A stretch of DNA of 49,740 nt, taken from NCBI GenBank assembly GCA_018399355.1, contig JAGYOA010000001.1:1-49740 (forward strand). Reading direction: 5' to 3'. Positions 1-49,740 of the stretch are shown here, piece after piece. Numbering within the stretch: the first letter of the stretch is position 1; the number at the start of each line of letters is the position of its first letter. Source of the stretch: Candidatus Woesearchaeota archaeon. Lineage in GTDB: Archaea > Nanobdellota > Nanobdellia > Woesearchaeales > CG1-02-33-12. Below the pieces are notes generated by a model that saw nothing but the letters and a program-made list of their open reading frames with translations, ran no database searches and had not been told where the DNA came from. The translations under genes and the position numbers were made by a program.

Positions 1-290
1 AGCTTGAGGTTATTGCCGGCTCATATGACGGCTCTGTTTATGTGCTTGATGCAGAAGGATCATTCCTGCTGGATTACATGCCAGGAATATCAGGAATAAC
101 ACAGCAGCCCGGGCATTATGATGATGTAATAACTGCAAAGCCTGGAAATTATATTGGAAAGAAAATATGGGAATACAAGACAGAGGGAATGATAATAGGC
201 TCAGCATTGATAAATGGCAAAAAAACAAAAAAGATAATAGTTGGAATAAAAGACGGTAAGATTGACAATTTATCTTATAAGAAAGATTAA
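1..290 (+). CDS. Partial CDS (3' end; 5' end outside window): PQQ/BamB-like beta-propeller repeat protein
   Basis: The frame of ORF 42..290 is open back to the window edge (from nt 3: LEVIAGSYDGSVYVLDAEG...), so the listed ORF is only the tail. 'GSxDGxVYxLD' is the typical blade signature of PQQ-like propellers. Stop at 288-290. Confidence 0.5.
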   Translation, partial: LEVIAGSYDGSVYVLDAEGSFLLDYMPGISGITQQPGHYDDVITAKPGNYIGKKIWEYKTEGMIIGSALINGKKTKKIIVGIKDGKIDNLSYKKD

Positions 291-302
291 CTGGAGGTAA
301 AA

Positions 303-1115
303 ATGGCAAAAAAATCAGAAAAAAAAGAAAAAATGGAAAGAATCAAGCTTTATATAGACGGTTTTGACCAGCAAATGGAAGGAGGAATACCAAAAGGCCA
401 TGTTACATTAATCTGCGGAACAGCTGGAACAATGAAAAGCAGTTTGGCATTTAATACACTTTACAATGAGGCATTAAACGGAAAAACAGGGCTTTATGTT
501 TCCCTTGAGCAATCAGCAAACTCACTTTTAGAGCATGCTGAAAATATGGGTTTTGATTTGTCAAAAATCAACCTTGTAACAATTTCAGACATATCAAAAT
601 TAAGCTCAAATATAAGCAGTATAAAATCAAGCAAAGGCGGCTCACTAATAATATCAGACCTTGGATCAATAAGAAAGCAGGTAAAGGGAACAAAGATAGG
701 CCCAAGTGGGGACTGGCTGAATGTAATAAAAAACATAATAAAAAAGCTAAAAGAAAAAACAGAATGCGACCTTTTTGTCCTTGATTCATTGTCTGCATTG
801 TATGTCTTATCAAATTTTGACGACCCCAGAACAAAGCTTTTCTACATATTCGAATTTTTAAGGGACATAGGATTGACAACTTTCTTGATATCGGAAATGC
901 CTTTAAACAAAAGCAAGTACAGTGAGTATGAGGTTGAGGATTACTTAGCAGATGGAATAATATTAATCCAGCTTACAGAAAGATTCAGAAAAGTTGTAAG
1001 GGAATTATCTGTAGTAAAGATGAGGTCAACTAACTGCAATACTGACGTCTTTACCCTTGAATACAAAAACAAGAAATTTTATGCAACACAAGGAGGAAAG
1101 CCCCCTATTGTATAA
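303..1115 (+). CDS. Single-domain KaiC/RecA-superfamily ATPase
   Basis: 'GGIPKGHVTLICGTAGTMKSSLA' is a Walker A region typical of KaiC/RadA-like proteins. 'DLFVLDSLSAL' is Walker B-like. SD GGAGGT at 293-298 lies 4 nt before the ATG. Confidence 0.8.
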   Translation: MAKKSEKKEKMERIKLYIDGFDQQMEGGIPKGHVTLICGTAGTMKSSLAFNTLYNEALNGKTGLYVSLEQSANSLLEHAENMGFDLSKINLVTISDISKLSSNISSIKSSKGGSLIISDLGSIRKQVKGTKIGPSGDWLNVIKNIIKKLKEKTECDLFVLDSLSALYVLSNFDDPRTKLFYIFEFLRDIGLTTFLISEMPLNKSKYSEYEVEDYLADGIILIQLTERFRKVVRELSVVKMRSTNCNTDVFTLEYKNKKFYATQGGKPPIV

Positions 1116-1166
1116 AAATCTGAAAACAACAGAAAACAATAAATATAGTTAATTCTTTTTTATTTT

Positions 1167-1952
1167 ATGGAAAAAATAACCCTTGACATCAAAAAATCTG
1201 TTGAACAGAACGCTTCTGTTTATTTTGAGAAATCAAAAAAATCCAAGAAAAAGCTTGAGGGAGCCTTAATTGCCTTAAAGAAAAGCAGGGAAAAACTTAA
1301 AGCATTAAAGGAAAAAAAGGAAACAACAGAGAAAAAAATACAAGAAATAAAAAAAGCAAAACCAAAAAAAGAATGGTATGAAAAGTTCAGGTGGTTTTAC
1401 AGCTCTGAGGGATTTTTGTGCATAGGTGGAAGGGATGCAACAACAAATGATATAATAATTAAAAAGCATGCTGAGAATGATGATATTGTTTTTCACACAG
1501 ATATGGCGGGCTCGCCTTTCTTTGTTATAAAAGCAGACAATAAAAAAATAGGAGAAGCCACAATGCAGGAAGCGGCTCAGGCAACTGCTTCATACAGTAG
1601 AGGATGGCGCCTTGGTCTTTCAACTCTTGATGTTTTTTATGTAAAGCCCGAGCAGCTTACAAAAACACCCAGAGCAGGAGAATATATTGGAAAGGGTGCA
1701 TTTATTGTAAAGGGAAAAACAGAGTATTTACATCCAAATTTACAGGCTGCAATTGGAATTAAAAATGAAAAAATAATTGGGGGGCCTGTAAACGCAATAA
1801 AGAAAAATTCTGATAAGTTTGTGATAATTAATCAAGGAAAAGAAAAAGCAAGCGACACAGCAAAAAAAATAATGAAGATTATAGGCGGTAATCTTGATGA
1901 TATAATTTCTTTCATCCCTCCTGGCGGATCTAAGGTGCAAAAACCAAAATGA
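1167..1952 (+). CDS. NFACT-family (Rqc2/FbpA-like) RNA-binding protein, short form with coiled coil plus NFACT-R/DUF814 domain
   Basis: K/E-rich coiled coil followed by 'WFYSSEGFLCIGGRDATTNDIIIKKHAENDDIVFHTDMAGSPFFVIK', the DUF814 signature. TATA-like ATAAATATA at about 1139-1147, ~20 nt before the ATG. Confidence 0.8.
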   Translation: MEKITLDIKKSVEQNASVYFEKSKKSKKKLEGALIALKKSREKLKALKEKKETTEKKIQEIKKAKPKKEWYEKFRWFYSSEGFLCIGGRDATTNDIIIKKHAENDDIVFHTDMAGSPFFVIKADNKKIGEATMQEAAQATASYSRGWRLGLSTLDVFYVKPEQLTKTPRAGEYIGKGAFIVKGKTEYLHPNLQAAIGIKNEKIIGGPVNAIKKNSDKFVIINQGKEKASDTAKKIMKIIGGNLDDIISFIPPGGSKVQKPK

Positions 1953-2206
1953 TAAATAAAAAAGAATTAAAATATAAAGCAAAATCAATACAGCCTGTAA
2001 TGAGAATCGGCAAGAGCGGGCTAACTGAAAATGCAATAAAAGAGATAAAGAAACAGCTTAAAAAGAAAAACCTGATTAAAATTAAGTTTCTTAGAAGCTT
2101 TATATCAGATAGAAACAAAAAACAGGCTGCAAATGAAATTGCAGAAAAAACTGAATCAATTCTTATCGACTCAGTAGGTTTTGTTGTGGTTTTGTGGAAA
2201 GATTAA
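1949..2206 (+). CDS. YhbY/CRM-domain RNA-binding protein
   Basis: 85 aa. 'IQPVMRIGKSGLTENAIKEIKKQLKKKNLIKIKF...VGFVVVLWK' matches the CRS1/YhbY fold pattern. ATGA overlap with the upstream NFACT gene (1949-1952). Confidence 0.75.
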   Translation: MINKKELKYKAKSIQPVMRIGKSGLTENAIKEIKKQLKKKNLIKIKFLRSFISDRNKKQAANEIAEKTESILIDSVGFVVVLWKD

Positions 2207-2919
2207 TCAAGGATTTTTTCTGCATCCTGAATTTTTTCTGTGTTATTCTTTATTTTCTTGATTAAATCAGTATTTTTTAGTTTTTTCTCAATTAAATTTA
2301 TTTTATCTTCATTTAAATTGCCAAAGGCTTTTTTTGCAAGTTTTATTTTTTCTTCTTCAAATCTTTTAAAATCCCTATTGTTTTGAATTCCTCTGTATTT
2401 TTCAACTATTTTTTTGTATTCTTTATCTCCATTTAAATTGATAGAGTGATTTATTTGAATTTCATCTAGAATCCTGTCTGTGAATTCGCCTTCCTCTATA
2501 AGTGCTTCTCCAATTACTTTTACATAATCACTATATTTTTTCAGTTCTTTATCATCAATGCTTATATCTCTCATGCATTCATAAGATTCATCAATAATGT
2601 CCTTATTTCCTGATTTAAATGCATGTACTAAAACCCAATATGGAAAGAGCCTGCAGTTAAGGGGTCTTGCATTATAAACAGAGCATTTCCCGTCTTTTCT
2701 AAGATCGCATGGCATATTAATTCCAAATTCATAACTGAATTTTTCAGGGTTTTCCGGGTCGCCAAAGGCATTTATACCTATAAAATTTTTCAATATATAT
2801 CTTATTGGTTTTTTCATTAAATCAGAAATTCTTATTATATCACCAACAGTGACATTAATTTGAGAATAGTAAGAATTGCAGCATTTTCCGCAGTTAAGAC
2901 ATTGAAACTTAGATTTCAT
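2203..2919 (-). CDS. YkgJ-family Cys-cluster (putative zinc/iron-chelating, UPF0153) protein with K/E-rich C-terminal extension
   Basis: N-terminal 'CLNCGKCC' (CxxCxxCC) plus 'GKCSVYNARPLNCRLFPY', both hallmarks of the family. Confidence 0.75.
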   Translation of the reverse strand: MKSKFQCLNCGKCCNSYYSQINVTVGDIIRISDLMKKPIRYILKNFIGINAFGDPENPEKFSYEFGINMPCDLRKDGKCSVYNARPLNCRLFPYWVLVHAFKSGNKDIIDESYECMRDISIDDKELKKYSDYVKVIGEALIEEGEFTDRILDEIQINHSINLNGDKEYKKIVEKYRGIQNNRDFKRFEEEKIKLAKKAFGNLNEDKINLIEKKLKNTDLIKKIKNNTEKIQDAEKILD

Positions 2920-2925
2920 TTAATG

Positions 2926-3426
2926 CTAAAACCTGTATAGATTAAGGAATGATTTTATCGTTGTGTGTAGATGGTTAAGGTCTTCTGAAACCTGCGCCTT
3001 AAAACTTGCTGTGTATCCCTTATAAACAAATTTATCAAATAATGTCCTCATAAAAACATAGGTTGGCTTTCCTTCCCATTTGTTTTCATAGTCTGTCGTA
3101 AGGTAACCGTCAAAAACCATCTTTATTGTTCCCTGGTTCATCTTTATCTTATGGCCATCTTTCTCAACTTCAACCTCTTTCAGGTTTTCCATTACAAGAG
3201 TTATTTTAATTTCTATTTTTGCGTAGTCTGTTATTTTTTTCCATGGCATAAGCCATACTTCTACAAATTTTCCTTCTGGTTTTACAAACTCAACATTCTT
3301 TACTTCTCTTTTATCATACTGCTTTTCTCTGAACCATCTGTCAAAAGTAAGGTAGAGTTCGTTCACATCAAAAAGTCCTTCATATTGAAGCCTTAGTTCG
3401 TCTATTATTTTTTCCCTTTCTGCCAT
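2926..3426 (-). CDS. Hypothetical protein, tandem paralog 3 of 3
   Basis: Shares 'L(R/K)YxG(L/I/V)FD..xLY...xxW' and 'K(D/E)G.K.KMNQ...(F)(D/G)GY...DY.N(K/R)W' with the two upstream genes. I prefer the ATG at 3426 (GGTGAG SD at 3429-3434, 2 nt after the upstream stop) over the GTG at 3435 used by the track. Confidence 0.7.
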   Translation of the reverse strand: MAEREKIIDELRLQYEGLFDVNELYLTFDRWFREKQYDKREVKNVEFVKPEGKFVEVWLMPWKKITDYAKIEIKITLVMENLKEVEVEKDGHKIKMNQGTIKMVFDGYLTTDYENKWEGKPTYVFMRTLFDKFVYKGYTASFKAQVSEDLNHLHTTIKSFLNLYRF

Positions 3427-3428
3427 TC

Positions 3429-3956
3429 TCACCACATATCAGTATATTCTGATCCTTTAGCTTCCATGCCAATACATTCTTTTGCAAGGTCATAAAGCTT
3501 TAATATATAATAATATAACTTATCCTCATATACATTGCTTATTTCGGGCTGGATTATATAATTTTCATATAGACTATTAAGCCATTTCAAAAAAGGCGTT
3601 GAATTCCATCTGTTTTGGTAGTCTGACTCAATATATCCCCCAAACCTAATTGTCATTCTTGCCTGATTCATTTTTTTCTTTTTGCCGTCCTTTATCACTT
3701 CTATTGTCTTAAGGTCCCATGTGTGTATATAAACAGTTACCCAAAACTTAAAATAATCAGTTTCCTTTCTGTATCCTTTTAATTCTATCTCGTCTTCTGT
3801 TCCACCCATTGCAGTGGGCTTGCTTTTATAGGTTGGCTCCTCTAGATAATAATCTCTTCTTGTAAACCACCTTCTCAATGTCTTATAAAGAAGTTCCATG
3901 TCAAAAATTCCTTTATACTTAAGAAGTTCATTGGGCATAGCATGTGTGTTTGACAT
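3429..3956 (-). CDS. Hypothetical protein, tandem paralog 2 of 3
   Basis: Paralog motifs 'LLKYKGIFDMELLY', 'IKDGKKKKMNQARMTIRFGGYIESDYQNRW'. The track start 4052 would overlap the upstream gene by 56 nt. ATG 3956 (MSNTHAMPNE...) follows a TATA-like TTTATATATAAA at about 3975-3988. ATG 3938 is an alternative. Confidence 0.7.
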   Translation of the reverse strand: MSNTHAMPNELLKYKGIFDMELLYKTLRRWFTRRDYYLEEPTYKSKPTAMGGTEDEIELKGYRKETDYFKFWVTVYIHTWDLKTIEVIKDGKKKKMNQARMTIRFGGYIESDYQNRWNSTPFLKWLNSLYENYIIQPEISNVYEDKLYYYILKLYDLAKECIGMEAKGSEYTDMW

Positions 3957-3996
3957 AAAAAGAAAAATTGCGATTTTTATATATAAAGCTTTCGGA

Positions 3997-4572
3997 TTAT
4001 TCTCCAATGCTGCCTGGTGGCCAGAATCCTGCCTCTGCCTGGTCTTCTTCAACTCCTTTATATAATCTCCAGTAATCTTTTATTATATCCTGCAGTCTGT
4101 AAGCCTCCCTATAAAGCTCAACCTTCTGTTTTTCAAACTGCTGCTTCATAAGAACTTTCCAATAAAATGTTTCAAAATGCTTTAAAAGCCAGTGATTGCC
4201 CCATATTCCCTTATAGTCTGTAACAACCCTTGCATGAACCTGTATCTCAAGGTCGCATGTAACAACCTTTAATTTTCTCCCCTGATGAACAATCTCTGTA
4301 TCCTTGAATGGAGGAACGGCATGCCAGTCAATATCAAGCTCATACTTAAAATAGCTACTGTCATTAGGAACTTTATCAAGCCTCCACCATATCCAAAGCT
4401 CTTTTGCCCCTCCTGGAAATTCATGCTGGCCATGAAAAACCTCATTAAAATCAGGATCCTTGCCACTAAACCATCCGTCTTCCTGAGACCAATAATAAAG
4501 GTATTCATAAAGGGCTTTTATATCAAAAACCCCTTTATATTTTACTCTCCATTTTGCTGCAAGCATGGCCAT
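3997..4572 (-). CDS. Hypothetical protein, tandem paralog 1 of 3 (most divergent)
   Basis: 'WRVKYKGVFDIKALYEYLYYW', 'HQGRKLKVVTCDLEIQVHARVVTDYKGIW' align with the two downstream paralogs. Acidic C-terminal tail. Confidence 0.7.
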   Translation of the reverse strand: MAMLAAKWRVKYKGVFDIKALYEYLYYWSQEDGWFSGKDPDFNEVFHGQHEFPGGAKELWIWWRLDKVPNDSSYFKYELDIDWHAVPPFKDTEIVHQGRKLKVVTCDLEIQVHARVVTDYKGIWGNHWLLKHFETFYWKVLMKQQFEKQKVELYREAYRLQDIIKDYWRLYKGVEEDQAEAGFWPPGSIGE

Positions 4573-4595
4573 AAAGAAAAAATTATTTACTGTCT

Positions 4596-5912
4596 TTATA
4601 AAATTTTCGAATTATTTTTATTTATGAAATTTTTGATGTCTTTAACCTTAATTTTTTTCTGCTGTCTTGTTTTAAGGTTTTTCACTGAAACAGATTTTTC
4701 TTTTATTTCATCCTCACCCATAATTCCAACATAGTCTATTCCAAGTGAATCAGCGTAGTTTATAGCAGCCCCCATTTTTCTCTCCTTTAAATCAATATCA
4801 ACATTTATTCCTTGGTTTCTTATTTCCTCAGCAATCTTAAAGCATTCATCAGCTGTATTTATAGGTATTATGTACAGCTGCGTGTTTGACTTTTTCAGGT
4901 TTTTTCTTGTTTCCTTTAATATCATTGCAATTCTTTCAAGTCCGAATGAAAAACCGACAGCAGGAATCTCATTCTTGCTCCCTATAAAAGAAGATATCAT
5001 ATTATCGTAACGCCCGCCTGCAAGAACAGCTGACTTTACAATGGATTTATCCTTAAGAAAAACCTCAATTGTAGTTCCAGTGTAATAATCAAGGCCTCTA
5101 GCAAGGCTAGGGTCAAGCTCAACAAAATCAATATCTATCTTTTTTAGGTATTCAAAAAGTTCTTTTATCTCGTTAAGTCCCTGTTTTCCCTTTTCTGATG
5201 AAACAACTTTTTTCAGAGATTCATATGTTTCTTTGTTATTTCTCTTTTTTGAAATCAATGAAACAACGCTGTTAACAATTTTTTTGTCCAACAATTCATT
5301 CAGCTCTTTTTTAACACCCTGAATTCCAATCTTGTCCATTTTATCAAGGCAGATTATAACATTTAATTTCTGGTTTTCCTTAACCCCTGCATAATCAAGT
5401 ATTCCATCAAGCAGTTTTCTGTTATTTATCTTAACAACTATGTTGCCCAGGCCAAGCTCTTTAAAGCACCTTTTCGCAAGTGCAAGAAGCTCTGCCTCTG
5501 CTTTCATATCATTTACTCCAAGAATATCAGCATCACACTGAGTGAAAATTCTATAACGCCCTTGTTCCGGCTGGGTTGGACCATCTCTAAATACTTCCCC
5601 TATTACATATCTCTTGAATGGAAATTTTATGTCTTTGTTTGAAGCAACAAACCTTGCCAAAGGCAGTGTCTGGTCAAACCTTAAAGCGAGCTTTCTTTTG
5701 CCCTGGTCTTGAAGAGTGAATATTTCTTTCTGTATTTCATCTCCTCCTTTGAATTTCATTGTTGACTCTCTTTCAATCATAGGGGTTTCAACAGGATTAT
5801 AGCCGTACATCTCAAAAACTCTTCTTAGAGTATCTTTTATTTCATTCCTCAGTATGGCATCCTCTGCATACCAGTCCTTTACTCCCTTTGCAATCTCGAA
5901 TTCTTTTGACAT
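4596..5912 (-). CDS. hisS: Histidine--tRNA ligase
   Basis: Class II aaRS/HisRS motifs: 'GVKDWYAEDAILRNEI...VFEMYGYNPVETPMIE', 'RYRIFTQCDADILG', 'GGRYDNMIS', 'VGFSFGLERI', and a C-terminal anticodon-binding domain. Confidence 0.95.
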   Translation of the reverse strand: MSKEFEIAKGVKDWYAEDAILRNEIKDTLRRVFEMYGYNPVETPMIERESTMKFKGGDEIQKEIFTLQDQGKRKLALRFDQTLPLARFVASNKDIKFPFKRYVIGEVFRDGPTQPEQGRYRIFTQCDADILGVNDMKAEAELLALAKRCFKELGLGNIVVKINNRKLLDGILDYAGVKENQKLNVIICLDKMDKIGIQGVKKELNELLDKKIVNSVVSLISKKRNNKETYESLKKVVSSEKGKQGLNEIKELFEYLKKIDIDFVELDPSLARGLDYYTGTTIEVFLKDKSIVKSAVLAGGRYDNMISSFIGSKNEIPAVGFSFGLERIAMILKETRKNLKKSNTQLYIIPINTADECFKIAEEIRNQGINVDIDLKERKMGAAINYADSLGIDYVGIMGEDEIKEKSVSVKNLKTRQQKKIKVKDIKNFINKNNSKIL

Positions 5913-5980
5913 TGTAAATCATTTTTTATTCTTTATTAAATGTTAATAAATCTTTTGATTTTTAAAGCTTTAGAAACTTA

Positions 5981-5989
5981 TTTATATAA
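5981..5989 (+). promoter_or_regulatory. Archaeal TATA box for the GTPase gene (leaderless transcript implied)
   Basis: TTTATATAA ends 21 nt before ATG 6011. No SD lies in between. Confidence 0.55.
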
Positions 5990-6010
5990 TGTGTCCTGTA
6001 ATAAATTAAA

Positions 6011-7219
6011 ATGTTAGTCGGTGTTGTAGGAAAGGCAAATGTGGGCAAAAGCACTTTTTTTAAGGCCCTTACTTTAGCGAATGTTGAAATACAAAATTAT
6101 CCTTTTGCAACTATAAAGCCAAACCATGGAATTGGATATGTAAGAGTAGAGTGCGCAGACAAGTTCTTTAATGTACAGTGCAACCCAAGAGAAGGTTATT
6201 GTATAGACCACAACCGCTTTGTTCCTGTTGATTTAATAGATGTTGCCGGCCTTGTTCCTGGAGCTTATGAGGGTAAGGGAATGGGAAACCAGTTTCTGGA
6301 TGACTTAAGGCAGGCTGATGCTTTAATCCATGTTGTTGATGCCTCAGGCAGCACAAATGAAAATGGAGAGCCTGTTGAGCCCGGCTCATACGATCCATGC
6401 AATGACATAAATTTTCTTGAGGTTGAGCTTGACATGTGGTACTTAAGGCTAATAAAAAAAGGATGGGATAGGTTTGCCCGCGGAGTGCAGCAGGAAAAAG
6501 ACCATGACATAAAAATTGTTAAGGATCTTGCAAGCCATCTAAGCGGACTAAAGGTAACAGAAGATATGGTTGAAGAAGTGCTTAATAATCTAAAACTTGA
6601 TAGAAATAATATCCTCTCATGGACTGAGGAAGATTTAAAAAAAATATCAACAGAGCTCAGGAAAAAAACAAAAAAAATGATTATTGCGGCAAATAAAGTG
6701 GATATTAAAACATCGGAAAACAATATTGAAAAAATGAAAAAACAGTTTCCTGATTATATGATAATCAGCTGCAGCGCTGAGTCAGAGCTTGCATTAAGGG
6801 AAGCATCAAAAAACAACCTTATAAGATATATTCCCGGTGATTCTGATTTTCAGATAACTAACCCAGATGAATTAAATGAAAAACAAAAAAAAGCGCTTGA
6901 TTTCATAAAAAAAAATGTTCTTGAAAAATTTAAAAATACTGGAGTGCAGCAGGCAATTAACTCAGCTGTGTTTACGTTGCTTGAATACATAGCAATATTT
7001 CCAGGAGGAGTAAACAAGCTTGCTGACTCTGATGGCAATATCCTTCCTGACTGTTTTCTTATGCCTCCTGGAACAACTGCCCTTGACTTTGCTTATAAAC
7101 TGCATACTGATTTCGGAAAAAATTTCATAAAGGCAATAGATGTAAAAAAGAAAATGCCTGTTGGAAAAGAACATTTGCTGAAAAACCAGGATGTAGTCGA
7201 GATAATAAGCGGCAAATAG
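6011..7219 (+). CDS. OBG-family GTPase/ATPase (YchF/Ygr210-like) with C-terminal TGS-like domain
   Basis: G1 'GVVGKANVGKST', G3 'DVAGLVPGA', G4 'AANKVD', C-terminal 'LKNQDVVEIISG'. TATA TTTATATAA at 5981-5989. Confidence 0.9.
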   Translation: MLVGVVGKANVGKSTFFKALTLANVEIQNYPFATIKPNHGIGYVRVECADKFFNVQCNPREGYCIDHNRFVPVDLIDVAGLVPGAYEGKGMGNQFLDDLRQADALIHVVDASGSTNENGEPVEPGSYDPCNDINFLEVELDMWYLRLIKKGWDRFARGVQQEKDHDIKIVKDLASHLSGLKVTEDMVEEVLNNLKLDRNNILSWTEEDLKKISTELRKKTKKMIIAANKVDIKTSENNIEKMKKQFPDYMIISCSAESELALREASKNNLIRYIPGDSDFQITNPDELNEKQKKALDFIKKNVLEKFKNTGVQQAINSAVFTLLEYIAIFPGGVNKLADSDGNILPDCFLMPPGTTALDFAYKLHTDFGKNFIKAIDVKKKMPVGKEHLLKNQDVVEIISGK

Positions 7220-7257
7220 CGAAAGAATTATAAATAAAAAACCTTATTTAAACATAA

Positions 7258-7266
7258 GAGAGGTGA
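7258..7266 (+). promoter_or_regulatory. Shine-Dalgarno site supporting TTG start 7271
   Basis: GAGAGGTGA lies 4 nt upstream of the TTG. Confidence 0.6.
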
Positions 7267-7270
7267 TTTT

Positions 7271-8701
7271 TTGGCTGATTTAAAGGAATTTGGATTTGAG
7301 GAAGAGAGAGCTGAAGATGCATATCTCGATAAAAACCTTCCTACAGGCTATCCTAAACCATTAAAAAGATACTGGCTGAGGTATGCAACAGCAAGCAAAT
7401 CCATTGAGGAAACATATTTCTGGGTGTTAAACTGCTTAAGGGTCAGCCTTGGATTCAAGGATATTGTAAAGATTATGGATATCTCGGCAGCATCGCCTCA
7501 CTCAACTTTCTTTGGAGTTTCAACACAGCGCGCAGGAGCTTATCAGGATAAAATTTCTCAATACCTTGCAACAATAGGAAAGATGGTTAAGGAGCTTTTC
7601 CAGATTGTTAGAGAATTAAGGGTGCTTGATGAAAGGCTGTCCTATTACAATGACAGCTTTGATTATCAGAGCGAAAGCAGAGAAAGCGCTGAAATAACCT
7701 TAAAAGGAATATGGATTGATATGGTTGAGGGCGGAGCAAAAAGTCCTGCATCTGTTTATGGAATGGCAAGGGAGCTTGAATTCACTGTGCTTCCAGATTT
7801 GTTTTTCAGCACGCATCCAAAAACAAGCAAAGATGTTGACAAGGCAGTGAATGAATTAAAGTTCAACAGAAAGGTTAAAGAAGTTGTTAAAAGAAAGTTG
7901 AGGGCATTTCTGGCATGGAAAGAAGAAACGTATAAAGAACTTAAAAACAGAAGAAAATTTACTTTAAAGTTTATGAGGCAGCATTATGATGTAATAAAGA
8001 TGTACATGAGCTGGGTAAAGCCATATTTAAAATATGTAAGGCTCTTGCGTTCCTCTGAAAAAAAGATGGACAGCCCAGATATCGTAGGGGCTTTTGAAAA
8101 TTCAATGGTTGAGATTGAGTTTCTTGCAAAAAGGCTTCCAGTAGAACCAACCTCAGGCAAAGTAAAAAATAAGATGTATAAGGCATGTGTGTTGATGAAT
8201 TTTCAGTTTTCAACAACTCCTGATATGAAATTTATAAGTGAAGGTTATCAGAGGGGCCCAATACATGCAGGCCAGGTTGACATAAAAATGAGGGCTTATG
8301 CCTGGACAGACAAACACATAGAAAAATACATTGCTTATAGGAACAAAGAAGATATGGAACTTTTAGGAGAGTTTGTTGATGGCTCAATTTCAGCTGCAAT
8401 GGATGCCCTCGGAGAAGAGTTTGAAAGATACCTCAAAGAATCAGGAGAGGAGGTTAAAGAAAAACAAGAGGAAAAGCCAAAGCAGGATTCAGTATTAGAT
8501 CCATTTTTATCTATATTTAATGGTTTTAAAGAAATAAAAACTGCCTTTGCAGGAACAGGCAGTGGCAGTAAAGATGAGGGTCCAAAGCTGACAAAAGTAC
8601 AGGAAGAAAATGAAAAAAAGGATGCTAAAGGAAATGCCACAGGAGCAATGTGGCTTGTATACAAGAATTTCAGAAAAGCTCATGGTATGATAAGTTGGTA
8701 A
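7271..8701 (+). CDS. Hypothetical protein (476 aa), first gene of a three-gene operon
   Basis: Long ORF with ordinary composition. TTG start 4 nt after a strong SD, GAGAGGTGA (7258-7266). Disordered E/K linker followed by a terminal amphipathic-looking 'AMWLVYKNFRKAHGMISW'. No family recognised. Confidence 0.75.
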   Translation: MADLKEFGFEEERAEDAYLDKNLPTGYPKPLKRYWLRYATASKSIEETYFWVLNCLRVSLGFKDIVKIMDISAASPHSTFFGVSTQRAGAYQDKISQYLATIGKMVKELFQIVRELRVLDERLSYYNDSFDYQSESRESAEITLKGIWIDMVEGGAKSPASVYGMARELEFTVLPDLFFSTHPKTSKDVDKAVNELKFNRKVKEVVKRKLRAFLAWKEETYKELKNRRKFTLKFMRQHYDVIKMYMSWVKPYLKYVRLLRSSEKKMDSPDIVGAFENSMVEIEFLAKRLPVEPTSGKVKNKMYKACVLMNFQFSTTPDMKFISEGYQRGPIHAGQVDIKMRAYAWTDKHIEKYIAYRNKEDMELLGEFVDGSISAAMDALGEEFERYLKESGEEVKEKQEEKPKQDSVLDPFLSIFNGFKEIKTAFAGTGSGSKDEGPKLTKVQEENEKKDAKGNATGAMWLVYKNFRKAHGMISW

Positions 8702-8705
8702 AAAT

Positions 8706-9257
8706 ATGGGAGATGAAATAGATAAAATAAAAAACCTGTCTCCTGAAGAAAGGATAAAAAAACTAAAAGAGATTCAGGAAAAAAGCAAAAAAGATCTAAA
8801 TGAAGCTGAAAAGCTGATTAAGCAGTCTGTACAGGAAATGCAGATAACACAGGAAACAAAAAATATACCTATCCCAGAAAATAGAGAGGTTGATATAGAA
8901 AAATTATTTGTGCCTGAGACTATAGATGAGGTTATTCAAAAAGAAAAGCCAGAGGTTTCTGAAGAACAGCTAAAACAGCAGGCAGATTACAGCATATTAA
9001 CACAGGAACTAAGAAGACAATCAACAGAAAATGTAGTCAGTAGAGTGGAAGACCTTTACAACCAAGTAAGGCAGACAGGCAGCGTTACCAGAGAGCAGCT
9101 TAATGAAGCATATGCAGCGCAGACAGTTGCAAGGGAAAGGCAAAATGAAATTGGGAAAGGAACATATGCTGGAACCATAGGCGAAAGAGTGGCTGACCAG
9201 CTCAGCGCAGCCATGGGAATAGCAAACTGGATAAAAAATATGTATAAGACAAAATAA
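8706..9257 (+). CDS. Hypothetical coiled-coil protein (183 aa)
   Basis: Starts 4 nt after the upstream stop. E/K/Q-rich heptad-like sequence. C-terminal 'AAMGIANWIKNMYKTK'. Confidence 0.7.
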   Translation: MGDEIDKIKNLSPEERIKKLKEIQEKSKKDLNEAEKLIKQSVQEMQITQETKNIPIPENREVDIEKLFVPETIDEVIQKEKPEVSEEQLKQQADYSILTQELRRQSTENVVSRVEDLYNQVRQTGSVTREQLNEAYAAQTVARERQNEIGKGTYAGTIGERVADQLSAAMGIANWIKNMYKTK

Positions 9258-9258
9258 A

Positions 9259-11175
9259 ATGATTTATGGATACAATTCACCAATGGACAGAAGCTACATA
9301 AAAAGCTTTGCAGATGAAAGAGAAAAAATATTGGATGTTGACCAAGTAGGAATAGCCATGGCAATGGGAATTGGAGCAAGAAATGTTCCTGAAATTGCAA
9401 GCAAAATAAGGGCAGGTGCAAGCAGCCTTGAAATACAGTTTATGGGTGCTGGCCGAGGTTCTCAACAAGGAGAAACACCGGGGATGTTTGGCAAGTATCA
9501 CAGGCAGGCTTTAAAAGAGCTTAGTCAGGCAAATGAAGTTACTCTTACAACTCATGCATCTGTTGGAATTCCAGGATTGGCTGGACAGGACCAACAGGGA
9601 AATTTCAGCGATGAGGCAAGGAAAATGGCCATGGACGAAGTAAACAGGGCGATTGATTTTGCAGGAGATACTGCATTGGGAGGCTCTGTTGTTGTTCATA
9701 CAGGAGAGTTTCAAAGGCCAATATCAGAAGAGCCATGGGCTGAACATGGGAAAAAATTTTCAGGTTTTGATAAAGAAGATGAGAGGGCTGTGATAAGAGT
9801 TGTCAACAAAGAAACAGGCCAGGTAATACACCAGGTAAGAAAAAATGAGGTTGTTTACAGGCCTGAATGGAATACTAAAATAATTAATGGCAAAAAAGAG
9901 TATGTTGACTATGAAGGGAATATACTACCAAGAGAGAAAAGGGTTCCTAAATTTGACCCTGAAAAAAAGAAGTTTATAGTTAATCCTCAAACATGGAAAG
10001 ATTTTGTTAAAGAAGCAGAAGAAATGACAAAGGAAAAAAGAAAAGAAAAAGGAGACAATTTTAATGAAGAAAAGGATACAGTAACTCCTGAAGAGGCATT
10101 TTTAAAGGCAACATTAGAAGGACAGAAAAGTGAAAGAGAAGGATGGGCATTGCATTATGGAAGAGGTATTGAAGATAAATTTGATGCATTAAATAAACTT
10201 AATGAGCAAAGAAAAGAGTTGGAAGATCAACTTAAGAATGCTCCTTCTGATGAAAAGTGGAAGATACAAGGAGAGTTGAAAAGAATTGATGAAGGCACTG
10301 GAGCAGATAGAACTTATACAGATTTGGGGCGTAATAAGTTGAAGAAATTAATCGATGCAGACAAGGAAATGGTCATCGGCCATTTGCAGCAGGCAAAGGA
10401 CCTTGAAAAAACAGCTAATAACACTATAAGTGTGAAGAAATATGCACTTGAAAAAAGCATGGAAGGGTATGCACAAGGTGGAATGAGGGCCTGGCAGGAA
10501 ACAAAAGACAAGGGCCTTGAAAAACCATTGACTATAACAATGGAAAATATTTTTCCTGAAAGCTATGGTGGTCATCCTGATGAGCTTAAGCATCTTGTTT
10601 TGGGAAGCAGAAAAAGGATGCAACAAGAACTCGTAAAGAAAAAGGGCTATTCTGAATCAGAGGCAAAAAAATACGCAGAAACTCATATAAAAGCAACACT
10701 TGATGTAGGCCATCTTAATTTATGGAGAAAATATTTCAAGGGAAAAGATAAGGAGTTTGATAAATGGGCTATTAAAAAAACAGAAGAGCTTGCAAAAGCA
10801 GGAATAGTAGGAAATGTTCATCTTGCAGACAATTTTGGGTATCAGGATGAGCACCTTGCTCCAGGACAAGGCAATACTCCAATAAAAGAAATGGTAAAAA
10901 CACTTAAAAAATATGGTTATGATGGGCCATATACTGTTGAGTGTGGCTCATCAGCAACAACTGATGCATCATACTTTCATGGATTAATGAAAACATGGGA
11001 ATATCTTGGCTCTCCTGTTTACAGTTTCGGAGCAGCAAGAGATGGTTTGCCTCCTTCGCAATGGCACCAGATTCAAAACTCATATTTTGGACAGACATAT
11101 CCTCCTTCATTTTTATTCGGAAATTATGTCCCCTCAAACGAATGGACAATGTGGACAGGGGTTCCAATGGAATAA
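9259..11175 (+). CDS. Xylose-isomerase-like (AP endonuclease 2 family) TIM-barrel protein carrying a ~260 aa internal insertion
   Basis: N-half 'LEIQF...TTHASVG...AIDFAGDTALGGSVVVHTGE'. C-half 'ITMENIFPE...ATLDVGHLNLW...NVHLADNFGYQDEHLAPGQGNTPIKEMVKTLKKYGYDGPYTVE', matching the metal-ligand pattern of the family. Starts 1 nt after the upstream stop. Confidence 0.75.
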   Translation: MIYGYNSPMDRSYIKSFADEREKILDVDQVGIAMAMGIGARNVPEIASKIRAGASSLEIQFMGAGRGSQQGETPGMFGKYHRQALKELSQANEVTLTTHASVGIPGLAGQDQQGNFSDEARKMAMDEVNRAIDFAGDTALGGSVVVHTGEFQRPISEEPWAEHGKKFSGFDKEDERAVIRVVNKETGQVIHQVRKNEVVYRPEWNTKIINGKKEYVDYEGNILPREKRVPKFDPEKKKFIVNPQTWKDFVKEAEEMTKEKRKEKGDNFNEEKDTVTPEEAFLKATLEGQKSEREGWALHYGRGIEDKFDALNKLNEQRKELEDQLKNAPSDEKWKIQGELKRIDEGTGADRTYTDLGRNKLKKLIDADKEMVIGHLQQAKDLEKTANNTISVKKYALEKSMEGYAQGGMRAWQETKDKGLEKPLTITMENIFPESYGGHPDELKHLVLGSRKRMQQELVKKKGYSESEAKKYAETHIKATLDVGHLNLWRKYFKGKDKEFDKWAIKKTEELAKAGIVGNVHLADNFGYQDEHLAPGQGNTPIKEMVKTLKKYGYDGPYTVECGSSATTDASYFHGLMKTWEYLGSPVYSFGAARDGLPPSQWHQIQNSYFGQTYPPSFLFGNYVPSNEWTMWTGVPME

Positions 11176-11235
11176 TTAACCATTTCAAAGAAGTCAGAAA
11201 GTTTAATAAACACAAAGTTTAACTATAAAAGAGGT

Positions 11236-12039
11236 GTGATGATGAAATTCAATATAAAAAAGAACCATATAGCTCCAGTGGACTACAAAAAAGAGGAATT
11301 TGACATTGCTTATGATTTCTCAAAAAAGATATATGATGAAATGAAGGATTTCATAAAGGCCACTGTTCTTTTTGGAAGCTCAACAAGAAAGATTTCAAGC
11401 ACAGGAGACATAGATGTACTAGTGATAGTTGATGACATATCTATGAGGATAAGTCCTGAATTAAGCGAGTCATACAAATTAATAACAGAAAAAATTGTAA
11501 AAGATACATCTAATCTTCTTCACATAACAACACTTAAGCTAACCGCATTCTGGGAGTATGTACGCTCAGGTGATCCTGTGATTATAAACATGCTAAGGGA
11601 TGGTATCGCTCTTTTGGATACTGGGTTTTTTGAGCCTCTTCAGGCGCTTTTAAAGCAAGGAAGGATAAGGCCAACCCATGAAAGTATATGGGCTTATTTT
11701 GCAAGGGCTCCCTCAACACTTCATAACTCAAAATGGCATATTTTACAGGCAACAGTTGACCTTTATTGGGCTGTGATTGACTCTGCTCATGCTGCTCTTA
11801 TGAAGCTTGGAGAGATTCCTCCCACTCCAGAACATGTTGCAGACATGATGGAAGAGCACATGGTAAAAAAAGGATACATAGAAAAAAAATATGCAAACAC
11901 AATGAAAAAATTCTATGAGCTCTCAAGAAAAATAAACCACCGCGAGATAACAGACATTTCTGGAAAGGATTATGATTCATATTCCAAAGAGGCATTTGAC
12001 TTTGTGAAAAAGATTCATAATTTCATTGAGGAAAGGTAA
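11236..12039 (+). CDS. Nucleotidyltransferase-domain protein with C-terminal HEPN-like helical domain
   Basis: 'ATVLFGSSTRKISSTGDIDVLVIVDD' is a minimal NTase GS...D.D motif. Downstream 'RAPSTLH' fits HEPN Rx4-6H. SD GAGGTG at 11231-11236, so the real start is probably ATG 11239 or 11242. Confidence 0.7.
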   Translation: MMMKFNIKKNHIAPVDYKKEEFDIAYDFSKKIYDEMKDFIKATVLFGSSTRKISSTGDIDVLVIVDDISMRISPELSESYKLITEKIVKDTSNLLHITTLKLTAFWEYVRSGDPVIINMLRDGIALLDTGFFEPLQALLKQGRIRPTHESIWAYFARAPSTLHNSKWHILQATVDLYWAVIDSAHAALMKLGEIPPTPEHVADMMEEHMVKKGYIEKKYANTMKKFYELSRKINHREITDISGKDYDSYSKEAFDFVKKIHNFIEER

Positions 12040-12068
12040 TATATTTATACATATAATTTTTCTTTCTG

Positions 12069-12644
12069 TTGATGAAATTTGAAAAAGACAAAAAAAATGT
12101 TCTTGAAAGAATTGACAAGTCAAAAAAAGGTTCAATAGACACTGAAATAATAAGTTTGGTTAAATTAATAAACTCATTAAAAAATTATTATACAACTTCA
12201 TCATGCTCTGGAAGAATCATGATTATTAAGAGGCCGGAATCAGGCAAAAAGTGCGATGTTGATTTCTTTTTCTCAAGCCACAGTAAAGTAAATTTCAGTG
12301 AAATAAAAAACAAACTAAAAGAAATTCCTGATGAGCAGCTTTGGTTTAGGCAGGAGTCAATGATAATGCATATTGCTTGCAAAACAATTGAAAATGCCCA
12401 GAAAATCCTGGATATTTCAGCTAAAACAGGACTAAAGCATTCAGGGATAATAACAACAAGAAAAAAGATTATTGTTGAGATAATAGGATCTGAACAGTTT
12501 GAAACCATAATTGCCTCAAACAAAAAGATATACATAAATGAAGAATATTTAAAGCTCCTTGTTAATGAAGCAAATAAAAAAATGAATTTAAACAAAAAAA
12601 GATTAAAAAAATTCTATGAATTAGTTGAAACAATCAAAGATTGA
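12069..12644 (+). CDS. taw3: tRNA wybutosine/wyosine-synthesizing protein 3 (Taw3/TYW3 methyltransferase)
   Basis: TYW3-domain signature 'YYTTSSCSGRIMII' and typical size. ATG at 12072 directly follows the TTG at 12069. Confidence 0.8.
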   Translation: MMKFEKDKKNVLERIDKSKKGSIDTEIISLVKLINSLKNYYTTSSCSGRIMIIKRPESGKKCDVDFFFSSHSKVNFSEIKNKLKEIPDEQLWFRQESMIMHIACKTIENAQKILDISAKTGLKHSGIITTRKKIIVEIIGSEQFETIIASNKKIYINEEYLKLLVNEANKKMNLNKKRLKKFYELVETIKD

Positions 12645-13163
12645 CTTTTCTTTTTCAAAAAAATAAAAAATAGCTCCAATAAATATAACAAAAGATACAA
12701 TTAAGATTTCATTTAAATTAAATTCTGGGCTATTTTTTAATTTTTCAATAAAACTGATTTCTTTTAGTTGTTGTTTTTTAACAAAAAAGCTTGCTTTAAC
12801 TGCCAAAGAAGGACTCACACTTGTTTTTTCATTGGATTTCTGTACTTCAGTTATATATACAATATCGCTATAATAACCTTCATCCATACCATATGGAATT
12901 TCAACTACCACTTCAATTTTTTTGTTTTCATTTGCAGGAACACTGAACTCTGTTGGATAGAAATAAAAAATATGATTGTTATTCTTGACATTTAATGAAT
13001 ATAATGCCTCTTCATCAAGAGTGTTGAAAACAGTAAAGTATCTTTTCTGCTTTTCGCCGTTAGATAAATTTTTGAAATCAATCTCAGTTGGAGAAACTCC
13101 GATTGACACTACAAATAAAGGAGATATCAAAATTAAAAAAATAAAAATAAATAAAATTTTCAT
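12621..13163 (-). CDS. Secreted beta-sandwich protein with C-terminal TM anchor
   Basis: Sec-type signal 'MKILFIFIFLILISPLFVVSIG', C-terminal TM 'ILIVSFVIFIGAIFYFF'. Start lies 1 nt after the upstream stop. The 3' end overlaps convergent taw3 by 24 nt. Confidence 0.65.
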   Translation of the reverse strand: MKILFIFIFLILISPLFVVSIGVSPTEIDFKNLSNGEKQKRYFTVFNTLDEEALYSLNVKNNNHIFYFYPTEFSVPANENKKIEVVVEIPYGMDEGYYSDIVYITEVQKSNEKTSVSPSLAVKASFFVKKQQLKEISFIEKLKNSPEFNLNEILIVSFVIFIGAIFYFFEKEKSIFDCFN

Positions 13164-13164
13164 C

Positions 13165-14418
13165 TTATTTTTCTATTGCAGTTATAGCCAATGAGCTTGA
13201 GTAATTTCCTGATTTTGTATTTTCAGGAATGTAAAGCTTGAACTCAAGGCTCTTGCTGCTTTCTTCATTGCATTCAAGGTCAATGCCTGCCATGAAAGAT
13301 GACTCTGAAAAGCTTATGAAGTCAGAATCCTCTGTTTTGTAGTAAAAGTTCTCTATTCCTAAAAAGCTCTCGCCGTTTGTAAATGCTCTTACATTCATTT
13401 CAATGTCTGAAAAAACATTTCCTATGTTTGAAATTATTATTGGATCTGAAGCAGAGCTGTTTTTGCCCTTAAGCAAGCTGCCGAAGTTTATCTCATTGGA
13501 ATTTAATTCAATGGCCATAAGCTTCAAATATTCAAATTCTGCAGTTTTATTTGCCTTTGAACTAGAGCTCTCTGCCTTTAATAATATTTCATAAATTCCT
13601 GAAACATCATAAAAGTTCATGCTTAAATTTATCTGATAAATGTACTCATAGCCATTTAAATCCTGGATCTTTGTCATTTCAAAAGTTGCATTTTTGAATA
13701 AAACAGAAACAGACGAAATATTTCCCTCGCCATTGTTTAGAACTAATGCGGATATTGTAATATCTTTTTCAGTTCCCGGATTAGGCATTATCTGAAATCC
13801 CTCCTCCTCATAATAATCAGGAGAAACAGTTATGTTTTTTATCTCAATTCCTCCTGAGAGCACATTTGCATAAATCTGCATGCTATTTTGATTTATTTCC
13901 GGGTATTGTAAAAATACACTATTCTCTGTTCCAGGAGTTCCATAATAAACAATTGATTCCATCCATTCTGTGCCTGAAAACTCAATTGTTTTTCCGTTTC
14001 CATTCGCAAACAGCTTAGAAGAATAATCAACACAGTCTATTAACTGCAGATTATTGTCTTTCATACATATAATCTCTCCAGTATTGGATAGTGAGAATGA
14101 GCTTTCAACTATTGTTCTAGTAAAATTAGAGTAGTCTTCCAAGAATTTAACAGGATTATCCGCAATAACCAAATAGTCGTTTTTGGTTAATATATCATTT
14201 CCCTGAAAAATAGTTAATTTGTGGTTTACTCCTGCTTCAAATAATTTCCATTCGCTTATATTCACATCAAAATCATTATTATTGTAAAGCTCTATCCACT
14301 CTCTCCCTGTGTCTGTTCCTTCTGGATCATACATTATCTCGTTTATTATAACTGCATTTGCATTGTTTAAAAATAGCAGCATTGAAAAAACTCCTAAAAA
14401 AAATGTTTTATTTATCAT
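13165..14418 (-). CDS. Secreted lamin-tail-domain (LTD) protein with further beta-sandwich domains
   Basis: Signal peptide, then 'VIINEIMYDPEGTDTGREWIELYNNNDFDVNISEWKL' (LTD signature). C-terminal 'PENTKSGNYSSSLAITA' resembles NEW3/CARDB-type sandwiches. SD GGGTGAT upstream. Confidence 0.75.
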   Translation of the reverse strand: MINKTFFLGVFSMLLFLNNANAVIINEIMYDPEGTDTGREWIELYNNNDFDVNISEWKLFEAGVNHKLTIFQGNDILTKNDYLVIADNPVKFLEDYSNFTRTIVESSFSLSNTGEIICMKDNNLQLIDCVDYSSKLFANGNGKTIEFSGTEWMESIVYYGTPGTENSVFLQYPEINQNSMQIYANVLSGGIEIKNITVSPDYYEEEGFQIMPNPGTEKDITISALVLNNGEGNISSVSVLFKNATFEMTKIQDLNGYEYIYQINLSMNFYDVSGIYEILLKAESSSSKANKTAEFEYLKLMAIELNSNEINFGSLLKGKNSSASDPIIISNIGNVFSDIEMNVRAFTNGESFLGIENFYYKTEDSDFISFSESSFMAGIDLECNEESSKSLEFKLYIPENTKSGNYSSSLAITAIEK

Positions 14419-14573
14419 TTTTAATCACCCTTAAAAAACATTCTAAAGAAGGTTTTTAACGCTTTTCATAAAAAAGCATTGATATTTTTATAAAATTAAA
14501 ATTTTTTTTAAGTTTTATAGAAAGATTATGTTAATCATATTATATGACGTAATAATAAAGAAATAATAAATGT

Positions 14574-14588
14574 AAAAAATTAAAAAAA
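14574..14588 (-). terminator. Oligo-T terminator after surface-protein gene 14597..16228
   Basis: Minus-strand T7 (14582-14588) and T6 (14574-14579) within 25 nt of the stop codon. Confidence 0.4.
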
Positions 14589-14596
14589 TAATTAAG

Positions 14597-16228
14597 TTAC
14601 TTTGAAAGTAACTTAAATACAAGTATCAGGAAGATTAATCCAAGTATCAATACTGTTCCAACAAGCAATACTAAGTATAGACTTGTGTCCTGGAATGATA
14701 TCTCTCTTGTTACATCTCCGGTTGGTGTTGTCGGCGTTGTTGGCTCTGTTGGAATTACAATAACATCTTCACCATTTTCATCTTCGTCATCATCTTCATC
14801 ATCATCAGGAACAGTTTCAACGCAATCCTGAACAACAATGTCTATTATGTTATATGCATCAATTATAAAATCATCATCATAATAGTCGTCTGAATCATAG
14901 TATACCTTTGCAGTTACTCTATATGTTCCCTGTTTCACATTATCACTTATTGTTATTGGATATGATTTTCTCCAGTTGTCTCCTTCATCTATTTCTATGT
15001 ACTCTTCCTTGAAATTTATTCCAAGTTCTGAATTTTCAATTTCAACTATGATTTCATCCTGATCATTTCTACCATAGTTCATAAGCTCTATGTTGAGCAT
15101 AGTGTATCTGTTGCATGAGAGTGTTGACTGGTCAGTATTAAATCTTCTAAGCCTTATGTCATCTCTATCTTTAGTTACTTCAAGCGTTAGTTCCCATTCA
15201 ATCTTGTGATAGCCTGAATCTTCATCCCATCCTTCAACAATGAATTCAACGTCATAGTCTCCGCTTTCGACATCTGAAGGGATATTGAATTCTATTGATT
15301 CTCTGTCGCTTCTCTTACCAGGATCAATATCAAACTCTCTTGACTCTTCTTCAAGATCATCTCCATCATCAATATCTCTTATTGTGATAGTTACAAGAAC
15401 ATCTTCTATTTCTATGTCTTCATCTCTTGTGTAAAGGTTTTCTATTATGAACTCAAATCTAACTGTTGAATCTGGCTTTGCTTCCTCACCTATCTTATCT
15501 CCATCTATTAAATTTGAGCTTCTTTCATTATCAACATAAACATCAAGGTCATATATATCAAGCATTACATCTGATTTTTCATCAACATTTATTGTAAATG
15601 CAGCTGATGCTGATTCTTCTCCATCACTTACTGTAACAGTGCATATTGTTGTTCCTTCTGTATCATCGCTGTATCTTGTTGCTTTAAGAGTATTGCCTGA
15701 GACAGAGCATGTTGCAATAGATGTGTTTCCCTGAGTGATTGTATATGTTAATGTGTCTTCATCTAAATCAGAAGCTGGAATTGTTATGCTGTCTGAGTCT
15801 TCATCATTATCAATATTTATTATTCCTGCTGCAATTATTGGCTGTGTGTTTGAAACAGTTCCTGCTGTGATATTTGTCTTTGCAGTTAAATTTACTCCAT
15901 CTCCAGCCCAGTATTCCGCGATTATTTCATCGTCTTTAATAAAATTTGAGCTTGCCAATGTTGCTATTAATGTGTTTGTGTTGTTTTCTGCCTCATTACT
16001 TTGTGCAGTTCCCTTTGCAATGCCGTTAACATAAAACTGGACATAACCTGTTAAGGTCTCATTATCATCATTGTCTGTTATGGTCATATTAAACTTAACA
16101 TCAGTATCTGTATAAATTTCACTTGGACTTGGCTGGACATCTGTTATTGTTGGCAATGCTGCGCTTACAAAAACAGATAGAATTAACATAACAAACAATC
16201 CTGTTAAACTTATTATAGTTCTCTTCAT
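14597..16228 (-). CDS. Large acidic surface protein with Thr/Pro linker and C-terminal TM anchor (S-layer or surface-array candidate)
   Basis: Signal 'LTGLFVMLILSVFVSAA', D/E-rich Ig-like repeats, 'PTEPTTPTTPTG' linker, terminal TM 'LYLVLLVGTVLILGLIFLILVF'. SD GGGGGT (16235-16240). Confidence 0.75.
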   Translation of the reverse strand: MKRTIISLTGLFVMLILSVFVSAALPTITDVQPSPSEIYTDTDVKFNMTITDNDDNETLTGYVQFYVNGIAKGTAQSNEAENNTNTLIATLASSNFIKDDEIIAEYWAGDGVNLTAKTNITAGTVSNTQPIIAAGIINIDNDEDSDSITIPASDLDEDTLTYTITQGNTSIATCSVSGNTLKATRYSDDTEGTTICTVTVSDGEESASAAFTINVDEKSDVMLDIYDLDVYVDNERSSNLIDGDKIGEEAKPDSTVRFEFIIENLYTRDEDIEIEDVLVTITIRDIDDGDDLEEESREFDIDPGKRSDRESIEFNIPSDVESGDYDVEFIVEGWDEDSGYHKIEWELTLEVTKDRDDIRLRRFNTDQSTLSCNRYTMLNIELMNYGRNDQDEIIVEIENSELGINFKEEYIEIDEGDNWRKSYPITISDNVKQGTYRVTAKVYYDSDDYYDDDFIIDAYNIIDIVVQDCVETVPDDDEDDDEDENGEDVIVIPTEPTTPTTPTGDVTREISFQDTSLYLVLLVGTVLILGLIFLILVFKLLSK

Positions 16229-16360
16229 TTTTTACCCCCAAAATTTGCTGATAATCTGAAATTTCTAATATATATTTATATAGTTTATATTATTCATAAG
16301 TAGTTACACATTATATATAAAGCTTATTATTCTATAAAATATATAATAAAGAACATATAA

Positions 16361-17641
16361 TTATTGGATAATTCCAAACTTATCAAGGGCTATTTTAAGC
16401 TCTTTGTGTGTTTTAGAGTAATTTTTAAGGCTTTTCTTACTCATAACCGCTTCTAAAGCTTGCTTTATTGCAATAGCTCCTTCTTTAGTTCCATTTGGAT
16501 GTCCATGACAGCCACCACCAAACTGCATTATTATGTTATTTCCCATTATTTTTACTAAAGGAGGAATTCCGCCCGGATGAAGCCCACCAGAGCACACAGC
16601 CATGGTTGGTTTTATGTTATACCATTTCTGCTCAAGCATATGAGTTCCTTTCTCATGGATAATACTGTTTTCTATGTTTTCCCCTATATCTTTTACTTCG
16701 TGTTTTGTTCCTGTCATCTTTCCAACTATCGCACCAATATGAAGCTGGTCTGCCCCGATTAATCTTGCTATCTTTGCAATTGCAAGCATACTTATTCCGT
16801 GTTTTTCATTTCTTGTAAAGGCAGCATGTCCTGCCCTGTGGGCATGTATTACTAAATTGAGATTTGCATTTCTCAATGTCTGCAATGCGCTCCAGCCGGC
16901 TGTTAATATGTCTATCATAACATATCTTCCGCCATGTTTTTTAACAAATTTAGCTCTCTTAATCATCTCATTTGTTTCAGCAGTAACATTAGGCATGTAT
17001 ATCTTTATTTTTCCTGTTTCTTTTTCTGCCTTTTTTCTTAGTTTTATTGTTTCAATAACTCTTTTATTGAAATTATTAAAGCTCATAGAAGTAAGGTTTT
17101 CATCATCCTTAACAATATCTAAACCGCCAACCCAGGCATCATAGGCAACCTTTGCGTGCTCTTTTTCATTCAAACCGAGCTTTGGCTTAACTATTGTTCC
17201 AATTAAGGGTCTCTTTTTTATTTTTGTTATTTTTCTTATTCCCTCTATTCCAAATTTTGGACCTTTAAATGATTTCACTATTGATTCAGGAAAAGAAATA
17301 TCCATTAATCTTAGGTTTTTTATCGCGCTCATGCCGAATATATTTCCTGCAATGCTTGAAAGAATCTCAGGCATATTTCCTTTTTCAAAAAGATTTTCAT
17401 TGTATGCTATCTTTATTATTTTCTTTCTTTTATTGATGTAAAAAACATTGGGCTTTAAGGTTCTTGCAACCCTCTTGTTCATTGTTGCTATATCTGTCCA
17501 TGTTCCTATAGATGATTCCAGGGCAACATTAGATGCTGCTTTCTCGATACTTATTTTGTTTGGCTCTAAGTAGAATTCACATATCAAATCTTTTTTTGAA
17601 GGTTTGTATTTAAGGTCTATATAATTAAGCAATAAAATCAC
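16361..17641 (-). CDS. rbcL: Ribulose-1,5-bisphosphate carboxylase large-subunit homolog, form III-like with the catalytic residue set retained
   Basis: 'GTIVKPKLGL', 'IVKDDENLTS' (carbamylated Lys plus Asp/Glu), 'HAHRAGH', 'VCSGGLHPG', 'QFGGGCHGHPNG'. No small subunit gene nearby. Confidence 0.92.
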   Translation of the reverse strand: MILLLNYIDLKYKPSKKDLICEFYLEPNKISIEKAASNVALESSIGTWTDIATMNKRVARTLKPNVFYINKRKKIIKIAYNENLFEKGNMPEILSSIAGNIFGMSAIKNLRLMDISFPESIVKSFKGPKFGIEGIRKITKIKKRPLIGTIVKPKLGLNEKEHAKVAYDAWVGGLDIVKDDENLTSMSFNNFNKRVIETIKLRKKAEKETGKIKIYMPNVTAETNEMIKRAKFVKKHGGRYVMIDILTAGWSALQTLRNANLNLVIHAHRAGHAAFTRNEKHGISMLAIAKIARLIGADQLHIGAIVGKMTGTKHEVKDIGENIENSIIHEKGTHMLEQKWYNIKPTMAVCSGGLHPGGIPPLVKIMGNNIIMQFGGGCHGHPNGTKEGAIAIKQALEAVMSKKSLKNYSKTHKELKIALDKFGIIQ

Positions 17642-18228
17642 CCTTTGTTAAAAACTTGTGTTAAATCAACATTCTCCTCTGCATATTTTCTGTCACTTTT
17701 GGGCCTTTCTTTTTCTTCTGGCTGTTTTTCATTAGTTTCCTGGTCTTGTTTTTCTTCTTCTCCAGATCCTTTTTCCTGCGATTGTTCTTCCTGTTTTTTT
17801 TCAGTTTCATTACTTTCTTGCTTTTCTTCGTAATTTTCTTTTTTCTCTGTCTGTTCATCCTGGCTGAGTTCATTAACTGTCTTTACTTGGTTTGAAATAT
17901 CATAATCCTTCTTTTCTTCTTCAACAGGCTTTATATCATCAACAGTTGGCAGCTCTTTTTGCTCAACAGATTCAGGAATGCTTTCCTGTTTTTCCTCATC
18001 TTTTTCATCTTGCATTTCTTCTTTCTGTTCAGAAATTGTTTGCTCTTTTTCTTCTGTTTTCTGAGGGGCCTCATTTATTGTTTCTTTTATTTCTTCCTTT
18101 TTTTGCTCGTTTTCAGGATTATTTGTCTTCATCATACTTTTTGCAAGCTCTACAGCATCTTTCATGCTTGCTGCAAGCCCGTTTTCTTTTAAAGAATTAG
18201 CGAGTTTCATTAATTCATCGTTAGACAT
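17638..18228 (-). CDS. Highly acidic E/K/Q-rich low-complexity protein, translationally coupled to rbcL
   Basis: ATGA overlap with rbcL (17638-17641). Structured N-terminus 'MSNDELMKLANSLKENGLAASMKDAVELAKSMM', then about 150 aa of low complexity. SD GGTGAT (18232-18237) and a TATA at 18268-18277. Confidence 0.6.
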   Translation of the reverse strand: MSNDELMKLANSLKENGLAASMKDAVELAKSMMKTNNPENEQKKEEIKETINEAPQKTEEKEQTISEQKEEMQDEKDEEKQESIPESVEQKELPTVDDIKPVEEEKKDYDISNQVKTVNELSQDEQTEKKENYEEKQESNETEKKQEEQSQEKGSGEEEKQDQETNEKQPEEKERPKSDRKYAEENVDLTQVFNKG

Positions 18229-18279
18229 AGTATCACCTTTTTAGTTTGATTAAGCAATAAACCTAATATTATATAAAGG

Positions 18280-18759
18280 TTATCTTTTCAGAAAAAATAT
18301 AATATCTTTTTCCTCTTCTATGATTTTTTTCAATTTGAAAATACTCATTATACTCTTTTCTATCTCGCTGAATTTTGATGATCTTTTCATTACACTCAAA
18401 ACAACATCTTTTTTTGCCACTCTTTTTATCTCTTCCAATCCTTTTTTTATATCTTTGAAATTATGCACAGCAGTAACTGAAATAACATAATCAAAGCATC
18501 TGTCTTTAAATGGAAGCTTTTCAGCATATGACTTCATGTAGAATGCATCTTTTGCCTGCTTAAGCATCTTTATGCTTGGATCTACACCAATTTTAATGCA
18601 GTTAAAAGGCGATGTGGATATTCCTGTGCCGCACCCAACATCCAAGAGAATTTCGTGTTTTTTCGGCTTTATGTTTTGTTTTATTATGTTTATTTTATTT
18701 AATTGCTCTTTTTTATGAAGCTCGTTGTAAGATTTTGATAATTCGCTGTAGTAATCCAT
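18280..18759 (-). CDS. Class I SAM-dependent methyltransferase (type 11-like)
   Basis: Motif I 'LLDVGCGTGIST', 'FDYVISVTAVHN'. I prefer ATG 18759 (MDYYSEL..., 1 nt after the upstream stop). The track N-terminus to 18858 overlaps the upstream gene. Confidence 0.85.
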   Translation of the reverse strand: MDYYSELSKSYNELHKKEQLNKINIIKQNIKPKKHEILLDVGCGTGISTSPFNCIKIGVDPSIKMLKQAKDAFYMKSYAEKLPFKDRCFDYVISVTAVHNFKDIKKGLEEIKRVAKKDVVLSVMKRSSKFSEIEKSIMSIFKLKKIIEEEKDIIFFLKR

Positions 18760-18760
18760 T

Positions 18761-19780
18761 TTAAGAAAAACTGCCCCATGCTGTGACATTAACTGCTTCA
18801 TTAAGAACATTATATCTTGCAACATGGTAGGCATCAAGCTTGAATGGATATGTTTCATTTGTTATTCCGGTAATATTATAAAGCTTTTCTCCGTACATAG
18901 TTCCAGAGTCGCATGCATCGCTCCAAAAGCAGAAGTCGACATAGCTTTTATCTTCAACTTTTTTGCATAATGTCTCATTTACAAATGATTCTATACCGCA
19001 GCATTCTGAAAATTCTGTTGAATTAAAAAACCTGAATAAGTAGCTTGATGCATTTGGTTCATACATGTATGTTCCGCTGTTAGCATGAATCCTTAATGTA
19101 TCCACATTCCATTCAGTTGAGTTAAAGGGTGTTGCATTTATTTTCCTATGTGCTGGGCTGGTCGGATTAACTAAGAATAAAGGATCATTAAAATCTCTTA
19201 AGTCTAAGAATATTGTAAATGTTTTTGTTCTGTTCCAATATGCAACATCTGCATCAACTGAATATTCTAAGGTTAAGTTAATTCCAATATACCAAGGTCC
19301 TGTATCATTTGTTTGAAAAATATCCACTTCAATATCCTCTTTTTTAAAATCTGTTCTTAGATTAAAAAAATTTTTAGATGCTTGTTCTATTCTGTTTAAC
19401 CTATATTCAAAAGTGTTTCCATTCATCAAGCTTATACCATATCCTTCATAAAGTTTTAATCCTTTTATTGAACCGTTAATAAGCACTTCCTTAAATGTAT
19501 CATTAAGTTCTTTCTCGTTTTCAAGAAAATTTCTATTTCTTTCAATATATAACAGAATTGAATTAAGAGCATTATGGCTCGATGTTTGAAGAGAAGCCTT
19601 AATATAAGATTGCTCTAAATTTCTTACAAAGTTACTCGATGTCTTAACTCTGGATGATATAGTAGGAACCCTGTTTTTCGATGTAAAATTTTCGTTGGAT
19701 GAGAACGCAATGATTAAAACGCTTACAACAAGAACTGCTATCAAGGTGAAGAACACTCCTTTTTTTCCTTTTATTGCCAT
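18761..19780 (-). CDS. Pilin-like protein (~340 aa) with class III signal peptide
   Basis: From ATG 19780: 'MAIKGKKG|VFFTLIAVLVVSVLIIAF' has a basic stretch, Gly, then a hydrophobic helix. Cys-rich C-terminus. 10-nt overlap with the upstream gene. Confidence 0.7.
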   Translation of the reverse strand: MAIKGKKGVFFTLIAVLVVSVLIIAFSSNENFTSKNRVPTISSRVKTSSNFVRNLEQSYIKASLQTSSHNALNSILLYIERNRNFLENEKELNDTFKEVLINGSIKGLKLYEGYGISLMNGNTFEYRLNRIEQASKNFFNLRTDFKKEDIEVDIFQTNDTGPWYIGINLTLEYSVDADVAYWNRTKTFTIFLDLRDFNDPLFLVNPTSPAHRKINATPFNSTEWNVDTLRIHANSGTYMYEPNASSYLFRFFNSTEFSECCGIESFVNETLCKKVEDKSYVDFCFWSDACDSGTMYGEKLYNITGITNETYPFKLDAYHVARYNVLNEAVNVTAWGSFS

Positions 19781-20283
19781 GTTCTCACCTCTGCAAGGTA
19801 TGGTCCCCACATAGTTGAATTATCTAACTGCCCAAATATTAAATTTTTGTATGATATAATCAGTTCTGAATCTTCTACGGTTCTCTTATCGCTTGTGTAA
19901 TTAAACAGTACATGATTTGTTGTATTTATAATTAAGATCTGGAAATTGTATGTAGATGGAATAACTCTTATGAAAACTTTTTCTGTAAAATTTGTTGCTG
20001 TTTCATTCATTTCTCGATAACAAAATTCTCCTATTTGTTGCAATACTGTATTTTCAAATCTTGTTATATTTCCATTTTCTATAAGCTCATTTAAATAAGA
20101 ATTATCACTTAATTCATAAATCTTGACAGAATATGTTGTTCCTATAACATCCTGGGATAGAACTGATGTTTGCATTTCATATGGTTTGTTTGACCTTGCA
20201 AAAAGAACCAAAGCAATTCCAATTACTATTATACTTGTTGCAATAAATGAATCCAATGTAAAAAAATAGCCTCTTTTTTTCAT
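19771..20283 (-). CDS. Pilin-like protein (170 aa) with class III signal peptide
   Basis: 'MKKRG|YFFTLDSFIATSIIVIGIALVLF'. TATA-like ATTAAATATAAGC (20303-20315) about 26 nt from the ATG. Confidence 0.7.
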   Translation of the reverse strand: MKKRGYFFTLDSFIATSIIVIGIALVLFARSNKPYEMQTSVLSQDVIGTTYSVKIYELSDNSYLNELIENGNITRFENTVLQQIGEFCYREMNETATNFTEKVFIRVIPSTYNFQILIINTTNHVLFNYTSDKRTVEDSELIISYKNLIFGQLDNSTMWGPYLAEVRTWQ

Positions 20284-20333
20284 TGTGTAATTTGATTTAA
20301 CAGCTTATATTTAATTGTTTGTAGTTACAAAAA

Positions 20334-20672
20334 TTACCTACATTCTCTTGCTATTCCATCATAACCAAAGCAGTACATTCCGTTTATTTTTAAAGGCTTT
20401 CCTTGCTCATCCTCAAAATAAATCAGAAATTCTTGATCCATTCCTGTCTCCTTTCTCAGCTCTTTATAATCTTTGTTCATAATAATTTCCAGCGATTGCT
20501 CATCAATTTCCTCTCCATTAACCAAACTGTGAACTATGTTATTTATCTCTGATTTAGCTTTATAGTTATTGTAAGCTGATGAAATAAAAAATATTGTTAA
20601 AAAAACTAATAGAATTACAATAATAAATTTTGCTTCATTTCCTTTTTTTTTGTTTGATTTTTTGATTTTCAA
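20334..20672 (-). CDS. Small N-terminally anchored protein, paralog of 22085..22513
   Basis: TTG start 9 nt after the vWA gene stop. TM 'FIIVILLVFLTIFFISSAY'. C-terminal 'YKELRKETGMDQEFLIYFEDEQGKPLKING' matches 'YEEIRKELGIKGDFYIHFEDEQGNLIYIDD' in 22085..22513. Confidence 0.6.
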   Translation of the reverse strand: MKIKKSNKKKGNEAKFIIVILLVFLTIFFISSAYNNYKAKSEINNIVHSLVNGEEIDEQSLEIIMNKDYKELRKETGMDQEFLIYFEDEQGKPLKINGMYCFGYDGIARECR

Positions 20673-20681
20673 CCACTTTTT

Positions 20682-22007
20682 TTAATTCCAAACATGTGTG
20701 ACCATTCTTACAATTCTTCCTCTCCAGAAAACAAGTCTTGTTATTGTTACAACATTTTTTGCGTCATCAGGAATCTTAACAATCATGTTTTTGCTATGTA
20801 AGTAAGGCTGTTGATTAACAGTGCCACAACATATAATCTTATGGGTTTCATTAAATGACTCTACAACCCCCACTACTCTATTATAATGAGTTGTGCATGC
20901 TTTTTTTGCTCTTTCATCTCCTGGATACTCTGAATAGAATTTGCATCCGTTTATTCCATCACAATCAGCATGGCATCTTGGTGTTACATCTGATTTTTTG
21001 CTGCAGTCTGACTGGCAGTCTATTATTTCTTCGATAATCGTAAAGTTAATTATAAAATCTGCTAGACCCATATCCAGGTAAAATGTAAAATTTTCATTAA
21101 CTTCATTGTATCCATCTTTATATACAACTATGTCATGTTTTCCTGGTGGCACATTTTCGATTATATATTCTCCAGTTTCATTAGTTACAAAGGTTAATGG
21201 TTGATCAGGATTATCAGGATCTTTGACTCCAATTATTTGCACAGTGGCTCCAGAAACAGGATTACCTGACTCATTTGTCACTATTCCTGTCACTATTGCA
21301 GTACAGAGCTTTTTTGCCAGATCAGCTAATTTTTCAGTGAAATCATCAAAGTTTTCAACATCAATATAGTCATCCTCATTTCCCGAGATATCTGATGAAA
21401 TTGCCTTCATGTTTGATACCTTGTCACTAGGTATGCCTATCCCAAGGGCAATTATTCTCACACCGCTATCATTGAGTTCTATAGCCCTTCCAACAGCAGC
21501 AGCAATAGCTTCAGATTCGGTAGCACTACTGCCTGCAGAACCAATCCTGTTAGGCATTCCATCTGAAGCAAATATAATCAAGTCAGGATTAGCAACCCTA
21601 TTCGGAAACTGTTCTCCTGCTACTTCAAGTGCATGTTGCCAATTAGTCCATCCACCACTCGCTATAGAATTTATCTTAGTTTTAAGGTTGTTTAGACTAG
21701 TAGTAAAATCCTGAACTAAAAACCCTTTGTTGTCAAAATCTACAACAGCTATCTGAGATGGAGTGTCTGGCAAAAAATGCTCAACAAATTCAATGGCAGC
21801 ATTTTTCATAAGGGGAATTTCTACAGTATCTTTAATACTTCCTGAGCTGTCAAGCACAAGCGCAATGTCTCCTCCGCAAAAACCCTCTGATTCAGCGCTA
21901 ACATTTAATGCCGATGTAATTAAAGCTATAAAGAAAATTACCATAAACTTAAGATTTTTTCTTCTGTTTTCAGAAAAATTTATTATCCTTAATCCTTTCT
22001 CAAACAT
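20682..22007 (-). CDS. Secreted von Willebrand factor A (vWA) protein with CarboxypepD_reg-like beta-sandwich and Cys-rich C-terminal domain (candidate pilus-associated adhesin)
   Basis: Signal 'MVIFFIALITSALNVSA', MIDAS 'DIALVLDSSGSI' (DxSxS), 'IIFASDGMPN', 'VTGIVTNESGNPVSGATVQIIG...PPGKHDIVVYKDGY'. TATA at 22032-22040. Confidence 0.85.
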   Translation of the reverse strand: MFEKGLRIINFSENRRKNLKFMVIFFIALITSALNVSAESEGFCGGDIALVLDSSGSIKDTVEIPLMKNAAIEFVEHFLPDTPSQIAVVDFDNKGFLVQDFTTSLNNLKTKINSIASGGWTNWQHALEVAGEQFPNRVANPDLIIFASDGMPNRIGSAGSSATESEAIAAAVGRAIELNDSGVRIIALGIGIPSDKVSNMKAISSDISGNEDDYIDVENFDDFTEKLADLAKKLCTAIVTGIVTNESGNPVSGATVQIIGVKDPDNPDQPLTFVTNETGEYIIENVPPGKHDIVVYKDGYNEVNENFTFYLDMGLADFIINFTIIEEIIDCQSDCSKKSDVTPRCHADCDGINGCKFYSEYPGDERAKKACTTHYNRVVGVVESFNETHKIICCGTVNQQPYLHSKNMIVKIPDDAKNVVTITRLVFWRGRIVRMVTHVWN

Positions 22008-22031
22008 CTTTTCTTATATATTTAGTTTATG

Positions 22032-22040
22032 TATATAAAA
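22032..22040 (-). promoter_or_regulatory. TATA box for the vWA gene unit
   Basis: Minus-strand TTTTATATA centred about 29 nt upstream of ATG 22007. Confidence 0.45.
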
Positions 22041-22084
22041 TTTTTGTATCCATTAAAAAGTAGAAATTAAAGGATGGATAAGAT

Positions 22085-22513
22085 TTACTCCTCAACAGAT
22101 TCAGGGACCAAATCATAGTAACCTATTCCTGCTATATCATTTTCATCATCAATATAGATAAGATTTCCTTGCTCATCCTCAAAATGAATGTAAAAATCTC
22201 CTTTTATTCCAAGCTCTTTTCTAATCTCTTCATATCCTTCTTCTGTTTTTGATTTCTCAGCAAGGGTTCTTATATATTTATCATCTATTATCGTTCCTCC
22301 TGAAGAGGTTTCAAATGCATCAGGAGAGGTTTTATCCTCTGTTCTATTTGGAGAAATAATTCGTTCGGGTATCGACTCTGCTTCTTGTTTTAGCTTGCTT
22401 GTATCTGTTTCTTCTGAAGAGATGTTTATCACATAAAAAAAACTTATGACAACAACAATAAATATTAATATCGCAATCATGATGTCCAAAGACCATGTCT
22501 GTGCTTTTCTCAT
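22085..22513 (-). CDS. Pilin-like protein with class III signal peptide and 'FEDEQG' C-terminal domain
   Basis: From ATG 22513 (SD GAGGTG at about 22520-22525): 'MRKA|QTWSLDIMIAILIFIVVVISF'. The track N-terminal extension overlaps the upstream gene. Confidence 0.7.
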   Translation of the reverse strand: MRKAQTWSLDIMIAILIFIVVVISFFYVINISSEETDTSKLKQEAESIPERIISPNRTEDKTSPDAFETSSGGTIIDDKYIRTLAEKSKTEEGYEEIRKELGIKGDFYIHFEDEQGNLIYIDDENDIAGIGYYDLVPESVEE

Positions 22514-22526
22514 TATAACACCTCTT

Positions 22527-22955
22527 TTAAGAGCAAACATTAAGACATACAATACCATCCTTTTTAACTATTTCGTTTTCTCCATAGTAAACAACACCAA
22601 CAACATTCTTAGGCAGGATTGTTACAGTTTCATATGTTTCTGTAAAATCAACATATTCTAAAACAAGTTTAGAATAATTTGATTTAAGTTCTGTTGAATT
22701 TATAAGCTCAACTGAATAATTTATTCCTTTTAATTTAAATGGAATGTTAAATGTCCTTCTGTAACCATCCTCTACACCTGAGGCAAGAACAATCTCGCTT
22801 TCTATAACAGAGGTCATATCTTCTATTAGCAGCCTGTCTTTCTCATTTTGAACATCTACCATACGGTACGCAATTACAATCAAAAAAACATTAAAAACAA
22901 GGAACATGACTCCAACTAACAATGTAACCTCTATGGATGATTGCGCTTTTCTCAT
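22527..22955 (-). CDS. Pilin-like protein (142 aa), class III signal peptide
   Basis: 'MRKA|QSSIEVTLLVGVMFLVFNVFLIVIA' with Glu at +5. ATGA overlap with the upstream gene (22952-22955). Confidence 0.75.
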   Translation of the reverse strand: MRKAQSSIEVTLLVGVMFLVFNVFLIVIAYRMVDVQNEKDRLLIEDMTSVIESEIVLASGVEDGYRRTFNIPFKLKGINYSVELINSTELKSNYSKLVLEYVDFTETYETVTILPKNVVGVVYYGENEIVKKDGIVCLNVCS

Positions 22956-23395
22956 CTTACCTCAATTAATACATTATCGCCTTTAGCACTTAATATAACT
23001 TTTTTTGATCCAGGAGAATAGCTTGACTGATTAAATCCATAACAAACCTTTGGACCGCCTAAATATTCATCTGAGGTTATATTAACCCTTGAACTAAAAG
23101 AAATTTCTGAGCCATCTTCAGTTAAAAAAACAAGATTCTGATTGCACCAGATTTCCATATTTTTAACTCCCTTGGGAATTGTCAAATCAAGAGTTGTTTT
23201 TGATTGTCCTCCAAGATAGTAAACATCTTCTGCTGCATCAATTATTTTTTTGCCCATATTATCAATCTGGCTTTTGGCAATTTCTTTTTCAGAGCTGTGG
23301 GAATAGCGGTAAAAAAGATAGATTGATGGGAGAATGACAAGCAAAACAAGTCCTGCAACCATAAGATATTCCATAGATGCTTGTGCTCTTGCCAT
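22952..23395 (-). CDS. Pilin-like protein (~147 aa), class III signal peptide
   Basis: From ATG 23395: 'MARA|QASMEYLMVAGLVLLVILPSIYLF'. TATA ATTTATATAG (23418-23427) about 23-27 nt upstream, implying a leaderless mRNA. Confidence 0.75.
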   Translation of the reverse strand: MARAQASMEYLMVAGLVLLVILPSIYLFYRYSHSSEKEIAKSQIDNMGKKIIDAAEDVYYLGGQSKTTLDLTIPKGVKNMEIWCNQNLVFLTEDGSEISFSSRVNITSDEYLGGPKVCYGFNQSSYSPGSKKVILSAKGDNVLIEVR

Positions 23396-23417
23396 ATTAA
23401 AAAAAATCACTTAAAAC

Positions 23418-23427
23418 TATATAAATC
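23418..23427 (-). promoter_or_regulatory. TATA box for the minor-pilin operon (start 23395)
   Basis: Minus-strand ATTTATATAG 23 nt upstream of the ATG. Confidence 0.5.
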
Positions 23428-23499
23428 TTTGTGTCTACTCTAAAGTAAAATTAAATAAAGATTGATTAAAATAATTGATTAATTAAACAAAAGTCAATT

Positions 23500-23548
23500 A
23501 AAAAACCTGATAAAAATAAAAATTAATTAAAAATTAAAAAGAAAAAGG
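23500..23548 (-). terminator. Oligo-T (archaeal intrinsic) terminator region after the major pilin gene
   Basis: Several T5-T6 runs on the minus strand immediately downstream of the stop at 23552 (plus-strand A runs at about 23501-06, 23537-41, 23543-47). Confidence 0.4.
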
Positions 23549-23551
23549 TAA

Positions 23552-24079
23552 TTACTCTACTGTTGCCATTAATTCTCCCTTGATTGTGTGTTCAAAATCA
23601 GCACAATCAGTACCAGAGGTATCATCACAATATGTCATTGTAATTTCTCCTTTTATTTTACCATTGTACTCACTAACAGTACAACCATATGAATCATTTA
23701 TTTTAATTGTAGTACTTTCTCCATTTGAAATGTGCCTACCCTCTATATGATTGTATGCAGTGCCATCTGTTAAATCACCTGGATCTGAAATATTACAATT
23801 ATTAAAAACAGGATCACCTTCAATCTCTATGCTTCTGATGACTATGCCTGTACCCATACCATTTTCCAGCTTTAGGCTTACATAACTATCAGTTGCGCTA
23901 ACCAAATGATCCTTACAGTACAAACCCATTGGCAGGGTGCATTTTTCCGGCAGAAGGTTCTGCGGATTTAAAACACCAAAATATGCTAATGCTCCGATAA
24001 CAACCAAAACAACAAGGATTGCCCATCCATAGGTCATTAAGAATTCCATGGCAGCCTGTGCCTTTCTTTTTGTAACCAT
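23552..24079 (-). CDS. Candidate major type IV pilin (175 aa), class III signal peptide
   Basis: 'MVTKRKA|QAAMEFLMTYGWAILVVLVVIGALAYF'. Has its own TATA (24134-24143), a strong SD GGAGGAG (24085-24091) and downstream oligo-T tracts, so it looks like a monocistronic, highly expressed unit. Confidence 0.8.
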   Translation of the reverse strand: MVTKRKAQAAMEFLMTYGWAILVVLVVIGALAYFGVLNPQNLLPEKCTLPMGLYCKDHLVSATDSYVSLKLENGMGTGIVIRSIEIEGDPVFNNCNISDPGDLTDGTAYNHIEGRHISNGESTTIKINDSYGCTVSEYNGKIKGEITMTYCDDTSGTDCADFEHTIKGELMATVE

Positions 24080-24133
24080 TTTATCTCCTCCTTTTTAATT
24101 AAAATTGATTATATCCTTTTAATTATCTATTTG

Positions 24134-24143
24134 TTATATAAAG
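24134..24143 (-). promoter_or_regulatory. TATA box of the major pilin gene
   Basis: Minus-strand CTTTATATAA about 55 nt upstream of ATG 24079, followed by SD GGAGGAG (24085-24091). Confidence 0.55.
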
Positions 24144-24156
24144 TTTTCGTTTTCAA

Positions 24157-25191
24157 CTAGCTGATTACAAGACCTCCGAAAACCTTTGAAAGCAAAAATA
24201 CAAGTATTGAATGAACTATAAGGGATATCGCCACAAAAACCGGGATGTATGCAACGCCTGCTTTTATGCTTCCTTTTCTTATCATAGACACTATCATAGA
24301 TGAGAAAACAGAAATTAAAACAAGGGCATACCTTGAAAAAGCAATAAAATCAGAAGGAGGTATTGAAATTTTTGAAACACTAAATGCTAGGTTTACTGCA
24401 GTGCTGCTTGTTTGCGTTGAGCCTATTTTGGTTATAAAACTTCCCAATATAATTAATAGCTGATATGAAAGAGCAAAAAGCCCTGGAGTAATAGTCATTA
24501 CAACAACCATTATAAATATAACATAAGTCATATTTGTTGTAGCCATCTCCTTCTTTAATGCCCTTGTTTCTGCAATATCCTCTATAACTCTATCAATTAG
24601 TTCTCCAACCTGACCTCCTCCTTTAAGCCCTTCAATTATAAGATTAAAAGACCTTTTAAGAATAGGAGAATCATATTTTCCAGTAAATTCCTGTACTGCC
24701 TCCTCTACTTCCTCTCCTGTCATAACTTTTTTAGCGGTTAAACTTATCTCTGTTCCAAGTACTCCAAACTCCGGCTTTATAGCCGACCAAAGTGCTTTTT
24801 CAAAAGCCATTCCTCCCTTAAGGTTTTCAGAAACAAATCTCAAAAAGTCCTCTAAAACTTCTTCCATCTGTGCTGTCCTGTTAAAAATCTTTAAATCAAG
24901 ATAAAAATATATAACACCAAATGAAAATAGTGCCACGAAAGAGGCTATCAAAAGCCCTGCAAAAAAAGAAAATAAGAATAACTTAAGACCTGAAAAAGAA
25001 GTTGCCAAAGGGGTGTAAGCATAACCAAAGAAAAGGAATATACTAAGTAAGACACATACATAAAAAAGTATACCAAAAGACCTATAAGGAACATCAAATA
25101 TTCCTGCTTTCGCAAGGTATTTTCTTAATCCTGGTCTGACTTTCTCAGGAATTATTGCCTTTCCAAATTCATTTAAAAAAAACAATCTCAT
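24157..25191 (-). CDS. Type II secretion system F-domain membrane protein (TadC/FlaJ-like), single T2SSF domain
   Basis: Cytoplasmic T2SSF-like helical domain 'LEDFLRFVSENLKGGMAFEKALWSAI...LKRSFNLIIEGLKGGGQVGELIDRV' flanked by multiple TM helices. ATGA-type overlap with the upstream gene. Confidence 0.8.
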   Translation of the reverse strand: MRLFFLNEFGKAIIPEKVRPGLRKYLAKAGIFDVPYRSFGILFYVCVLLSIFLFFGYAYTPLATSFSGLKLFLFSFFAGLLIASFVALFSFGVIYFYLDLKIFNRTAQMEEVLEDFLRFVSENLKGGMAFEKALWSAIKPEFGVLGTEISLTAKKVMTGEEVEEAVQEFTGKYDSPILKRSFNLIIEGLKGGGQVGELIDRVIEDIAETRALKKEMATTNMTYVIFIMVVVMTITPGLFALSYQLLIILGSFITKIGSTQTSSTAVNLAFSVSKISIPPSDFIAFSRYALVLISVFSSMIVSMIRKGSIKAGVAYIPVFVAISLIVHSILVFLLSKVFGGLVIS

Positions 25192-25817
25192 ATGTTCACC
25201 ATTGGTCTTGATGATTTAATTAATGATATGAAAAAAAACTGCACTACTCCAAGGAAAAAAAGCACTACAAAGAGGTGAATCATTGTTATCTCAAGCTCCA
25301 TAAAACTGGATAGTATAACAATCATTGTAATCCCAAGTGAAGGCATAACGCATGCAATTATCATATAAAACATGACCAAAGAGTTAAGCTTTTTTCCGTA
25401 TTCTTTTATCTCTATTATCTGGTCTTCTGTTATCTGTTTTAGTGTTGCTTTTAATGGGTTAACTACCTCTGCTCCTGTTTTGAGGGCTGTTATTATCTGC
25501 CAAATTATTTTATTAAAGCTTTTAGAAGCATTATACTTTCTTGCTTTCTCAAGAGCTTCCTCTATTGGTGTTCCAGTGCTTATATCATCTACTATTTCCT
25601 TAAAGAATCTTCCTGCAATTCCATATCCTTTTGAAGCATCAATAAGGGCATTAAAAAGAGGAGTTCCTGACTCAAGCTTTACCAAAAGATATCTTCCAGC
25701 AAACAAAACTTCTTTGTTTATTTCACGTTCCCTCTTTCTTATGTAAACCTTAGGAGTGTTTAAAACAAAAAAGAAAATAAAAATTAAAGTAAATAAAAAA
25801 ATAAAGGGAAGTGTCAA
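25188..25817 (-). CDS. Type II secretion system F-domain membrane protein (TadB-like); 5' end uncertain
   Basis: 'LFAGRYLLVKLESGTPLFNALIDASKGYGIAGRFFKEIVDDISTGTPIEEALEKA' is T2SSF-like. The track start is a TTG at 25817, but the frame stays open up to 26000 (see finding). Confidence 0.75.
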   Translation of the reverse strand: MTLPFIFLFTLIFIFFFVLNTPKVYIRKREREINKEVLFAGRYLLVKLESGTPLFNALIDASKGYGIAGRFFKEIVDDISTGTPIEEALEKARKYNASKSFNKIIWQIITALKTGAEVVNPLKATLKQITEDQIIEIKEYGKKLNSLVMFYMIIACVMPSLGITMIVILSSFMELEITMIHLFVVLFFLGVVQFFFISLIKSSRPMVNI

Positions 25818-26012
25818 AAAAGAACCCCTTTGGCTTTCTATGATTACAAAAGAAAAAAAGGTTACTGCAATTGCAGATGAAAAAGAGAGCAGTATTGACC
25901 TTTTAACAAGCTGTTTAGGAGTTATATTTATGTGAGCAATCTTTATATCCTCCCTTATTCTAGGGAATGCTCTTACTATGATATTAACTAAATCTATTAT
26001 TTATACCGCCTC

Positions 26013-27470
26013 TTAATGTTTTAATTTTTTCATGTAATACCTTGCAAATATCAATCCAACCTGGTGGATATTGCTTATATTATTTTTTACAAGCCATTTA
26101 AGGATATTTATTTTTTCGTTGATATCTTTTCTTATCTCATCTGGAGTCAATCCTGTATAAAGGTTTATTGTTTCTATTAAAACCTTTGACTCGCTTATTT
26201 GATTCATCTCATCTTTCTGGGCATTAAGCTGTAAAATAACATTTGGCTCTCCGCTTGGAAGTATTTCTGCTATTTGAAGTGTTCTTCTCTTGCCAACACG
26301 CCTATCTCTATGCTGTACAACTATCATTGAAAGTGCAGGAAGCATCATTTTTGGAAGGTTTATTGGCTCGTTTGTCATTCTCACTACAGTTTCGTGGGCG
26401 TTGTTCGCATGTAATGTTCCATAAACTGAATGTCCTGTATGCATTGCCTCAAAAAGAACCTCTGCTTCTCTCTTCCTTCTGATTTCTCCAACAACAATTC
26501 TATCCGGCCTCATTCTAAGCGAATTAACCAATAAATCAAGCATTGTAACCTCTCCCTTGCCTTCTGGATTAGGCAGCCTTGTTTCCAATGGCACCCAGTG
26601 AAGTGAGTCAGGAAGAGTAAGCTCTCTTGTATCCTCAATAGATATTATTCTCTGGTTTGGAGGAAAAAAGTTTGTTATGACATTAAGCATAGATGTTTTT
26701 CCAGAGCCTGTTCCGCCTGTGATAAGGATAGAAAGCTCGTTCTGCACTGCAAGCCATATCAATGCTGCAGCATAATATGAAATGGTATTAGTTCTTAAAA
26801 AATCAGTAATTGTCCATGGCTTTTCAGCAAACTTTCTTATGGATATTGTGTTACCCATAGTAGAGATAGGAGTTAATGTTGCATTAACTCTGTCTCCTGT
26901 TGTCAGGCTTGCATCCATCAAGGGATTCAAGAGAGTTATTTCTTTTCCGACATCCCTTCCAATCATAGTTGAGTAATGTCTTATCTTTGATTCTGACTGT
27001 ATGAATATATTTGTCTTAAGCCAACCATGCTTCCTGTGGTAAATCCAGACAGGCTCTCTTGCGCTGTTTACAACTATATCCTCAAGATTATCATCTCTAA
27101 GAAGTATCTCAATATTTCCAAGTCCAATATTCTCCTGTATAAGGTAATTTAAAAGAAGGTCGGCTGTTTTTTTGTCTATTTTAGGAAAATACTTTTTAAT
27201 AAGAACCATTATCTCTTTGCTAAACTTATTTTTTATATCTGTTGGATTTATGGTATCCTTAAGCTTAACATCAGATATGTTTATCTTGGAAACAAATTCA
27301 TCTCTTATCTTATGCAAGATTATGTCTGTTATCTTGCTTATATTCATAATAGAAACACTATATGTTGGAACAAAGTCATTTCTCTTGAGATATATCTCAA
27401 CATTAATTTCAATATTATTTACTGTAAGCTTATAAGAGTCTATTTTTAATTTTTCTTTTTTTTCTTCCAA
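26013..27470 (-). CDS. PilB/FlaI/VirB11-family type IV pilus assembly ATPase
   Basis: Walker A 'GGTGSGKTS', 'PDRIVVGEIRRKREA' (Walker B/Asp box region), His box 'TGHSVYGTLHAN'. TTG start 5 nt after SD GAGGTG (27476-27481). Confidence 0.92.
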   Translation of the reverse strand: MEEKKEKLKIDSYKLTVNNIEINVEIYLKRNDFVPTYSVSIMNISKITDIILHKIRDEFVSKINISDVKLKDTINPTDIKNKFSKEIMVLIKKYFPKIDKKTADLLLNYLIQENIGLGNIEILLRDDNLEDIVVNSAREPVWIYHRKHGWLKTNIFIQSESKIRHYSTMIGRDVGKEITLLNPLMDASLTTGDRVNATLTPISTMGNTISIRKFAEKPWTITDFLRTNTISYYAAALIWLAVQNELSILITGGTGSGKTSMLNVITNFFPPNQRIISIEDTRELTLPDSLHWVPLETRLPNPEGKGEVTMLDLLVNSLRMRPDRIVVGEIRRKREAEVLFEAMHTGHSVYGTLHANNAHETVVRMTNEPINLPKMMLPALSMIVVQHRDRRVGKRRTLQIAEILPSGEPNVILQLNAQKDEMNQISESKVLIETINLYTGLTPDEIRKDINEKINILKWLVKNNISNIHQVGLIFARYYMKKLKH

Positions 27471-27489
27471 ATAAACACCTCTTTTATTT

Positions 27490-29277
27490 TTATGGCGGCT
27501 TAGGAGGTTCTATTTCAGCACCTTCATCTTTTTTGAATATCCTATAAAAAGGTTTTTTTTGTTTTTTAGTTGATTTAATATCTTTTGGCATTGGCAATGG
27601 ATTTTTTTCATGTTTTTGCCTTGGCGGCATAGGTGGAATCTTCATCTCTGGATTTTTCAGTATTTTTGGTTGAGGTTTTTGCAAAGGTTCTCCTGTTTTC
27701 ATTTTTGGAATTGGTCTTTGATTTTTTAAACCATAATCAATTTCGCTGGAATTAGGAAGAATCATCTCCTTACTATCATCTCTTAAGCTTTCCTTAAGCT
27801 CAGGCATATTTATGCCTATTTTACCAGTTGAGTCCATATTTGATATATCCTTATAGAAAGAAAGTATTCTTGTTCTCAATTCTGTTTTTTTCTGAAGAAA
27901 TCCAGAAGGAAGAGAATTATATGTGTTGATTATTTTATTGTAAAGCTCATGTGCAAGATCATACCTTTTATTCTTGACATGGCTGAATGACTCTTTAAGC
28001 ATATTCTCTATGATATTATACTTTTTGTTAAAGTCATAAACAGAGGTTTTGTCAAGCTCTATTGCAAGCCTTTCGTAAAGGTTAAGCATTATTCTCTGCA
28101 GTTCTGTTTTTTGCCTTAAAAAGCCCTCGGGCATGCTGTAAAAAACCTCTTTCATTTTAGAATATATCTCTCTTGCAGGTTCAATTTCTTTTTTTTCAAG
28201 GTGTTTGTTCATATCTCTAGAAAGCTCCTCTATCCTTTCTGTCTTTTTTTCCATATCTTCCATTGTTATTCTTTTGTAATCAGAAAGGAGCTGGTCATAA
28301 AGTCTTAATATCCTTGACTGCAATTCAGCTTTCTCCTGCAAAAATCCAGATGGGAGGGTATTGTACATTTCCCTTATCCTCGTGTAGAGTTTTATAGCCA
28401 ACTGAATATTTTTTTCTTTTATTGCCTGGTTCATCTCTTCAAGCATAGTTATTATTTCTGTCTTTTTTTCAGATATATCCATTAAATCTTTTTTTTCTCT
28501 TACAGTTATTAGCTCTTCATATGCATCAATTATACTGTTTTGAAGTACAAGCTTTTGTTCAAGAAAACCATTTGGAAGCTCATTATATCTTTCTTTTATA
28601 TCTCCATATATCCTTATTGCGCTTACTATATTTCCCTTTCTTATTTCACTCTGAATGTCTCCAAGCAATTTATGTATTTCCTGCGAATTCTTCTCCATCT
28701 TTCTTCTAGACTCTTTGCTTAGATTCATACCAAGGTCATCGCTTAGCTTAACAAGGTTCTGGTTTATAGAATCCTTTTTTTTAAGAAACTCTTCAGGCAA
28801 TTTGTTGTATCTTGCCTCTATCTTTGAATATATTTCCTTTGCCTTTTCAAATTTTTTCTTTTTTATGCATCCATATGCTTCTGCAAGAAGTGTTTCAATA
28901 TCTGATGCATCATTCTTCTCAGAAAATTCCACTTCATTAGGATCATCATCTTTACTTTCCTCTTTTTTCTCGCTTTTTTCTTTAATTATTTTGCTTGGCT
29001 TTTGTTTTGTTTTATTTGTTTCTGGCTTTTCTGTGAAAACTGTTATAAAAGGTGTTGTAAAATTGTATTTTATAGACAAAACATTTTCTTCTTCAAGAAA
29101 GTTTGCCCAAGATTCAATTGTAGAAGGATCTGCACCAAGAGCTTTCGCAGCGTCATCAAAAGAGATTTCACCCCTTTGCTTGACAAGTCTAACTAGCTCG
29201 TCTGCTTTTGTCTTTACAACGTTCACCTCTTTTTCAAACCTGTTTAAGAGATCTTCGTCTTTCAACTCAGGCTTCAT
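27490..29277 (-). CDS. Hypothetical protein: N-terminal wHTH-like domain, five ~74-aa helical repeats, Pro/Lys-rich tail; first gene of the pilus operon
   Basis: Repeat cores 'YNKLPEEFLKKK','YNELPNGFLEQK','YNTLPSGFLQEK','FYSMPEGFLRQK','YNSLPSGFLQKK'. TATA-like CTTTAAATATC (29299-29309) about 27 nt from the ATG. Confidence 0.75.
   Translation of the reverse strand: MKPELKDEDLLNRFEKEVNVVKTKADELVRLVKQRGEISFDDAAKALGADPSTIESWANFLEEENVLSIKYNFTTPFITVFTEKPETNKTKQKPSKIIKEKSEKKEESKDDDPNEVEFSEKNDASDIETLLAEAYGCIKKKKFEKAKEIYSKIEARYNKLPEEFLKKKDSINQNLVKLSDDLGMNLSKESRRKMEKNSQEIHKLLGDIQSEIRKGNIVSAIRIYGDIKERYNELPNGFLEQKLVLQNSIIDAYEELITVREKKDLMDISEKKTEIITMLEEMNQAIKEKNIQLAIKLYTRIREMYNTLPSGFLQEKAELQSRILRLYDQLLSDYKRITMEDMEKKTERIEELSRDMNKHLEKKEIEPAREIYSKMKEVFYSMPEGFLRQKTELQRIMLNLYERLAIELDKTSVYDFNKKYNIIENMLKESFSHVKNKRYDLAHELYNKIINTYNSLPSGFLQKKTELRTRILSFYKDISNMDSTGKIGINMPELKESLRDDSKEMILPNSSEIDYGLKNQRPIPKMKTGEPLQKPQPKILKNPEMKIPPMPPRQKHEKNPLPMPKDIKSTKKQKKPFYRIFKKDEGAEIEPPKPP
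27841..28899 (-). repeat. Five degenerate ~74-aa protein repeats (period 73-75 aa) inside CDS 27490..29277
   Basis: The conserved aromatic of the 'YNxLPxGFLxxK' core falls at residues 157, 231, 305, 380 and 453. Confidence 0.8.
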
Positions 29278-29298
29278 TAAATAAATTAAAATCGACTT

Positions 29299-29309
29299 GA
29301 TATTTAAAG
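29299..29309 (-). promoter_or_regulatory. TATA-like box for the pilus assembly operon (start 29277)
   Basis: Minus-strand CTTTAAATATC centred about 27 nt upstream of the ATG. Confidence 0.45.
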
Positions 29310-29400
29310 TTTTTGATGTTTGACAGGAAAATCTTTAATTACTACAAAATAGGGTTTAATTTTTGCCACAGAGCAATGATTTATTATCAATAGAAAGTTT

Positions 29401-29408
29401 TTTATAAC
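29401..29408 (+). promoter_or_regulatory. TATA box for divergent gene 29430..30149
   Basis: TTTATAAC centred about 26 nt upstream of ATG 29430. Confidence 0.45.
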
Positions 29409-29429
29409 TATTATTAAAGATTAAACAAT

Positions 29430-30149
29430 ATGTCTGAAAGAAAAATAGCTGATTACGTTGAAAAAAATCTCAAGAAAGGAATTGAAATAAATGACATAAA
29501 AAAAGCACTTTCAAAAGCAGGCTGGTCAAAGAGTGAAATAGAGAACGGAATTAACCTTTTAAATGATAAGCCGTCTGACCCTAATTTCAGGAATAAAGAT
29601 TACAGCAAATATTTATCTGATGATAAAAAAAGAAACAAAAAAGTAATTATCTTCTTTGCATTAGTCTTAATGGTTCTTATAGTATTAGGATATTTCTTTT
29701 TTCCAAGGTATGAATTAGATATTGAAAAGAGTATTAAAAATCAAGATGAAACAATTGCTACACATGAATCCGAAAACGAAGAGACATCCCAAACAGAACA
29801 AGAGTTAGAGAATGATATAGAAACCCAAAATGAAGATTTAACAGAAGAATCTTCAGAACAAGAAGAAGAGGCAAAGACAGATGAATGTGTTGAGAAATAT
29901 TACAAGATGTGTTATTTTGGGGACGTTTATTGGTATGATTCCTGCTATAATATAGGGGAGATTGCAACAAAATGCCCATCAGGAGAATGTATTAACGCAA
30001 CATGTGTTGAATGCAAGCAAAAAGCTTATCAGGAATGTTATGATGATGACCTTTATTGGTATGATTCCTGCAGAAGAATGGGAGCCAAAGCAAAAGAATG
30101 TGAGTTCGGCTGCATTGGAGACAGCTGCTTAGATGAAGAAGAATCTTAA
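29430..30149 (+). CDS. Single-pass membrane protein with acidic linker and duplicated Cys-rich 'YWYDSC' module
   Basis: Cytoplasmic N-domain, TM 'VIIFFALVLMVLIVLGYFFF', then two modules 'C.(F/D)(G/D)D(V/L)YWYDSC....G..A..C..G.C'. TATA TTTATAAC at 29401-29408. Confidence 0.7.
   Translation: MSERKIADYVEKNLKKGIEINDIKKALSKAGWSKSEIENGINLLNDKPSDPNFRNKDYSKYLSDDKKRNKKVIIFFALVLMVLIVLGYFFFPRYELDIEKSIKNQDETIATHESENEETSQTEQELENDIETQNEDLTEESSEQEEEAKTDECVEKYYKMCYFGDVYWYDSCYNIGEIATKCPSGECINATCVECKQKAYQECYDDDLYWYDSCRRMGAKAKECEFGCIGDSCLDEEES
29926..30071 (+). repeat. Internal duplication of the Cys-rich module (period 126 nt / 42 aa), with an identical 20-mer at both copies
   Basis: 'tttattggtatgattcctgc' occurs at 29926-29945 and 30052-30071, encoding 'YWYDSC'. 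Confidence 0.85.
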
Positions 30150-30222
30150 TTTTCATAATTATTGAAAAATTTTATATAGTTAAACTAAATCTTTCTCTTA
30201 ATTTAAATTACAAGGTGGTAAA

Positions 30223-30912
30223 ATGAGCATAAACTTTATAAAAAACATATATGAAAAAAATGTTGATGAAAAAGCACATGAAAAGTTTGTACGTTATAGT
30301 ATTGGAGACTTTGAAAAGGAAGAATTTATAATAAAGAAAGGAGCGTCTTTTGTGCAGGTTAAAGCAGGTTTTGAATATCTCAGCGTTATTCTTGAATTGA
30401 TGTCTAATCTTGTAAAAGAAAATGTTTCATTAAATGGAATGATTATAACAAAAAAAGACATACTTCCTGAGATAAAGGATTTTGGAATAGAGCCTGAGAA
30501 AATAACTGGTAAAAAATACACAATTAAAGAAGATATGGGTCCTGAAAGATTTAAGGAATTTATCAGCAAATTCAATGATTACTTTCTGCTTTTAAACTTA
30601 AAATCAGGAAAATACAGCATCTCAGTAAAAAAATCAATTCCAAAGCCGGGAAAACTTGTTGAGGGATTTGTGAAAGCAAAGTTTGAAAAGAATGATTTTC
30701 AAAAGATAAAAAATGAGTTTTTGTTTGATGTTAACACAGAGGATTTCAAGCAGGCCTCAATAAAGCAAACATATGTAATAGAAGAGCTTATCGCACCAGA
30801 AGGTTGCTCTCCTGAGGAGGCAAGATTAAACGCAAAAAGAAAAGGTAAGATTGTAAGAAAGATAAGCATTGACGGAGAAGAGCAGGAAAACCAGATAGAG
30901 CTTCTTGCATAA
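30223..30912 (+). CDS. Hypothetical cytoplasmic protein (229 aa)
   Basis: Clean ORF with ordinary K/E-rich composition. SD-like AAGGTGG at about 30213-30219. No family recognised. Confidence 0.6.
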   Translation: MSINFIKNIYEKNVDEKAHEKFVRYSIGDFEKEEFIIKKGASFVQVKAGFEYLSVILELMSNLVKENVSLNGMIITKKDILPEIKDFGIEPEKITGKKYTIKEDMGPERFKEFISKFNDYFLLLNLKSGKYSISVKKSIPKPGKLVEGFVKAKFEKNDFQKIKNEFLFDVNTEDFKQASIKQTYVIEELIAPEGCSPEEARLNAKRKGKIVRKISIDGEEQENQIELLA

Positions 30913-30974
30913 TTATTCCTCAATGAATAATATATTCAGAAGATTATTTAAACAAGAATAAGAGATTATATGAA

Positions 30975-33155
30975 ATGAATCAACAAACCAAAAAAAGGAC
31001 TCTTGTAACAAGCGCTCTGCCTTATGTAAATAATGTTCCCCATCTTGGAAATATGGTGTGTATAATAAGCGCAGATGTATATACAAGGTTCTTAAGGTCA
31101 AATAAAGTTGATGTTATCTCTGTTATCGGCACAGATGAGCATGGAACAACAACAGAAACAAAGGCTCTTGAAGAAGGTTTGACTCCAGAGCAAGTCTGCG
31201 AGAAATACTTTAAGATACATAAAGAGATTTACGAGTGGTTTGGAAACTCTTTTGACTGCATAGGAAGAACATCGTCTAAGGAAAACTATGAGGTAACTCA
31301 AGATATATTCAAAAAGCTGAATCAGAATGGTTTTATAAAAAAGCAAATAGTAGTGCAGGCTTACTGCACAAAATGCGATAAATTTCTCGCTGACCGTTTT
31401 GTTGAAGGAACTTGCCCAAAATGCGGCTATAAGGATGCGCGCGGCGACCAGTGCGAGAACTGCGGGGCCTTGCTCAACGCAACTGAATTAGTTGATGCAA
31501 GATGCAAAATATGCGGAACTAATCCTATAACAAAAGAAACAGAGCATTTATTTATTGATTTGCCGAAGCTTGCTCCTCTTCTTGAAAAATGGATTAATGA
31601 ACAGTCTGTAAAGGGAAGATGGTCCCAGAATGCAAAAACAATGACAGATGCATGGATAAGAGATGGTTTAAGAGAGAGATGCATAACGCGCGATTTAAAA
31701 TGGGGAATTCCCGTGCCCTATCCTGATTTTGAAAAAAAGGTTTTTTACTCATGGTTTGACGCTCCAATAGGTTATATTGGAATAACAAAAGAGTGCAGAG
31801 AAGATTGGAAGGAATGGTGGTTCGGCGATGATGTAAGATTAGTACAGTTCATGGGAAAGGACAACATTCCATTTCATACTGTTTTGTTTCCTGCATCATT
31901 GATTGGAACAAAAGAGGATTATGTTTTGCTTGACAGAATCTCATCAAACGAATACATTAATTATGAAGGAGGCCAGTTTTCAAAAAGCCGCAGCTTAGGT
32001 GTTTTTGGGGATGATGCAATAAAAACAGGAATTCCTGCAGATGTTTGGAGATATTATATTATGGTTAATAGGCCTGAAAAAGCAGACACTGACTTTTCAT
32101 GGGAGGACTTCCAGAGCAAAATCAATAATGAACTTGTTGCAAACCTTGGAAATTTTATTAACAGGACAATATCCTTCATAAACAACTACACTGATTCAAA
32201 AGTTCCTAAAGCAAAGTTAGATGAAAAAGATAATGCCTTTTTACAAGAAATAAGAAAAGAGATAAAAAAAGCAACAGAGCTTTTAGATGACATACAGCTG
32301 AAAGATGCTCTAAAGAGCATAATGCATATTTCAAAACTTGGCAACCAGTATTTTCAGGAAACACAGCCATGGAAATCAATAAAAGAAAATAAGGCTAAGG
32401 CAGAAACATGCTTAGCAGTATGCGCAAATATAACAAAAGATTTGGCTGTTATGATAAGACCTTATATGCCTGAAACATCCAACAAAATATTTAATCAGCT
32501 TAATATCCAAGAGAAAAATTGGGATGATTTAGGAAAATTGTCTCTTGAAAAACATCATAAAATAAACAAAGCAGAACCATTATTAAACAAGCTTGAAGAT
32601 AATGACATAAAAAAATTCAAAAAAGAGTTTGGAGGCAAAAGAATGCAGGAAAAAACAGATGAAAGAAAAGATCCGTTTGCAAAACTTGACTTAAAGGTTG
32701 CAAAAATAATAAGTGTTGAAGACCATCCTGATGCTGAAAAATTGTTGGTTATGAAAATAAACATAGGTGATGAGGAAAGGCAGATAGTAGGAGGAATTAA
32801 AAAGTATTATTCAAAACAAGAACTTGTAGGAAGGAATCTTATTGTTGTTAAAAACCTTAAGCCGATTGTTTTGAGGGGCAAGGAGAGTAAAGGAATGCTT
32901 CTTGCTGCAATGGAAAAACAAGGTGATGAGGAAAATGTAAAGCTACTTTCAGCAAAAAACAGCAATCCAGGAGATGATGTTTTTATTGATGGAATTGATA
33001 AACAACCAAAAAAACATCTTGGTTACAGTGAGTTTAAAGAAGTAGAGATGAGAACTGATTCAGAAGGACATGTCATTTACGATGGAAAGCAATTAAAAAC
33101 AGGAAAAGAACAAGTAAATGTTGAGGGAGTTAAAGAAGGCGCTCTAATAAGATAA
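30975..33155 (+). CDS. metG: Methionine--tRNA ligase with C-terminal EMAP/Trbp111-like tRNA-binding domain
   Basis: 'SALPYVNNVPHLGN' (HIGH-type), 'GGQFSKSRSLGV' (KMSKS-type), Zn knuckles 'CTKCDKF..CPKCGY..CENCGA..CKICG', C-terminal 'KLDLKVAKIISVEDHPDAEKLLVMKINIGDEERQIVGGIKKYY'. Confidence 0.95.
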   Translation: MNQQTKKRTLVTSALPYVNNVPHLGNMVCIISADVYTRFLRSNKVDVISVIGTDEHGTTTETKALEEGLTPEQVCEKYFKIHKEIYEWFGNSFDCIGRTSSKENYEVTQDIFKKLNQNGFIKKQIVVQAYCTKCDKFLADRFVEGTCPKCGYKDARGDQCENCGALLNATELVDARCKICGTNPITKETEHLFIDLPKLAPLLEKWINEQSVKGRWSQNAKTMTDAWIRDGLRERCITRDLKWGIPVPYPDFEKKVFYSWFDAPIGYIGITKECREDWKEWWFGDDVRLVQFMGKDNIPFHTVLFPASLIGTKEDYVLLDRISSNEYINYEGGQFSKSRSLGVFGDDAIKTGIPADVWRYYIMVNRPEKADTDFSWEDFQSKINNELVANLGNFINRTISFINNYTDSKVPKAKLDEKDNAFLQEIRKEIKKATELLDDIQLKDALKSIMHISKLGNQYFQETQPWKSIKENKAKAETCLAVCANITKDLAVMIRPYMPETSNKIFNQLNIQEKNWDDLGKLSLEKHHKINKAEPLLNKLEDNDIKKFKKEFGGKRMQEKTDERKDPFAKLDLKVAKIISVEDHPDAEKLLVMKINIGDEERQIVGGIKKYYSKQELVGRNLIVVKNLKPIVLRGKESKGMLLAAMEKQGDEENVKLLSAKNSNPGDDVFIDGIDKQPKKHLGYSEFKEVEMRTDSEGHVIYDGKQLKTGKEQVNVEGVKEGALIR

Positions 33156-33176
33156 GGTATTTTTAAAAACAAAAGC

Positions 33177-33186
33177 TTTATATATA
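33177..33186 (+). promoter_or_regulatory. TATA box for cassette A
   Basis: TTTATATATA lies in the 45-nt gap after metG and ends 30 nt before ATG 33216. Confidence 0.5.
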
Positions 33187-33215
33187 TTTTATAAGAATTA
33201 GTGTGTAGAGGGAAT

Positions 33216-35342
33216 ATGTTGAGGAAAAGAGGCCAGGTAAGCGTATTTATTATTATAGGGATTCTGTTAATTCTTTTTGTTGGCATAGCTTTGTTTATAA
33301 GATCAATTATAACAGAAGACACAGAGCAGCAGCCAGAGGATATCCCCTCTGAATTTTATCCTGTAAAAATTTTTATTGAGCAGTGTATAAGCAGGACTGC
33401 TTCTGAGGCAATACAGCTGATAGGTGAATCTGGAGGTTATACAAACTTAGATGAGTTTGGGATAACACATACATCTGACCCAACAACATCTCAGGCAGTT
33501 CAGTTTTCTCCTGAAAGCTCTTTGAATGTTGCATACTGGTGGTATCTTAAAAGCTCGAATGACTGCTCAGGAAACTGTGAGTTTTCATCAGAGATGCCCT
33601 ACTTAAAAAGTGAATATGATAAGGGAGAGGAAAGGTCTTTTATGGATTCCTCTGTTGAGGCCCAGATTGATAGATATGTAAATGAAAACTTAGAAGAATG
33701 CTTGAATAATTTTCAAGATTTTGAAGCGCAGGGATTTACAGTAACAAAACTTGGCAATGTAACAGCAACAACAACTGTAAGAGATAAAGATGTTCTTGTT
33801 TCAGTGGATTACCCTATTGAAATAAAAAAAGGAAATATTAATTCAAAGCCCTCAAAATTCTTTACAGAAATTCCTGTGATGTTAAAAGATGTTTATGAGC
33901 TTGCGTTTATGATAACCAGTGATGAAATAAACTATCATTTCCTTGAGATAAACACTCTTAACTTAATATCTGCCTTCTCTGATATAGATGAGAATAAGCT
34001 GCCCCCCATGGCAGGCTCTGAATTTCAGTTAAAAGCTCCAGTCTATTGGACAAAGCCAGATGTAGAAACAAAAATTGAGGAAATGCTTATGAGCTATATT
34101 CCTTTATTGCAGGTTAAAGACACATTGAACTACCAGGACAGAATTTCAGGAGACACTATAAAAGACGGAATATATGAGCATATGACGATTCCATCATATG
34201 GAGATAATTACAAAAGAACTGCATCTAATTTCGCTTACCTTGGATGGTGGAGTATATACTTTGACATAAACTCGAGATCTGGATTAATAATGCCTGAATC
34301 AGCATCCTCAAACTTTCTGCCATTGGACATAGGAATACAAAGATATGACTTTTCATATGATATTTCATATCCTGTTGTTGTAACATTAAACAGCCCAGAC
34401 TCTTTTAATGGAAAGGGCTATTCATTCAGATTTGCTCTTGAAGCAAACATAAGAAATAATGAGCCAATGAACTCTTCATTTATTTCATTGGAAAGTTTTG
34501 GTGAAGAGCAATCAATGTTCTGTGATATAAACAAGAGAAACAGCGGAGATATTACAATAAAAACATTTGATGCACAGACAAAACAACCTATTGACAAAGT
34601 TATGGTTTATTACTCATGCGGACAAGAGTCATGCTTTATAGGGCAGACAGAACTAAAAGACAATCAAGCTGTTCTTGAAACAAAACTTCCAATATGTGCA
34701 GGAGGAACTATAACTTATACAAAGCCTGATTACATAGGATATTCGCAATTTTTAAGCACAGAGGTTGATGAAAGCGCAACACTTTCTTCTGTTAATCTTG
34801 AGCCAATAGAAATAAAGAAAATAGAAGTTAAAAAGAAGAATCTTGTTAAACAAGACGGATCATGGATTTTCCAGAATAATCCTTTATCTTTATCATGGGA
34901 TGAGCAGGCAATAATCTCTCTTGAAAGAATAGGAAAAGAAGGCGAGGAAGAATTCACAGCTGTCGCTGAATTCAAGGGCGGCCAATCAAATCCTTCTGAG
35001 ATAAGGATAGCCCCTGGAAAATACAAGGTTAATATCCAGCTTATGCTTGACAGCAAAGTAGTTATTCCTGAAAGAACAGAGAAGATATTGGGAATTATAC
35101 CAATAGCAAAGGTTCCTGAGATTGAGCTTGAGCCATATCCTGCAGGAGGAGTAATCTTTGATGAAAACAATGCATTTGAAATAAAAACAACAGATCATAA
35201 TACAATTGAGTTTTACAGCCTTTATGTTGATATTCCATCAATACCTCTGTCACAAAGAACTCATAAAGATATTGAAGAAACAGGAAAGATAGAGGATTAT
35301 TCAAAATACTACAGAAAAAGCCTGGAGCCAAGTTTAAGATGA
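33216..35342 (+). CDS. Cassette A gene 1: large (~708 aa) protein with pilin-type class III signal peptide; paralog of 41071..42972
   Basis: 'MLRKRG|QVSVFIIIGILLILFVGIALFI'. I prefer ATG 33216 over GTG 33201 because the TATA TTTATATATA (33177-33186) lies only 15 nt from the GTG. Shared motifs with the paralog are listed in the findings. Confidence 0.75.
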   Translation: MLRKRGQVSVFIIIGILLILFVGIALFIRSIITEDTEQQPEDIPSEFYPVKIFIEQCISRTASEAIQLIGESGGYTNLDEFGITHTSDPTTSQAVQFSPESSLNVAYWWYLKSSNDCSGNCEFSSEMPYLKSEYDKGEERSFMDSSVEAQIDRYVNENLEECLNNFQDFEAQGFTVTKLGNVTATTTVRDKDVLVSVDYPIEIKKGNINSKPSKFFTEIPVMLKDVYELAFMITSDEINYHFLEINTLNLISAFSDIDENKLPPMAGSEFQLKAPVYWTKPDVETKIEEMLMSYIPLLQVKDTLNYQDRISGDTIKDGIYEHMTIPSYGDNYKRTASNFAYLGWWSIYFDINSRSGLIMPESASSNFLPLDIGIQRYDFSYDISYPVVVTLNSPDSFNGKGYSFRFALEANIRNNEPMNSSFISLESFGEEQSMFCDINKRNSGDITIKTFDAQTKQPIDKVMVYYSCGQESCFIGQTELKDNQAVLETKLPICAGGTITYTKPDYIGYSQFLSTEVDESATLSSVNLEPIEIKKIEVKKKNLVKQDGSWIFQNNPLSLSWDEQAIISLERIGKEGEEEFTAVAEFKGGQSNPSEIRIAPGKYKVNIQLMLDSKVVIPERTEKILGIIPIAKVPEIELEPYPAGGVIFDENNAFEIKTTDHNTIEFYSLYVDIPSIPLSQRTHKDIEETGKIEDYSKYYRKSLEPSLR

Positions 35343-38300
35343 TAAAGAAAATATCTGCAATTTTTGCAATAATGCTAATACTTATGCTTCCTATTTACAG
35401 CGCAAACGTCTTTGCCTCAATAAATAATGTTAGGGTTTTTGGAAATGATCAGCTAGAAGGTTATAGAAGAGAAGACGATTTAACATACGTGCTTGCAGAT
35501 GTATCTATAAGCGGGGATGATGCAATAAATCCTGAACAGGTTTTTTTCAATAATCAAGAATTCAGCAACTGCATGGCATCAGGAGATTATTTTACCTGTG
35601 TTTTAGGATTAAACAAAAATAAAATAGAGCCAAAAACACATTCTTTTACCATAAATCTTAAAGATAAATCAGGAAAAACAGTTGACACATATACAAGTAC
35701 TTATGTTGTTGATGCAAAAGCCCCTTTAATAACAAGCTTTATTGTCTTGCCAAAAGTCACAAAAAAAGGAAATCTAACAGTAGAGTATAATATAAGAGAC
35801 TATTCCTATGAATCAAATCCAGGGTCGGGCATTAAAAAAATTGTTATTTGCAAAGATGACCTTGCAAATATTGTAAAAGAAATAGAAATAAACGGAACAT
35901 CAAGTCTTGATGCAAGAAAGCTCAGCTTTAAGACATCTGATTTTATTGAATCAACAGGTTCTGCTGATGTATGTATAATAGCTTATGATATGTTAGGACA
36001 GGCATCTGAGATGAAATGCGAAAAGCTAACTGTTGACGAAAAAAGCCCCGAGATTAAAACGGATGCTTTTCAGATAACTGATTCTTCAGGGAATGAAATA
36101 GATTATATATCAACAAATCCTGTATCAGCAATAGTTGCTGTTGAAATTGAAGACGAATCTCTTGCAAAGGTTACTGCTGACTTATCTGAACTTAATAGCC
36201 AGGCATCATACAAAAACATGGAAGCAGAATGTATTAATAATGATAATCTTTATGAATGCGCATGGCCTGTAACAATAAAGCTTTCTGATTCTGGAAAAGT
36301 AAGCATAAAAATAACAGCAGAGGATGCTGTTGGAAACAATGCTGAAAAAACAGTAAGCCACACTTTCAAGTTTGATAAAACCGGGCCTGTAGTTAAATCA
36401 ATATCAAACATTATAGAAGAGGGAGAAATAAAATATTTAGGCAAGAATAATAACCTGGTTTTAGAAATCGAAGAAAAAGATTCAGGGTTAAACCTTGAAA
36501 ATGTTTGGATAAGAATAGGAAGCTCAAACATAAAAACAGATGAATGCGTTCAAGAAGGAAGCAGTTGGAATTGTTACTTTAATGATGTAAGTGTAAATAG
36601 CGCTGATGGCTCTTCTGTTGTTGTTTCAGTAAGCCCTGACTCAAAAGATGATGTTGGAAATAAGTTTGACTTAAGCAAAGGAATTTCTTCTGAAACTTTT
36701 GTAATGGATTCAAATGCTCCCCTCTTAATTGGTGAGATTGAAATAACAAAGATTGGAAACCATTCATACAGTGATATGTATGAAACAGATGAATTTGCTT
36801 CAGGAGACAAACTTAATATAAAAGCAACCTTAAATGAAAAATCAAAATTAACTGCTAAAGCTGATCTTTCTGCAATAGGCTTTGGAAAAGCTGAGCAGGG
36901 TTCATGCTCGCAGCAGGAAAACAATTGGGTTTGCGAATGGAATATAGGGCCTATTGCATCCGGCCCAATAAAAGGAAATCTTAATTTTGAATTTACTGAT
37001 ATTGTTGGAAACACTGCTGAAAAAACAGTGCCCATTAATGTTTTAGGTGTTTATGATGAAGAAAAACCTGATTTCTGGTATGTTGAAAAAATTGAAAAGA
37101 TGCCCAAGGCAATTGACAGGCAGACAACTGAATTGATAACACATAAACAATATGTGCATGTAAGCCTTAAGCCAATATATGACAGATGCGGAACTTCAAT
37201 CTTGGCAATGGATTTAGAGTGCACAGGAGACACAGGATACATAGAAAATTATGAGCTAATTAATGAAAACTCAGAAGATCCTTACATTGTTGTAACATTA
37301 AGCCAGCAGGAAATGCCTGAAAACTCATTGTCATTAAACTGCAATCTTCTTATAATATCAAAAATCTGCGGAGATACAATAGCCGCAAATGTTGAGGAAG
37401 AACCGGTTAAGTTTACAGTTGATTTTTACAATATGCCTCTTGGTGAAGTAAGTGATAATGTAAAAAACAAGATAAAAGAGGCTCAGGACAGCTGGCTAGT
37501 GCAGCAAGAATGGATAGGAGAGCTTGAGAAGTGGATAACATATGCTGAAAAAATATGTGGGCTTTTTGGTACATGGAACAAGGTTAACCAAGCATTGGCA
37601 AATGTTGAAGCATTGCTTGAGGTAATTAAGGTTCCAGGAATATCAGACGCAATAAAAAATAGTTTTAAGGAAACCACTAAAAAAAGCGTTGATGCATATA
37701 AAAAATACTATTTCAACCAAGACACAGGTGAAGAAGGAATTGGATTCAAAGTTTGTAAGTATATTTCGTGTGATCAGGGATTGTGGGGAGACTGGTATAA
37801 TGAAATAATATCAGAGCACAGCAAGCCGTTAGGTGAAAGCGGGTTTACTGCAACAATATGGCCCTCAAGTCCAAAAGACAGCCTTGTTTTAAGCCTTGCA
37901 ACTGGTTGCCTGCCGGGAATAGTGCATAACATGCAAAAAAGAAGGCAGGTTGAATGCTATTATGTGTTATGCCTGAAGAATGCAGCTGTTGAGGGAGTTT
38001 CGCTTTATGTTTGTGATGAGCAGAAAGCCTATCTTGAATGCATGTTTATTTACGGAGAGATATTCCAGATAATTCCATTTGCAGGTTTTTTCAAGGGACT
38101 TGTCAGCAATGTTCAGACAATATTTGCTGACCCTATAGGAATGATATTCGCAGGAATAAACTTTTACTGTGATATGCAGCCAGCAGGAGCGCTCCATGCA
38201 GGATGTGTTATCGCCCATTTGGTTCCAACTTTAGCTGAGATAACTGAAGATATAGCAGGCTTTGTTGATACAGAGAGCTGGCAGGTGGGTGATGTTTGCG

Positions 38301-38419
38301 AGGAAGCTTTAAAGCCAGTAGATGATTTAAATATGAAGTTGGGCCAACAGCAAGAAAGATCAAACCAAGAAAACACAACAGACCAAGAAGACAACCAAGA
38401 CGAAGGTGAAAATGAATAA
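35339..38419 (+). CDS. Cassette A gene 2: giant secreted protein (1026 aa) with Ig-like repeats plus a Cys-rich C-terminal domain
   Basis: Sec signal 'MIKKISAIFAIMLILMLPIYSANVFA'. Recurrent Ig-domain boundary motifs 'VDAKAPLITSF','DEKSPEIKT','DKTGPVVKSI','DSNAPLLIGE'. ATGA overlap with gene 1. Confidence 0.8.
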   Translation: MIKKISAIFAIMLILMLPIYSANVFASINNVRVFGNDQLEGYRREDDLTYVLADVSISGDDAINPEQVFFNNQEFSNCMASGDYFTCVLGLNKNKIEPKTHSFTINLKDKSGKTVDTYTSTYVVDAKAPLITSFIVLPKVTKKGNLTVEYNIRDYSYESNPGSGIKKIVICKDDLANIVKEIEINGTSSLDARKLSFKTSDFIESTGSADVCIIAYDMLGQASEMKCEKLTVDEKSPEIKTDAFQITDSSGNEIDYISTNPVSAIVAVEIEDESLAKVTADLSELNSQASYKNMEAECINNDNLYECAWPVTIKLSDSGKVSIKITAEDAVGNNAEKTVSHTFKFDKTGPVVKSISNIIEEGEIKYLGKNNNLVLEIEEKDSGLNLENVWIRIGSSNIKTDECVQEGSSWNCYFNDVSVNSADGSSVVVSVSPDSKDDVGNKFDLSKGISSETFVMDSNAPLLIGEIEITKIGNHSYSDMYETDEFASGDKLNIKATLNEKSKLTAKADLSAIGFGKAEQGSCSQQENNWVCEWNIGPIASGPIKGNLNFEFTDIVGNTAEKTVPINVLGVYDEEKPDFWYVEKIEKMPKAIDRQTTELITHKQYVHVSLKPIYDRCGTSILAMDLECTGDTGYIENYELINENSEDPYIVVTLSQQEMPENSLSLNCNLLIISKICGDTIAANVEEEPVKFTVDFYNMPLGEVSDNVKNKIKEAQDSWLVQQEWIGELEKWITYAEKICGLFGTWNKVNQALANVEALLEVIKVPGISDAIKNSFKETTKKSVDAYKKYYFNQDTGEEGIGFKVCKYISCDQGLWGDWYNEIISEHSKPLGESGFTATIWPSSPKDSLVLSLATGCLPGIVHNMQKRRQVECYYVLCLKNAAVEGVSLYVCDEQKAYLECMFIYGEIFQIIPFAGFFKGLVSNVQTIFADPIGMIFAGINFYCDMQPAGALHAGCVIAHLVPTLAEITEDIAGFVDTESWQVGDVCEEALKPVDDLNMKLGQQQERSNQENTTDQEDNQDEGENE

Positions 38420-40202
38420 AACTAAACTTGCAATCACATTGATTTTGTTTATGCTTGTAGTTTCAGTTAGTGTTATGGCTGATGAATGGCCAAAGGTAGA
38501 AAAAATAAGTGATGGAAATTTCAAAATAACATACGAAAATGGAGTATATTATGAAATTAGTAATAATGATTATGGTTACTTAGTTGATGATATAATAATT
38601 AAGTTAAGTAAAATAAAACCAGACGAAGAGTCGCCATCAATCACACAACAGAGAGGTGTTTATTTTGTAATATGGACGGAAGGAGGAATATTTAAAAAAG
38701 AGAGTATTCCTCTGACTAATGTAGATCCTGAAACTTTAATTAATTTTAATATGGAACAAGCAGATGTACCACAAGAAGAAGAACACCAAACCGAAGAAGA
38801 AATTAATGAAAATGCTGGAACATCAACAGAAGAAGAAGAACACCAAACCGAAGAAGAAATTAATGAAAATGCTGGAACATCAACAGAAGAAGGAGAAACC
38901 CCTAATGAAATAGAAAACGATTTGGCAGGTATAATAAACAAAGATTCTTATAATTTTATAACAGGAACTCTTAAGGTTAATAAAGAAGATATTTTAATAG
39001 ATGAAGAGAAAAGAATATTACGTTTTAAAGTTGACCCACAAAAAGCTGATCCAAACTCAGATGAGCAAGATTATGAGGTAACTATAAAAACTGATGAAAA
39101 TGGGGGAGTAATCGAAAAGAATTATATAAAAGAGTTAGAGGATGGAGGAATTAAGGTTAGTACATATAAGGCTGGTGAGAAGAATCCTGATACTATAATA
39201 TTTAATAAAGATGGATCAATAAGTAAAGATACACTTCCAATAGAACCACTCCCCAATACTGTAGTAAGTGAAGAAATGGAAGAGCAAATGAATAGGTTAA
39301 ATTCAGAAAGATTACAGGCATATCAAGCTATACAGAAAACATCTTTTATTAATGAATTGAATAGATTGGTAGAAAAATACAAGGAAGGCGGAAAAGAAGC
39401 ATTTTCAGAGGATGAAGAAGAACTACTATTCTTGAAGAATGCAAAAAACATAGCAAAAAATAAGTATGGTATAGATGAGAATGACCTTACCTACGAGCAA
39501 AAAGTGATAATAGAACATGCATCTCAGACATATGCTGATATATTTTATGATTCTGTCAGGGCCGCTCGTGGAGGAATAGCTCTCTCCAACTTATTAAACA
39601 GCTGGCTGGACTGGGATTTTATGATGGGCTGGAGAAAGAAAAGTGATGAATTCTTTTCACAGACAGTTATTGGAAGGGTAATAAGCGGAAGATGGGAGGA
39701 AAGCTTATGCCATAAGCATATTGACAGGATTCCAAACAATGTTGCTGTTGTGAATGTTAATGGTGTTATGGGATTTGCATCTCATATTGAAGGAGAAAGA
39801 AGCGAATCAATAGCAACAAATAATCAAACAATATACTTTTACAAGATAACCTTCGCTGTAAATCCGCAAATAGACAAAGAAATAAAATTTGAAATATTAA
39901 TTGATGGCAAGAAAGCAGACCTTGATAATGATGGAAAAGCAGATACAATAACTCTTAAGCCAGGAGAAAGCTATAGCGGGACAGGAGAAAATGCAATAGT
40001 CCGTTATAAAGATAAGATTTACAAGAAAGTATGTATTAAGTTTTATAACACAGAAAATTTAAACAAGGAATTCACAAGCTCTCTAAAAGACAACAAACTA
40101 TGTAACACAATTGTTGAAACATATGTAGCTCCAGGAAGCATATCAAAGCCAGCAGAAACAGCAGCTGGTTCTGGAACAGCATCATCATCAGATGCGTGGT
40201 AA
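38406..40202 (+). CDS. Cassette A gene 3: secreted protein (598 aa) with acidic tandem repeat
   Basis: Signal 'KLAITLILFMLVVSVSVMA'. Overlaps gene 2 by 14 nt (GTG 38406; alternative ATG 38412). Its C-terminal ~200 aa resemble an internal part of 42977..47017. Confidence 0.75.
   Translation: MKMNKTKLAITLILFMLVVSVSVMADEWPKVEKISDGNFKITYENGVYYEISNNDYGYLVDDIIIKLSKIKPDEESPSITQQRGVYFVIWTEGGIFKKESIPLTNVDPETLINFNMEQADVPQEEEHQTEEEINENAGTSTEEEEHQTEEEINENAGTSTEEGETPNEIENDLAGIINKDSYNFITGTLKVNKEDILIDEEKRILRFKVDPQKADPNSDEQDYEVTIKTDENGGVIEKNYIKELEDGGIKVSTYKAGEKNPDTIIFNKDGSISKDTLPIEPLPNTVVSEEMEEQMNRLNSERLQAYQAIQKTSFINELNRLVEKYKEGGKEAFSEDEEELLFLKNAKNIAKNKYGIDENDLTYEQKVIIEHASQTYADIFYDSVRAARGGIALSNLLNSWLDWDFMMGWRKKSDEFFSQTVIGRVISGRWEESLCHKHIDRIPNNVAVVNVNGVMGFASHIEGERSESIATNNQTIYFYKITFAVNPQIDKEIKFEILIDGKKADLDNDGKADTITLKPGESYSGTGENAIVRYKDKIYKKVCIKFYNTENLNKEFTSSLKDNKLCNTIVETYVAPGSISKPAETAAGSGTASSSDAW
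38775..38888 (+). repeat. Perfect 2 x 57-bp in-frame tandem repeat (19 aa 'EEEHQTEEEINENAGTSTE' x2)
   Basis: Direct comparison shows 38775-38831 is identical to 38832-38888. It lies inside CDS 38406..40202. Confidence 0.9.
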
Positions 40203-41034
40203 AATGGATTATATAAAACAAAACATAAAATTATTGATGGAAAGCTTTAAGCTAAACAAAAAAACATGGAGCATAACTGCTGCCTATGACTTAGTTTTAA
40301 TTTTAATATCATATATCCTGCTGTTTTTATGGTCTTTATGGATGACATCATTTCTTTCAAAAATAAACCTTGATGTTTCTGCATTAACAGAAGAAACAAT
40401 AAGAGATGTTGCTTCATTAAAAAGTTTCTACTACGGAACCATAATCTCTTTATTTGTTCTTGCAATATTTCTCTTTTTTATCTGGTGTTTTTTTAAGGGA
40501 ATATTATGGTCTGTTATATTAAACAAGCATTTTGATTTGAAATACTACAGCAGGTTTATTTTGCTTAACCTGACCTGCATTCCTTTGTTTATTATTCTAT
40601 TTTTTATTTTTCTGCTTATTACCCAAATAATAAACTATTTGATTTTTTTAACACCTGCATTGATGCAAAATAACTTAATAGCAGTTTTAATTACTTCACT
40701 GATATTTTTCATTGTATTTATGCCTATTATAGTTTACATGATGATACTGCCTTCATTGGTTTATTATTATTTTACAAAAAAGAATGATATGGTCTTCTCT
40801 TTCAGCAAAATGTTTGATATAGCAGTAAGGAAAATCCATCTCTTCTATGTTCCATGTCTTCTGATAACCTTTGTTTTTGTATTGATCTCAATTATAACAA
40901 TCCCATTAAGAGTTCTTCCTGAATCAATAATTTTCCTGGTTTTTCTTTTGATATTTATTTTCTACATTGCATGGGCAAGAATGTATATAATCTCTTTTAC
41001 TGAATCATTCAGCAAAAATCACCACAAGATTTAA
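40192..41034 (+). CDS. Cassette A gene 4: ~6-TM integral membrane protein; paralog of 46956..47807
   Basis: Six hydrophobic segments, e.g. 'LVLILISYILLFLWSLWMTSFL', 'IISLFVLAIFLFFIWCFF', 'IIFLVFLLIFIFYIAWA'. Start is ATG 40192 (11-nt overlap) or ATG 40204 (1 nt after the upstream stop). Confidence 0.7.
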   Translation: MRGKMDYIKQNIKLLMESFKLNKKTWSITAAYDLVLILISYILLFLWSLWMTSFLSKINLDVSALTEETIRDVASLKSFYYGTIISLFVLAIFLFFIWCFFKGILWSVILNKHFDLKYYSRFILLNLTCIPLFIILFFIFLLITQIINYLIFLTPALMQNNLIAVLITSLIFFIVFMPIIVYMMILPSLVYYYFTKKNDMVFSFSKMFDIAVRKIHLFYVPCLLITFVFVLISIITIPLRVLPESIIFLVFLLIFIFYIAWARMYIISFTESFSKNHHKI

Positions 41035-41044
41035 ATATATATTA
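41033..41044 (+). promoter_or_regulatory. TATA-like box for cassette B
   Basis: AAATATATATTA overlaps the stop of 40192..41034 and lies about 30 nt before ATG 41071. Confidence 0.4.
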
Positions 41045-41070
41045 TAATAGGTTATTTTTAAGTGGATATC

Positions 41071-42972
41071 ATGAAAAAAAGAGGTCAGGTAACTGTATTT
41101 ATTATACTAGGAATTTTCATTCTTATCGGGATAATACTATTTTTTTATCTTAGGTTAAATACATCTATTTTCACTCCTGATGTTGTTGTTCCTCAGCAGG
41201 TTGCCCCTCTTAAAAGGTATGTTGAAAGCTGCGCGTATGAGATAGGCAAGGAAGCAATAATAACAATTGGAATACAGTCAGGATATGTTGAAATTCCAGA
41301 GCAGATATCAATGGACCCTGATGCATATATTCTTGTTGGAGGCCCAATAAAAACCCCTTACTGGCATCTTCATGGAGAAGACATCTCTCCTACCATAACA
41401 GATATTCAGGAACAGATATCTGATCATGTATCTAAAAATCTAAAGCAGTGCCTGAAAAACTTTTCTGATTTTGATGAATTTGTAATAGAAGAAAAAGATG
41501 AACTTACTGTGAAAACAACAATTGCAGAAGAAGAAGTAGTGATAAATCTGGATTATCCTTTGATAATAAAAAACAGAAAAGGAGACAAGATAACAGAATG
41601 GTCTTTGTACACAAGCTCTGTTCCTGTAAGGCTAAGAAAGATATACAGGCTTGCAAAAAACCTCATGAATGCGGAAAATAATGATATGTTTTTTGAGAGA
41701 AAAACAATAGACCTTATGGCCCTTGACCCAGAGATACCTTTCACTGATATGGAGTTTTCATGTTCTAACCTTGAATGGAGCAAAACAGAAGTTAAAAACA
41801 GTGTCCAGGAATTATTGTATTATAATCTTCCAAAGATAAGAATTGACAGGACAGACTATATACCCTTCCTTCATCCTGATCCAGTATACAGAGAATTTCA
41901 AAAAATAGATATTGAAAATGATGAAATTCCAGATAATATCCCTGAAGATATATATGAATACAACCAGTTTTTCTGGAAGCCTTTAACTGAGGGTTTCAAT
42001 GATATGAAAGTGGGTGTAAGATATATGAAGGACTGGGGAATGCATTTTGAGGCAAGTCCAAGCGACGGTGATTTGATGAGCTCAAATATGGTTGAGGGAT
42101 CTTCAGAATACTTAAGCATGCTCTGCATAAATATTTATCATTTCACTTATGATATAATTTATCCTGTTGAAATAGCAATAAGGGATGAAAAATCATTTAA
42201 TGGAGGGGGTTATGTTTTCAGATATGCTTTTCCTGTTTTAATAAAGCAAAACAGCCCAGACAGGTCTGATTTCAAGGTTAGTTCTATTGATGCATACACA
42301 GATGCAGGGTTCTGCAGTGAAATTACTGAAGATGAATATGTAATACAGGCGAGAAACTCAAGAACCCAGGAAGAGATTGACAATGTAAGTATCGTATTTG
42401 AGTGCGTAAAATATAAATGCAGTCTTGGATTTACAGAATCAGATGCAAACTCATACCGCCTTAAGACAGCTATACCTTCTTCCTGCACAAATGGAATAGT
42501 AAAAGCAAGCAAAGAAGGATATTTAACTGATGAAAAATATGTAACAAGCAGAAATGTATTGCTTGAGATGGATCCTTTAAAAAACTTTGATTTCAAGGTT
42601 ATGAAGGTTGATAAATCAGGACAAAAAACAGAACTTGCCAATGATGAAACAGCTGCAATATACATAAAATCAGCTGAAAAAGATTATAATGTTTTTGCAG
42701 TATATCCTAAACAAGAAGATATGGAATACATAGAGCTAATTGATAACAAGGCAAATTACCAACTTGAAATTTTCCTTATGAATGGCGATGATTTAACAGG
42801 AGGCTACAATGCAGAATGGAATGTTAGCTATTCTGATATTAATGGAAAAAGAAAGATTTTGTTTTATGTTTATGATATTGGAAAAGCAGAAACAAATGAT
42901 AAAAAAATAGAGATGGTTAGCTTCCTTAATGAAAACAAGAATAATGAAGATCTAATACCCAAGTTTAACTAA
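41071..42972 (+). CDS. Cassette B gene 1: large (~633 aa) protein with pilin-type class III signal peptide; paralog of 33216..35342
   Basis: 'MKKRG|QVTVFIILGIFILIGIILFFYL'. ATG 41071 lies about 30 nt downstream of the TATA-like AAATATATATTA (41033-41044). The track uses GTG 41062. Confidence 0.75.
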   Translation: MKKRGQVTVFIILGIFILIGIILFFYLRLNTSIFTPDVVVPQQVAPLKRYVESCAYEIGKEAIITIGIQSGYVEIPEQISMDPDAYILVGGPIKTPYWHLHGEDISPTITDIQEQISDHVSKNLKQCLKNFSDFDEFVIEEKDELTVKTTIAEEEVVINLDYPLIIKNRKGDKITEWSLYTSSVPVRLRKIYRLAKNLMNAENNDMFFERKTIDLMALDPEIPFTDMEFSCSNLEWSKTEVKNSVQELLYYNLPKIRIDRTDYIPFLHPDPVYREFQKIDIENDEIPDNIPEDIYEYNQFFWKPLTEGFNDMKVGVRYMKDWGMHFEASPSDGDLMSSNMVEGSSEYLSMLCINIYHFTYDIIYPVEIAIRDEKSFNGGGYVFRYAFPVLIKQNSPDRSDFKVSSIDAYTDAGFCSEITEDEYVIQARNSRTQEEIDNVSIVFECVKYKCSLGFTESDANSYRLKTAIPSSCTNGIVKASKEGYLTDEKYVTSRNVLLEMDPLKNFDFKVMKVDKSGQKTELANDETAAIYIKSAEKDYNVFAVYPKQEDMEYIELIDNKANYQLEIFLMNGDDLTGGYNAEWNVSYSDINGKRKILFYVYDIGKAETNDKKIEMVSFLNENKNNEDLIPKFN

Positions 42973-42976
42973 GAAA

Positions 42977-45900
42977 ATGGAAAAAACAAAAATATCAGCA
43001 CTATTCATGATAATGCTAATTTTAATTATACCTTTTTACACATCCTCTGTTTTTGCCCAGGATGAAACAGTTGTTGATAACACTCCACCTTCAATAAATA
43101 TAAAAAATCCTCCTAGTGAAGTAACAGAGCCATTTTTGGATATAGAGGGAACAACGAATGAGCCAGTTATAATTGAAACAACAATAAACTCTAACTTGTA
43201 TAGCACATTAAGTTCAAACCAGGACAACACATTTAAAATACCAATAACCCTGAATGAAGGAAAGAATATAATTGAAATTAAGGTAACTGATGCAGGAGAA
43301 AATTTTGTTGTTAAAGAATTTGAGATTTATTGCGATTCCCAACATCCCCAAATAATGTACAATAACATACATGAGCTTAGTCCCTCATATGTTTCAAAAA
43401 GAACTGTAAGGGGAACAGTAAACAAGCCAGAAATTGATATTGAGGTTTATGTAGGAGATAAAAAATATTCTGGAAAATCTGATTCCCAGGAAACTTCAGA
43501 AGGAATGTATGGTTTTGAAGTGGATATATCTCTTGAAAGAACTCTTAATATTGATGGAACCGGAACAGTAACAACACAGGAGGATAATGTATGGCAAAAT
43601 CCAGTAAAGATAGTTGCAATAGACAACTATGGAAGAAATTCAACTGCGGAAGGAACAATAATTTATACGTTATGCGGATATGGGCATGATTGGGATGTAA
43701 GAACAACAAAAGTTACTCCTGAAGTTATAATACCTGAGCACCTTATAATGGGAATTGCCCAGTTCAGTTTCTCAGCAAATTTAAGCTATTTAGGCAATGC
43801 TGAATCAAATAAGGTTATTATAACAAGCCCTCCCCAGATCACAAGATATGACTTAAGTCAAGCAGATATGGAAGATGAAAAAGGGATTATTTTCAAGGAA
43901 AAATACTATCAGGAACTTTTCAACAGTGCAACGCCTTTCTGCAATGAAGATAATGACGTTTGCTATTTTGTTGTTAATCTTAATTCCTGGCCTTACACAA
44001 GAGAAGAGCTTCAGAATGTTACATTCATAAAGATACCATTAAGGATGGATATATACTATGAGTATGAGGATATCAACGGTAATATAATTGACAACAGCCA
44101 GAGAAACTGCTGGGATATAGAAATAATGGTTGACAAGGAGATTCCTCTTGATAAGATACCTAAAAATCTGCTTAACAAATCAATTAACTTTCTTAACAAA
44201 AGCATTGATTTAATTGATACAATAAGAAAACCTATTGAAACTGTCAAAAAATATACTTTTGTTGCTTGTATTGGCTCATGGGCAGTTCATTTCTTTAAGT
44301 CAATAAGTGTTGAGTTTTCATGTGTTGGAGTAAAAGGAGATGCAATCCCTGCATTGATAAGAGGAGAGGAAACATGTACCACACAAAATATGGATGATGA
44401 AGGAAATTTACTTGACTGTGATGCGTGCCTTCAAAATCTTAAAGAGTTAAGGGAAATTGAAAAAACAAGAAACTGGATATGTGACAGAATATTCTGCCCT
44501 AGTGTACCGACTCTTGACTACCACAAGCAAACGTATGAAGACAGTGTGACAAAGGTAAACCTTTGCAAAGGAGTAGAGGGAATGGAAGGAATACTTGACG
44601 AAGAAGACTGTGAAGAAGAATACAAAAGAGCATGGGATTCTGCATTTTTAATGCTTGATGAGTGGGAAAGGGCCACAGCAGAAGAAAATGAAACAACAGA
44701 AGGCTTTTTTGATATGATTTCAGAAGGTTTGCAGTTCTGCAAAAGAGCAAACGAGCAGACAACGCAGGCCATAACAGTAGGCTCAGGAAGCAAGCAGGAA
44801 ATTTATATAATAACAGAAAAGGGAGATATAATCATGGCCTCAGAATGGGCAAAGTTAGAAGATGTTAAAGAGGAAAAACAGGGTGTTGAAGTACAAGAAG
44901 GCCAAGAACAAATATACTATACTTATGACACAGGACAACCATTAAAAGTAGATGAAAAGGGTTATTTCATTTATAACGGATCTCCAAATAATTTTTATCA
45001 GAATAATAAAGAGGATCATATCTATGTTTGCCCTGATGATAACTTTTGTAATGATGGTAATAAAGATATTACAATGATTAGTGGAAAAGAACTTTACATC
45101 AATGAAAAAGGAGAAATCCAAATTTGGGAAGATGGCACTGATGAAAAGTATGAATCTTCCAAAATTAAAGATAACAATTATAACACTCTTTATAAAGATA
45201 ATAAAGGTAACATAAATATTTATAGTGAAAACACAAGAGAAAGTGATATAAAAAGGCTTCCTCCTATTGTACAGTCAGCAAGAGGCATAGAAGGAGAAAA
45301 CAACTACATTCTTGACCCGACTTCTGACATTATAAGAAGTGTACAGGCCGTATGCCTGCCTGCTGTTTCAGGATGGCTTAACTTATGGAAACAGATACTT
45401 ACTGCAGTAAAGCAGTGCTTTGAATCAATAATGATAACTGGCCAGGGAAGCACAGGGGTTTGCAAGGCAGTATTAACAACATATGTATGTGATATAATCT
45501 ATGATGCAATAAGGTGCACAACAGACTCTTTTGCATTGGGCGCAGGCCAGAAAGCAACAGGAGGACTAGTTGGTTTTGCCCAAAAAATATCAACTGCATC
45601 AAAAGGGGTTTCTGATTCAGTCTCGTCAAGATACGGCCAGACAGGAATGTTTGATGTCATGTTCAACCAAAGAAAACTCATACACTCAAGCTGCTTGTGG
45701 GCATTTACAGGAGACTGGGGGCAGTTTGACCTTGACACTATGTTAAGCGCTGAAGTCGGAATGCCCAACCTTGGAAGCCAGGGACTGCTTTACCCCACTA
45801 CAAGAAGGTTTATTGGATCTAATCCATTAGAATACGGCAGAACAACTTATGTATATCATATCGGCGCTGGAATAATAGCTGGCTCAGACCTTAACTACAA

Positions 45901-47017
45901 AGTTTATCTTAAATGCTCGAATGATAACTCTTGTTTAGAAGGAAGATGTGACTGTTTTTACAAAGGACAGGAAGAGATTTACAGCGTCAATGCAGGAAGC
46001 TTAAAGGCAGGAGAAATATATAATCAGGAATATTATGTGCAGCAGCCAGATCATTCAATAAGGTATGACAAGGCAGTTATTGAATGGAGCTGGACAGACA
46101 ATAATGGCCAAAGGCAGACAGAAACTATTGTTAAAGACCTGCAGGAAAAGGGAGAGGGCACTCCAGTGGAATGTAAGCTTGACCCGACAAGCGGGGAATT
46201 CAGATGCGCTTATATAATAGGAAAATACGGCGATGCAAGGATTGTTGATGTGCTTCCATCTAATGAAAAAAACCTTAACAGAGAGCCTTATTCAATAGGT
46301 GAAACAATTAACTTTGATATAACAGTACATGTTGAAAGCCCAGATCCATCTAATCCAATTCCAAAATATGTCAAATGGAGCCTAAGAAACAGCAAAAATA
46401 AAATGCTTTATAATGACTCATACAAAATAGAAAAAGATGGACTTTCAGAAGAAAATTTTCCCGATAAAAAGGTTGAACAATTATGCTGCGGAACTAGCCC
46501 CAAACTAATCTATTTTGAAGAATTGAGAGACCATGATAAATTAGAAGTAGAAATTATAGAAAGGCCTCCTGATTACAACCAGTTTGCAATAGTTTTTACC
46601 TCCGATGACTACCTAACCATCTATGAAATAGGGAAAAAAGAAGTAAATGAAGATGAAACAGAATGGGAACTACAAGAAGAAATCACAGAAAGGTTATACT
46701 CCTATTTTGATGAAGAACATAGAGAAATAGAATTTACTATTGAATCAAAAAAAGTTAAGTTAGAGATTAAGGGAGATCCAAAAAAAGGAAATGCTGTAGT
46801 TGTTGTAATGCAAAGAGAAGTAAAAAAGCAGGATTGCATTGAAGGCGAGGAAAATATGCACTTCAAGGTTGAGCTGCTTCATTCCAAGACTACTGAAGAC
46901 CACGAAGGAGAGTGCTGTGCAAAGAGAATAGAGACAGAGGACATAAAATTTACTATTGATTGTAATGAATATGATGAAGAGGAAAATGGAGAAGAGGAAG
47001 AAGAAAACAATAGTTAA
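42977..47017 (+). CDS. Cassette B gene 2: giant secreted protein (1346 aa) with Ig-like N-terminal domains and a long Cys-rich region
   Basis: Sec signal 'MEKTKISALFMIMLILIIPFYTSSVFA', nearly superimposable on that of 35339..38419. 'DNTPPSINI', 'CDSQHPQIMYN' domain boundaries. Acidic tail 'EYDEEENGEEEEENNS'. Starts 4 nt after the gene 1 stop. Confidence 0.8.
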   Translation: MEKTKISALFMIMLILIIPFYTSSVFAQDETVVDNTPPSINIKNPPSEVTEPFLDIEGTTNEPVIIETTINSNLYSTLSSNQDNTFKIPITLNEGKNIIEIKVTDAGENFVVKEFEIYCDSQHPQIMYNNIHELSPSYVSKRTVRGTVNKPEIDIEVYVGDKKYSGKSDSQETSEGMYGFEVDISLERTLNIDGTGTVTTQEDNVWQNPVKIVAIDNYGRNSTAEGTIIYTLCGYGHDWDVRTTKVTPEVIIPEHLIMGIAQFSFSANLSYLGNAESNKVIITSPPQITRYDLSQADMEDEKGIIFKEKYYQELFNSATPFCNEDNDVCYFVVNLNSWPYTREELQNVTFIKIPLRMDIYYEYEDINGNIIDNSQRNCWDIEIMVDKEIPLDKIPKNLLNKSINFLNKSIDLIDTIRKPIETVKKYTFVACIGSWAVHFFKSISVEFSCVGVKGDAIPALIRGEETCTTQNMDDEGNLLDCDACLQNLKELREIEKTRNWICDRIFCPSVPTLDYHKQTYEDSVTKVNLCKGVEGMEGILDEEDCEEEYKRAWDSAFLMLDEWERATAEENETTEGFFDMISEGLQFCKRANEQTTQAITVGSGSKQEIYIITEKGDIIMASEWAKLEDVKEEKQGVEVQEGQEQIYYTYDTGQPLKVDEKGYFIYNGSPNNFYQNNKEDHIYVCPDDNFCNDGNKDITMISGKELYINEKGEIQIWEDGTDEKYESSKIKDNNYNTLYKDNKGNINIYSENTRESDIKRLPPIVQSARGIEGENNYILDPTSDIIRSVQAVCLPAVSGWLNLWKQILTAVKQCFESIMITGQGSTGVCKAVLTTYVCDIIYDAIRCTTDSFALGAGQKATGGLVGFAQKISTASKGVSDSVSSRYGQTGMFDVMFNQRKLIHSSCLWAFTGDWGQFDLDTMLSAEVGMPNLGSQGLLYPTTRRFIGSNPLEYGRTTYVYHIGAGIIAGSDLNYKVYLKCSNDNSCLEGRCDCFYKGQEEIYSVNAGSLKAGEIYNQEYYVQQPDHSIRYDKAVIEWSWTDNNGQRQTETIVKDLQEKGEGTPVECKLDPTSGEFRCAYIIGKYGDARIVDVLPSNEKNLNREPYSIGETINFDITVHVESPDPSNPIPKYVKWSLRNSKNKMLYNDSYKIEKDGLSEENFPDKKVEQLCCGTSPKLIYFEELRDHDKLEVEIIERPPDYNQFAIVFTSDDYLTIYEIGKKEVNEDETEWELQEEITERLYSYFDEEHREIEFTIESKKVKLEIKGDPKKGNAVVVVMQREVKKQDCIEGEENMHFKVELLHSKTTEDHEGECCAKRIETEDIKFTIDCNEYDEEENGEEEEENNS

Positions 47018-47807
47018 TTATTTTTCTGATTCTTTTGTACTGATAAAGAAAAATCCATTATACTTTTTTATCCCTGTTTTGATTGATATTACATTTATAT
47101 TTGCATTCTTTTTTGTTTATCACTTTTTCCTTTCAAAAATAATGAATAATTTCTTTTCTCTTTTGATGATGACAGGAAACTCTCTTCAGGGAATCATTGA
47201 GGAAAGTCCTGAATCAGTATTACTTATGCACCAGATGAATTCAGCGATAACAGCTATAATATTGTGGGTTATAAGCCTCATCATCTCAAGTTATTTCATC
47301 TATTCAATATTCCAGTCAGCAAGCTGGTTTTTTGCCGGAAAGTTTGTTCATAAAAAATTAATATTAAAGCAATACATAAAAAGATTTTTTGCTGTAAACA
47401 TAGTCTGGCACATTGCTTTTGTTTTAATATCTTATTTTTATGTAAGGGCAGTTATAATGACAGATATTTTCAATATTTACTCAAACTTACAAGCTGTAAA
47501 GCCAATATCATTAATTTTTATGATAACCCTTGCTTATTTTTCATTGATATCTTATGCACTAATCACAGAAAAAGGATTCAGAAAATCAATTAAAGGATGC
47601 TTTGTCATTGGTTTCAAGAGATTCTTTAGTTTGATTTGTTTTTTTGCTGTTTTTGTATTGATATTTTTGATTATAGACCTTTTGCTTAAGGCTATTTTCT
47701 TAATAAGCGAGCCAGTCATGTTAATAATTGGCATAATCATAATATTCCCAATCATAACATATTTCAGGATTGTTTTAATTTCATTAATAAAGGATTTCTC
47801 AGGATAA
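46956..47807 (+). CDS. Cassette B gene 3: ~6-TM integral membrane protein; paralog of 40192..41034
   Basis: Six hydrophobic segments. All candidate ATGs (46956-46986) lie inside the 3' end of the giant gene, so the exact start is uncertain. Confidence 0.7.
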   Translation: MIVMNMMKRKMEKRKKKTIVNYFSDSFVLIKKNPLYFFIPVLIDITFIFAFFFVYHFFLSKIMNNFFSLLMMTGNSLQGIIEESPESVLLMHQMNSAITAIILWVISLIISSYFIYSIFQSASWFFAGKFVHKKLILKQYIKRFFAVNIVWHIAFVLISYFYVRAVIMTDIFNIYSNLQAVKPISLIFMITLAYFSLISYALITEKGFRKSIKGCFVIGFKRFFSLICFFAVFVLIFLIIDLLLKAIFLISEPVMLIIGIIIIFPIITYFRIVLISLIKDFSG

Positions 47808-47858
47808 AAAAAGCATAAAACAAAAGCTTTTTATATAAATGGTTTTACAAAAAAACTA

Positions 47859-48389
47859 ATGGAAAAGCCGGAAACTATTGAAAATCAGGAATGCCCGATT
47901 TGCAAAACAAAAAATCTTTCTATGACTCAGGAAGAGGTTGAAATTCCATTCTTTGGAAAGGCATTTGTTTTTTCCATGACCTGTTCTAACTGCAAATATC
48001 ATGTTGCAGATGTTGAGGCAGCTGAAACAAAAGAGCCAACAAAACATACAATAGAGATAAGTTCTGAAGAAGATATGAAGATAAGAGTTATTAAGTCATC
48101 ACAGGCAACCATAAAGATTCCTCATATAACCACAATAACTCCCGGGCCTGCATCAACCGGCTATATAACAAACATAGAGGGAATTCTAAGAAGAGTAAGG
48201 CACCAGATAGAAGTTGTTGCTGATGAAGCAGAAGACAATGATGAAAAAAAGAAAGCAAAAAAGATGATTAAAAAGCTTAATAAGGTTATGTGGGGGGATG
48301 AAAAATTAAAGATAACAATAGAAGATCCAAGCGGAAACTCAGCTATAATTTCAGACAAAACAGAATCATCAAAATTAAAAGTAAAATAA
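47859..48389 (+). CDS. Archaeal ZPR1-type zinc-finger protein
   Basis: 'CPICKTK...EIPFFGKAFVFSMTCSNCKYH' is a ZPR1 C4 zinc ribbon, followed by the A-domain-like beta region. Typical size. Confidence 0.75.
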   Translation: MEKPETIENQECPICKTKNLSMTQEEVEIPFFGKAFVFSMTCSNCKYHVADVEAAETKEPTKHTIEISSEEDMKIRVIKSSQATIKIPHITTITPGPASTGYITNIEGILRRVRHQIEVVADEAEDNDEKKKAKKMIKKLNKVMWGDEKLKITIEDPSGNSAIISDKTESSKLKVK

Positions 48390-48440
48390 TTTCTATTTTA
48401 AAATAGTAACATTTTTATATTTCTAATCTAAGTTAAAAAT

Positions 48441-49235
48441 ATGGCAAATACACCAATAAAGATTGGAATCATAGGTGGCTCAGGAGTTTATGACCCAAAT
48501 ATTCTTGATGATATAAAAAAAATAAAAGTTCATACACCATATGGAGCTACATCTGATTTAGTGACAACTGGAAGATTAAAAGGAAGATATGTTTTTTTTA
48601 TTCCAAGGCATGGGCCCAATCATACAATAAATCCCAGCAATGTAAACTACAGAGCAAACATATATGCGCTGAAAAAACTTGGAGTAACACATATACTTGC
48701 ACCCTCAGCAGTCGGCTCTCTTAATGAGGGAATGAAGCCTGGTGATTTTGTTTTCACAGACCAGTTTATTGACAGGACTTATAAGAGGGAAACAAGCTTT
48801 TACACAGGCTCGCAGGTATGCCATATTTCTGTTGCAGAGCCATGCTGCCCTGTATTAAGAAAAATCCTTGTACAAGAAGCAAAAAGACTTAAGTTTCCCT
48901 ATCATGAAAAAGGTTGTTGTGTTGTTGTTGAAGGCCCAAGATTTTCAACAAAGGCAGAATCAAACATGTTCAGGCAATGGAATGCAGACATAATAGGAAT
49001 GACCATGACACCAGAGGTAGTACTTGCAAGAGAAGCAGAAATATGCTATGCAACAATAGGAATGATAACAGACTATGATGTATGGCGTAGTGGTGAAGTA
49101 AGCGGGGAAGAGGTTGCACAAACTATGAAAAACAATATTGAAAAGGTCAGGAAATTACTCATAGAAGTAATCGCAAAAATACCAAAAGAAAGGACATGCA
49201 ATTGCAAGAATGCCTTGGAAGGGGCTTTTCTTTAG
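48441..49235 (+). CDS. mtnP: S-methyl-5'-thioadenosine phosphorylase (MTAP, PNP/UDP_1 family)
   Basis: 'IGIIGGSGVYD', 'FIPRHGPNHTINPSNVNYRANIYALKKLGVTHILAPSAVGSL', 'VVVEGPRFSTKAESNMFRQWNADIIGMTMTPEVVLAREA', 'TDYDVW'. Confidence 0.9.
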   Translation: MANTPIKIGIIGGSGVYDPNILDDIKKIKVHTPYGATSDLVTTGRLKGRYVFFIPRHGPNHTINPSNVNYRANIYALKKLGVTHILAPSAVGSLNEGMKPGDFVFTDQFIDRTYKRETSFYTGSQVCHISVAEPCCPVLRKILVQEAKRLKFPYHEKGCCVVVEGPRFSTKAESNMFRQWNADIIGMTMTPEVVLAREAEICYATIGMITDYDVWRSGEVSGEEVAQTMKNNIEKVRKLLIEVIAKIPKERTCNCKNALEGAFL

Positions 49236-49277
49236 AAAACCTTTTATACCAATAAAAAAATAAAAACTGGTGGTTTT

Positions 49278-49740
49278 ATGGAATTAAGAGACAAGATAAG
49301 GACTATTCCTAATTTTCCAAAAAAAGGGATAATGTTCAAGGACATAACAACATTGTTAAAAGACCATCATGCTTTCAGGCATGTCATAAGGCAGATTCTT
49401 AATTACTTTGATGGAAAAGAGATAAATGTTGTTGCAAGCGCTGAATCTCGCGGCTTTATCCTTGGTGCTGTTCTTGCCCATGAACTCCATGCTGGTTTTG
49501 TTCCTTTAAGAAAGCCAGGAAAGCTTCCTTACAAGACAATAAGACAGGAATTCCAGACAGAGTATAGTACAGATGCTTTTGAAATACATGAGGATGCGAT
49601 TGAAAAAGGAGATAAAGTATTGATAGTCGATGACCTTCTTGCAACAGGAGGGACTGCAAAGGCCGCTGTTGATTTAATTGAAAAACTTGAAGGAAAGGTT
49701 GTTGGATTGGCTTTCATAATAGAATTAAGCTTTTTGAAAG
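49278..49740 (+). CDS. apt: Adenine phosphoribosyltransferase, 3' end truncated by the window edge (not in the supplied ORF track)
   Basis: My translation from ATG 49278: 'MELRDKIRTIPNFPKKGIMFKDITTLLKD...VVASAESRGFILGAVLAHELHAGFVPLRKPGKLP...VLIVDDLLATGGTAKAAVDLIE'. It carries the PRPP-binding motif and has no stop before nt 49740. Confidence 0.9.
   Translation, partial: MELRDKIRTIPNFPKKGIMFKDITTLLKDHHAFRHVIRQILNYFDGKEINVVASAESRGFILGAVLAHELHAGFVPLRKPGKLPYKTIRQEFQTEYSTDAFEIHEDAIEKGDKVLIVDDLLATGGTAKAAVDLIEKLEGKVVGLAFIIELSFLK

Follow-up and report, generated by a model that had tools for sequence, protein, structure and literature searches.

What do the seven tightly packed genes for large envelope proteins do in an archaeon that may live on other cells? 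Woesearchaeota are tiny, probably symbiotic archaea, and they are among the most widespread DPANN; to our knowledge, they have neither a cultured representative nor a known host, and we know of no account that explains more than a small part of how DPANN archaea recognize and grip their partner cells. The genes lie at positions 33216-47807 of the plus strand in a 49,740-nt stretch of Candidatus Woesearchaeota archaeon DNA (hereafter, the window), and are arranged in two modules, A (g1a-g2a-g3a-g4a) and B (g1b-g2b-g4b). We propose, with moderate confidence, that they encode a two-module cell-envelope complex characteristic of Woesearchaeota-type DPANN archaea that serves as a pilin-anchored display for contact with the host envelope. 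The features on which this reading draws are as follows.

33173..33186, plus strand: BRE/TATA-like motif AAGCTTTATATATA, read from the sequence about 30-40 nt 5' of the g1a ATG; probable operon promoter
33216..35342, plus strand: g1a, 708 aa, from the ORF list, start confirmed by public calls
35339..38419, plus strand: g2a, 1026 aa, with Sec-type signal peptide, Ig-like repeats and Cys-rich core
38412..40202, plus strand: g3a, 596 aa, with signal peptide, hypervariable N-terminal two-thirds and conserved C-terminal domain
38773..38897, plus strand: 57-nt tandem repeat, 2.2 copies, encoding the acidic 19-aa repeat EEEHQTEEEINENAGTSTE in the variable part of g3a
40192..41034, plus strand: g4a, 280 aa, polytopic membrane protein with 5-6 TM segments; last gene of module A
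41033..41048, plus strand: AT-rich TATA-like stretch within the 27-36 nt g4a-g1b spacer; possibly a weak internal promoter
41071..42972, plus strand: g1b, 633 aa, g1a paralog with class III signal
42977..47017, plus strand: g2b, 1346 aa, with signal peptide, Ig-like domains, Cys-rich core and variable C-terminal part
46965..47807, plus strand: g4b, about 273-283 aa, polytopic membrane protein and g4a paralog; last gene of module B

Judged by their packing on one strand and the single strong BRE/TATA motif before g1a, the seven genes form one operon. Five starts (33216, 35339, 38412, 41071 and 42977) match public gene calls, and the start of g4b is uncertain (its ORF opens with TTG at 46956, with ATGs at 46965-46986), so the length of its overlap with the end of g2b varies with the start used (32-62 nt). 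The junctions described in a first-pass annotation of this DNA were found largely as claimed, with an ATGA overlap of g1a and g2a at 35339-35342, an 11-nt overlap of g3a and g4a, and a 4-nt gap between g1b and g2b; the 14-nt overlap reported for g2a and g3a holds from a GTG start, but comes to 8 nt from the ATG at 38412. That annotation also gave both cassettes the same gene order and a TATA box each. The orders are similar rather than identical, since module A has the extra gene g3a, and the promoter claim is half supported because the enriched motif, AAGCTTT(N0-2)ATATA (8 matches in the window versus 0.1 expected, one of them at 47824-47837, 5' of the gene downstream of the operon), is absent 5' of g1b, where there is only the AT-rich stretch.

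Signal peptides and hydrophobic segments predict an extracytoplasmic or membrane location for the operon proteins, and the g1 pair carries the most distinctive of these signals. Both have a class III (prepilin-type) N-terminus, MLRKRG/QVSVFIIIG in g1a (reading MLRKRG/QVSVFIIIGILLILFVG) and MKKRG/QVTVFIILG in g1b (continuing as QVTVFIILGIF), with the slash between positions -1 and +1, and thus the short basic leader, G/A/S at -1 and hydrophobic stretch of about 20 aa of type IV pilin-like proteins. The motif [KR][GAS]/Q is conserved in both g1 families, with K/R at -2, G/A/S at -1 (about 80% of 107 g1a-type and 96% of 75 g1b-type sequences) and a near-invariant Q at +1. Archaeal class III signal proteins share this short basic N-terminus, -1 residue, +1 Gln and hydrophobic helix of about 20 residues, the EppA substrates of M. 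maripaludis being type IV pilins with +1 Gln (PMC3875500). Large globular proteins with a pilin-type N-terminus have been described in the Sulfolobus bindosome (PMC4858521), and g1 likewise has a big globular extracellular part after its pilin-type helix and linker. The g1 proteins differ from archaeal class III proteins in lacking the +5 Glu, in their size (630-710 aa), and in having CnaB-like domains, a head without a Foldseek match, and no Pfam pilin match.

Structurally, g1a runs from an N-terminal hydrophobic helix through an acidic linker to a conserved alpha/beta head (about residues 45-430), followed by CnaB/CarboxypepD_reg-like beta-sandwich domains (about 440-680) and a C-terminal helix. 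Its AF2 model (pLDDT 86.9) has a 34-residue helix (3-36), a low-confidence acidic linker, a separate head and a beta-sandwich stalk. Foldseek matches (E=3e-6 to 1e-3) were confined to the sandwich domains and consisted of CnaB domains and Gram-positive pilin or adhesin stalks (6fwv, 3e-6; BcpA, 2.6e-4); the single CnaB2 domain 8bdw aligned with TMt 0.64 and rmsd 3.2, against whole-chain TM of 0.1-0.3. The C-terminal sandwiches of g1a therefore correspond to CnaB/CnaA Ig-like stalk domains and resemble those of Gram-positive sortase pilins and MSCRAMM/TIE stalks (BcpA, SpaC, RrgA, SdrD, B. anthracis TIE), but the likeness is limited to generic stalk domains, the organism is an archaeon, and we saw no evidence of isopeptide residues in g1a. 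Moreover, none of g1a, g1b, g2a and g2b ends in an LPXTG motif with a TM tail, and no sortase was found among the 47 window ORFs scanned against Pfam, a scan that covered all but five of the ORFs of at least 100 aa.

The paralogy claimed for g1a and g1b is firm (BLASTP E=1e-46, 25-26% identity over about 550 aa; family profiles E=2.5e-90, full length). The g4 proteins, described in the first-pass annotation as a pair of six-TM proteins of about 280 aa, do have 5-6 hydrophobic segments each; they gave no match to each other by BLASTP, and their family profiles align over the full length (E=7e-21, probability 99.3), making them paralogs at profile level only. Conserved g4 positions are D/Q/N in TM1, W106 and R263. 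A role for g4 as a prepilin peptidase (Peptidase A24) was rejected because the two catalytic Asp and the GxGD motif are missing: the 52 family members gave no PF01478 match and no GxGD motif, and the only semi-conserved acidic position is the one in TM1 (D 75%, Q 15%, N 6%). For g4a, Pfam and PDB searches returned no match.

The large secreted proteins, g2 and g3, have signal peptides and Ig-like repeats and are rich in conserved Cys. In g2a (26 Cys), the signal peptide is followed by 4-5 Ig-like repeats, each about 110 aa long, bounded by VDxxxP and bearing C-x8-C pairs, then a beta-sandwich (580-697), a helical Cys-rich core (about 700-1000) and an acidic tail; in an AF2 model of residues 571-1005, the sandwich is confident and the helical part has low pLDDT. 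Orthologs of g2a are 28-72% identical. In g2b (35 Cys), N-terminal Ig-like domains precede a conserved Cys-rich core that contains a variable insert (core residues about 380-545 and 775-1100), and from about 1100 to 1346 the C-terminal part is variable and closes with an acidic tail; its orthologs are mostly 1700-2500 aa, with fn3/Big_13 domains. The two are probable paralogs: their signal peptides are 65% identical, as the likeness noted earlier implied, and their Ig-like repeats match at E=7e-10 and 2e-15. The colinearity of the Cys-rich cores after removal of the g2b insert (P=1e-4 to 4e-4 versus 0.1-0.7 in controls) is weakly supported, as is the previously proposed pairing SLATGCLPGIV/SVQAVCLPAVS (E=6e-5 and 2e-4), and the further pair EKWITYAEKIC.../VKKYTFVAC... 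was not significant by itself (E=0.11).

Searches of Pfam, NCBIfam, PDB sequence profiles and Foldseek with the conserved cores returned nothing beyond generic Ig/fn3/CnaB-like sandwiches, in line with the earlier statement that these proteins fall outside any characterised family. By these searches, the operon is uncharacterised and comprises four protein families (g1, g2, g3 and g4), none of which has a Pfam model; at E<=1e-3, 8259 representatives belong to the g1 family. The same gene order recurs in dozens of GTDB Woesearchaeota genomes at 25-40% identity, a test that had been set beforehand. Module A lies directly upstream of g1b in 28 of 34 loci, g2b follows g1b in all 49 loci, and g4b follows g2b in 40 of 45; module B occurs alone in L011, L020, L040 and L074, and so the module is a self-contained unit, and L002 has a third, divergent module. 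The first-pass annotation was to be abandoned if the proteins belonged to a characterised system, if their paralogy lacked statistical support, or if no other genome kept the gene order; as the cores match no characterised family, paralogy is supported and the order is conserved, it stands on all three counts.

Evolutionarily, the duplication could instead be recent and lineage-specific, with the modules under diversifying selection, or the operon could be a horizontally acquired or mobile island, and its dS against the closest relative (0.4-1.1, above 0.24-0.37 in flanking genes) could reflect recombination. Both variants seem very improbable to us. Orthologs of g1a (36-40% identity) and g1b (30-37%) are each conserved across Woesearchaeota, whereas g1a and g1b are only 25% identical within the genome, identities by which the module duplication is old and against which the recent or actively diversifying duplication implied earlier does not hold. 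The operon keeps its place between MetRS and the downstream genes in close relatives, its GC content resembles that of the rest of the window, and every gene is under net purifying selection (dN/dS 0.12-0.33 versus 0.05-0.08 in the flanks, closest relative); only g3a residues 1-350 (pN about 0.3-0.47) and some g2 segments are hypervariable.

Such conservation raises the alternative of a general envelope scaffold or S-layer with a structural role, in which the g1 stalk would correspond to SlaB, g2, g3 and g2b to a SlaA-like canopy, and g4 to an assembly factor. In the SlaA/SlaB system of Sulfolobales, a membrane-anchored stalk is encoded beside a very large secreted Ig-rich protein, and the operon is comparable in that large, acidic, Ig-rich secreted proteins are encoded beside the putative anchor g1, in a module that is near-universal and syntenic across the lineage, with purifying selection on its cores. 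The SlaB-type anchor is a C-terminal TM, however, and that of g1 is N-terminal and pilin-type; two paralogous modules, plus the third in L002, are hard to fit to a single lattice; murein hydrolase and HINT cargo, present in some members, is unusual for S-layer proteins; N-glycosylation sequons are few (2-9 per protein); and the length range of g3 and g2b is extreme (598 to 2500 aa). Solved S-layer proteins gave no sequence match except a generic Ig match to SbsC domains (E=2.6e-3). On this balance, we consider an S-layer-like role unlikely.

A type IV pilus locus lies nearby, as had been noted (20682-29277, minus strand, 3.9 kb from the operon), with a T2SSE ATPase, two T2SSF genes (ATPase and platform genes at 24157-27470) and small pilins. 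The operon could thus encode a pilus tip or minor-pilin complex, in which this machinery would pull g1a and g1b, as large modular pilins, out of the membrane and place them at the pilus tip, with g2 and g3 as bound tip adhesins. Consistent with this, the g1 class III site, [KR][GA]Q, is the same as that of the local pilins ([KR][AG]Q), and there are precedents in modular pilins (PMC8179133) and in large predicted tip adhesins of archaeal T4P loci (PMC4858521). In systems of this type, a pilin-type anchor carries large adhesive modules, with partners encoded alongside (PMC8179133, PMC9934059, PMC4858521), and S. sanguinis PilB/PilC, P. aeruginosa PilY1 and archaeal DUF2341 proteins share this anchor-plus-module plan with the operon. 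The operon proteins nevertheless match vWA, lectin, PilY1 and DUF2341 neither in sequence nor in fold, and those systems include no dedicated 6-TM protein or giant Sec-exported partners. The link to the pilus also fails elsewhere, as about 80 other loci have no T4P (or Bas) ATPase or platform gene within 10 kb of the module, and the window's pilus locus already encodes minor pilins and a VWA protein. Pilin heads pack on the C-terminal half of the N-terminal helix, whereas in the AF2 model of g1a the head appears to lie apart from it across the acidic low-pLDDT linker, and Foldseek (queried with the whole chain) returned no pilin among the g1a matches and no pilin-fold match for the head. A prepilin peptidase (A24-like polytopic protein) was not found in the window. 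Taken together, a pilus-tip function appears rather unlikely.

What favors our preferred reading, envelope contact, is the content of the variable ends. The conserved C-terminal domain of g3a spans about 200 aa (residues about 390-598), as seen in the conservation profile, and g3a is only 43-55% identical to its counterpart in the closest relative, against 96% for MetRS; g3 orthologs range from 598 to 2227 aa. Among 40 g3 orthologs, four carry SLT, one M23 and one PT-HINT, all in the N-terminal variable part, while g2b has a C-terminal SLT plus VanY in L068 and a Hint domain in L072, the genome locus whose g3 has PT-HINT. The SLT (PF01464) matches are strong (L056 g3, 2.6e-25; L046 g3, 4e-27; L068 g2b, 1.7e-12), and murein hydrolase domains occur in about 10-15% of orthologs scanned; a Pfam scan recognized a cargo domain in neither g3a nor g2b of the window. 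Large extracellular SLT proteins specific to Woesearchaeota/Pacearchaeota, with co-occurring unknown families ("Module 98"), were reported by Castelle et al. 2021 (PMC8204110). Proteins of this kind include several g3 and g2b orthologs, which are of the same lineage, very large (up to 3000 aa), extracellular and SLT-bearing, and by comparison of descriptions, the orthologs share the SLT feature of fam00969 but the window's g3a and g2b do not. That study dealt with family presence and absence, and not with an operon, a pilin-type partner, a 6-TM protein or a two-module structure.

A conserved trunk with exchangeable ends, some holding PT-HINT or murein hydrolases, is also the architecture of polymorphic toxins, and the operon might accordingly be an effector cassette against competitors, with g2b and g3 as released toxins with variable warheads and g4 as immunity or export protein. 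We regard this as improbable. The variable end is not followed by a variable immunity gene, g2b being followed by g4b, which is conserved and paralogous between modules; g3 cargo is N-terminal, unlike classical C-terminal toxin tips; most orthologs, and the window itself, have no toxin-like domain, PT-HINT or Hint being confined to L072; and the modules are conserved chromosomal genes.

Mechanistically, then, we picture a complex in which the class III N-terminus of the g1 scaffold (630-710 aa) would anchor it, either in the membrane or within a short pilin-like assembly, with its conserved head and CnaB-like stalk projecting outward. Each module would add one or two very large Sec-exported proteins (g2, g3), whose Ig-like repeats lead to a conserved Cys-rich or C-terminal core that probably docks on g1 and g4, the latter being a likely membrane platform or assembly partner. 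The fast-evolving distal ends (the N-terminal two-thirds of g3, the C-terminal end of g2b) could serve as exchangeable cargo or ligand-binding ends. Because these ends are murein hydrolases or HINT autoprocessing modules in several species, the most likely role is one at the envelope of a partner or host cell, which the complex would contact and locally attack. The host-interaction apparatus suggested in the first-pass annotation hence gains independent support from the SLT, M23, VanY and HINT domains of orthologs, while the function itself is one that we infer.

Where the literature had a vague observation, of large SLT proteins and hypothetical "Module 98" families, these results define a genetic unit that yields testable predictions on anchoring, assembly and host type. 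The operon is a concrete, lineage-wide candidate for DPANN partner contact, with seven envelope genes and a g1 family that alone numbers thousands in metagenomes, and in some species enzymes that act specifically on bacterial peptidoglycan form its variable ends. Tentatively, and as a doubtful extension, it may be an undescribed, lineage-wide DPANN host-contact machine, in which an anchored scaffold and membrane platform present exchangeable cargo on giant Ig-repeat stalks, the cargo opening or gripping the partner's envelope. If so, cargo type (murein hydrolases, HINT-released domains, uncharacterised binders) would tell what kind of host an archaeon has, with murein hydrolases indicating bacterial ones, and the hosts of Woesearchaeota would be predictable from sequence.

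A g1b ortholog occurs in 80 GTDB species genomes. Slow evolution and near-universal presence in the lineage mark the g1 head and the conserved cores, a pattern that fits a housekeeping envelope structure and a host-specific device equally well. Locus L001 pairs a secreted SLT protein with a 253-aa protein that has a class III signal and, of g1, the N-domain only.

Genomically, the + strand of the window carries, at 33216-47807, seven ORFs spaced by overlaps or gaps of a few nucleotides, arranged as module A (g1a-g2a-g3a-g4a) and module B (g1b-g2b-g4b).

Genes of the two modules (window coordinates, strand, product)
33216-35342, +, g1a, class III-signal protein, 708 aa
35339-38419, +, g2a, large Sec-exported protein, 1026 aa
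38412-40202, +, g3a, large Sec-exported protein, 596 aa
40192-41034, +, g4a, polytopic membrane protein, 280 aa
41071-42972, +, g1b, class III-signal protein, 633 aa
42977-47017, +, g2b, large Sec-exported protein, 1346 aa
about 46965-47807, +, g4b, polytopic membrane protein, about 280 aa

Public gene calls give identical starts for five of the seven and assign no names. The tight junctions reported in the first-pass annotation are real, with small corrections to the overlap lengths: g1a and g2a share an ATGA overlap, g2a and g3a overlap by 8 nt (counted from an ATG with AGGTGA before it), g3a and g4a overlap by 11 nt, a 4-nt gap separates g1b from g2b, and g2b and g4b overlap by 32-62 nt. 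Each cassette had also been credited with its own TATA box; a BRE/TATA-like motif (AAGCTTTATATATA, 33173-33186; eight occurrences in the window versus 0.1 expected) does lie 5' of g1a, and also of the next gene downstream of the operon, whereas the g4a-g1b spacer holds only an AT-rich TATA-like stretch. Most simply, the seven genes are read as a single operon in which any internal promoter would be weak. A sigma-70 scan (49 promoter-like sites, fewer than the shuffle mean of 63) and a terminator scan (11 terminator-like sites versus 8, within chance) are both irrelevant for an archaeon. The g4a-g1b spacer varies in length between genomes, several of which have genes of about 120-170 aa resembling PIN-domain (VapC-like) toxins inserted where modules meet (between g3/g4a and g1b in loci L013, L041, L051, L076 and others); some loci (L004, L008) also have a recurring nucleotidyltransferase/HEPN-like pair in their flanks.

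Evolutionarily, the modules share a backbone, to which module A adds g3a, so the two gene orders are alike but not, as first described, the same. Paralogy of g1a and g1b is firm (BLASTP 1e-46 over about 550 aa; family profiles 2.5e-90, full length), and that of g4a and g4b is recovered by family profiles (7e-21, probability 99.3, full length) but not by BLASTP, which gave no match. For g2a and g2b the claim holds in part, through their signal peptides, Ig-like repeats of the same type (7e-10 and 2e-15) and a Cys motif (g2a 844-882, g2b 780-818; 6e-5 to 2e-4). With the g2b insert 546-774 left out, their Cys-rich cores are colinear over 195-277 columns (P=1e-4 to 4e-4, versus 0.1-0.7 for reversed and unrelated controls), and homology overall, though short of proof, is probable on these alignments. 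A search with the g1b alignment against one genome per GTDB species yielded 80 loci, whose ORFs were classified with family HMMs, and conservation of the gene order was borne out across Woesearchaeota: module A lies immediately 5' of g1b in 28 of the 34 loci whose upstream sequence is long enough, g1b is succeeded by g2b in 49 of 49 and g2b by g4b in 40 of 45, and the full seven-gene order is kept in ten, with module B standing without A in L011, L020, L040 and L074. Since operon orthologs are 25-40% identical to the window proteins and g1a is 25% identical to g1b, the two modules, judged by sequence divergence, predate the radiation of this lineage. A recent diversifying duplication, the picture implicit in the first-pass annotation, is thereby contradicted, and we regard a recent or mobile duplication as extremely improbable.

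The operon sits between MetRS and a Zn-ribbon gene with an MTAP-like gene, a position common to its closest relatives, and homologs of its proteins come from Woesearchaeota/'Nanoarchaeota' metagenome-assembled genomes. Compared by BLASTP with the closest relative, locus L003, the flanking MetRS and downstream Zn-ribbon proteins are 96% and 95% identical, and the operon proteins are 87% (g1a), 85% (g4b), 78% (g1b), 72% (g2b), 69% (g2a), 65% (g4a) and 43% (g3a; 55% over a global alignment) identical, with dN/dS of 0.12-0.33 in the operon and 0.05-0.08 in the flanks. Within the first 350 residues of g3a, pN reaches about 0.3-0.47, near pS; good conservation is seen in the C-terminal 200 aa of g3, in the g1 head and in the g2 cores. 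Overall, the trunks are conserved and the ends change fast. The operon also exceeds its MetRS and Zn-ribbon neighbours in synonymous divergence from L003 (dS 0.4-1.1 versus 0.24-0.37), perhaps because strains have recombined or because codon constraints differ.

Both g1 families start with a class III (prepilin-type) signal (K/R at -2, G/A/S at -1, Q at +1), which continues with [ILV][ST][ILV]F and runs into a hydrophobic helix. The +1 Gln, a hallmark of Methanococcus pilins processed by EppA (PMC3875500), is shared by g1, whereas their +5 Glu is not. The same kind of site is used by the pilins of the window's type IV pilus (T4P) locus, which comprises a T2SSE ATPase, two T2SSF genes, small pilins with [KR]AQ sites and a VWA protein, and which lies 3.9 kb from the operon on the opposite strand, in agreement with the roughly 4 kb first noted. 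A genuine pilus-tip complex on this neighbouring T4P is nonetheless unlikely: at none of the other loci is the module linked to T4P genes, which weakens that reading and led conserved linkage of operon and T4P machinery to be rejected. No further g1- or g4-like genes were found elsewhere in the window. More secreted surface proteins flank the pilus locus (12621-16228 and 20682-22007, both on the - strand): an Ig-like (HYDIN/VesB-like) protein, a Lamin-tail-domain protein, a 543-aa protein with MG2/DUF4625-like matches, and a VWA plus CarboxypepD_reg protein. The window also encodes a form III-type RuBisCO large subunit (16361-17641, -; PF00016 at 2e-88), an enzyme reported for DPANN nucleotide-salvage metabolism.

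Structurally, the AlphaFold2 model of g1a (pLDDT 86.9, from an alignment of 107 sequences) runs from a helix (3-36) through a low-confidence acidic linker to an alpha/beta head (about 45-430), beta-sandwich domains (about 440-680) and a C-terminal helix. Foldseek searches of PDB and BFVD returned no match to the head and only generic CnaB/CarboxypepD_reg-like sandwiches; the sandwiches alone match CnaB2, BcpA, SpaC, RrgA and the B. anthracis TIE protein with low whole-chain TM, and matches to phage baseplates and fibres arise through the same domains. The g1 family is large: among 1.84 billion cluster representatives, its profile matches 8259 at E<=1e-3, of which 1545 reach E<=1e-30. The g4 proteins have 5-6 hydrophobic segments and conserve a D/Q/N position in TM1, W106 and R263; a role as dedicated prepilin peptidase was rejected because they have no catalytic Asp pair, no GxGD motif, no PF01478 match and no other match in Pfam or PDB. 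Indeed, none of the seven proteins gave anything above cut-offs in Pfam and NCBIfam, as the absence of a characterised family in the first-pass annotation had implied, and PDB profile searches returned only fn3 for g2b and no match for g1, g2a, g3 or g4. The four conserved families have no Pfam, NCBIfam or PDB relatives, and literature searches found no description of the operon.

Following its signal peptide, g2a has four to five ~110-aa repeats with VDxxxP boundaries and C-x8-C pairs, then a sandwich that is modelled confidently (580-697). AlphaFold2 of residues 571-1005 left the helical Cys-rich core that comes next at low confidence (pLDDT 62), and Foldseek gave only Ig-like matches; alignment depth was limited, because a second homolog search with the g2a family alignment went no deeper than the first. 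The g2a (35339-35420) and g2b (42977-43060) signal peptides are 65% identical, and orthologs retain them too, with LPxYS..V.A as a recurring pattern; such conservation is uncommon among Sec signal peptides and may point to a dedicated recognition step. Ortholog lengths span 598-2227 aa for g3 and 1346-2500 aa for g2b. The variable part of g3a contains a 57-nt tandem repeat (38773-38897, 2.2 copies, 98% matches) encoding an acidic 19-aa repeat. The conserved C-terminal domain of g3a matches g2b weakly (462-552 versus 940-1043, P=0.003), and a BLAST cluster linking g3 with g2b consists of two local matches in variable regions; we keep, as a weakly supported idea, that g2b might be a g2+g3 fusion.

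SLT, M23 and VanY-type enzymes act on bacterial peptidoglycan. Scanning family members against Pfam revealed such domains, termed cargo here, in the variable ends of orthologs, with an SLT lytic transglycosylase in the variable N-terminal part of g3 in 4 of 40.

Cargo domains in orthologs from other Woesearchaeota loci
L056 g3, residues 195-322, SLT, 2.6e-25
L046 g3, residues 182-284, SLT, 4e-27
L058 g3, variable N-terminal part, residues 383-485, Peptidase_M23, 3.8e-17
L072 g3, variable N-terminal part, residues 186-308, pretoxin HINT domain, 2.5e-27
L068 g2b, C-terminal end, residues 2069-2175 and 2265-2360, SLT and VanY
L072 g2b, C-terminal end, Hint module

The window proteins have no cargo domain recognisable in Pfam or NCBIfam, and a polymorphic toxin cassette, the reading to which the HINT domains would lend themselves, is quite improbable. 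In L072 (6900-9194, 11914-18777), g3 177-247 and g2b 2212-2283 are 51% identical within a Hint-type domain; the g2b copy lies at the extreme ORF end and covers the N-terminal part of the Hint model only, and g3 residues 40-78 match the C-terminal end of an intein splicing domain. Castelle et al. 2021 (PMC8204110) described, as specific to Woesearchaeota and Pacearchaeota, a set of co-occurring unknown families together with large extracellular SLT proteins, and proposed attachment to bacterial cell walls; some proteins of this kind are now placed inside a defined, conserved operon.

We posit, as the reading with most support and with roughly even confidence, that the operon products form a two-module envelope complex contacting a partner cell. 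In such a complex, the pilin-type helix would tether g1 either to the membrane or within a short pilin-like assembly, g2 and g3 would act as giant stalks docked through their conserved cores, g4 would serve as membrane partner, and the variable ends would be the business end at the partner cell. This logic, which combines a pilin-type anchor with Ig-repeat stalks and with enzymatic or adhesive ends that can be exchanged, would resemble that of known surface systems. A general S-layer-like scaffold seems improbable to us. A more tentative, less probable proposal than the complex itself is that it is a distinct machine for host contact in DPANN archaea, with cargo that predicts the type of host.

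Related arrangements occur around the operon in other Woesearchaeota. Just 5' of the main operon in L001, a mini-pair (6281-8396) consists of a 253-aa class III-signal protein with the g1 N-domain only, directly followed by a 450-aa secreted SLT-domain protein. An RHH regulator-like gene of 49-56 aa (MSKQIRITVSDEIDKLL...KKKSMLARELMEQ) lies directly 5' of g1a, overlapping it, and also 5' of a third, divergent module (L001 9834-10004; L002 9604-9768 and 8552-8701(-)); the window has none ahead of g1a, its MetRS gene ending at 33155. The third module, on the minus strand of L002 (1507-9381), comprises the small RHH-like gene, a TM/Cys-rich protein of 408 aa, a g1-like protein of 685 aa whose class III signal reads RKSQVTLAII, and two Cys-rich proteins, one secreted (717 aa) and one of 280 aa; close by, on the + strand, is a g4-like 266-aa gene. 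The design of a module based on g1 seems to recur.

Follow-up and report, generated by a model that had tools for sequence, protein, structure and literature searches.

Organization of the locus

The window analysed in this work, i.e. the whole stretch of 49,740 nt at the beginning of contig JAGYOA010000001.1 from a Candidatus Woesearchaeota archaeon, contains a gene cassette with the order A, giant secreted B, C and polytopic D, the cassette being duplicated, and a type IV pilus locus on the opposite strand. The genes are listed below, with a slash marking the putative cleavage site of a signal.

22085..27470, minus strand: Epd- or system-1-like type IV pilus locus with an ATPase, two platform genes and four small pilins
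22527..22955, minus strand: small pilin, RKA/QSSIE
22952..23410, minus strand: small pilin, ARA/QASME
23552..24079, minus strand: small pilin, RKA/QAAME
25188..25817 and 24157..25191, minus strand: T2SSF platform genes of the pilus locus
26013..27470, minus strand: T2SSE ATPase of the pilus locus
33216..35342, plus strand: A1, a 708-aa protein with a predicted prepilin-type signal (ORF and translation), opening cassette 1
35339..38419, plus strand: B1, a 1026-aa secreted protein with a conserved Sec-type signal, an Ig-like N-terminal part and 26 Cys, its start overlapping the A1 stop by 4 nt
38406..40202, plus strand: C1, a 598-aa secreted or anchored protein with the C-terminal 200 residues conserved, seen in 40 of 84 loci
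40192..41034, plus strand: D1, a 280-aa polytopic membrane protein with 5-6 TM segments and no Pfam match
41071..42972, plus strand: A2, a 633-aa paralog of A1 (MKKRG/QVTVFIIL), opening cassette 2
42977..47017, plus strand: B2, a 1346-aa secreted protein with 35 Cys, a distant B1 paralog (jackhmmer)
46956..47807, plus strand: D2, a 283-aa polytopic membrane protein of the D1 family

Two ORFs with class III-like N-termini had been pointed out in the initial annotation, and both are present, starting with MLRKRG/QVSVFIII in A1 and with the sequence given above in A2, so that the observation of a pilin-type N-terminal signal on proteins of 708 and 633 aa is confirmed. The mechanical ORF calls began at GTG 33201 for A1 and GTG 41062 for A2, with in-frame ATG codons at 33216 and 41071. 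Translation from ATG 33216 gives MLRKRGQVSVFIIIGILLILFVGIALFI... (708 aa) and from ATG 41071 MKKRGQVTVFIILGIFILIGIILFFYL... (633 aa), and the same Met serves as the start in the orthologs; a TATA-like box and GAGGG are located 5' of position 33216.

The two proteins are paralogs, being 26% identical along some 550 residues (E=7e-46). According to the Kyte-Doolittle profile, the sole hydrophobic segment comprises residues 4-36 in A1 and 3-35 in A2, with no C-terminal anchor. The density of N-glycosylation sequons is 0.3-0.6 per 100 aa in A1 and A2 versus 1.1-4.0 in the pilins of the pilus operon.

Homologs of A numbered 382 by word search and 8,571 by profile search (representatives at 50% identity), and all the matches with names belong to Woesearchaeota or Nanoarchaeia. 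Neither Pfam nor NCBIfam gave anything above threshold for A1, A2, B1, B2, C1, D1 and D2, and no Pfam match was obtained for 68 aligned members of the A family. For A, B1 and B2, neither profile searches nor searches with single sequences returned a match among PDB sequences, and no description of the A family was found in literature searches. A viral or mobile origin was considered and rejected, there being no relatives in IMG/VR contigs and the GC content being uniform.

The N-terminal signal of A1 and A2

The signal of A1 consists of two parts:

33216..33233, plus strand: predicted leader MLRKRG with a putative cut between Gly6 and Gln7 (family-wide [KR][GAS]/Q)
33234..33311, plus strand: hydrophobic H-domain (Q7 to residue ~32) with the conserved pattern Q-x-[TS]-x-F-x-I-x-G (Kyte-Doolittle, AF2, column conservation)

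The complete motif [KR][GAS]/Q-x-[TS]-x-F-x-I-x-G was found in 114 of 120 homologs of one set and 136 of 146 of another, the homologs without it being nearly all gene calls that start within or past the hydrophobic helix. Position -2 is occupied by K or R in 109/114 and 125/136 homologs (about 95%; Arg in both A1 and A2) and position -1 by G, S or A in 109/114 and 128/136 (about 95%). Gln at +1 is present in 100% of about 250 homologs and constitutes one of only 25 invariant columns of the family. Position +5 is Phe in 108/114 and 116/136 homologs (85-95%) and never Glu or Asp in the same set of about 250. Column conservation at +1, +3, +5, +7 and +9 amounts to 1.00, 0.78, 0.96, 0.93 and 0.88, respectively. 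The leader ahead of the junction varies in sequence as well as in length (3-31 residues, median 7), its entropy being 2.75 bits against 1.55 for the H-domain and 1.57 for the folded N-domain. Since the junction and these alternating positions are as conserved as folded domains and the leader is variable, the N-terminus is suggestive of a class III signal and not of a generic anchor.

The junction is also retained in the paralogous families that are alike only over the first 200-250 residues, namely A2, mini-A and the 685-aa type, and in hhalign the junction and H-domain of A align with the small pilins of the window at E values from 2e-5 to 4e-5. An extension of the alignment between A and pil142, covering the helix and a following G-x-G-Y turn, was gone after removal of the TM region and was discarded. 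Scored with a custom rule following the FlaFind-type definition, the A1/A2 family has a basic residue at -2, a small one at -1, a permitted one at +1 and, starting at the predicted cleavage site near the N-terminus, a hydrophobic domain that fits the roughly 20 residues of the definition; the basic residue at -2 is a criterion of class III signals (PMC3387779). The reading of this N-terminus as the archaeal prepilin-peptidase recognition pattern, proposed in the initial annotation, gains support from the family-wide [KR][GAS]/Q and the match to EppA-type sites, and from its sequence the N-terminus of A1 and A2 appears to behave as a class III (prepilin-type) signal.

The Pfam model PF04021 (Class_IIIsignal, former DUF361), scanned like the other pilin N-terminal models against 60-residue N-terminal fragments, did not hit A (best E=7.8), nor did any of those other models, and it missed the genuine small pilins of the window too (best E=0.68). 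As genuine small pilins fail the pilin N-terminal HMMs, the test is insensitive and uninformative for A. The signal of the A family seems to be an Epd-type variant that lacks Glu and is missed by current HMMs.

A basic N-terminus followed by a hydrophobic stretch could also belong to an ordinary Sec signal cut by signal peptidase I to yield a soluble exoprotein, which we regard as very improbable. The stretch has about 25 residues, forms a single long helix in the model and exceeds the length of a Sec h-region; it is not followed by a small-x-small site, and the conserved positions are found at its N-terminal, not its C-terminal, edge. In comparison, the signals of B and C in this operon are of the usual Sec kind, with VFA or VMA at the end.

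The 49.7-kb window contains no A24 prepilin peptidase, and the search of 164 loci for this enzyme revealed one only, in locus L107. In total, 2,405 A24 peptidase homologs were retrieved, those bearing organism names coming from Woesearchaeota/Nanoarchaeota. One MAG, GCA_016187465.1, contains a Peptidase_A24 gene and has an A1 ortholog on its contig JACPJQ010000005.1; a search for a prepilin peptidase elsewhere in the genome had been suggested in the initial annotation. The small pilins of the window would need such a peptidase as well.

Domain architecture and fold of A

Beyond the signal, the following regions are distinguished in A1:

33348..34451, plus strand: N-terminal globular alpha/beta domain, residues 45-412 (AF2; no known-fold match)
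34521..34775, plus strand: beta-sandwich domain 1, residues ~436-520, prealbumin-, CnaB- or CarboxypepD_reg-like (AF2, Foldseek)
34776..35339, plus strand: larger beta domain (~521-675) and conserved C-terminal helices 683-703 (AF2; P705 invariant, near-invariant columns)

In the AF2 model of full-length A1 (mean pLDDT 87.4), the hydrophobic part forms helix 4-32 and is followed by a low-confidence Pro-rich linker, a helix at 45-71 and, at 174-219, a beta-meander. This topology is compatible with that of pilins, in which an unbroken alpha-1 of about 50 residues packs with its C-terminal half against an antiparallel beta-sheet head, except that the helix is interrupted. The globular cargo had been thought to sit on a pilin stem; in the model, however, the hydrophobic helix does not continue as a pilin alpha-1, the low-confidence linker preceding the globular part. 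Modelled alone, the N-domain (~370 residues) reached a pLDDT of 91 and a pTM of 0.89, and its invariant residues include C57, C162, E244 and D382, in addition to many aromatic ones. It gave no Foldseek match at E<=1e-3 in PDB or BFVD, with no pilin among the top 50, and comparison by hhalign of the A N-module without the TM segment with six pilin or pilin-like families of the window yielded probabilities below 1%. A pilin-like ectodomain in A is not supported by these methods, neither of which finds a resemblance to pilin heads.

With full-length A1 as the query, Foldseek returned generic beta-sandwich modules only, such as carboxypeptidase D domain II (1qmu_A; 89 columns, rmsd 3.9, probability 1.0) and CnaB2 (8bdw; 95 columns, rmsd 3.3, probability 1.0), both placed on residues ~436-520 by size and strand content and not by query coordinates; the modelled strands of this domain extend from 446 to 515. 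The CarboxypepD_reg-like segment noticed earlier near the C-terminus thus holds as a prealbumin-like beta-sandwich fold (Foldseek) and does not hold as a Pfam assignment, CarboxypepD_reg (PF13620) being found neither in A1 and A2 at E<=1 nor in 68 family members at E<=0.01. In the models, the C-terminal beta-sandwiches of A would resemble domains of Gram-positive pilus adhesins.

An N-terminal module of about 200-250 residues is common to A1, A2, mini-A (244-267 aa) and a protein of 685 aa whose C-terminus is unrelated, in agreement with the modular design assumed in the initial annotation, as the module is joined to varied C-terminal parts. Judging by its sequence, A would fall under the modular pilins of Raynaud et al. 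2021, defined by an N-terminal carrier with interchangeable modules, the carrier being a putative pilin module only.

The low-confidence flexible linker past the helix and the lack of Glu at +5 would suit an uncleaved signal anchor, in which case A1 and A2 would be type II membrane proteins with their conserved residues serving helix packing with D or another partner. The presence of the polytopic D in the same cassette and the lack of a conserved linkage to pilus genes (see below) point in the same direction, and the weak NTF2/TcpC-like Foldseek match of the N-domain, which has a probability of 0.11 and was not adopted here, would suit a bitopic protein of the VirB8 type. Against this stands the invariant Gln after small and basic residues, located exactly at the hydrophobic start and superfluous for a generic anchor, as well as the leader variation of 3-31 residues with a fixed junction, left unexplained by an anchor, and the identity of the junction type with that of the small pilins and with experimentally defined EppA sites. 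An uncleaved anchor is therefore considered unlikely.

The A-B-C-D cassette

The genes A1, B1, C1 and D1 are joined by overlaps (-4, -14 and -11 nt, respectively), B follows A in 80 of 84 cassette loci, and the duplicated cassette is kept throughout the order, with the A2 orthologous group located 3' of cassette 1 in other genomes. B possesses no second hydrophobic segment and no anchor, and it varies between loci from some 1,000 to some 2,000 aa. B1 and B2 are linked by jackhmmer through the signal peptide and the first Ig-like domains and are otherwise barely alignable. The D family has 45 members among the cassette loci. D was considered as a dedicated peptidase or platform protein and dismissed in this role, as it lacks a GxGD motif and matches neither T2SSF nor A24. 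The cassette includes neither an ATPase nor a platform gene. The duplicated cassettes occupy about 14 kb; the secreted and membrane proteins encoded there add up to about 4,900 residues, and not one of them belongs to a known family.

B is a very large secreted protein that has no anchor and many Ig-like domains. This, together with stacked beta-sandwich domains on a membrane helix in A, would be consistent with a two-component S-layer in which B forms the lattice and A the membrane stalk through its prepilin-like helix, similarly to SlaA and SlaB of Sulfolobus. The locus is also order-wide and accounts for about 14 kb although the genome is very small, and S-layer-like proteins are frequent in archaeal pilus loci (PMC4858521). 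Nevertheless, two divergent cassettes are maintained side by side, B1 and B2 differ to the extent described above, as does the length of B between loci, sequons are sparse in comparison with what an archaeal S-layer glycoprotein would have, and no S-layer Pfam signature was found, all of which makes an S-layer improbable.

Relation to the pilus locus

The small pilins referred to in the initial annotation are indeed present, all on the minus strand and adjoining the T2SSE ATPase and two T2SSF genes. All four have [KR]A/Q signals, with Glu at +5 in three. The arrangement of one ATPase and two platform genes is that of system 1 (bioRxiv 10.64898/2026.04.22.720090), and the operon includes minor-pilin-like genes as well as a VWA adhesin candidate of its own.

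The pilus locus is found about 6 kb from the cassette, with metRS between them, in the window and four close relatives; among the 84 cassette loci, no others have a pilus ATPase or platform gene within 10 kb. In 80 DPANN pilus loci the dominant signal is Q.[TSA].[ED] (54 ORFs), and full-length A-type ORFs number only two, both apparent A1 orthologs. The idea that A1 and A2 feed into the neighbouring pilus machinery is not borne out by this distribution, and pilus-locus synteny was dismissed as evidence of function because it is limited to close relatives. Any functional link between the pilus locus and A1/A2 is putative.

These data bear on whether A is a true structural minor or tip pilin, which would be a special case of the carrier or anchor explanation given below and seems rather unlikely to us. 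It would be in accordance with the nearby pilus locus in the window and four relatives, the cleavage-site type shared with the pilins of the window and the lack of Glu5 in the tip subunit GspK as well. Further parallels are the 893-aa pilin with a canonical signal in the DPANN pilus locus L115 and modular minor pilins of the CofB type, which have beta-sandwich modules at the tip (PMC8179133). Conversely, the adjacency is lineage-specific, with the housekeeping metRS interposed, the A-type signal is essentially missing from the 80 DPANN pilus loci, and A shows no pilin head fold or homology. Moreover, the pilus operon is already supplied with the adhesin candidate and minor-pilin-like genes mentioned above, and the sequon density of A1 and A2 is unlike that of the operon pilins.

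Proposed role of A1 and A2

The combination of a class III signal, a huge unnamed family and operons of uncharacterised surface proteins makes an anchor likelier than an ordinary pilus subunit, and we consider it more likely that A1 and A2 anchor a surface or adhesion complex in the manner of pilins. The explanation we find somewhat probable is that they are surface proteins targeted and held by the prepilin-type signal, through which they carry or anchor a surface complex that is new for DPANN. The basic leader of A would remain cytoplasmic, an A24 prepilin peptidase would cleave behind the small -1 residue, leaving Gln as the new N-terminus, and the conserved helix would hold an ectodomain of about 600-680 residues, composed of the novel alpha/beta and two beta-sandwich domains, at the cell surface. 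A may then serve as a pilin-like carrier or anchor for the co-translated B (giant, unanchored and Cys-rich), for C and for the polytopic D.

The outcome would be a surface complex, whose role is most likely adhesion or host contact, as suggested by its architecture and the lifestyle of cultivated DPANN. If the helix is extracted into a filament, the absence of Glu at +5 would suit a subunit of the tip type, for example GspK or CofB; if it stays in the membrane, A would be a membrane stalk comparable to the Sulfolobus bindosome. More tentatively, the duplicated A-B-C-D cassette could possibly represent an undescribed surface apparatus confined to DPANN of the Woesearchaeales type, with which these symbionts would attach to or contact their hosts, its subunits being held by a divergent Glu-less signal cut by a housekeeping A24 peptidase and assembled without a type IV pilus ATPase and perhaps with D as the platform.

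Woesearchaeota are a very diverse DPANN lineage without a cultivated model, and little is known of the molecules by which DPANN archaea recognise their hosts and stay attached to them (e.g. PMC11329633). The A family comprises thousands of sequence clusters without annotation, occurs order-wide with three partner families, and fills more than 1% of a sub-megabase genome. The prepilin-type signal provides a concrete biogenesis route for A, namely predicted A24 cleavage at [KR][GAS]/Q, and the predicted mature N-terminus QxTxF is a handle for finding A in metaproteomes. No solved structure matched the 370-residue N-domain in spite of the high confidence of its prediction. The A family would extend the idea of modular pilins and of the bindosome to DPANN archaea.

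Comparison with known systems

The closest likeness in the signal is to the Epd pilins of Methanococcus, whose EppA sites are KGQV, KGQI, KGQL and RAQI with Gln required at +1 (PMC4371748). Like A, the M. maripaludis Epd pilins have a short basic leader, K or R at -2, G or A at -1, Gln at +1 followed by I, V or L, and Ser or Thr at +3, with the hydrophobic helix starting immediately after the site, and their system has a locus of the system-1 type with one ATPase and two platform genes, as in the window. Unlike them, A has Phe and not Glu at +5, is 4-5 times larger with an unrelated ectodomain, is encoded outside the pilus operon and has no Pfam match.

Large proteins with class III signals are known, including bindosome subunits, large FlaFind positives of Haloferax and bacterial modular pilins. 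A resembles the bacterial modular and tip pilins (Streptococcus sanguinis PilB and PilC, ETEC CofB, GspK, and TadG of Tad pili) in combining a class III signal with bulky non-pilin cargo and in reusing an N-terminal module with differing C-terminal parts, and CofB in particular in having beta-sandwich modules after the N-terminal module. GspK of type II secretion lacks Glu5, and CofB binds CofJ, a co-encoded secreted partner, of which the co-encoded secreted B is reminiscent. In contrast to these proteins, A shows nothing between helix and cargo that could be recognised as a pilin module, carries an archaeal-type site with a basic -2 residue and has a gene that is not grouped with assembly genes.

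In the bindosome, the cargo can be recognised as a substrate-binding protein and is encoded beside ABC transporter genes, whereas the cargo of A has a novel fold, and the cassette differs further in that its partners are giant secreted proteins with no dedicated ATPase/platform pair linked. SlaB carries a Sec signal and is anchored at its C-terminus, unlike A, whose anchor is N-terminal and prepilin-like and which shows no sequence or fold match to it; what A shares with SlaB-type stalks is a stack of beta-sandwich domains, a single membrane helix and a very large, unanchored, co-encoded partner.

Genes of the A proteins and extent of the family

The window is low-GC DNA (31-39% G+C), and the public sequences nearest to it bear the labels Candidatus Nanoarchaeia or Woesearchaeota, the nearest relative being locus L005, whose A1 ortholog is 87% identical at the protein level. 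Mechanical ORF calls gave GTG starts for both A genes (33201..35342 and 41062..42972), and the N-termini quoted in the initial annotation were reproduced from in-frame ATG codons (↓ marks the junction hereafter):

33216..35342, + strand: A1, 708 aa, N-terminus MLRKRGQVSVFIIIGILLILFVGIALFI
41071..42972, + strand: A2, 633 aa, N-terminus MKKRGQVTVFIILGIFILIGIILFFYL

The same start methionine is found in the orthologs, and a TATA-like box and GAGGG lie just 5' of 33216. Each protein has a single hydrophobic segment (residues 4-36 in A1 and 3-35 in A2). They are paralogous to each other (26% identity, E=7e-46), and because A1-type and A2-type proteins form distinct orthologous groups the duplication is an old one.

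Word-indexed searching yielded 382 homologs, almost all close to 700 aa long; none carries a Pfam domain, and the one name given is 'hypothetical protein', from Woesearchaeota or Nanoarchaeota. Among 1.84 billion cluster representatives, a profile search returned 8,571 proteins at E<=1e-3, of which 1,633 at E<=1e-30. Relatives are encoded on at least 248 genome stretches, distributed across many species-level MAGs, and none was found in viral contigs. Many A-family genomes are titled 'uncultured Methanosarcinales archaeon' (e.g. loci L007 and L077 = OZ246410.1), including a 774-kb complete chromosome, and locus L082 is titled 'Binatia bacterium'; these titles look like taxonomic mislabels or mis-binned DPANN contigs, the 'Methanosarcinales' label being suspect because of the small genome and the context.

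Conservation of the N-terminal junction

Judged on the sequences compared, the N-terminal pattern of the A family is more than a chance resemblance.

Residues around the junction in motif-bearing proteins (114 of 120 listed hits; separately, 136 of 146 new representatives)
-2, Lys or Arg: 109/114 listed hits; 125/136 new representatives
-1, Gly, Ser or Ala: 109/114; 128/136
+1, Gln: 114/114; 136/136
+5, Phe: 108/114; 116/136; Glu or Asp in none
+9, Gly: 102/114 listed hits

Homologs with no motif are nearly all gene calls beginning within or past the hydrophobic helix, and the leader preceding the junction is 3 to 31 residues long. Gln+1 is among the 25 columns that never vary in an alignment of 68 sequences, and the commonest-residue fractions at +1, +3, +5, +7 and +9 (1.00, 0.78, 0.96, 0.93 and 0.88) follow an alternating pattern. 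The H-domain is as low in entropy as the folded N-domain (1.55 and 1.57 bits), with 2.75 for the leader. The junction is also retained in paralogous families having only the first 200-250 residues in common:

A2 orthologs: KKRG↓QITVF
'Mini-A' family (244-267 aa): NKA↓QVSLFF
685-aa type whose C-terminus differs: RKS↓QVTLA

A plain signal anchor would be expected to conserve hydrophobicity rather than a [KR][GAS]↓Q junction. The proposal of a prepilin-type signal on a large cargo is supported, the junction and H-domain being conserved like a folded domain and the leader being variable.

In locus L001 a 253-aa 'mini-A' (6281..7042, NKA↓QVSLFFIFG) consists of the shared N-terminal module alone and is directly followed by the gene of a lytic transglycosylase (SLT)-domain protein of 450 aa (7044..8396), a pair which couples a prepilin-like module to a cell-wall-degrading enzyme.

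Predicted architecture of A1

The AlphaFold2 model, built from 68 sequences, has a mean pLDDT of 87.4.

Segments of the A1 model
4-32: hydrophobic helix
32-44: low-confidence linker (in the alignment Pro44 is invariant and Pro49 near-invariant)
45-412: large alpha/beta domain
415-432: disordered region
446-515: beta-sandwich
526-672: second, larger beta domain
683-703: conserved C-terminal helices

When modelled alone, the N-domain reached a pLDDT of 91 and a pTM of 0.89. With the whole model, Foldseek matched nothing but beta-sandwich modules, namely CnaB2, carboxypeptidase D domain II and the pilus and adhesin proteins BcpA, SpaC and SdrD of Gram-positive bacteria. Since these are fold-level matches and none of the 68 members has a Pfam match, the CarboxypepD_reg-like segment reported near the C-terminus holds as a structural resemblance and not as a Pfam assignment. 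Foldseek with the N-domain alone gave nothing in PDB (best E 0.012) or BFVD at E<=1e-3, a profile search of PDB sequences gave no match for the A family, and hhalign without the TM region detected no relation to the heads of six pilin or pilin-like families of the window (probability <1%).

The cassettes

Cassette 1 is a tightly packed operon with A1 first (overlaps of 4 nt for A1-B1, 14 nt for B1-C1 and 11 nt for C1-D1). D1 is followed, after 36 nt that include an AT-rich, TATA-like stretch of their own, by A2, B2 (after a 4-nt gap) and D2. B1 (1026 aa, 26 Cys) and B2 (1346 aa, 35 Cys) have Sec-type signals, weak Ig-like matches and no further hydrophobic segment, and in C1 the N-terminal signal is the sole feature of this kind. 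D1 (40192..41034) and D2 (46956..47807), the last gene of each cassette, are members of a single 5-6-TM protein family (about 250-280 aa; 45 members among the cassette loci) and have neither a Pfam match nor a peptidase or T2SSF signature. Among the 84 loci from other genomes, B follows A in 80 and C was detected in 40; many sufficiently long loci have a second A-type gene downstream, and a B2-like gene was detected in 11.

The signal peptides of B1 and B2 (35339..35420 and 42977..43060; consensus KISAxFxIMLILxxPxYxxxVFA, 65% identity over 23 aa) are far better conserved than the mature parts, and L-P-x-Y-[ST]-x-x-[VA]-[FY]-A also occurs in distant B orthologs (L001 12308; L003 11852) whose mature parts are <30% identical. 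Conservation so much stronger than in the mature protein suggests for the signal a role beyond export.

In 50 of the 84 cassette loci the A1 ortholog is overlapped at its start by a ribbon-helix-helix-like ORF of about 55 aa (MSKQIRITVSDEIDKLLSKVAKKLGKKKSMLARELMEQ...; L003 9604..9768; L001 9834..10004), which shows about 81% identity in genomes whose A proteins share 37%. It is probably a dedicated regulator. The window and its close relatives L005-L016 lack it and have metRS directly upstream.

Relation to the pilus locus

The small pilins with RKA↓QSSIE, ARA↓QASME and RKA↓QAAME are indeed present in the window, adjoining a T2SSE ATPase gene and a pair of T2SSF platform genes (22085..27470, - strand). 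Such a layout is that of the archaeal TFF 'system 1' (Epd type) of methanogens and DPANN archaea (bioRxiv 10.64898/2026.04.22.720090). Pilus ATPase and platform genes occur <10 kb from the cassette only in the window and in four close relatives (L006, L008, L010 and L011; A1 orthologs 65-68% identical), with a metRS gene in between; the more distant cassette genomes have none inside 10 kb. Across 80 DPANN pilus loci (738 kb), the Q.[TSA].[ED] type accounts for 54 class III-type ORFs and the strict A-type pattern for only two:

L086: 711-aa A1-like protein, strict A-type pattern
L099: 269-aa ORF adjoining the ATPase, strict A-type pattern
L095: truncated A-like ORF, KRG↓QTTTF, additional to these two

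From their N-terminal sequences, the L086 and L095 proteins look like A1 orthologs. N-glycosylation sequons number 0.3-0.6 per 100 aa in A1/A2 versus 1.1-4.0 in the pilus-operon pilins. From the 10-kb adjacency in close relatives only, the rarity of A-type ORFs in pilus loci and the sequon difference, it is therefore concluded that the cassette is a unit independent of the pilus genes, and its nearness to them here is local synteny. The suggested tie of A1 and A2 to the adjacent machinery was not borne out, as the adjacency is confined to the window and these four relatives.

One of the 54 ORFs, an 893-aa protein inside a DPANN type IV pilus locus (L115 11354..14035, RKS↓QAATEYILIVG, Glu at +5), is a large pilin whose signal is of the classical type, in contrast to the A family. 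Other genes observed in the window are:

303..1115, + strand: KaiC-like ATPase
13165..14418, - strand: secreted lamin-tail-domain protein
16361..17641, - strand: RuBisCO large-subunit homolog (E=2e-88)
18761..20283, - strand: two more pilin-like genes at the pilus operon end, of another signal type (RG↓YFFTLDS, 170 aa; KG↓VFFTL, 349 aa), with very dense N-glycosylation sequons (3.5-4 per 100 aa)
20682..22007: VWA and CarboxypepD_reg protein of the pilus operon
27490..29277, - strand: protein of 595 aa, immediately upstream of the pilus ATPase gene, with five repeats of about 75 aa, each with the motif Y..I...YN.LP.GFL.K..L, and no Pfam match; it accompanies the pilus locus in related genomes

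Prepilin peptidase

The window contains no prepilin peptidase gene; its small pilins, too, require an enzyme of this kind. Metagenome contig L107, whose pilus ATPase is 64% identical to that of the window, carries a 319-aa Peptidase_A24 gene 4 kb from that ATPase. It has 2,405 homologs, the organism-named ones belonging to Woesearchaeota or Nanoarchaeota and annotated as prepilin peptidase or A24 family peptidase. The initial annotation had made its proposal depend on a peptidase elsewhere in the genome, and at least one cassette-bearing MAG, GCA_016187465.1, does possess one, since the A24 homolog P0313 (JACPJQ010000004.1) and an A1 ortholog with the N-terminus MKDKSNKKS↓QTTIFMIAG (L050, JACPJQ010000005.1) are in the same assembly. 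In this assembly the prepilin peptidase gene (L165 10001..10909) is situated amid ribosomal-protein and other housekeeping genes, away from pilus genes.

Possible mechanism and role

The most economical mechanism is that the A protein would insert with its leader on the cell inside, an A24 peptidase would cut at [KR][GAS]↓Q, and the conserved helix would hold the ectodomain back, so that A may act as carrier or anchor for B (and C), themselves secreted without anchors, with D as a putative dedicated membrane partner. The helix may remain in the membrane, as in the bindosome, may be raised to form a short stalk or to sit at a pilus tip, as with GspK or CofB, or may never be cleaved at all. GspK lacks Glu5, and CofB binds the secreted CofJ. 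CofB is a tip-exposed trimer and GspK is located at the pseudopilus tip (PMC8179133). We infer that the cassette may serve in adhesion or host contact, because the C-terminal modules of A resemble adhesin domains, B is large and rich in Cys, and cultivated DPANN are ectosymbiotic.

Comparison with known systems

For archaeal prepilin peptidases the key positions are -2 (basic), -1 and +1, and Glu at +5 is absent from many substrates (PMC3387779; PMC4371748). The Epd pilins of M. maripaludis are processed at KGQV, KGQI, KGQL and RAQI, and EppA needs Gln at +1 (PMC4371748). These sites are matched by both A1 and A2 (RG↓QV) and also by the small pilins of the window ([KR]A↓Q), and hhalign aligned the A-family junction and helix with the small-pilin families (E 2e-5 to 4e-5, probability 70-77%). 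The difference lies at +5, where the A family has Phe and three of the window's four small pilins have Glu. Pfam Class_IIIsignal did not match the A-type N-termini and missed the genuine pilins of the window too.

No description of the A family or the cassette was found in the searchable literature. While a prepilin-type signal on a large cargo is a kind of system already known, what is new here is a variant of the Epd-type signal that lacks Glu (Q-x-T-x-F-x-I-x-G), the extent of a wholly unannotated family, an N-domain that is modelled with confidence yet has no structural relative, and a four-family cassette that is both conserved and duplicated.
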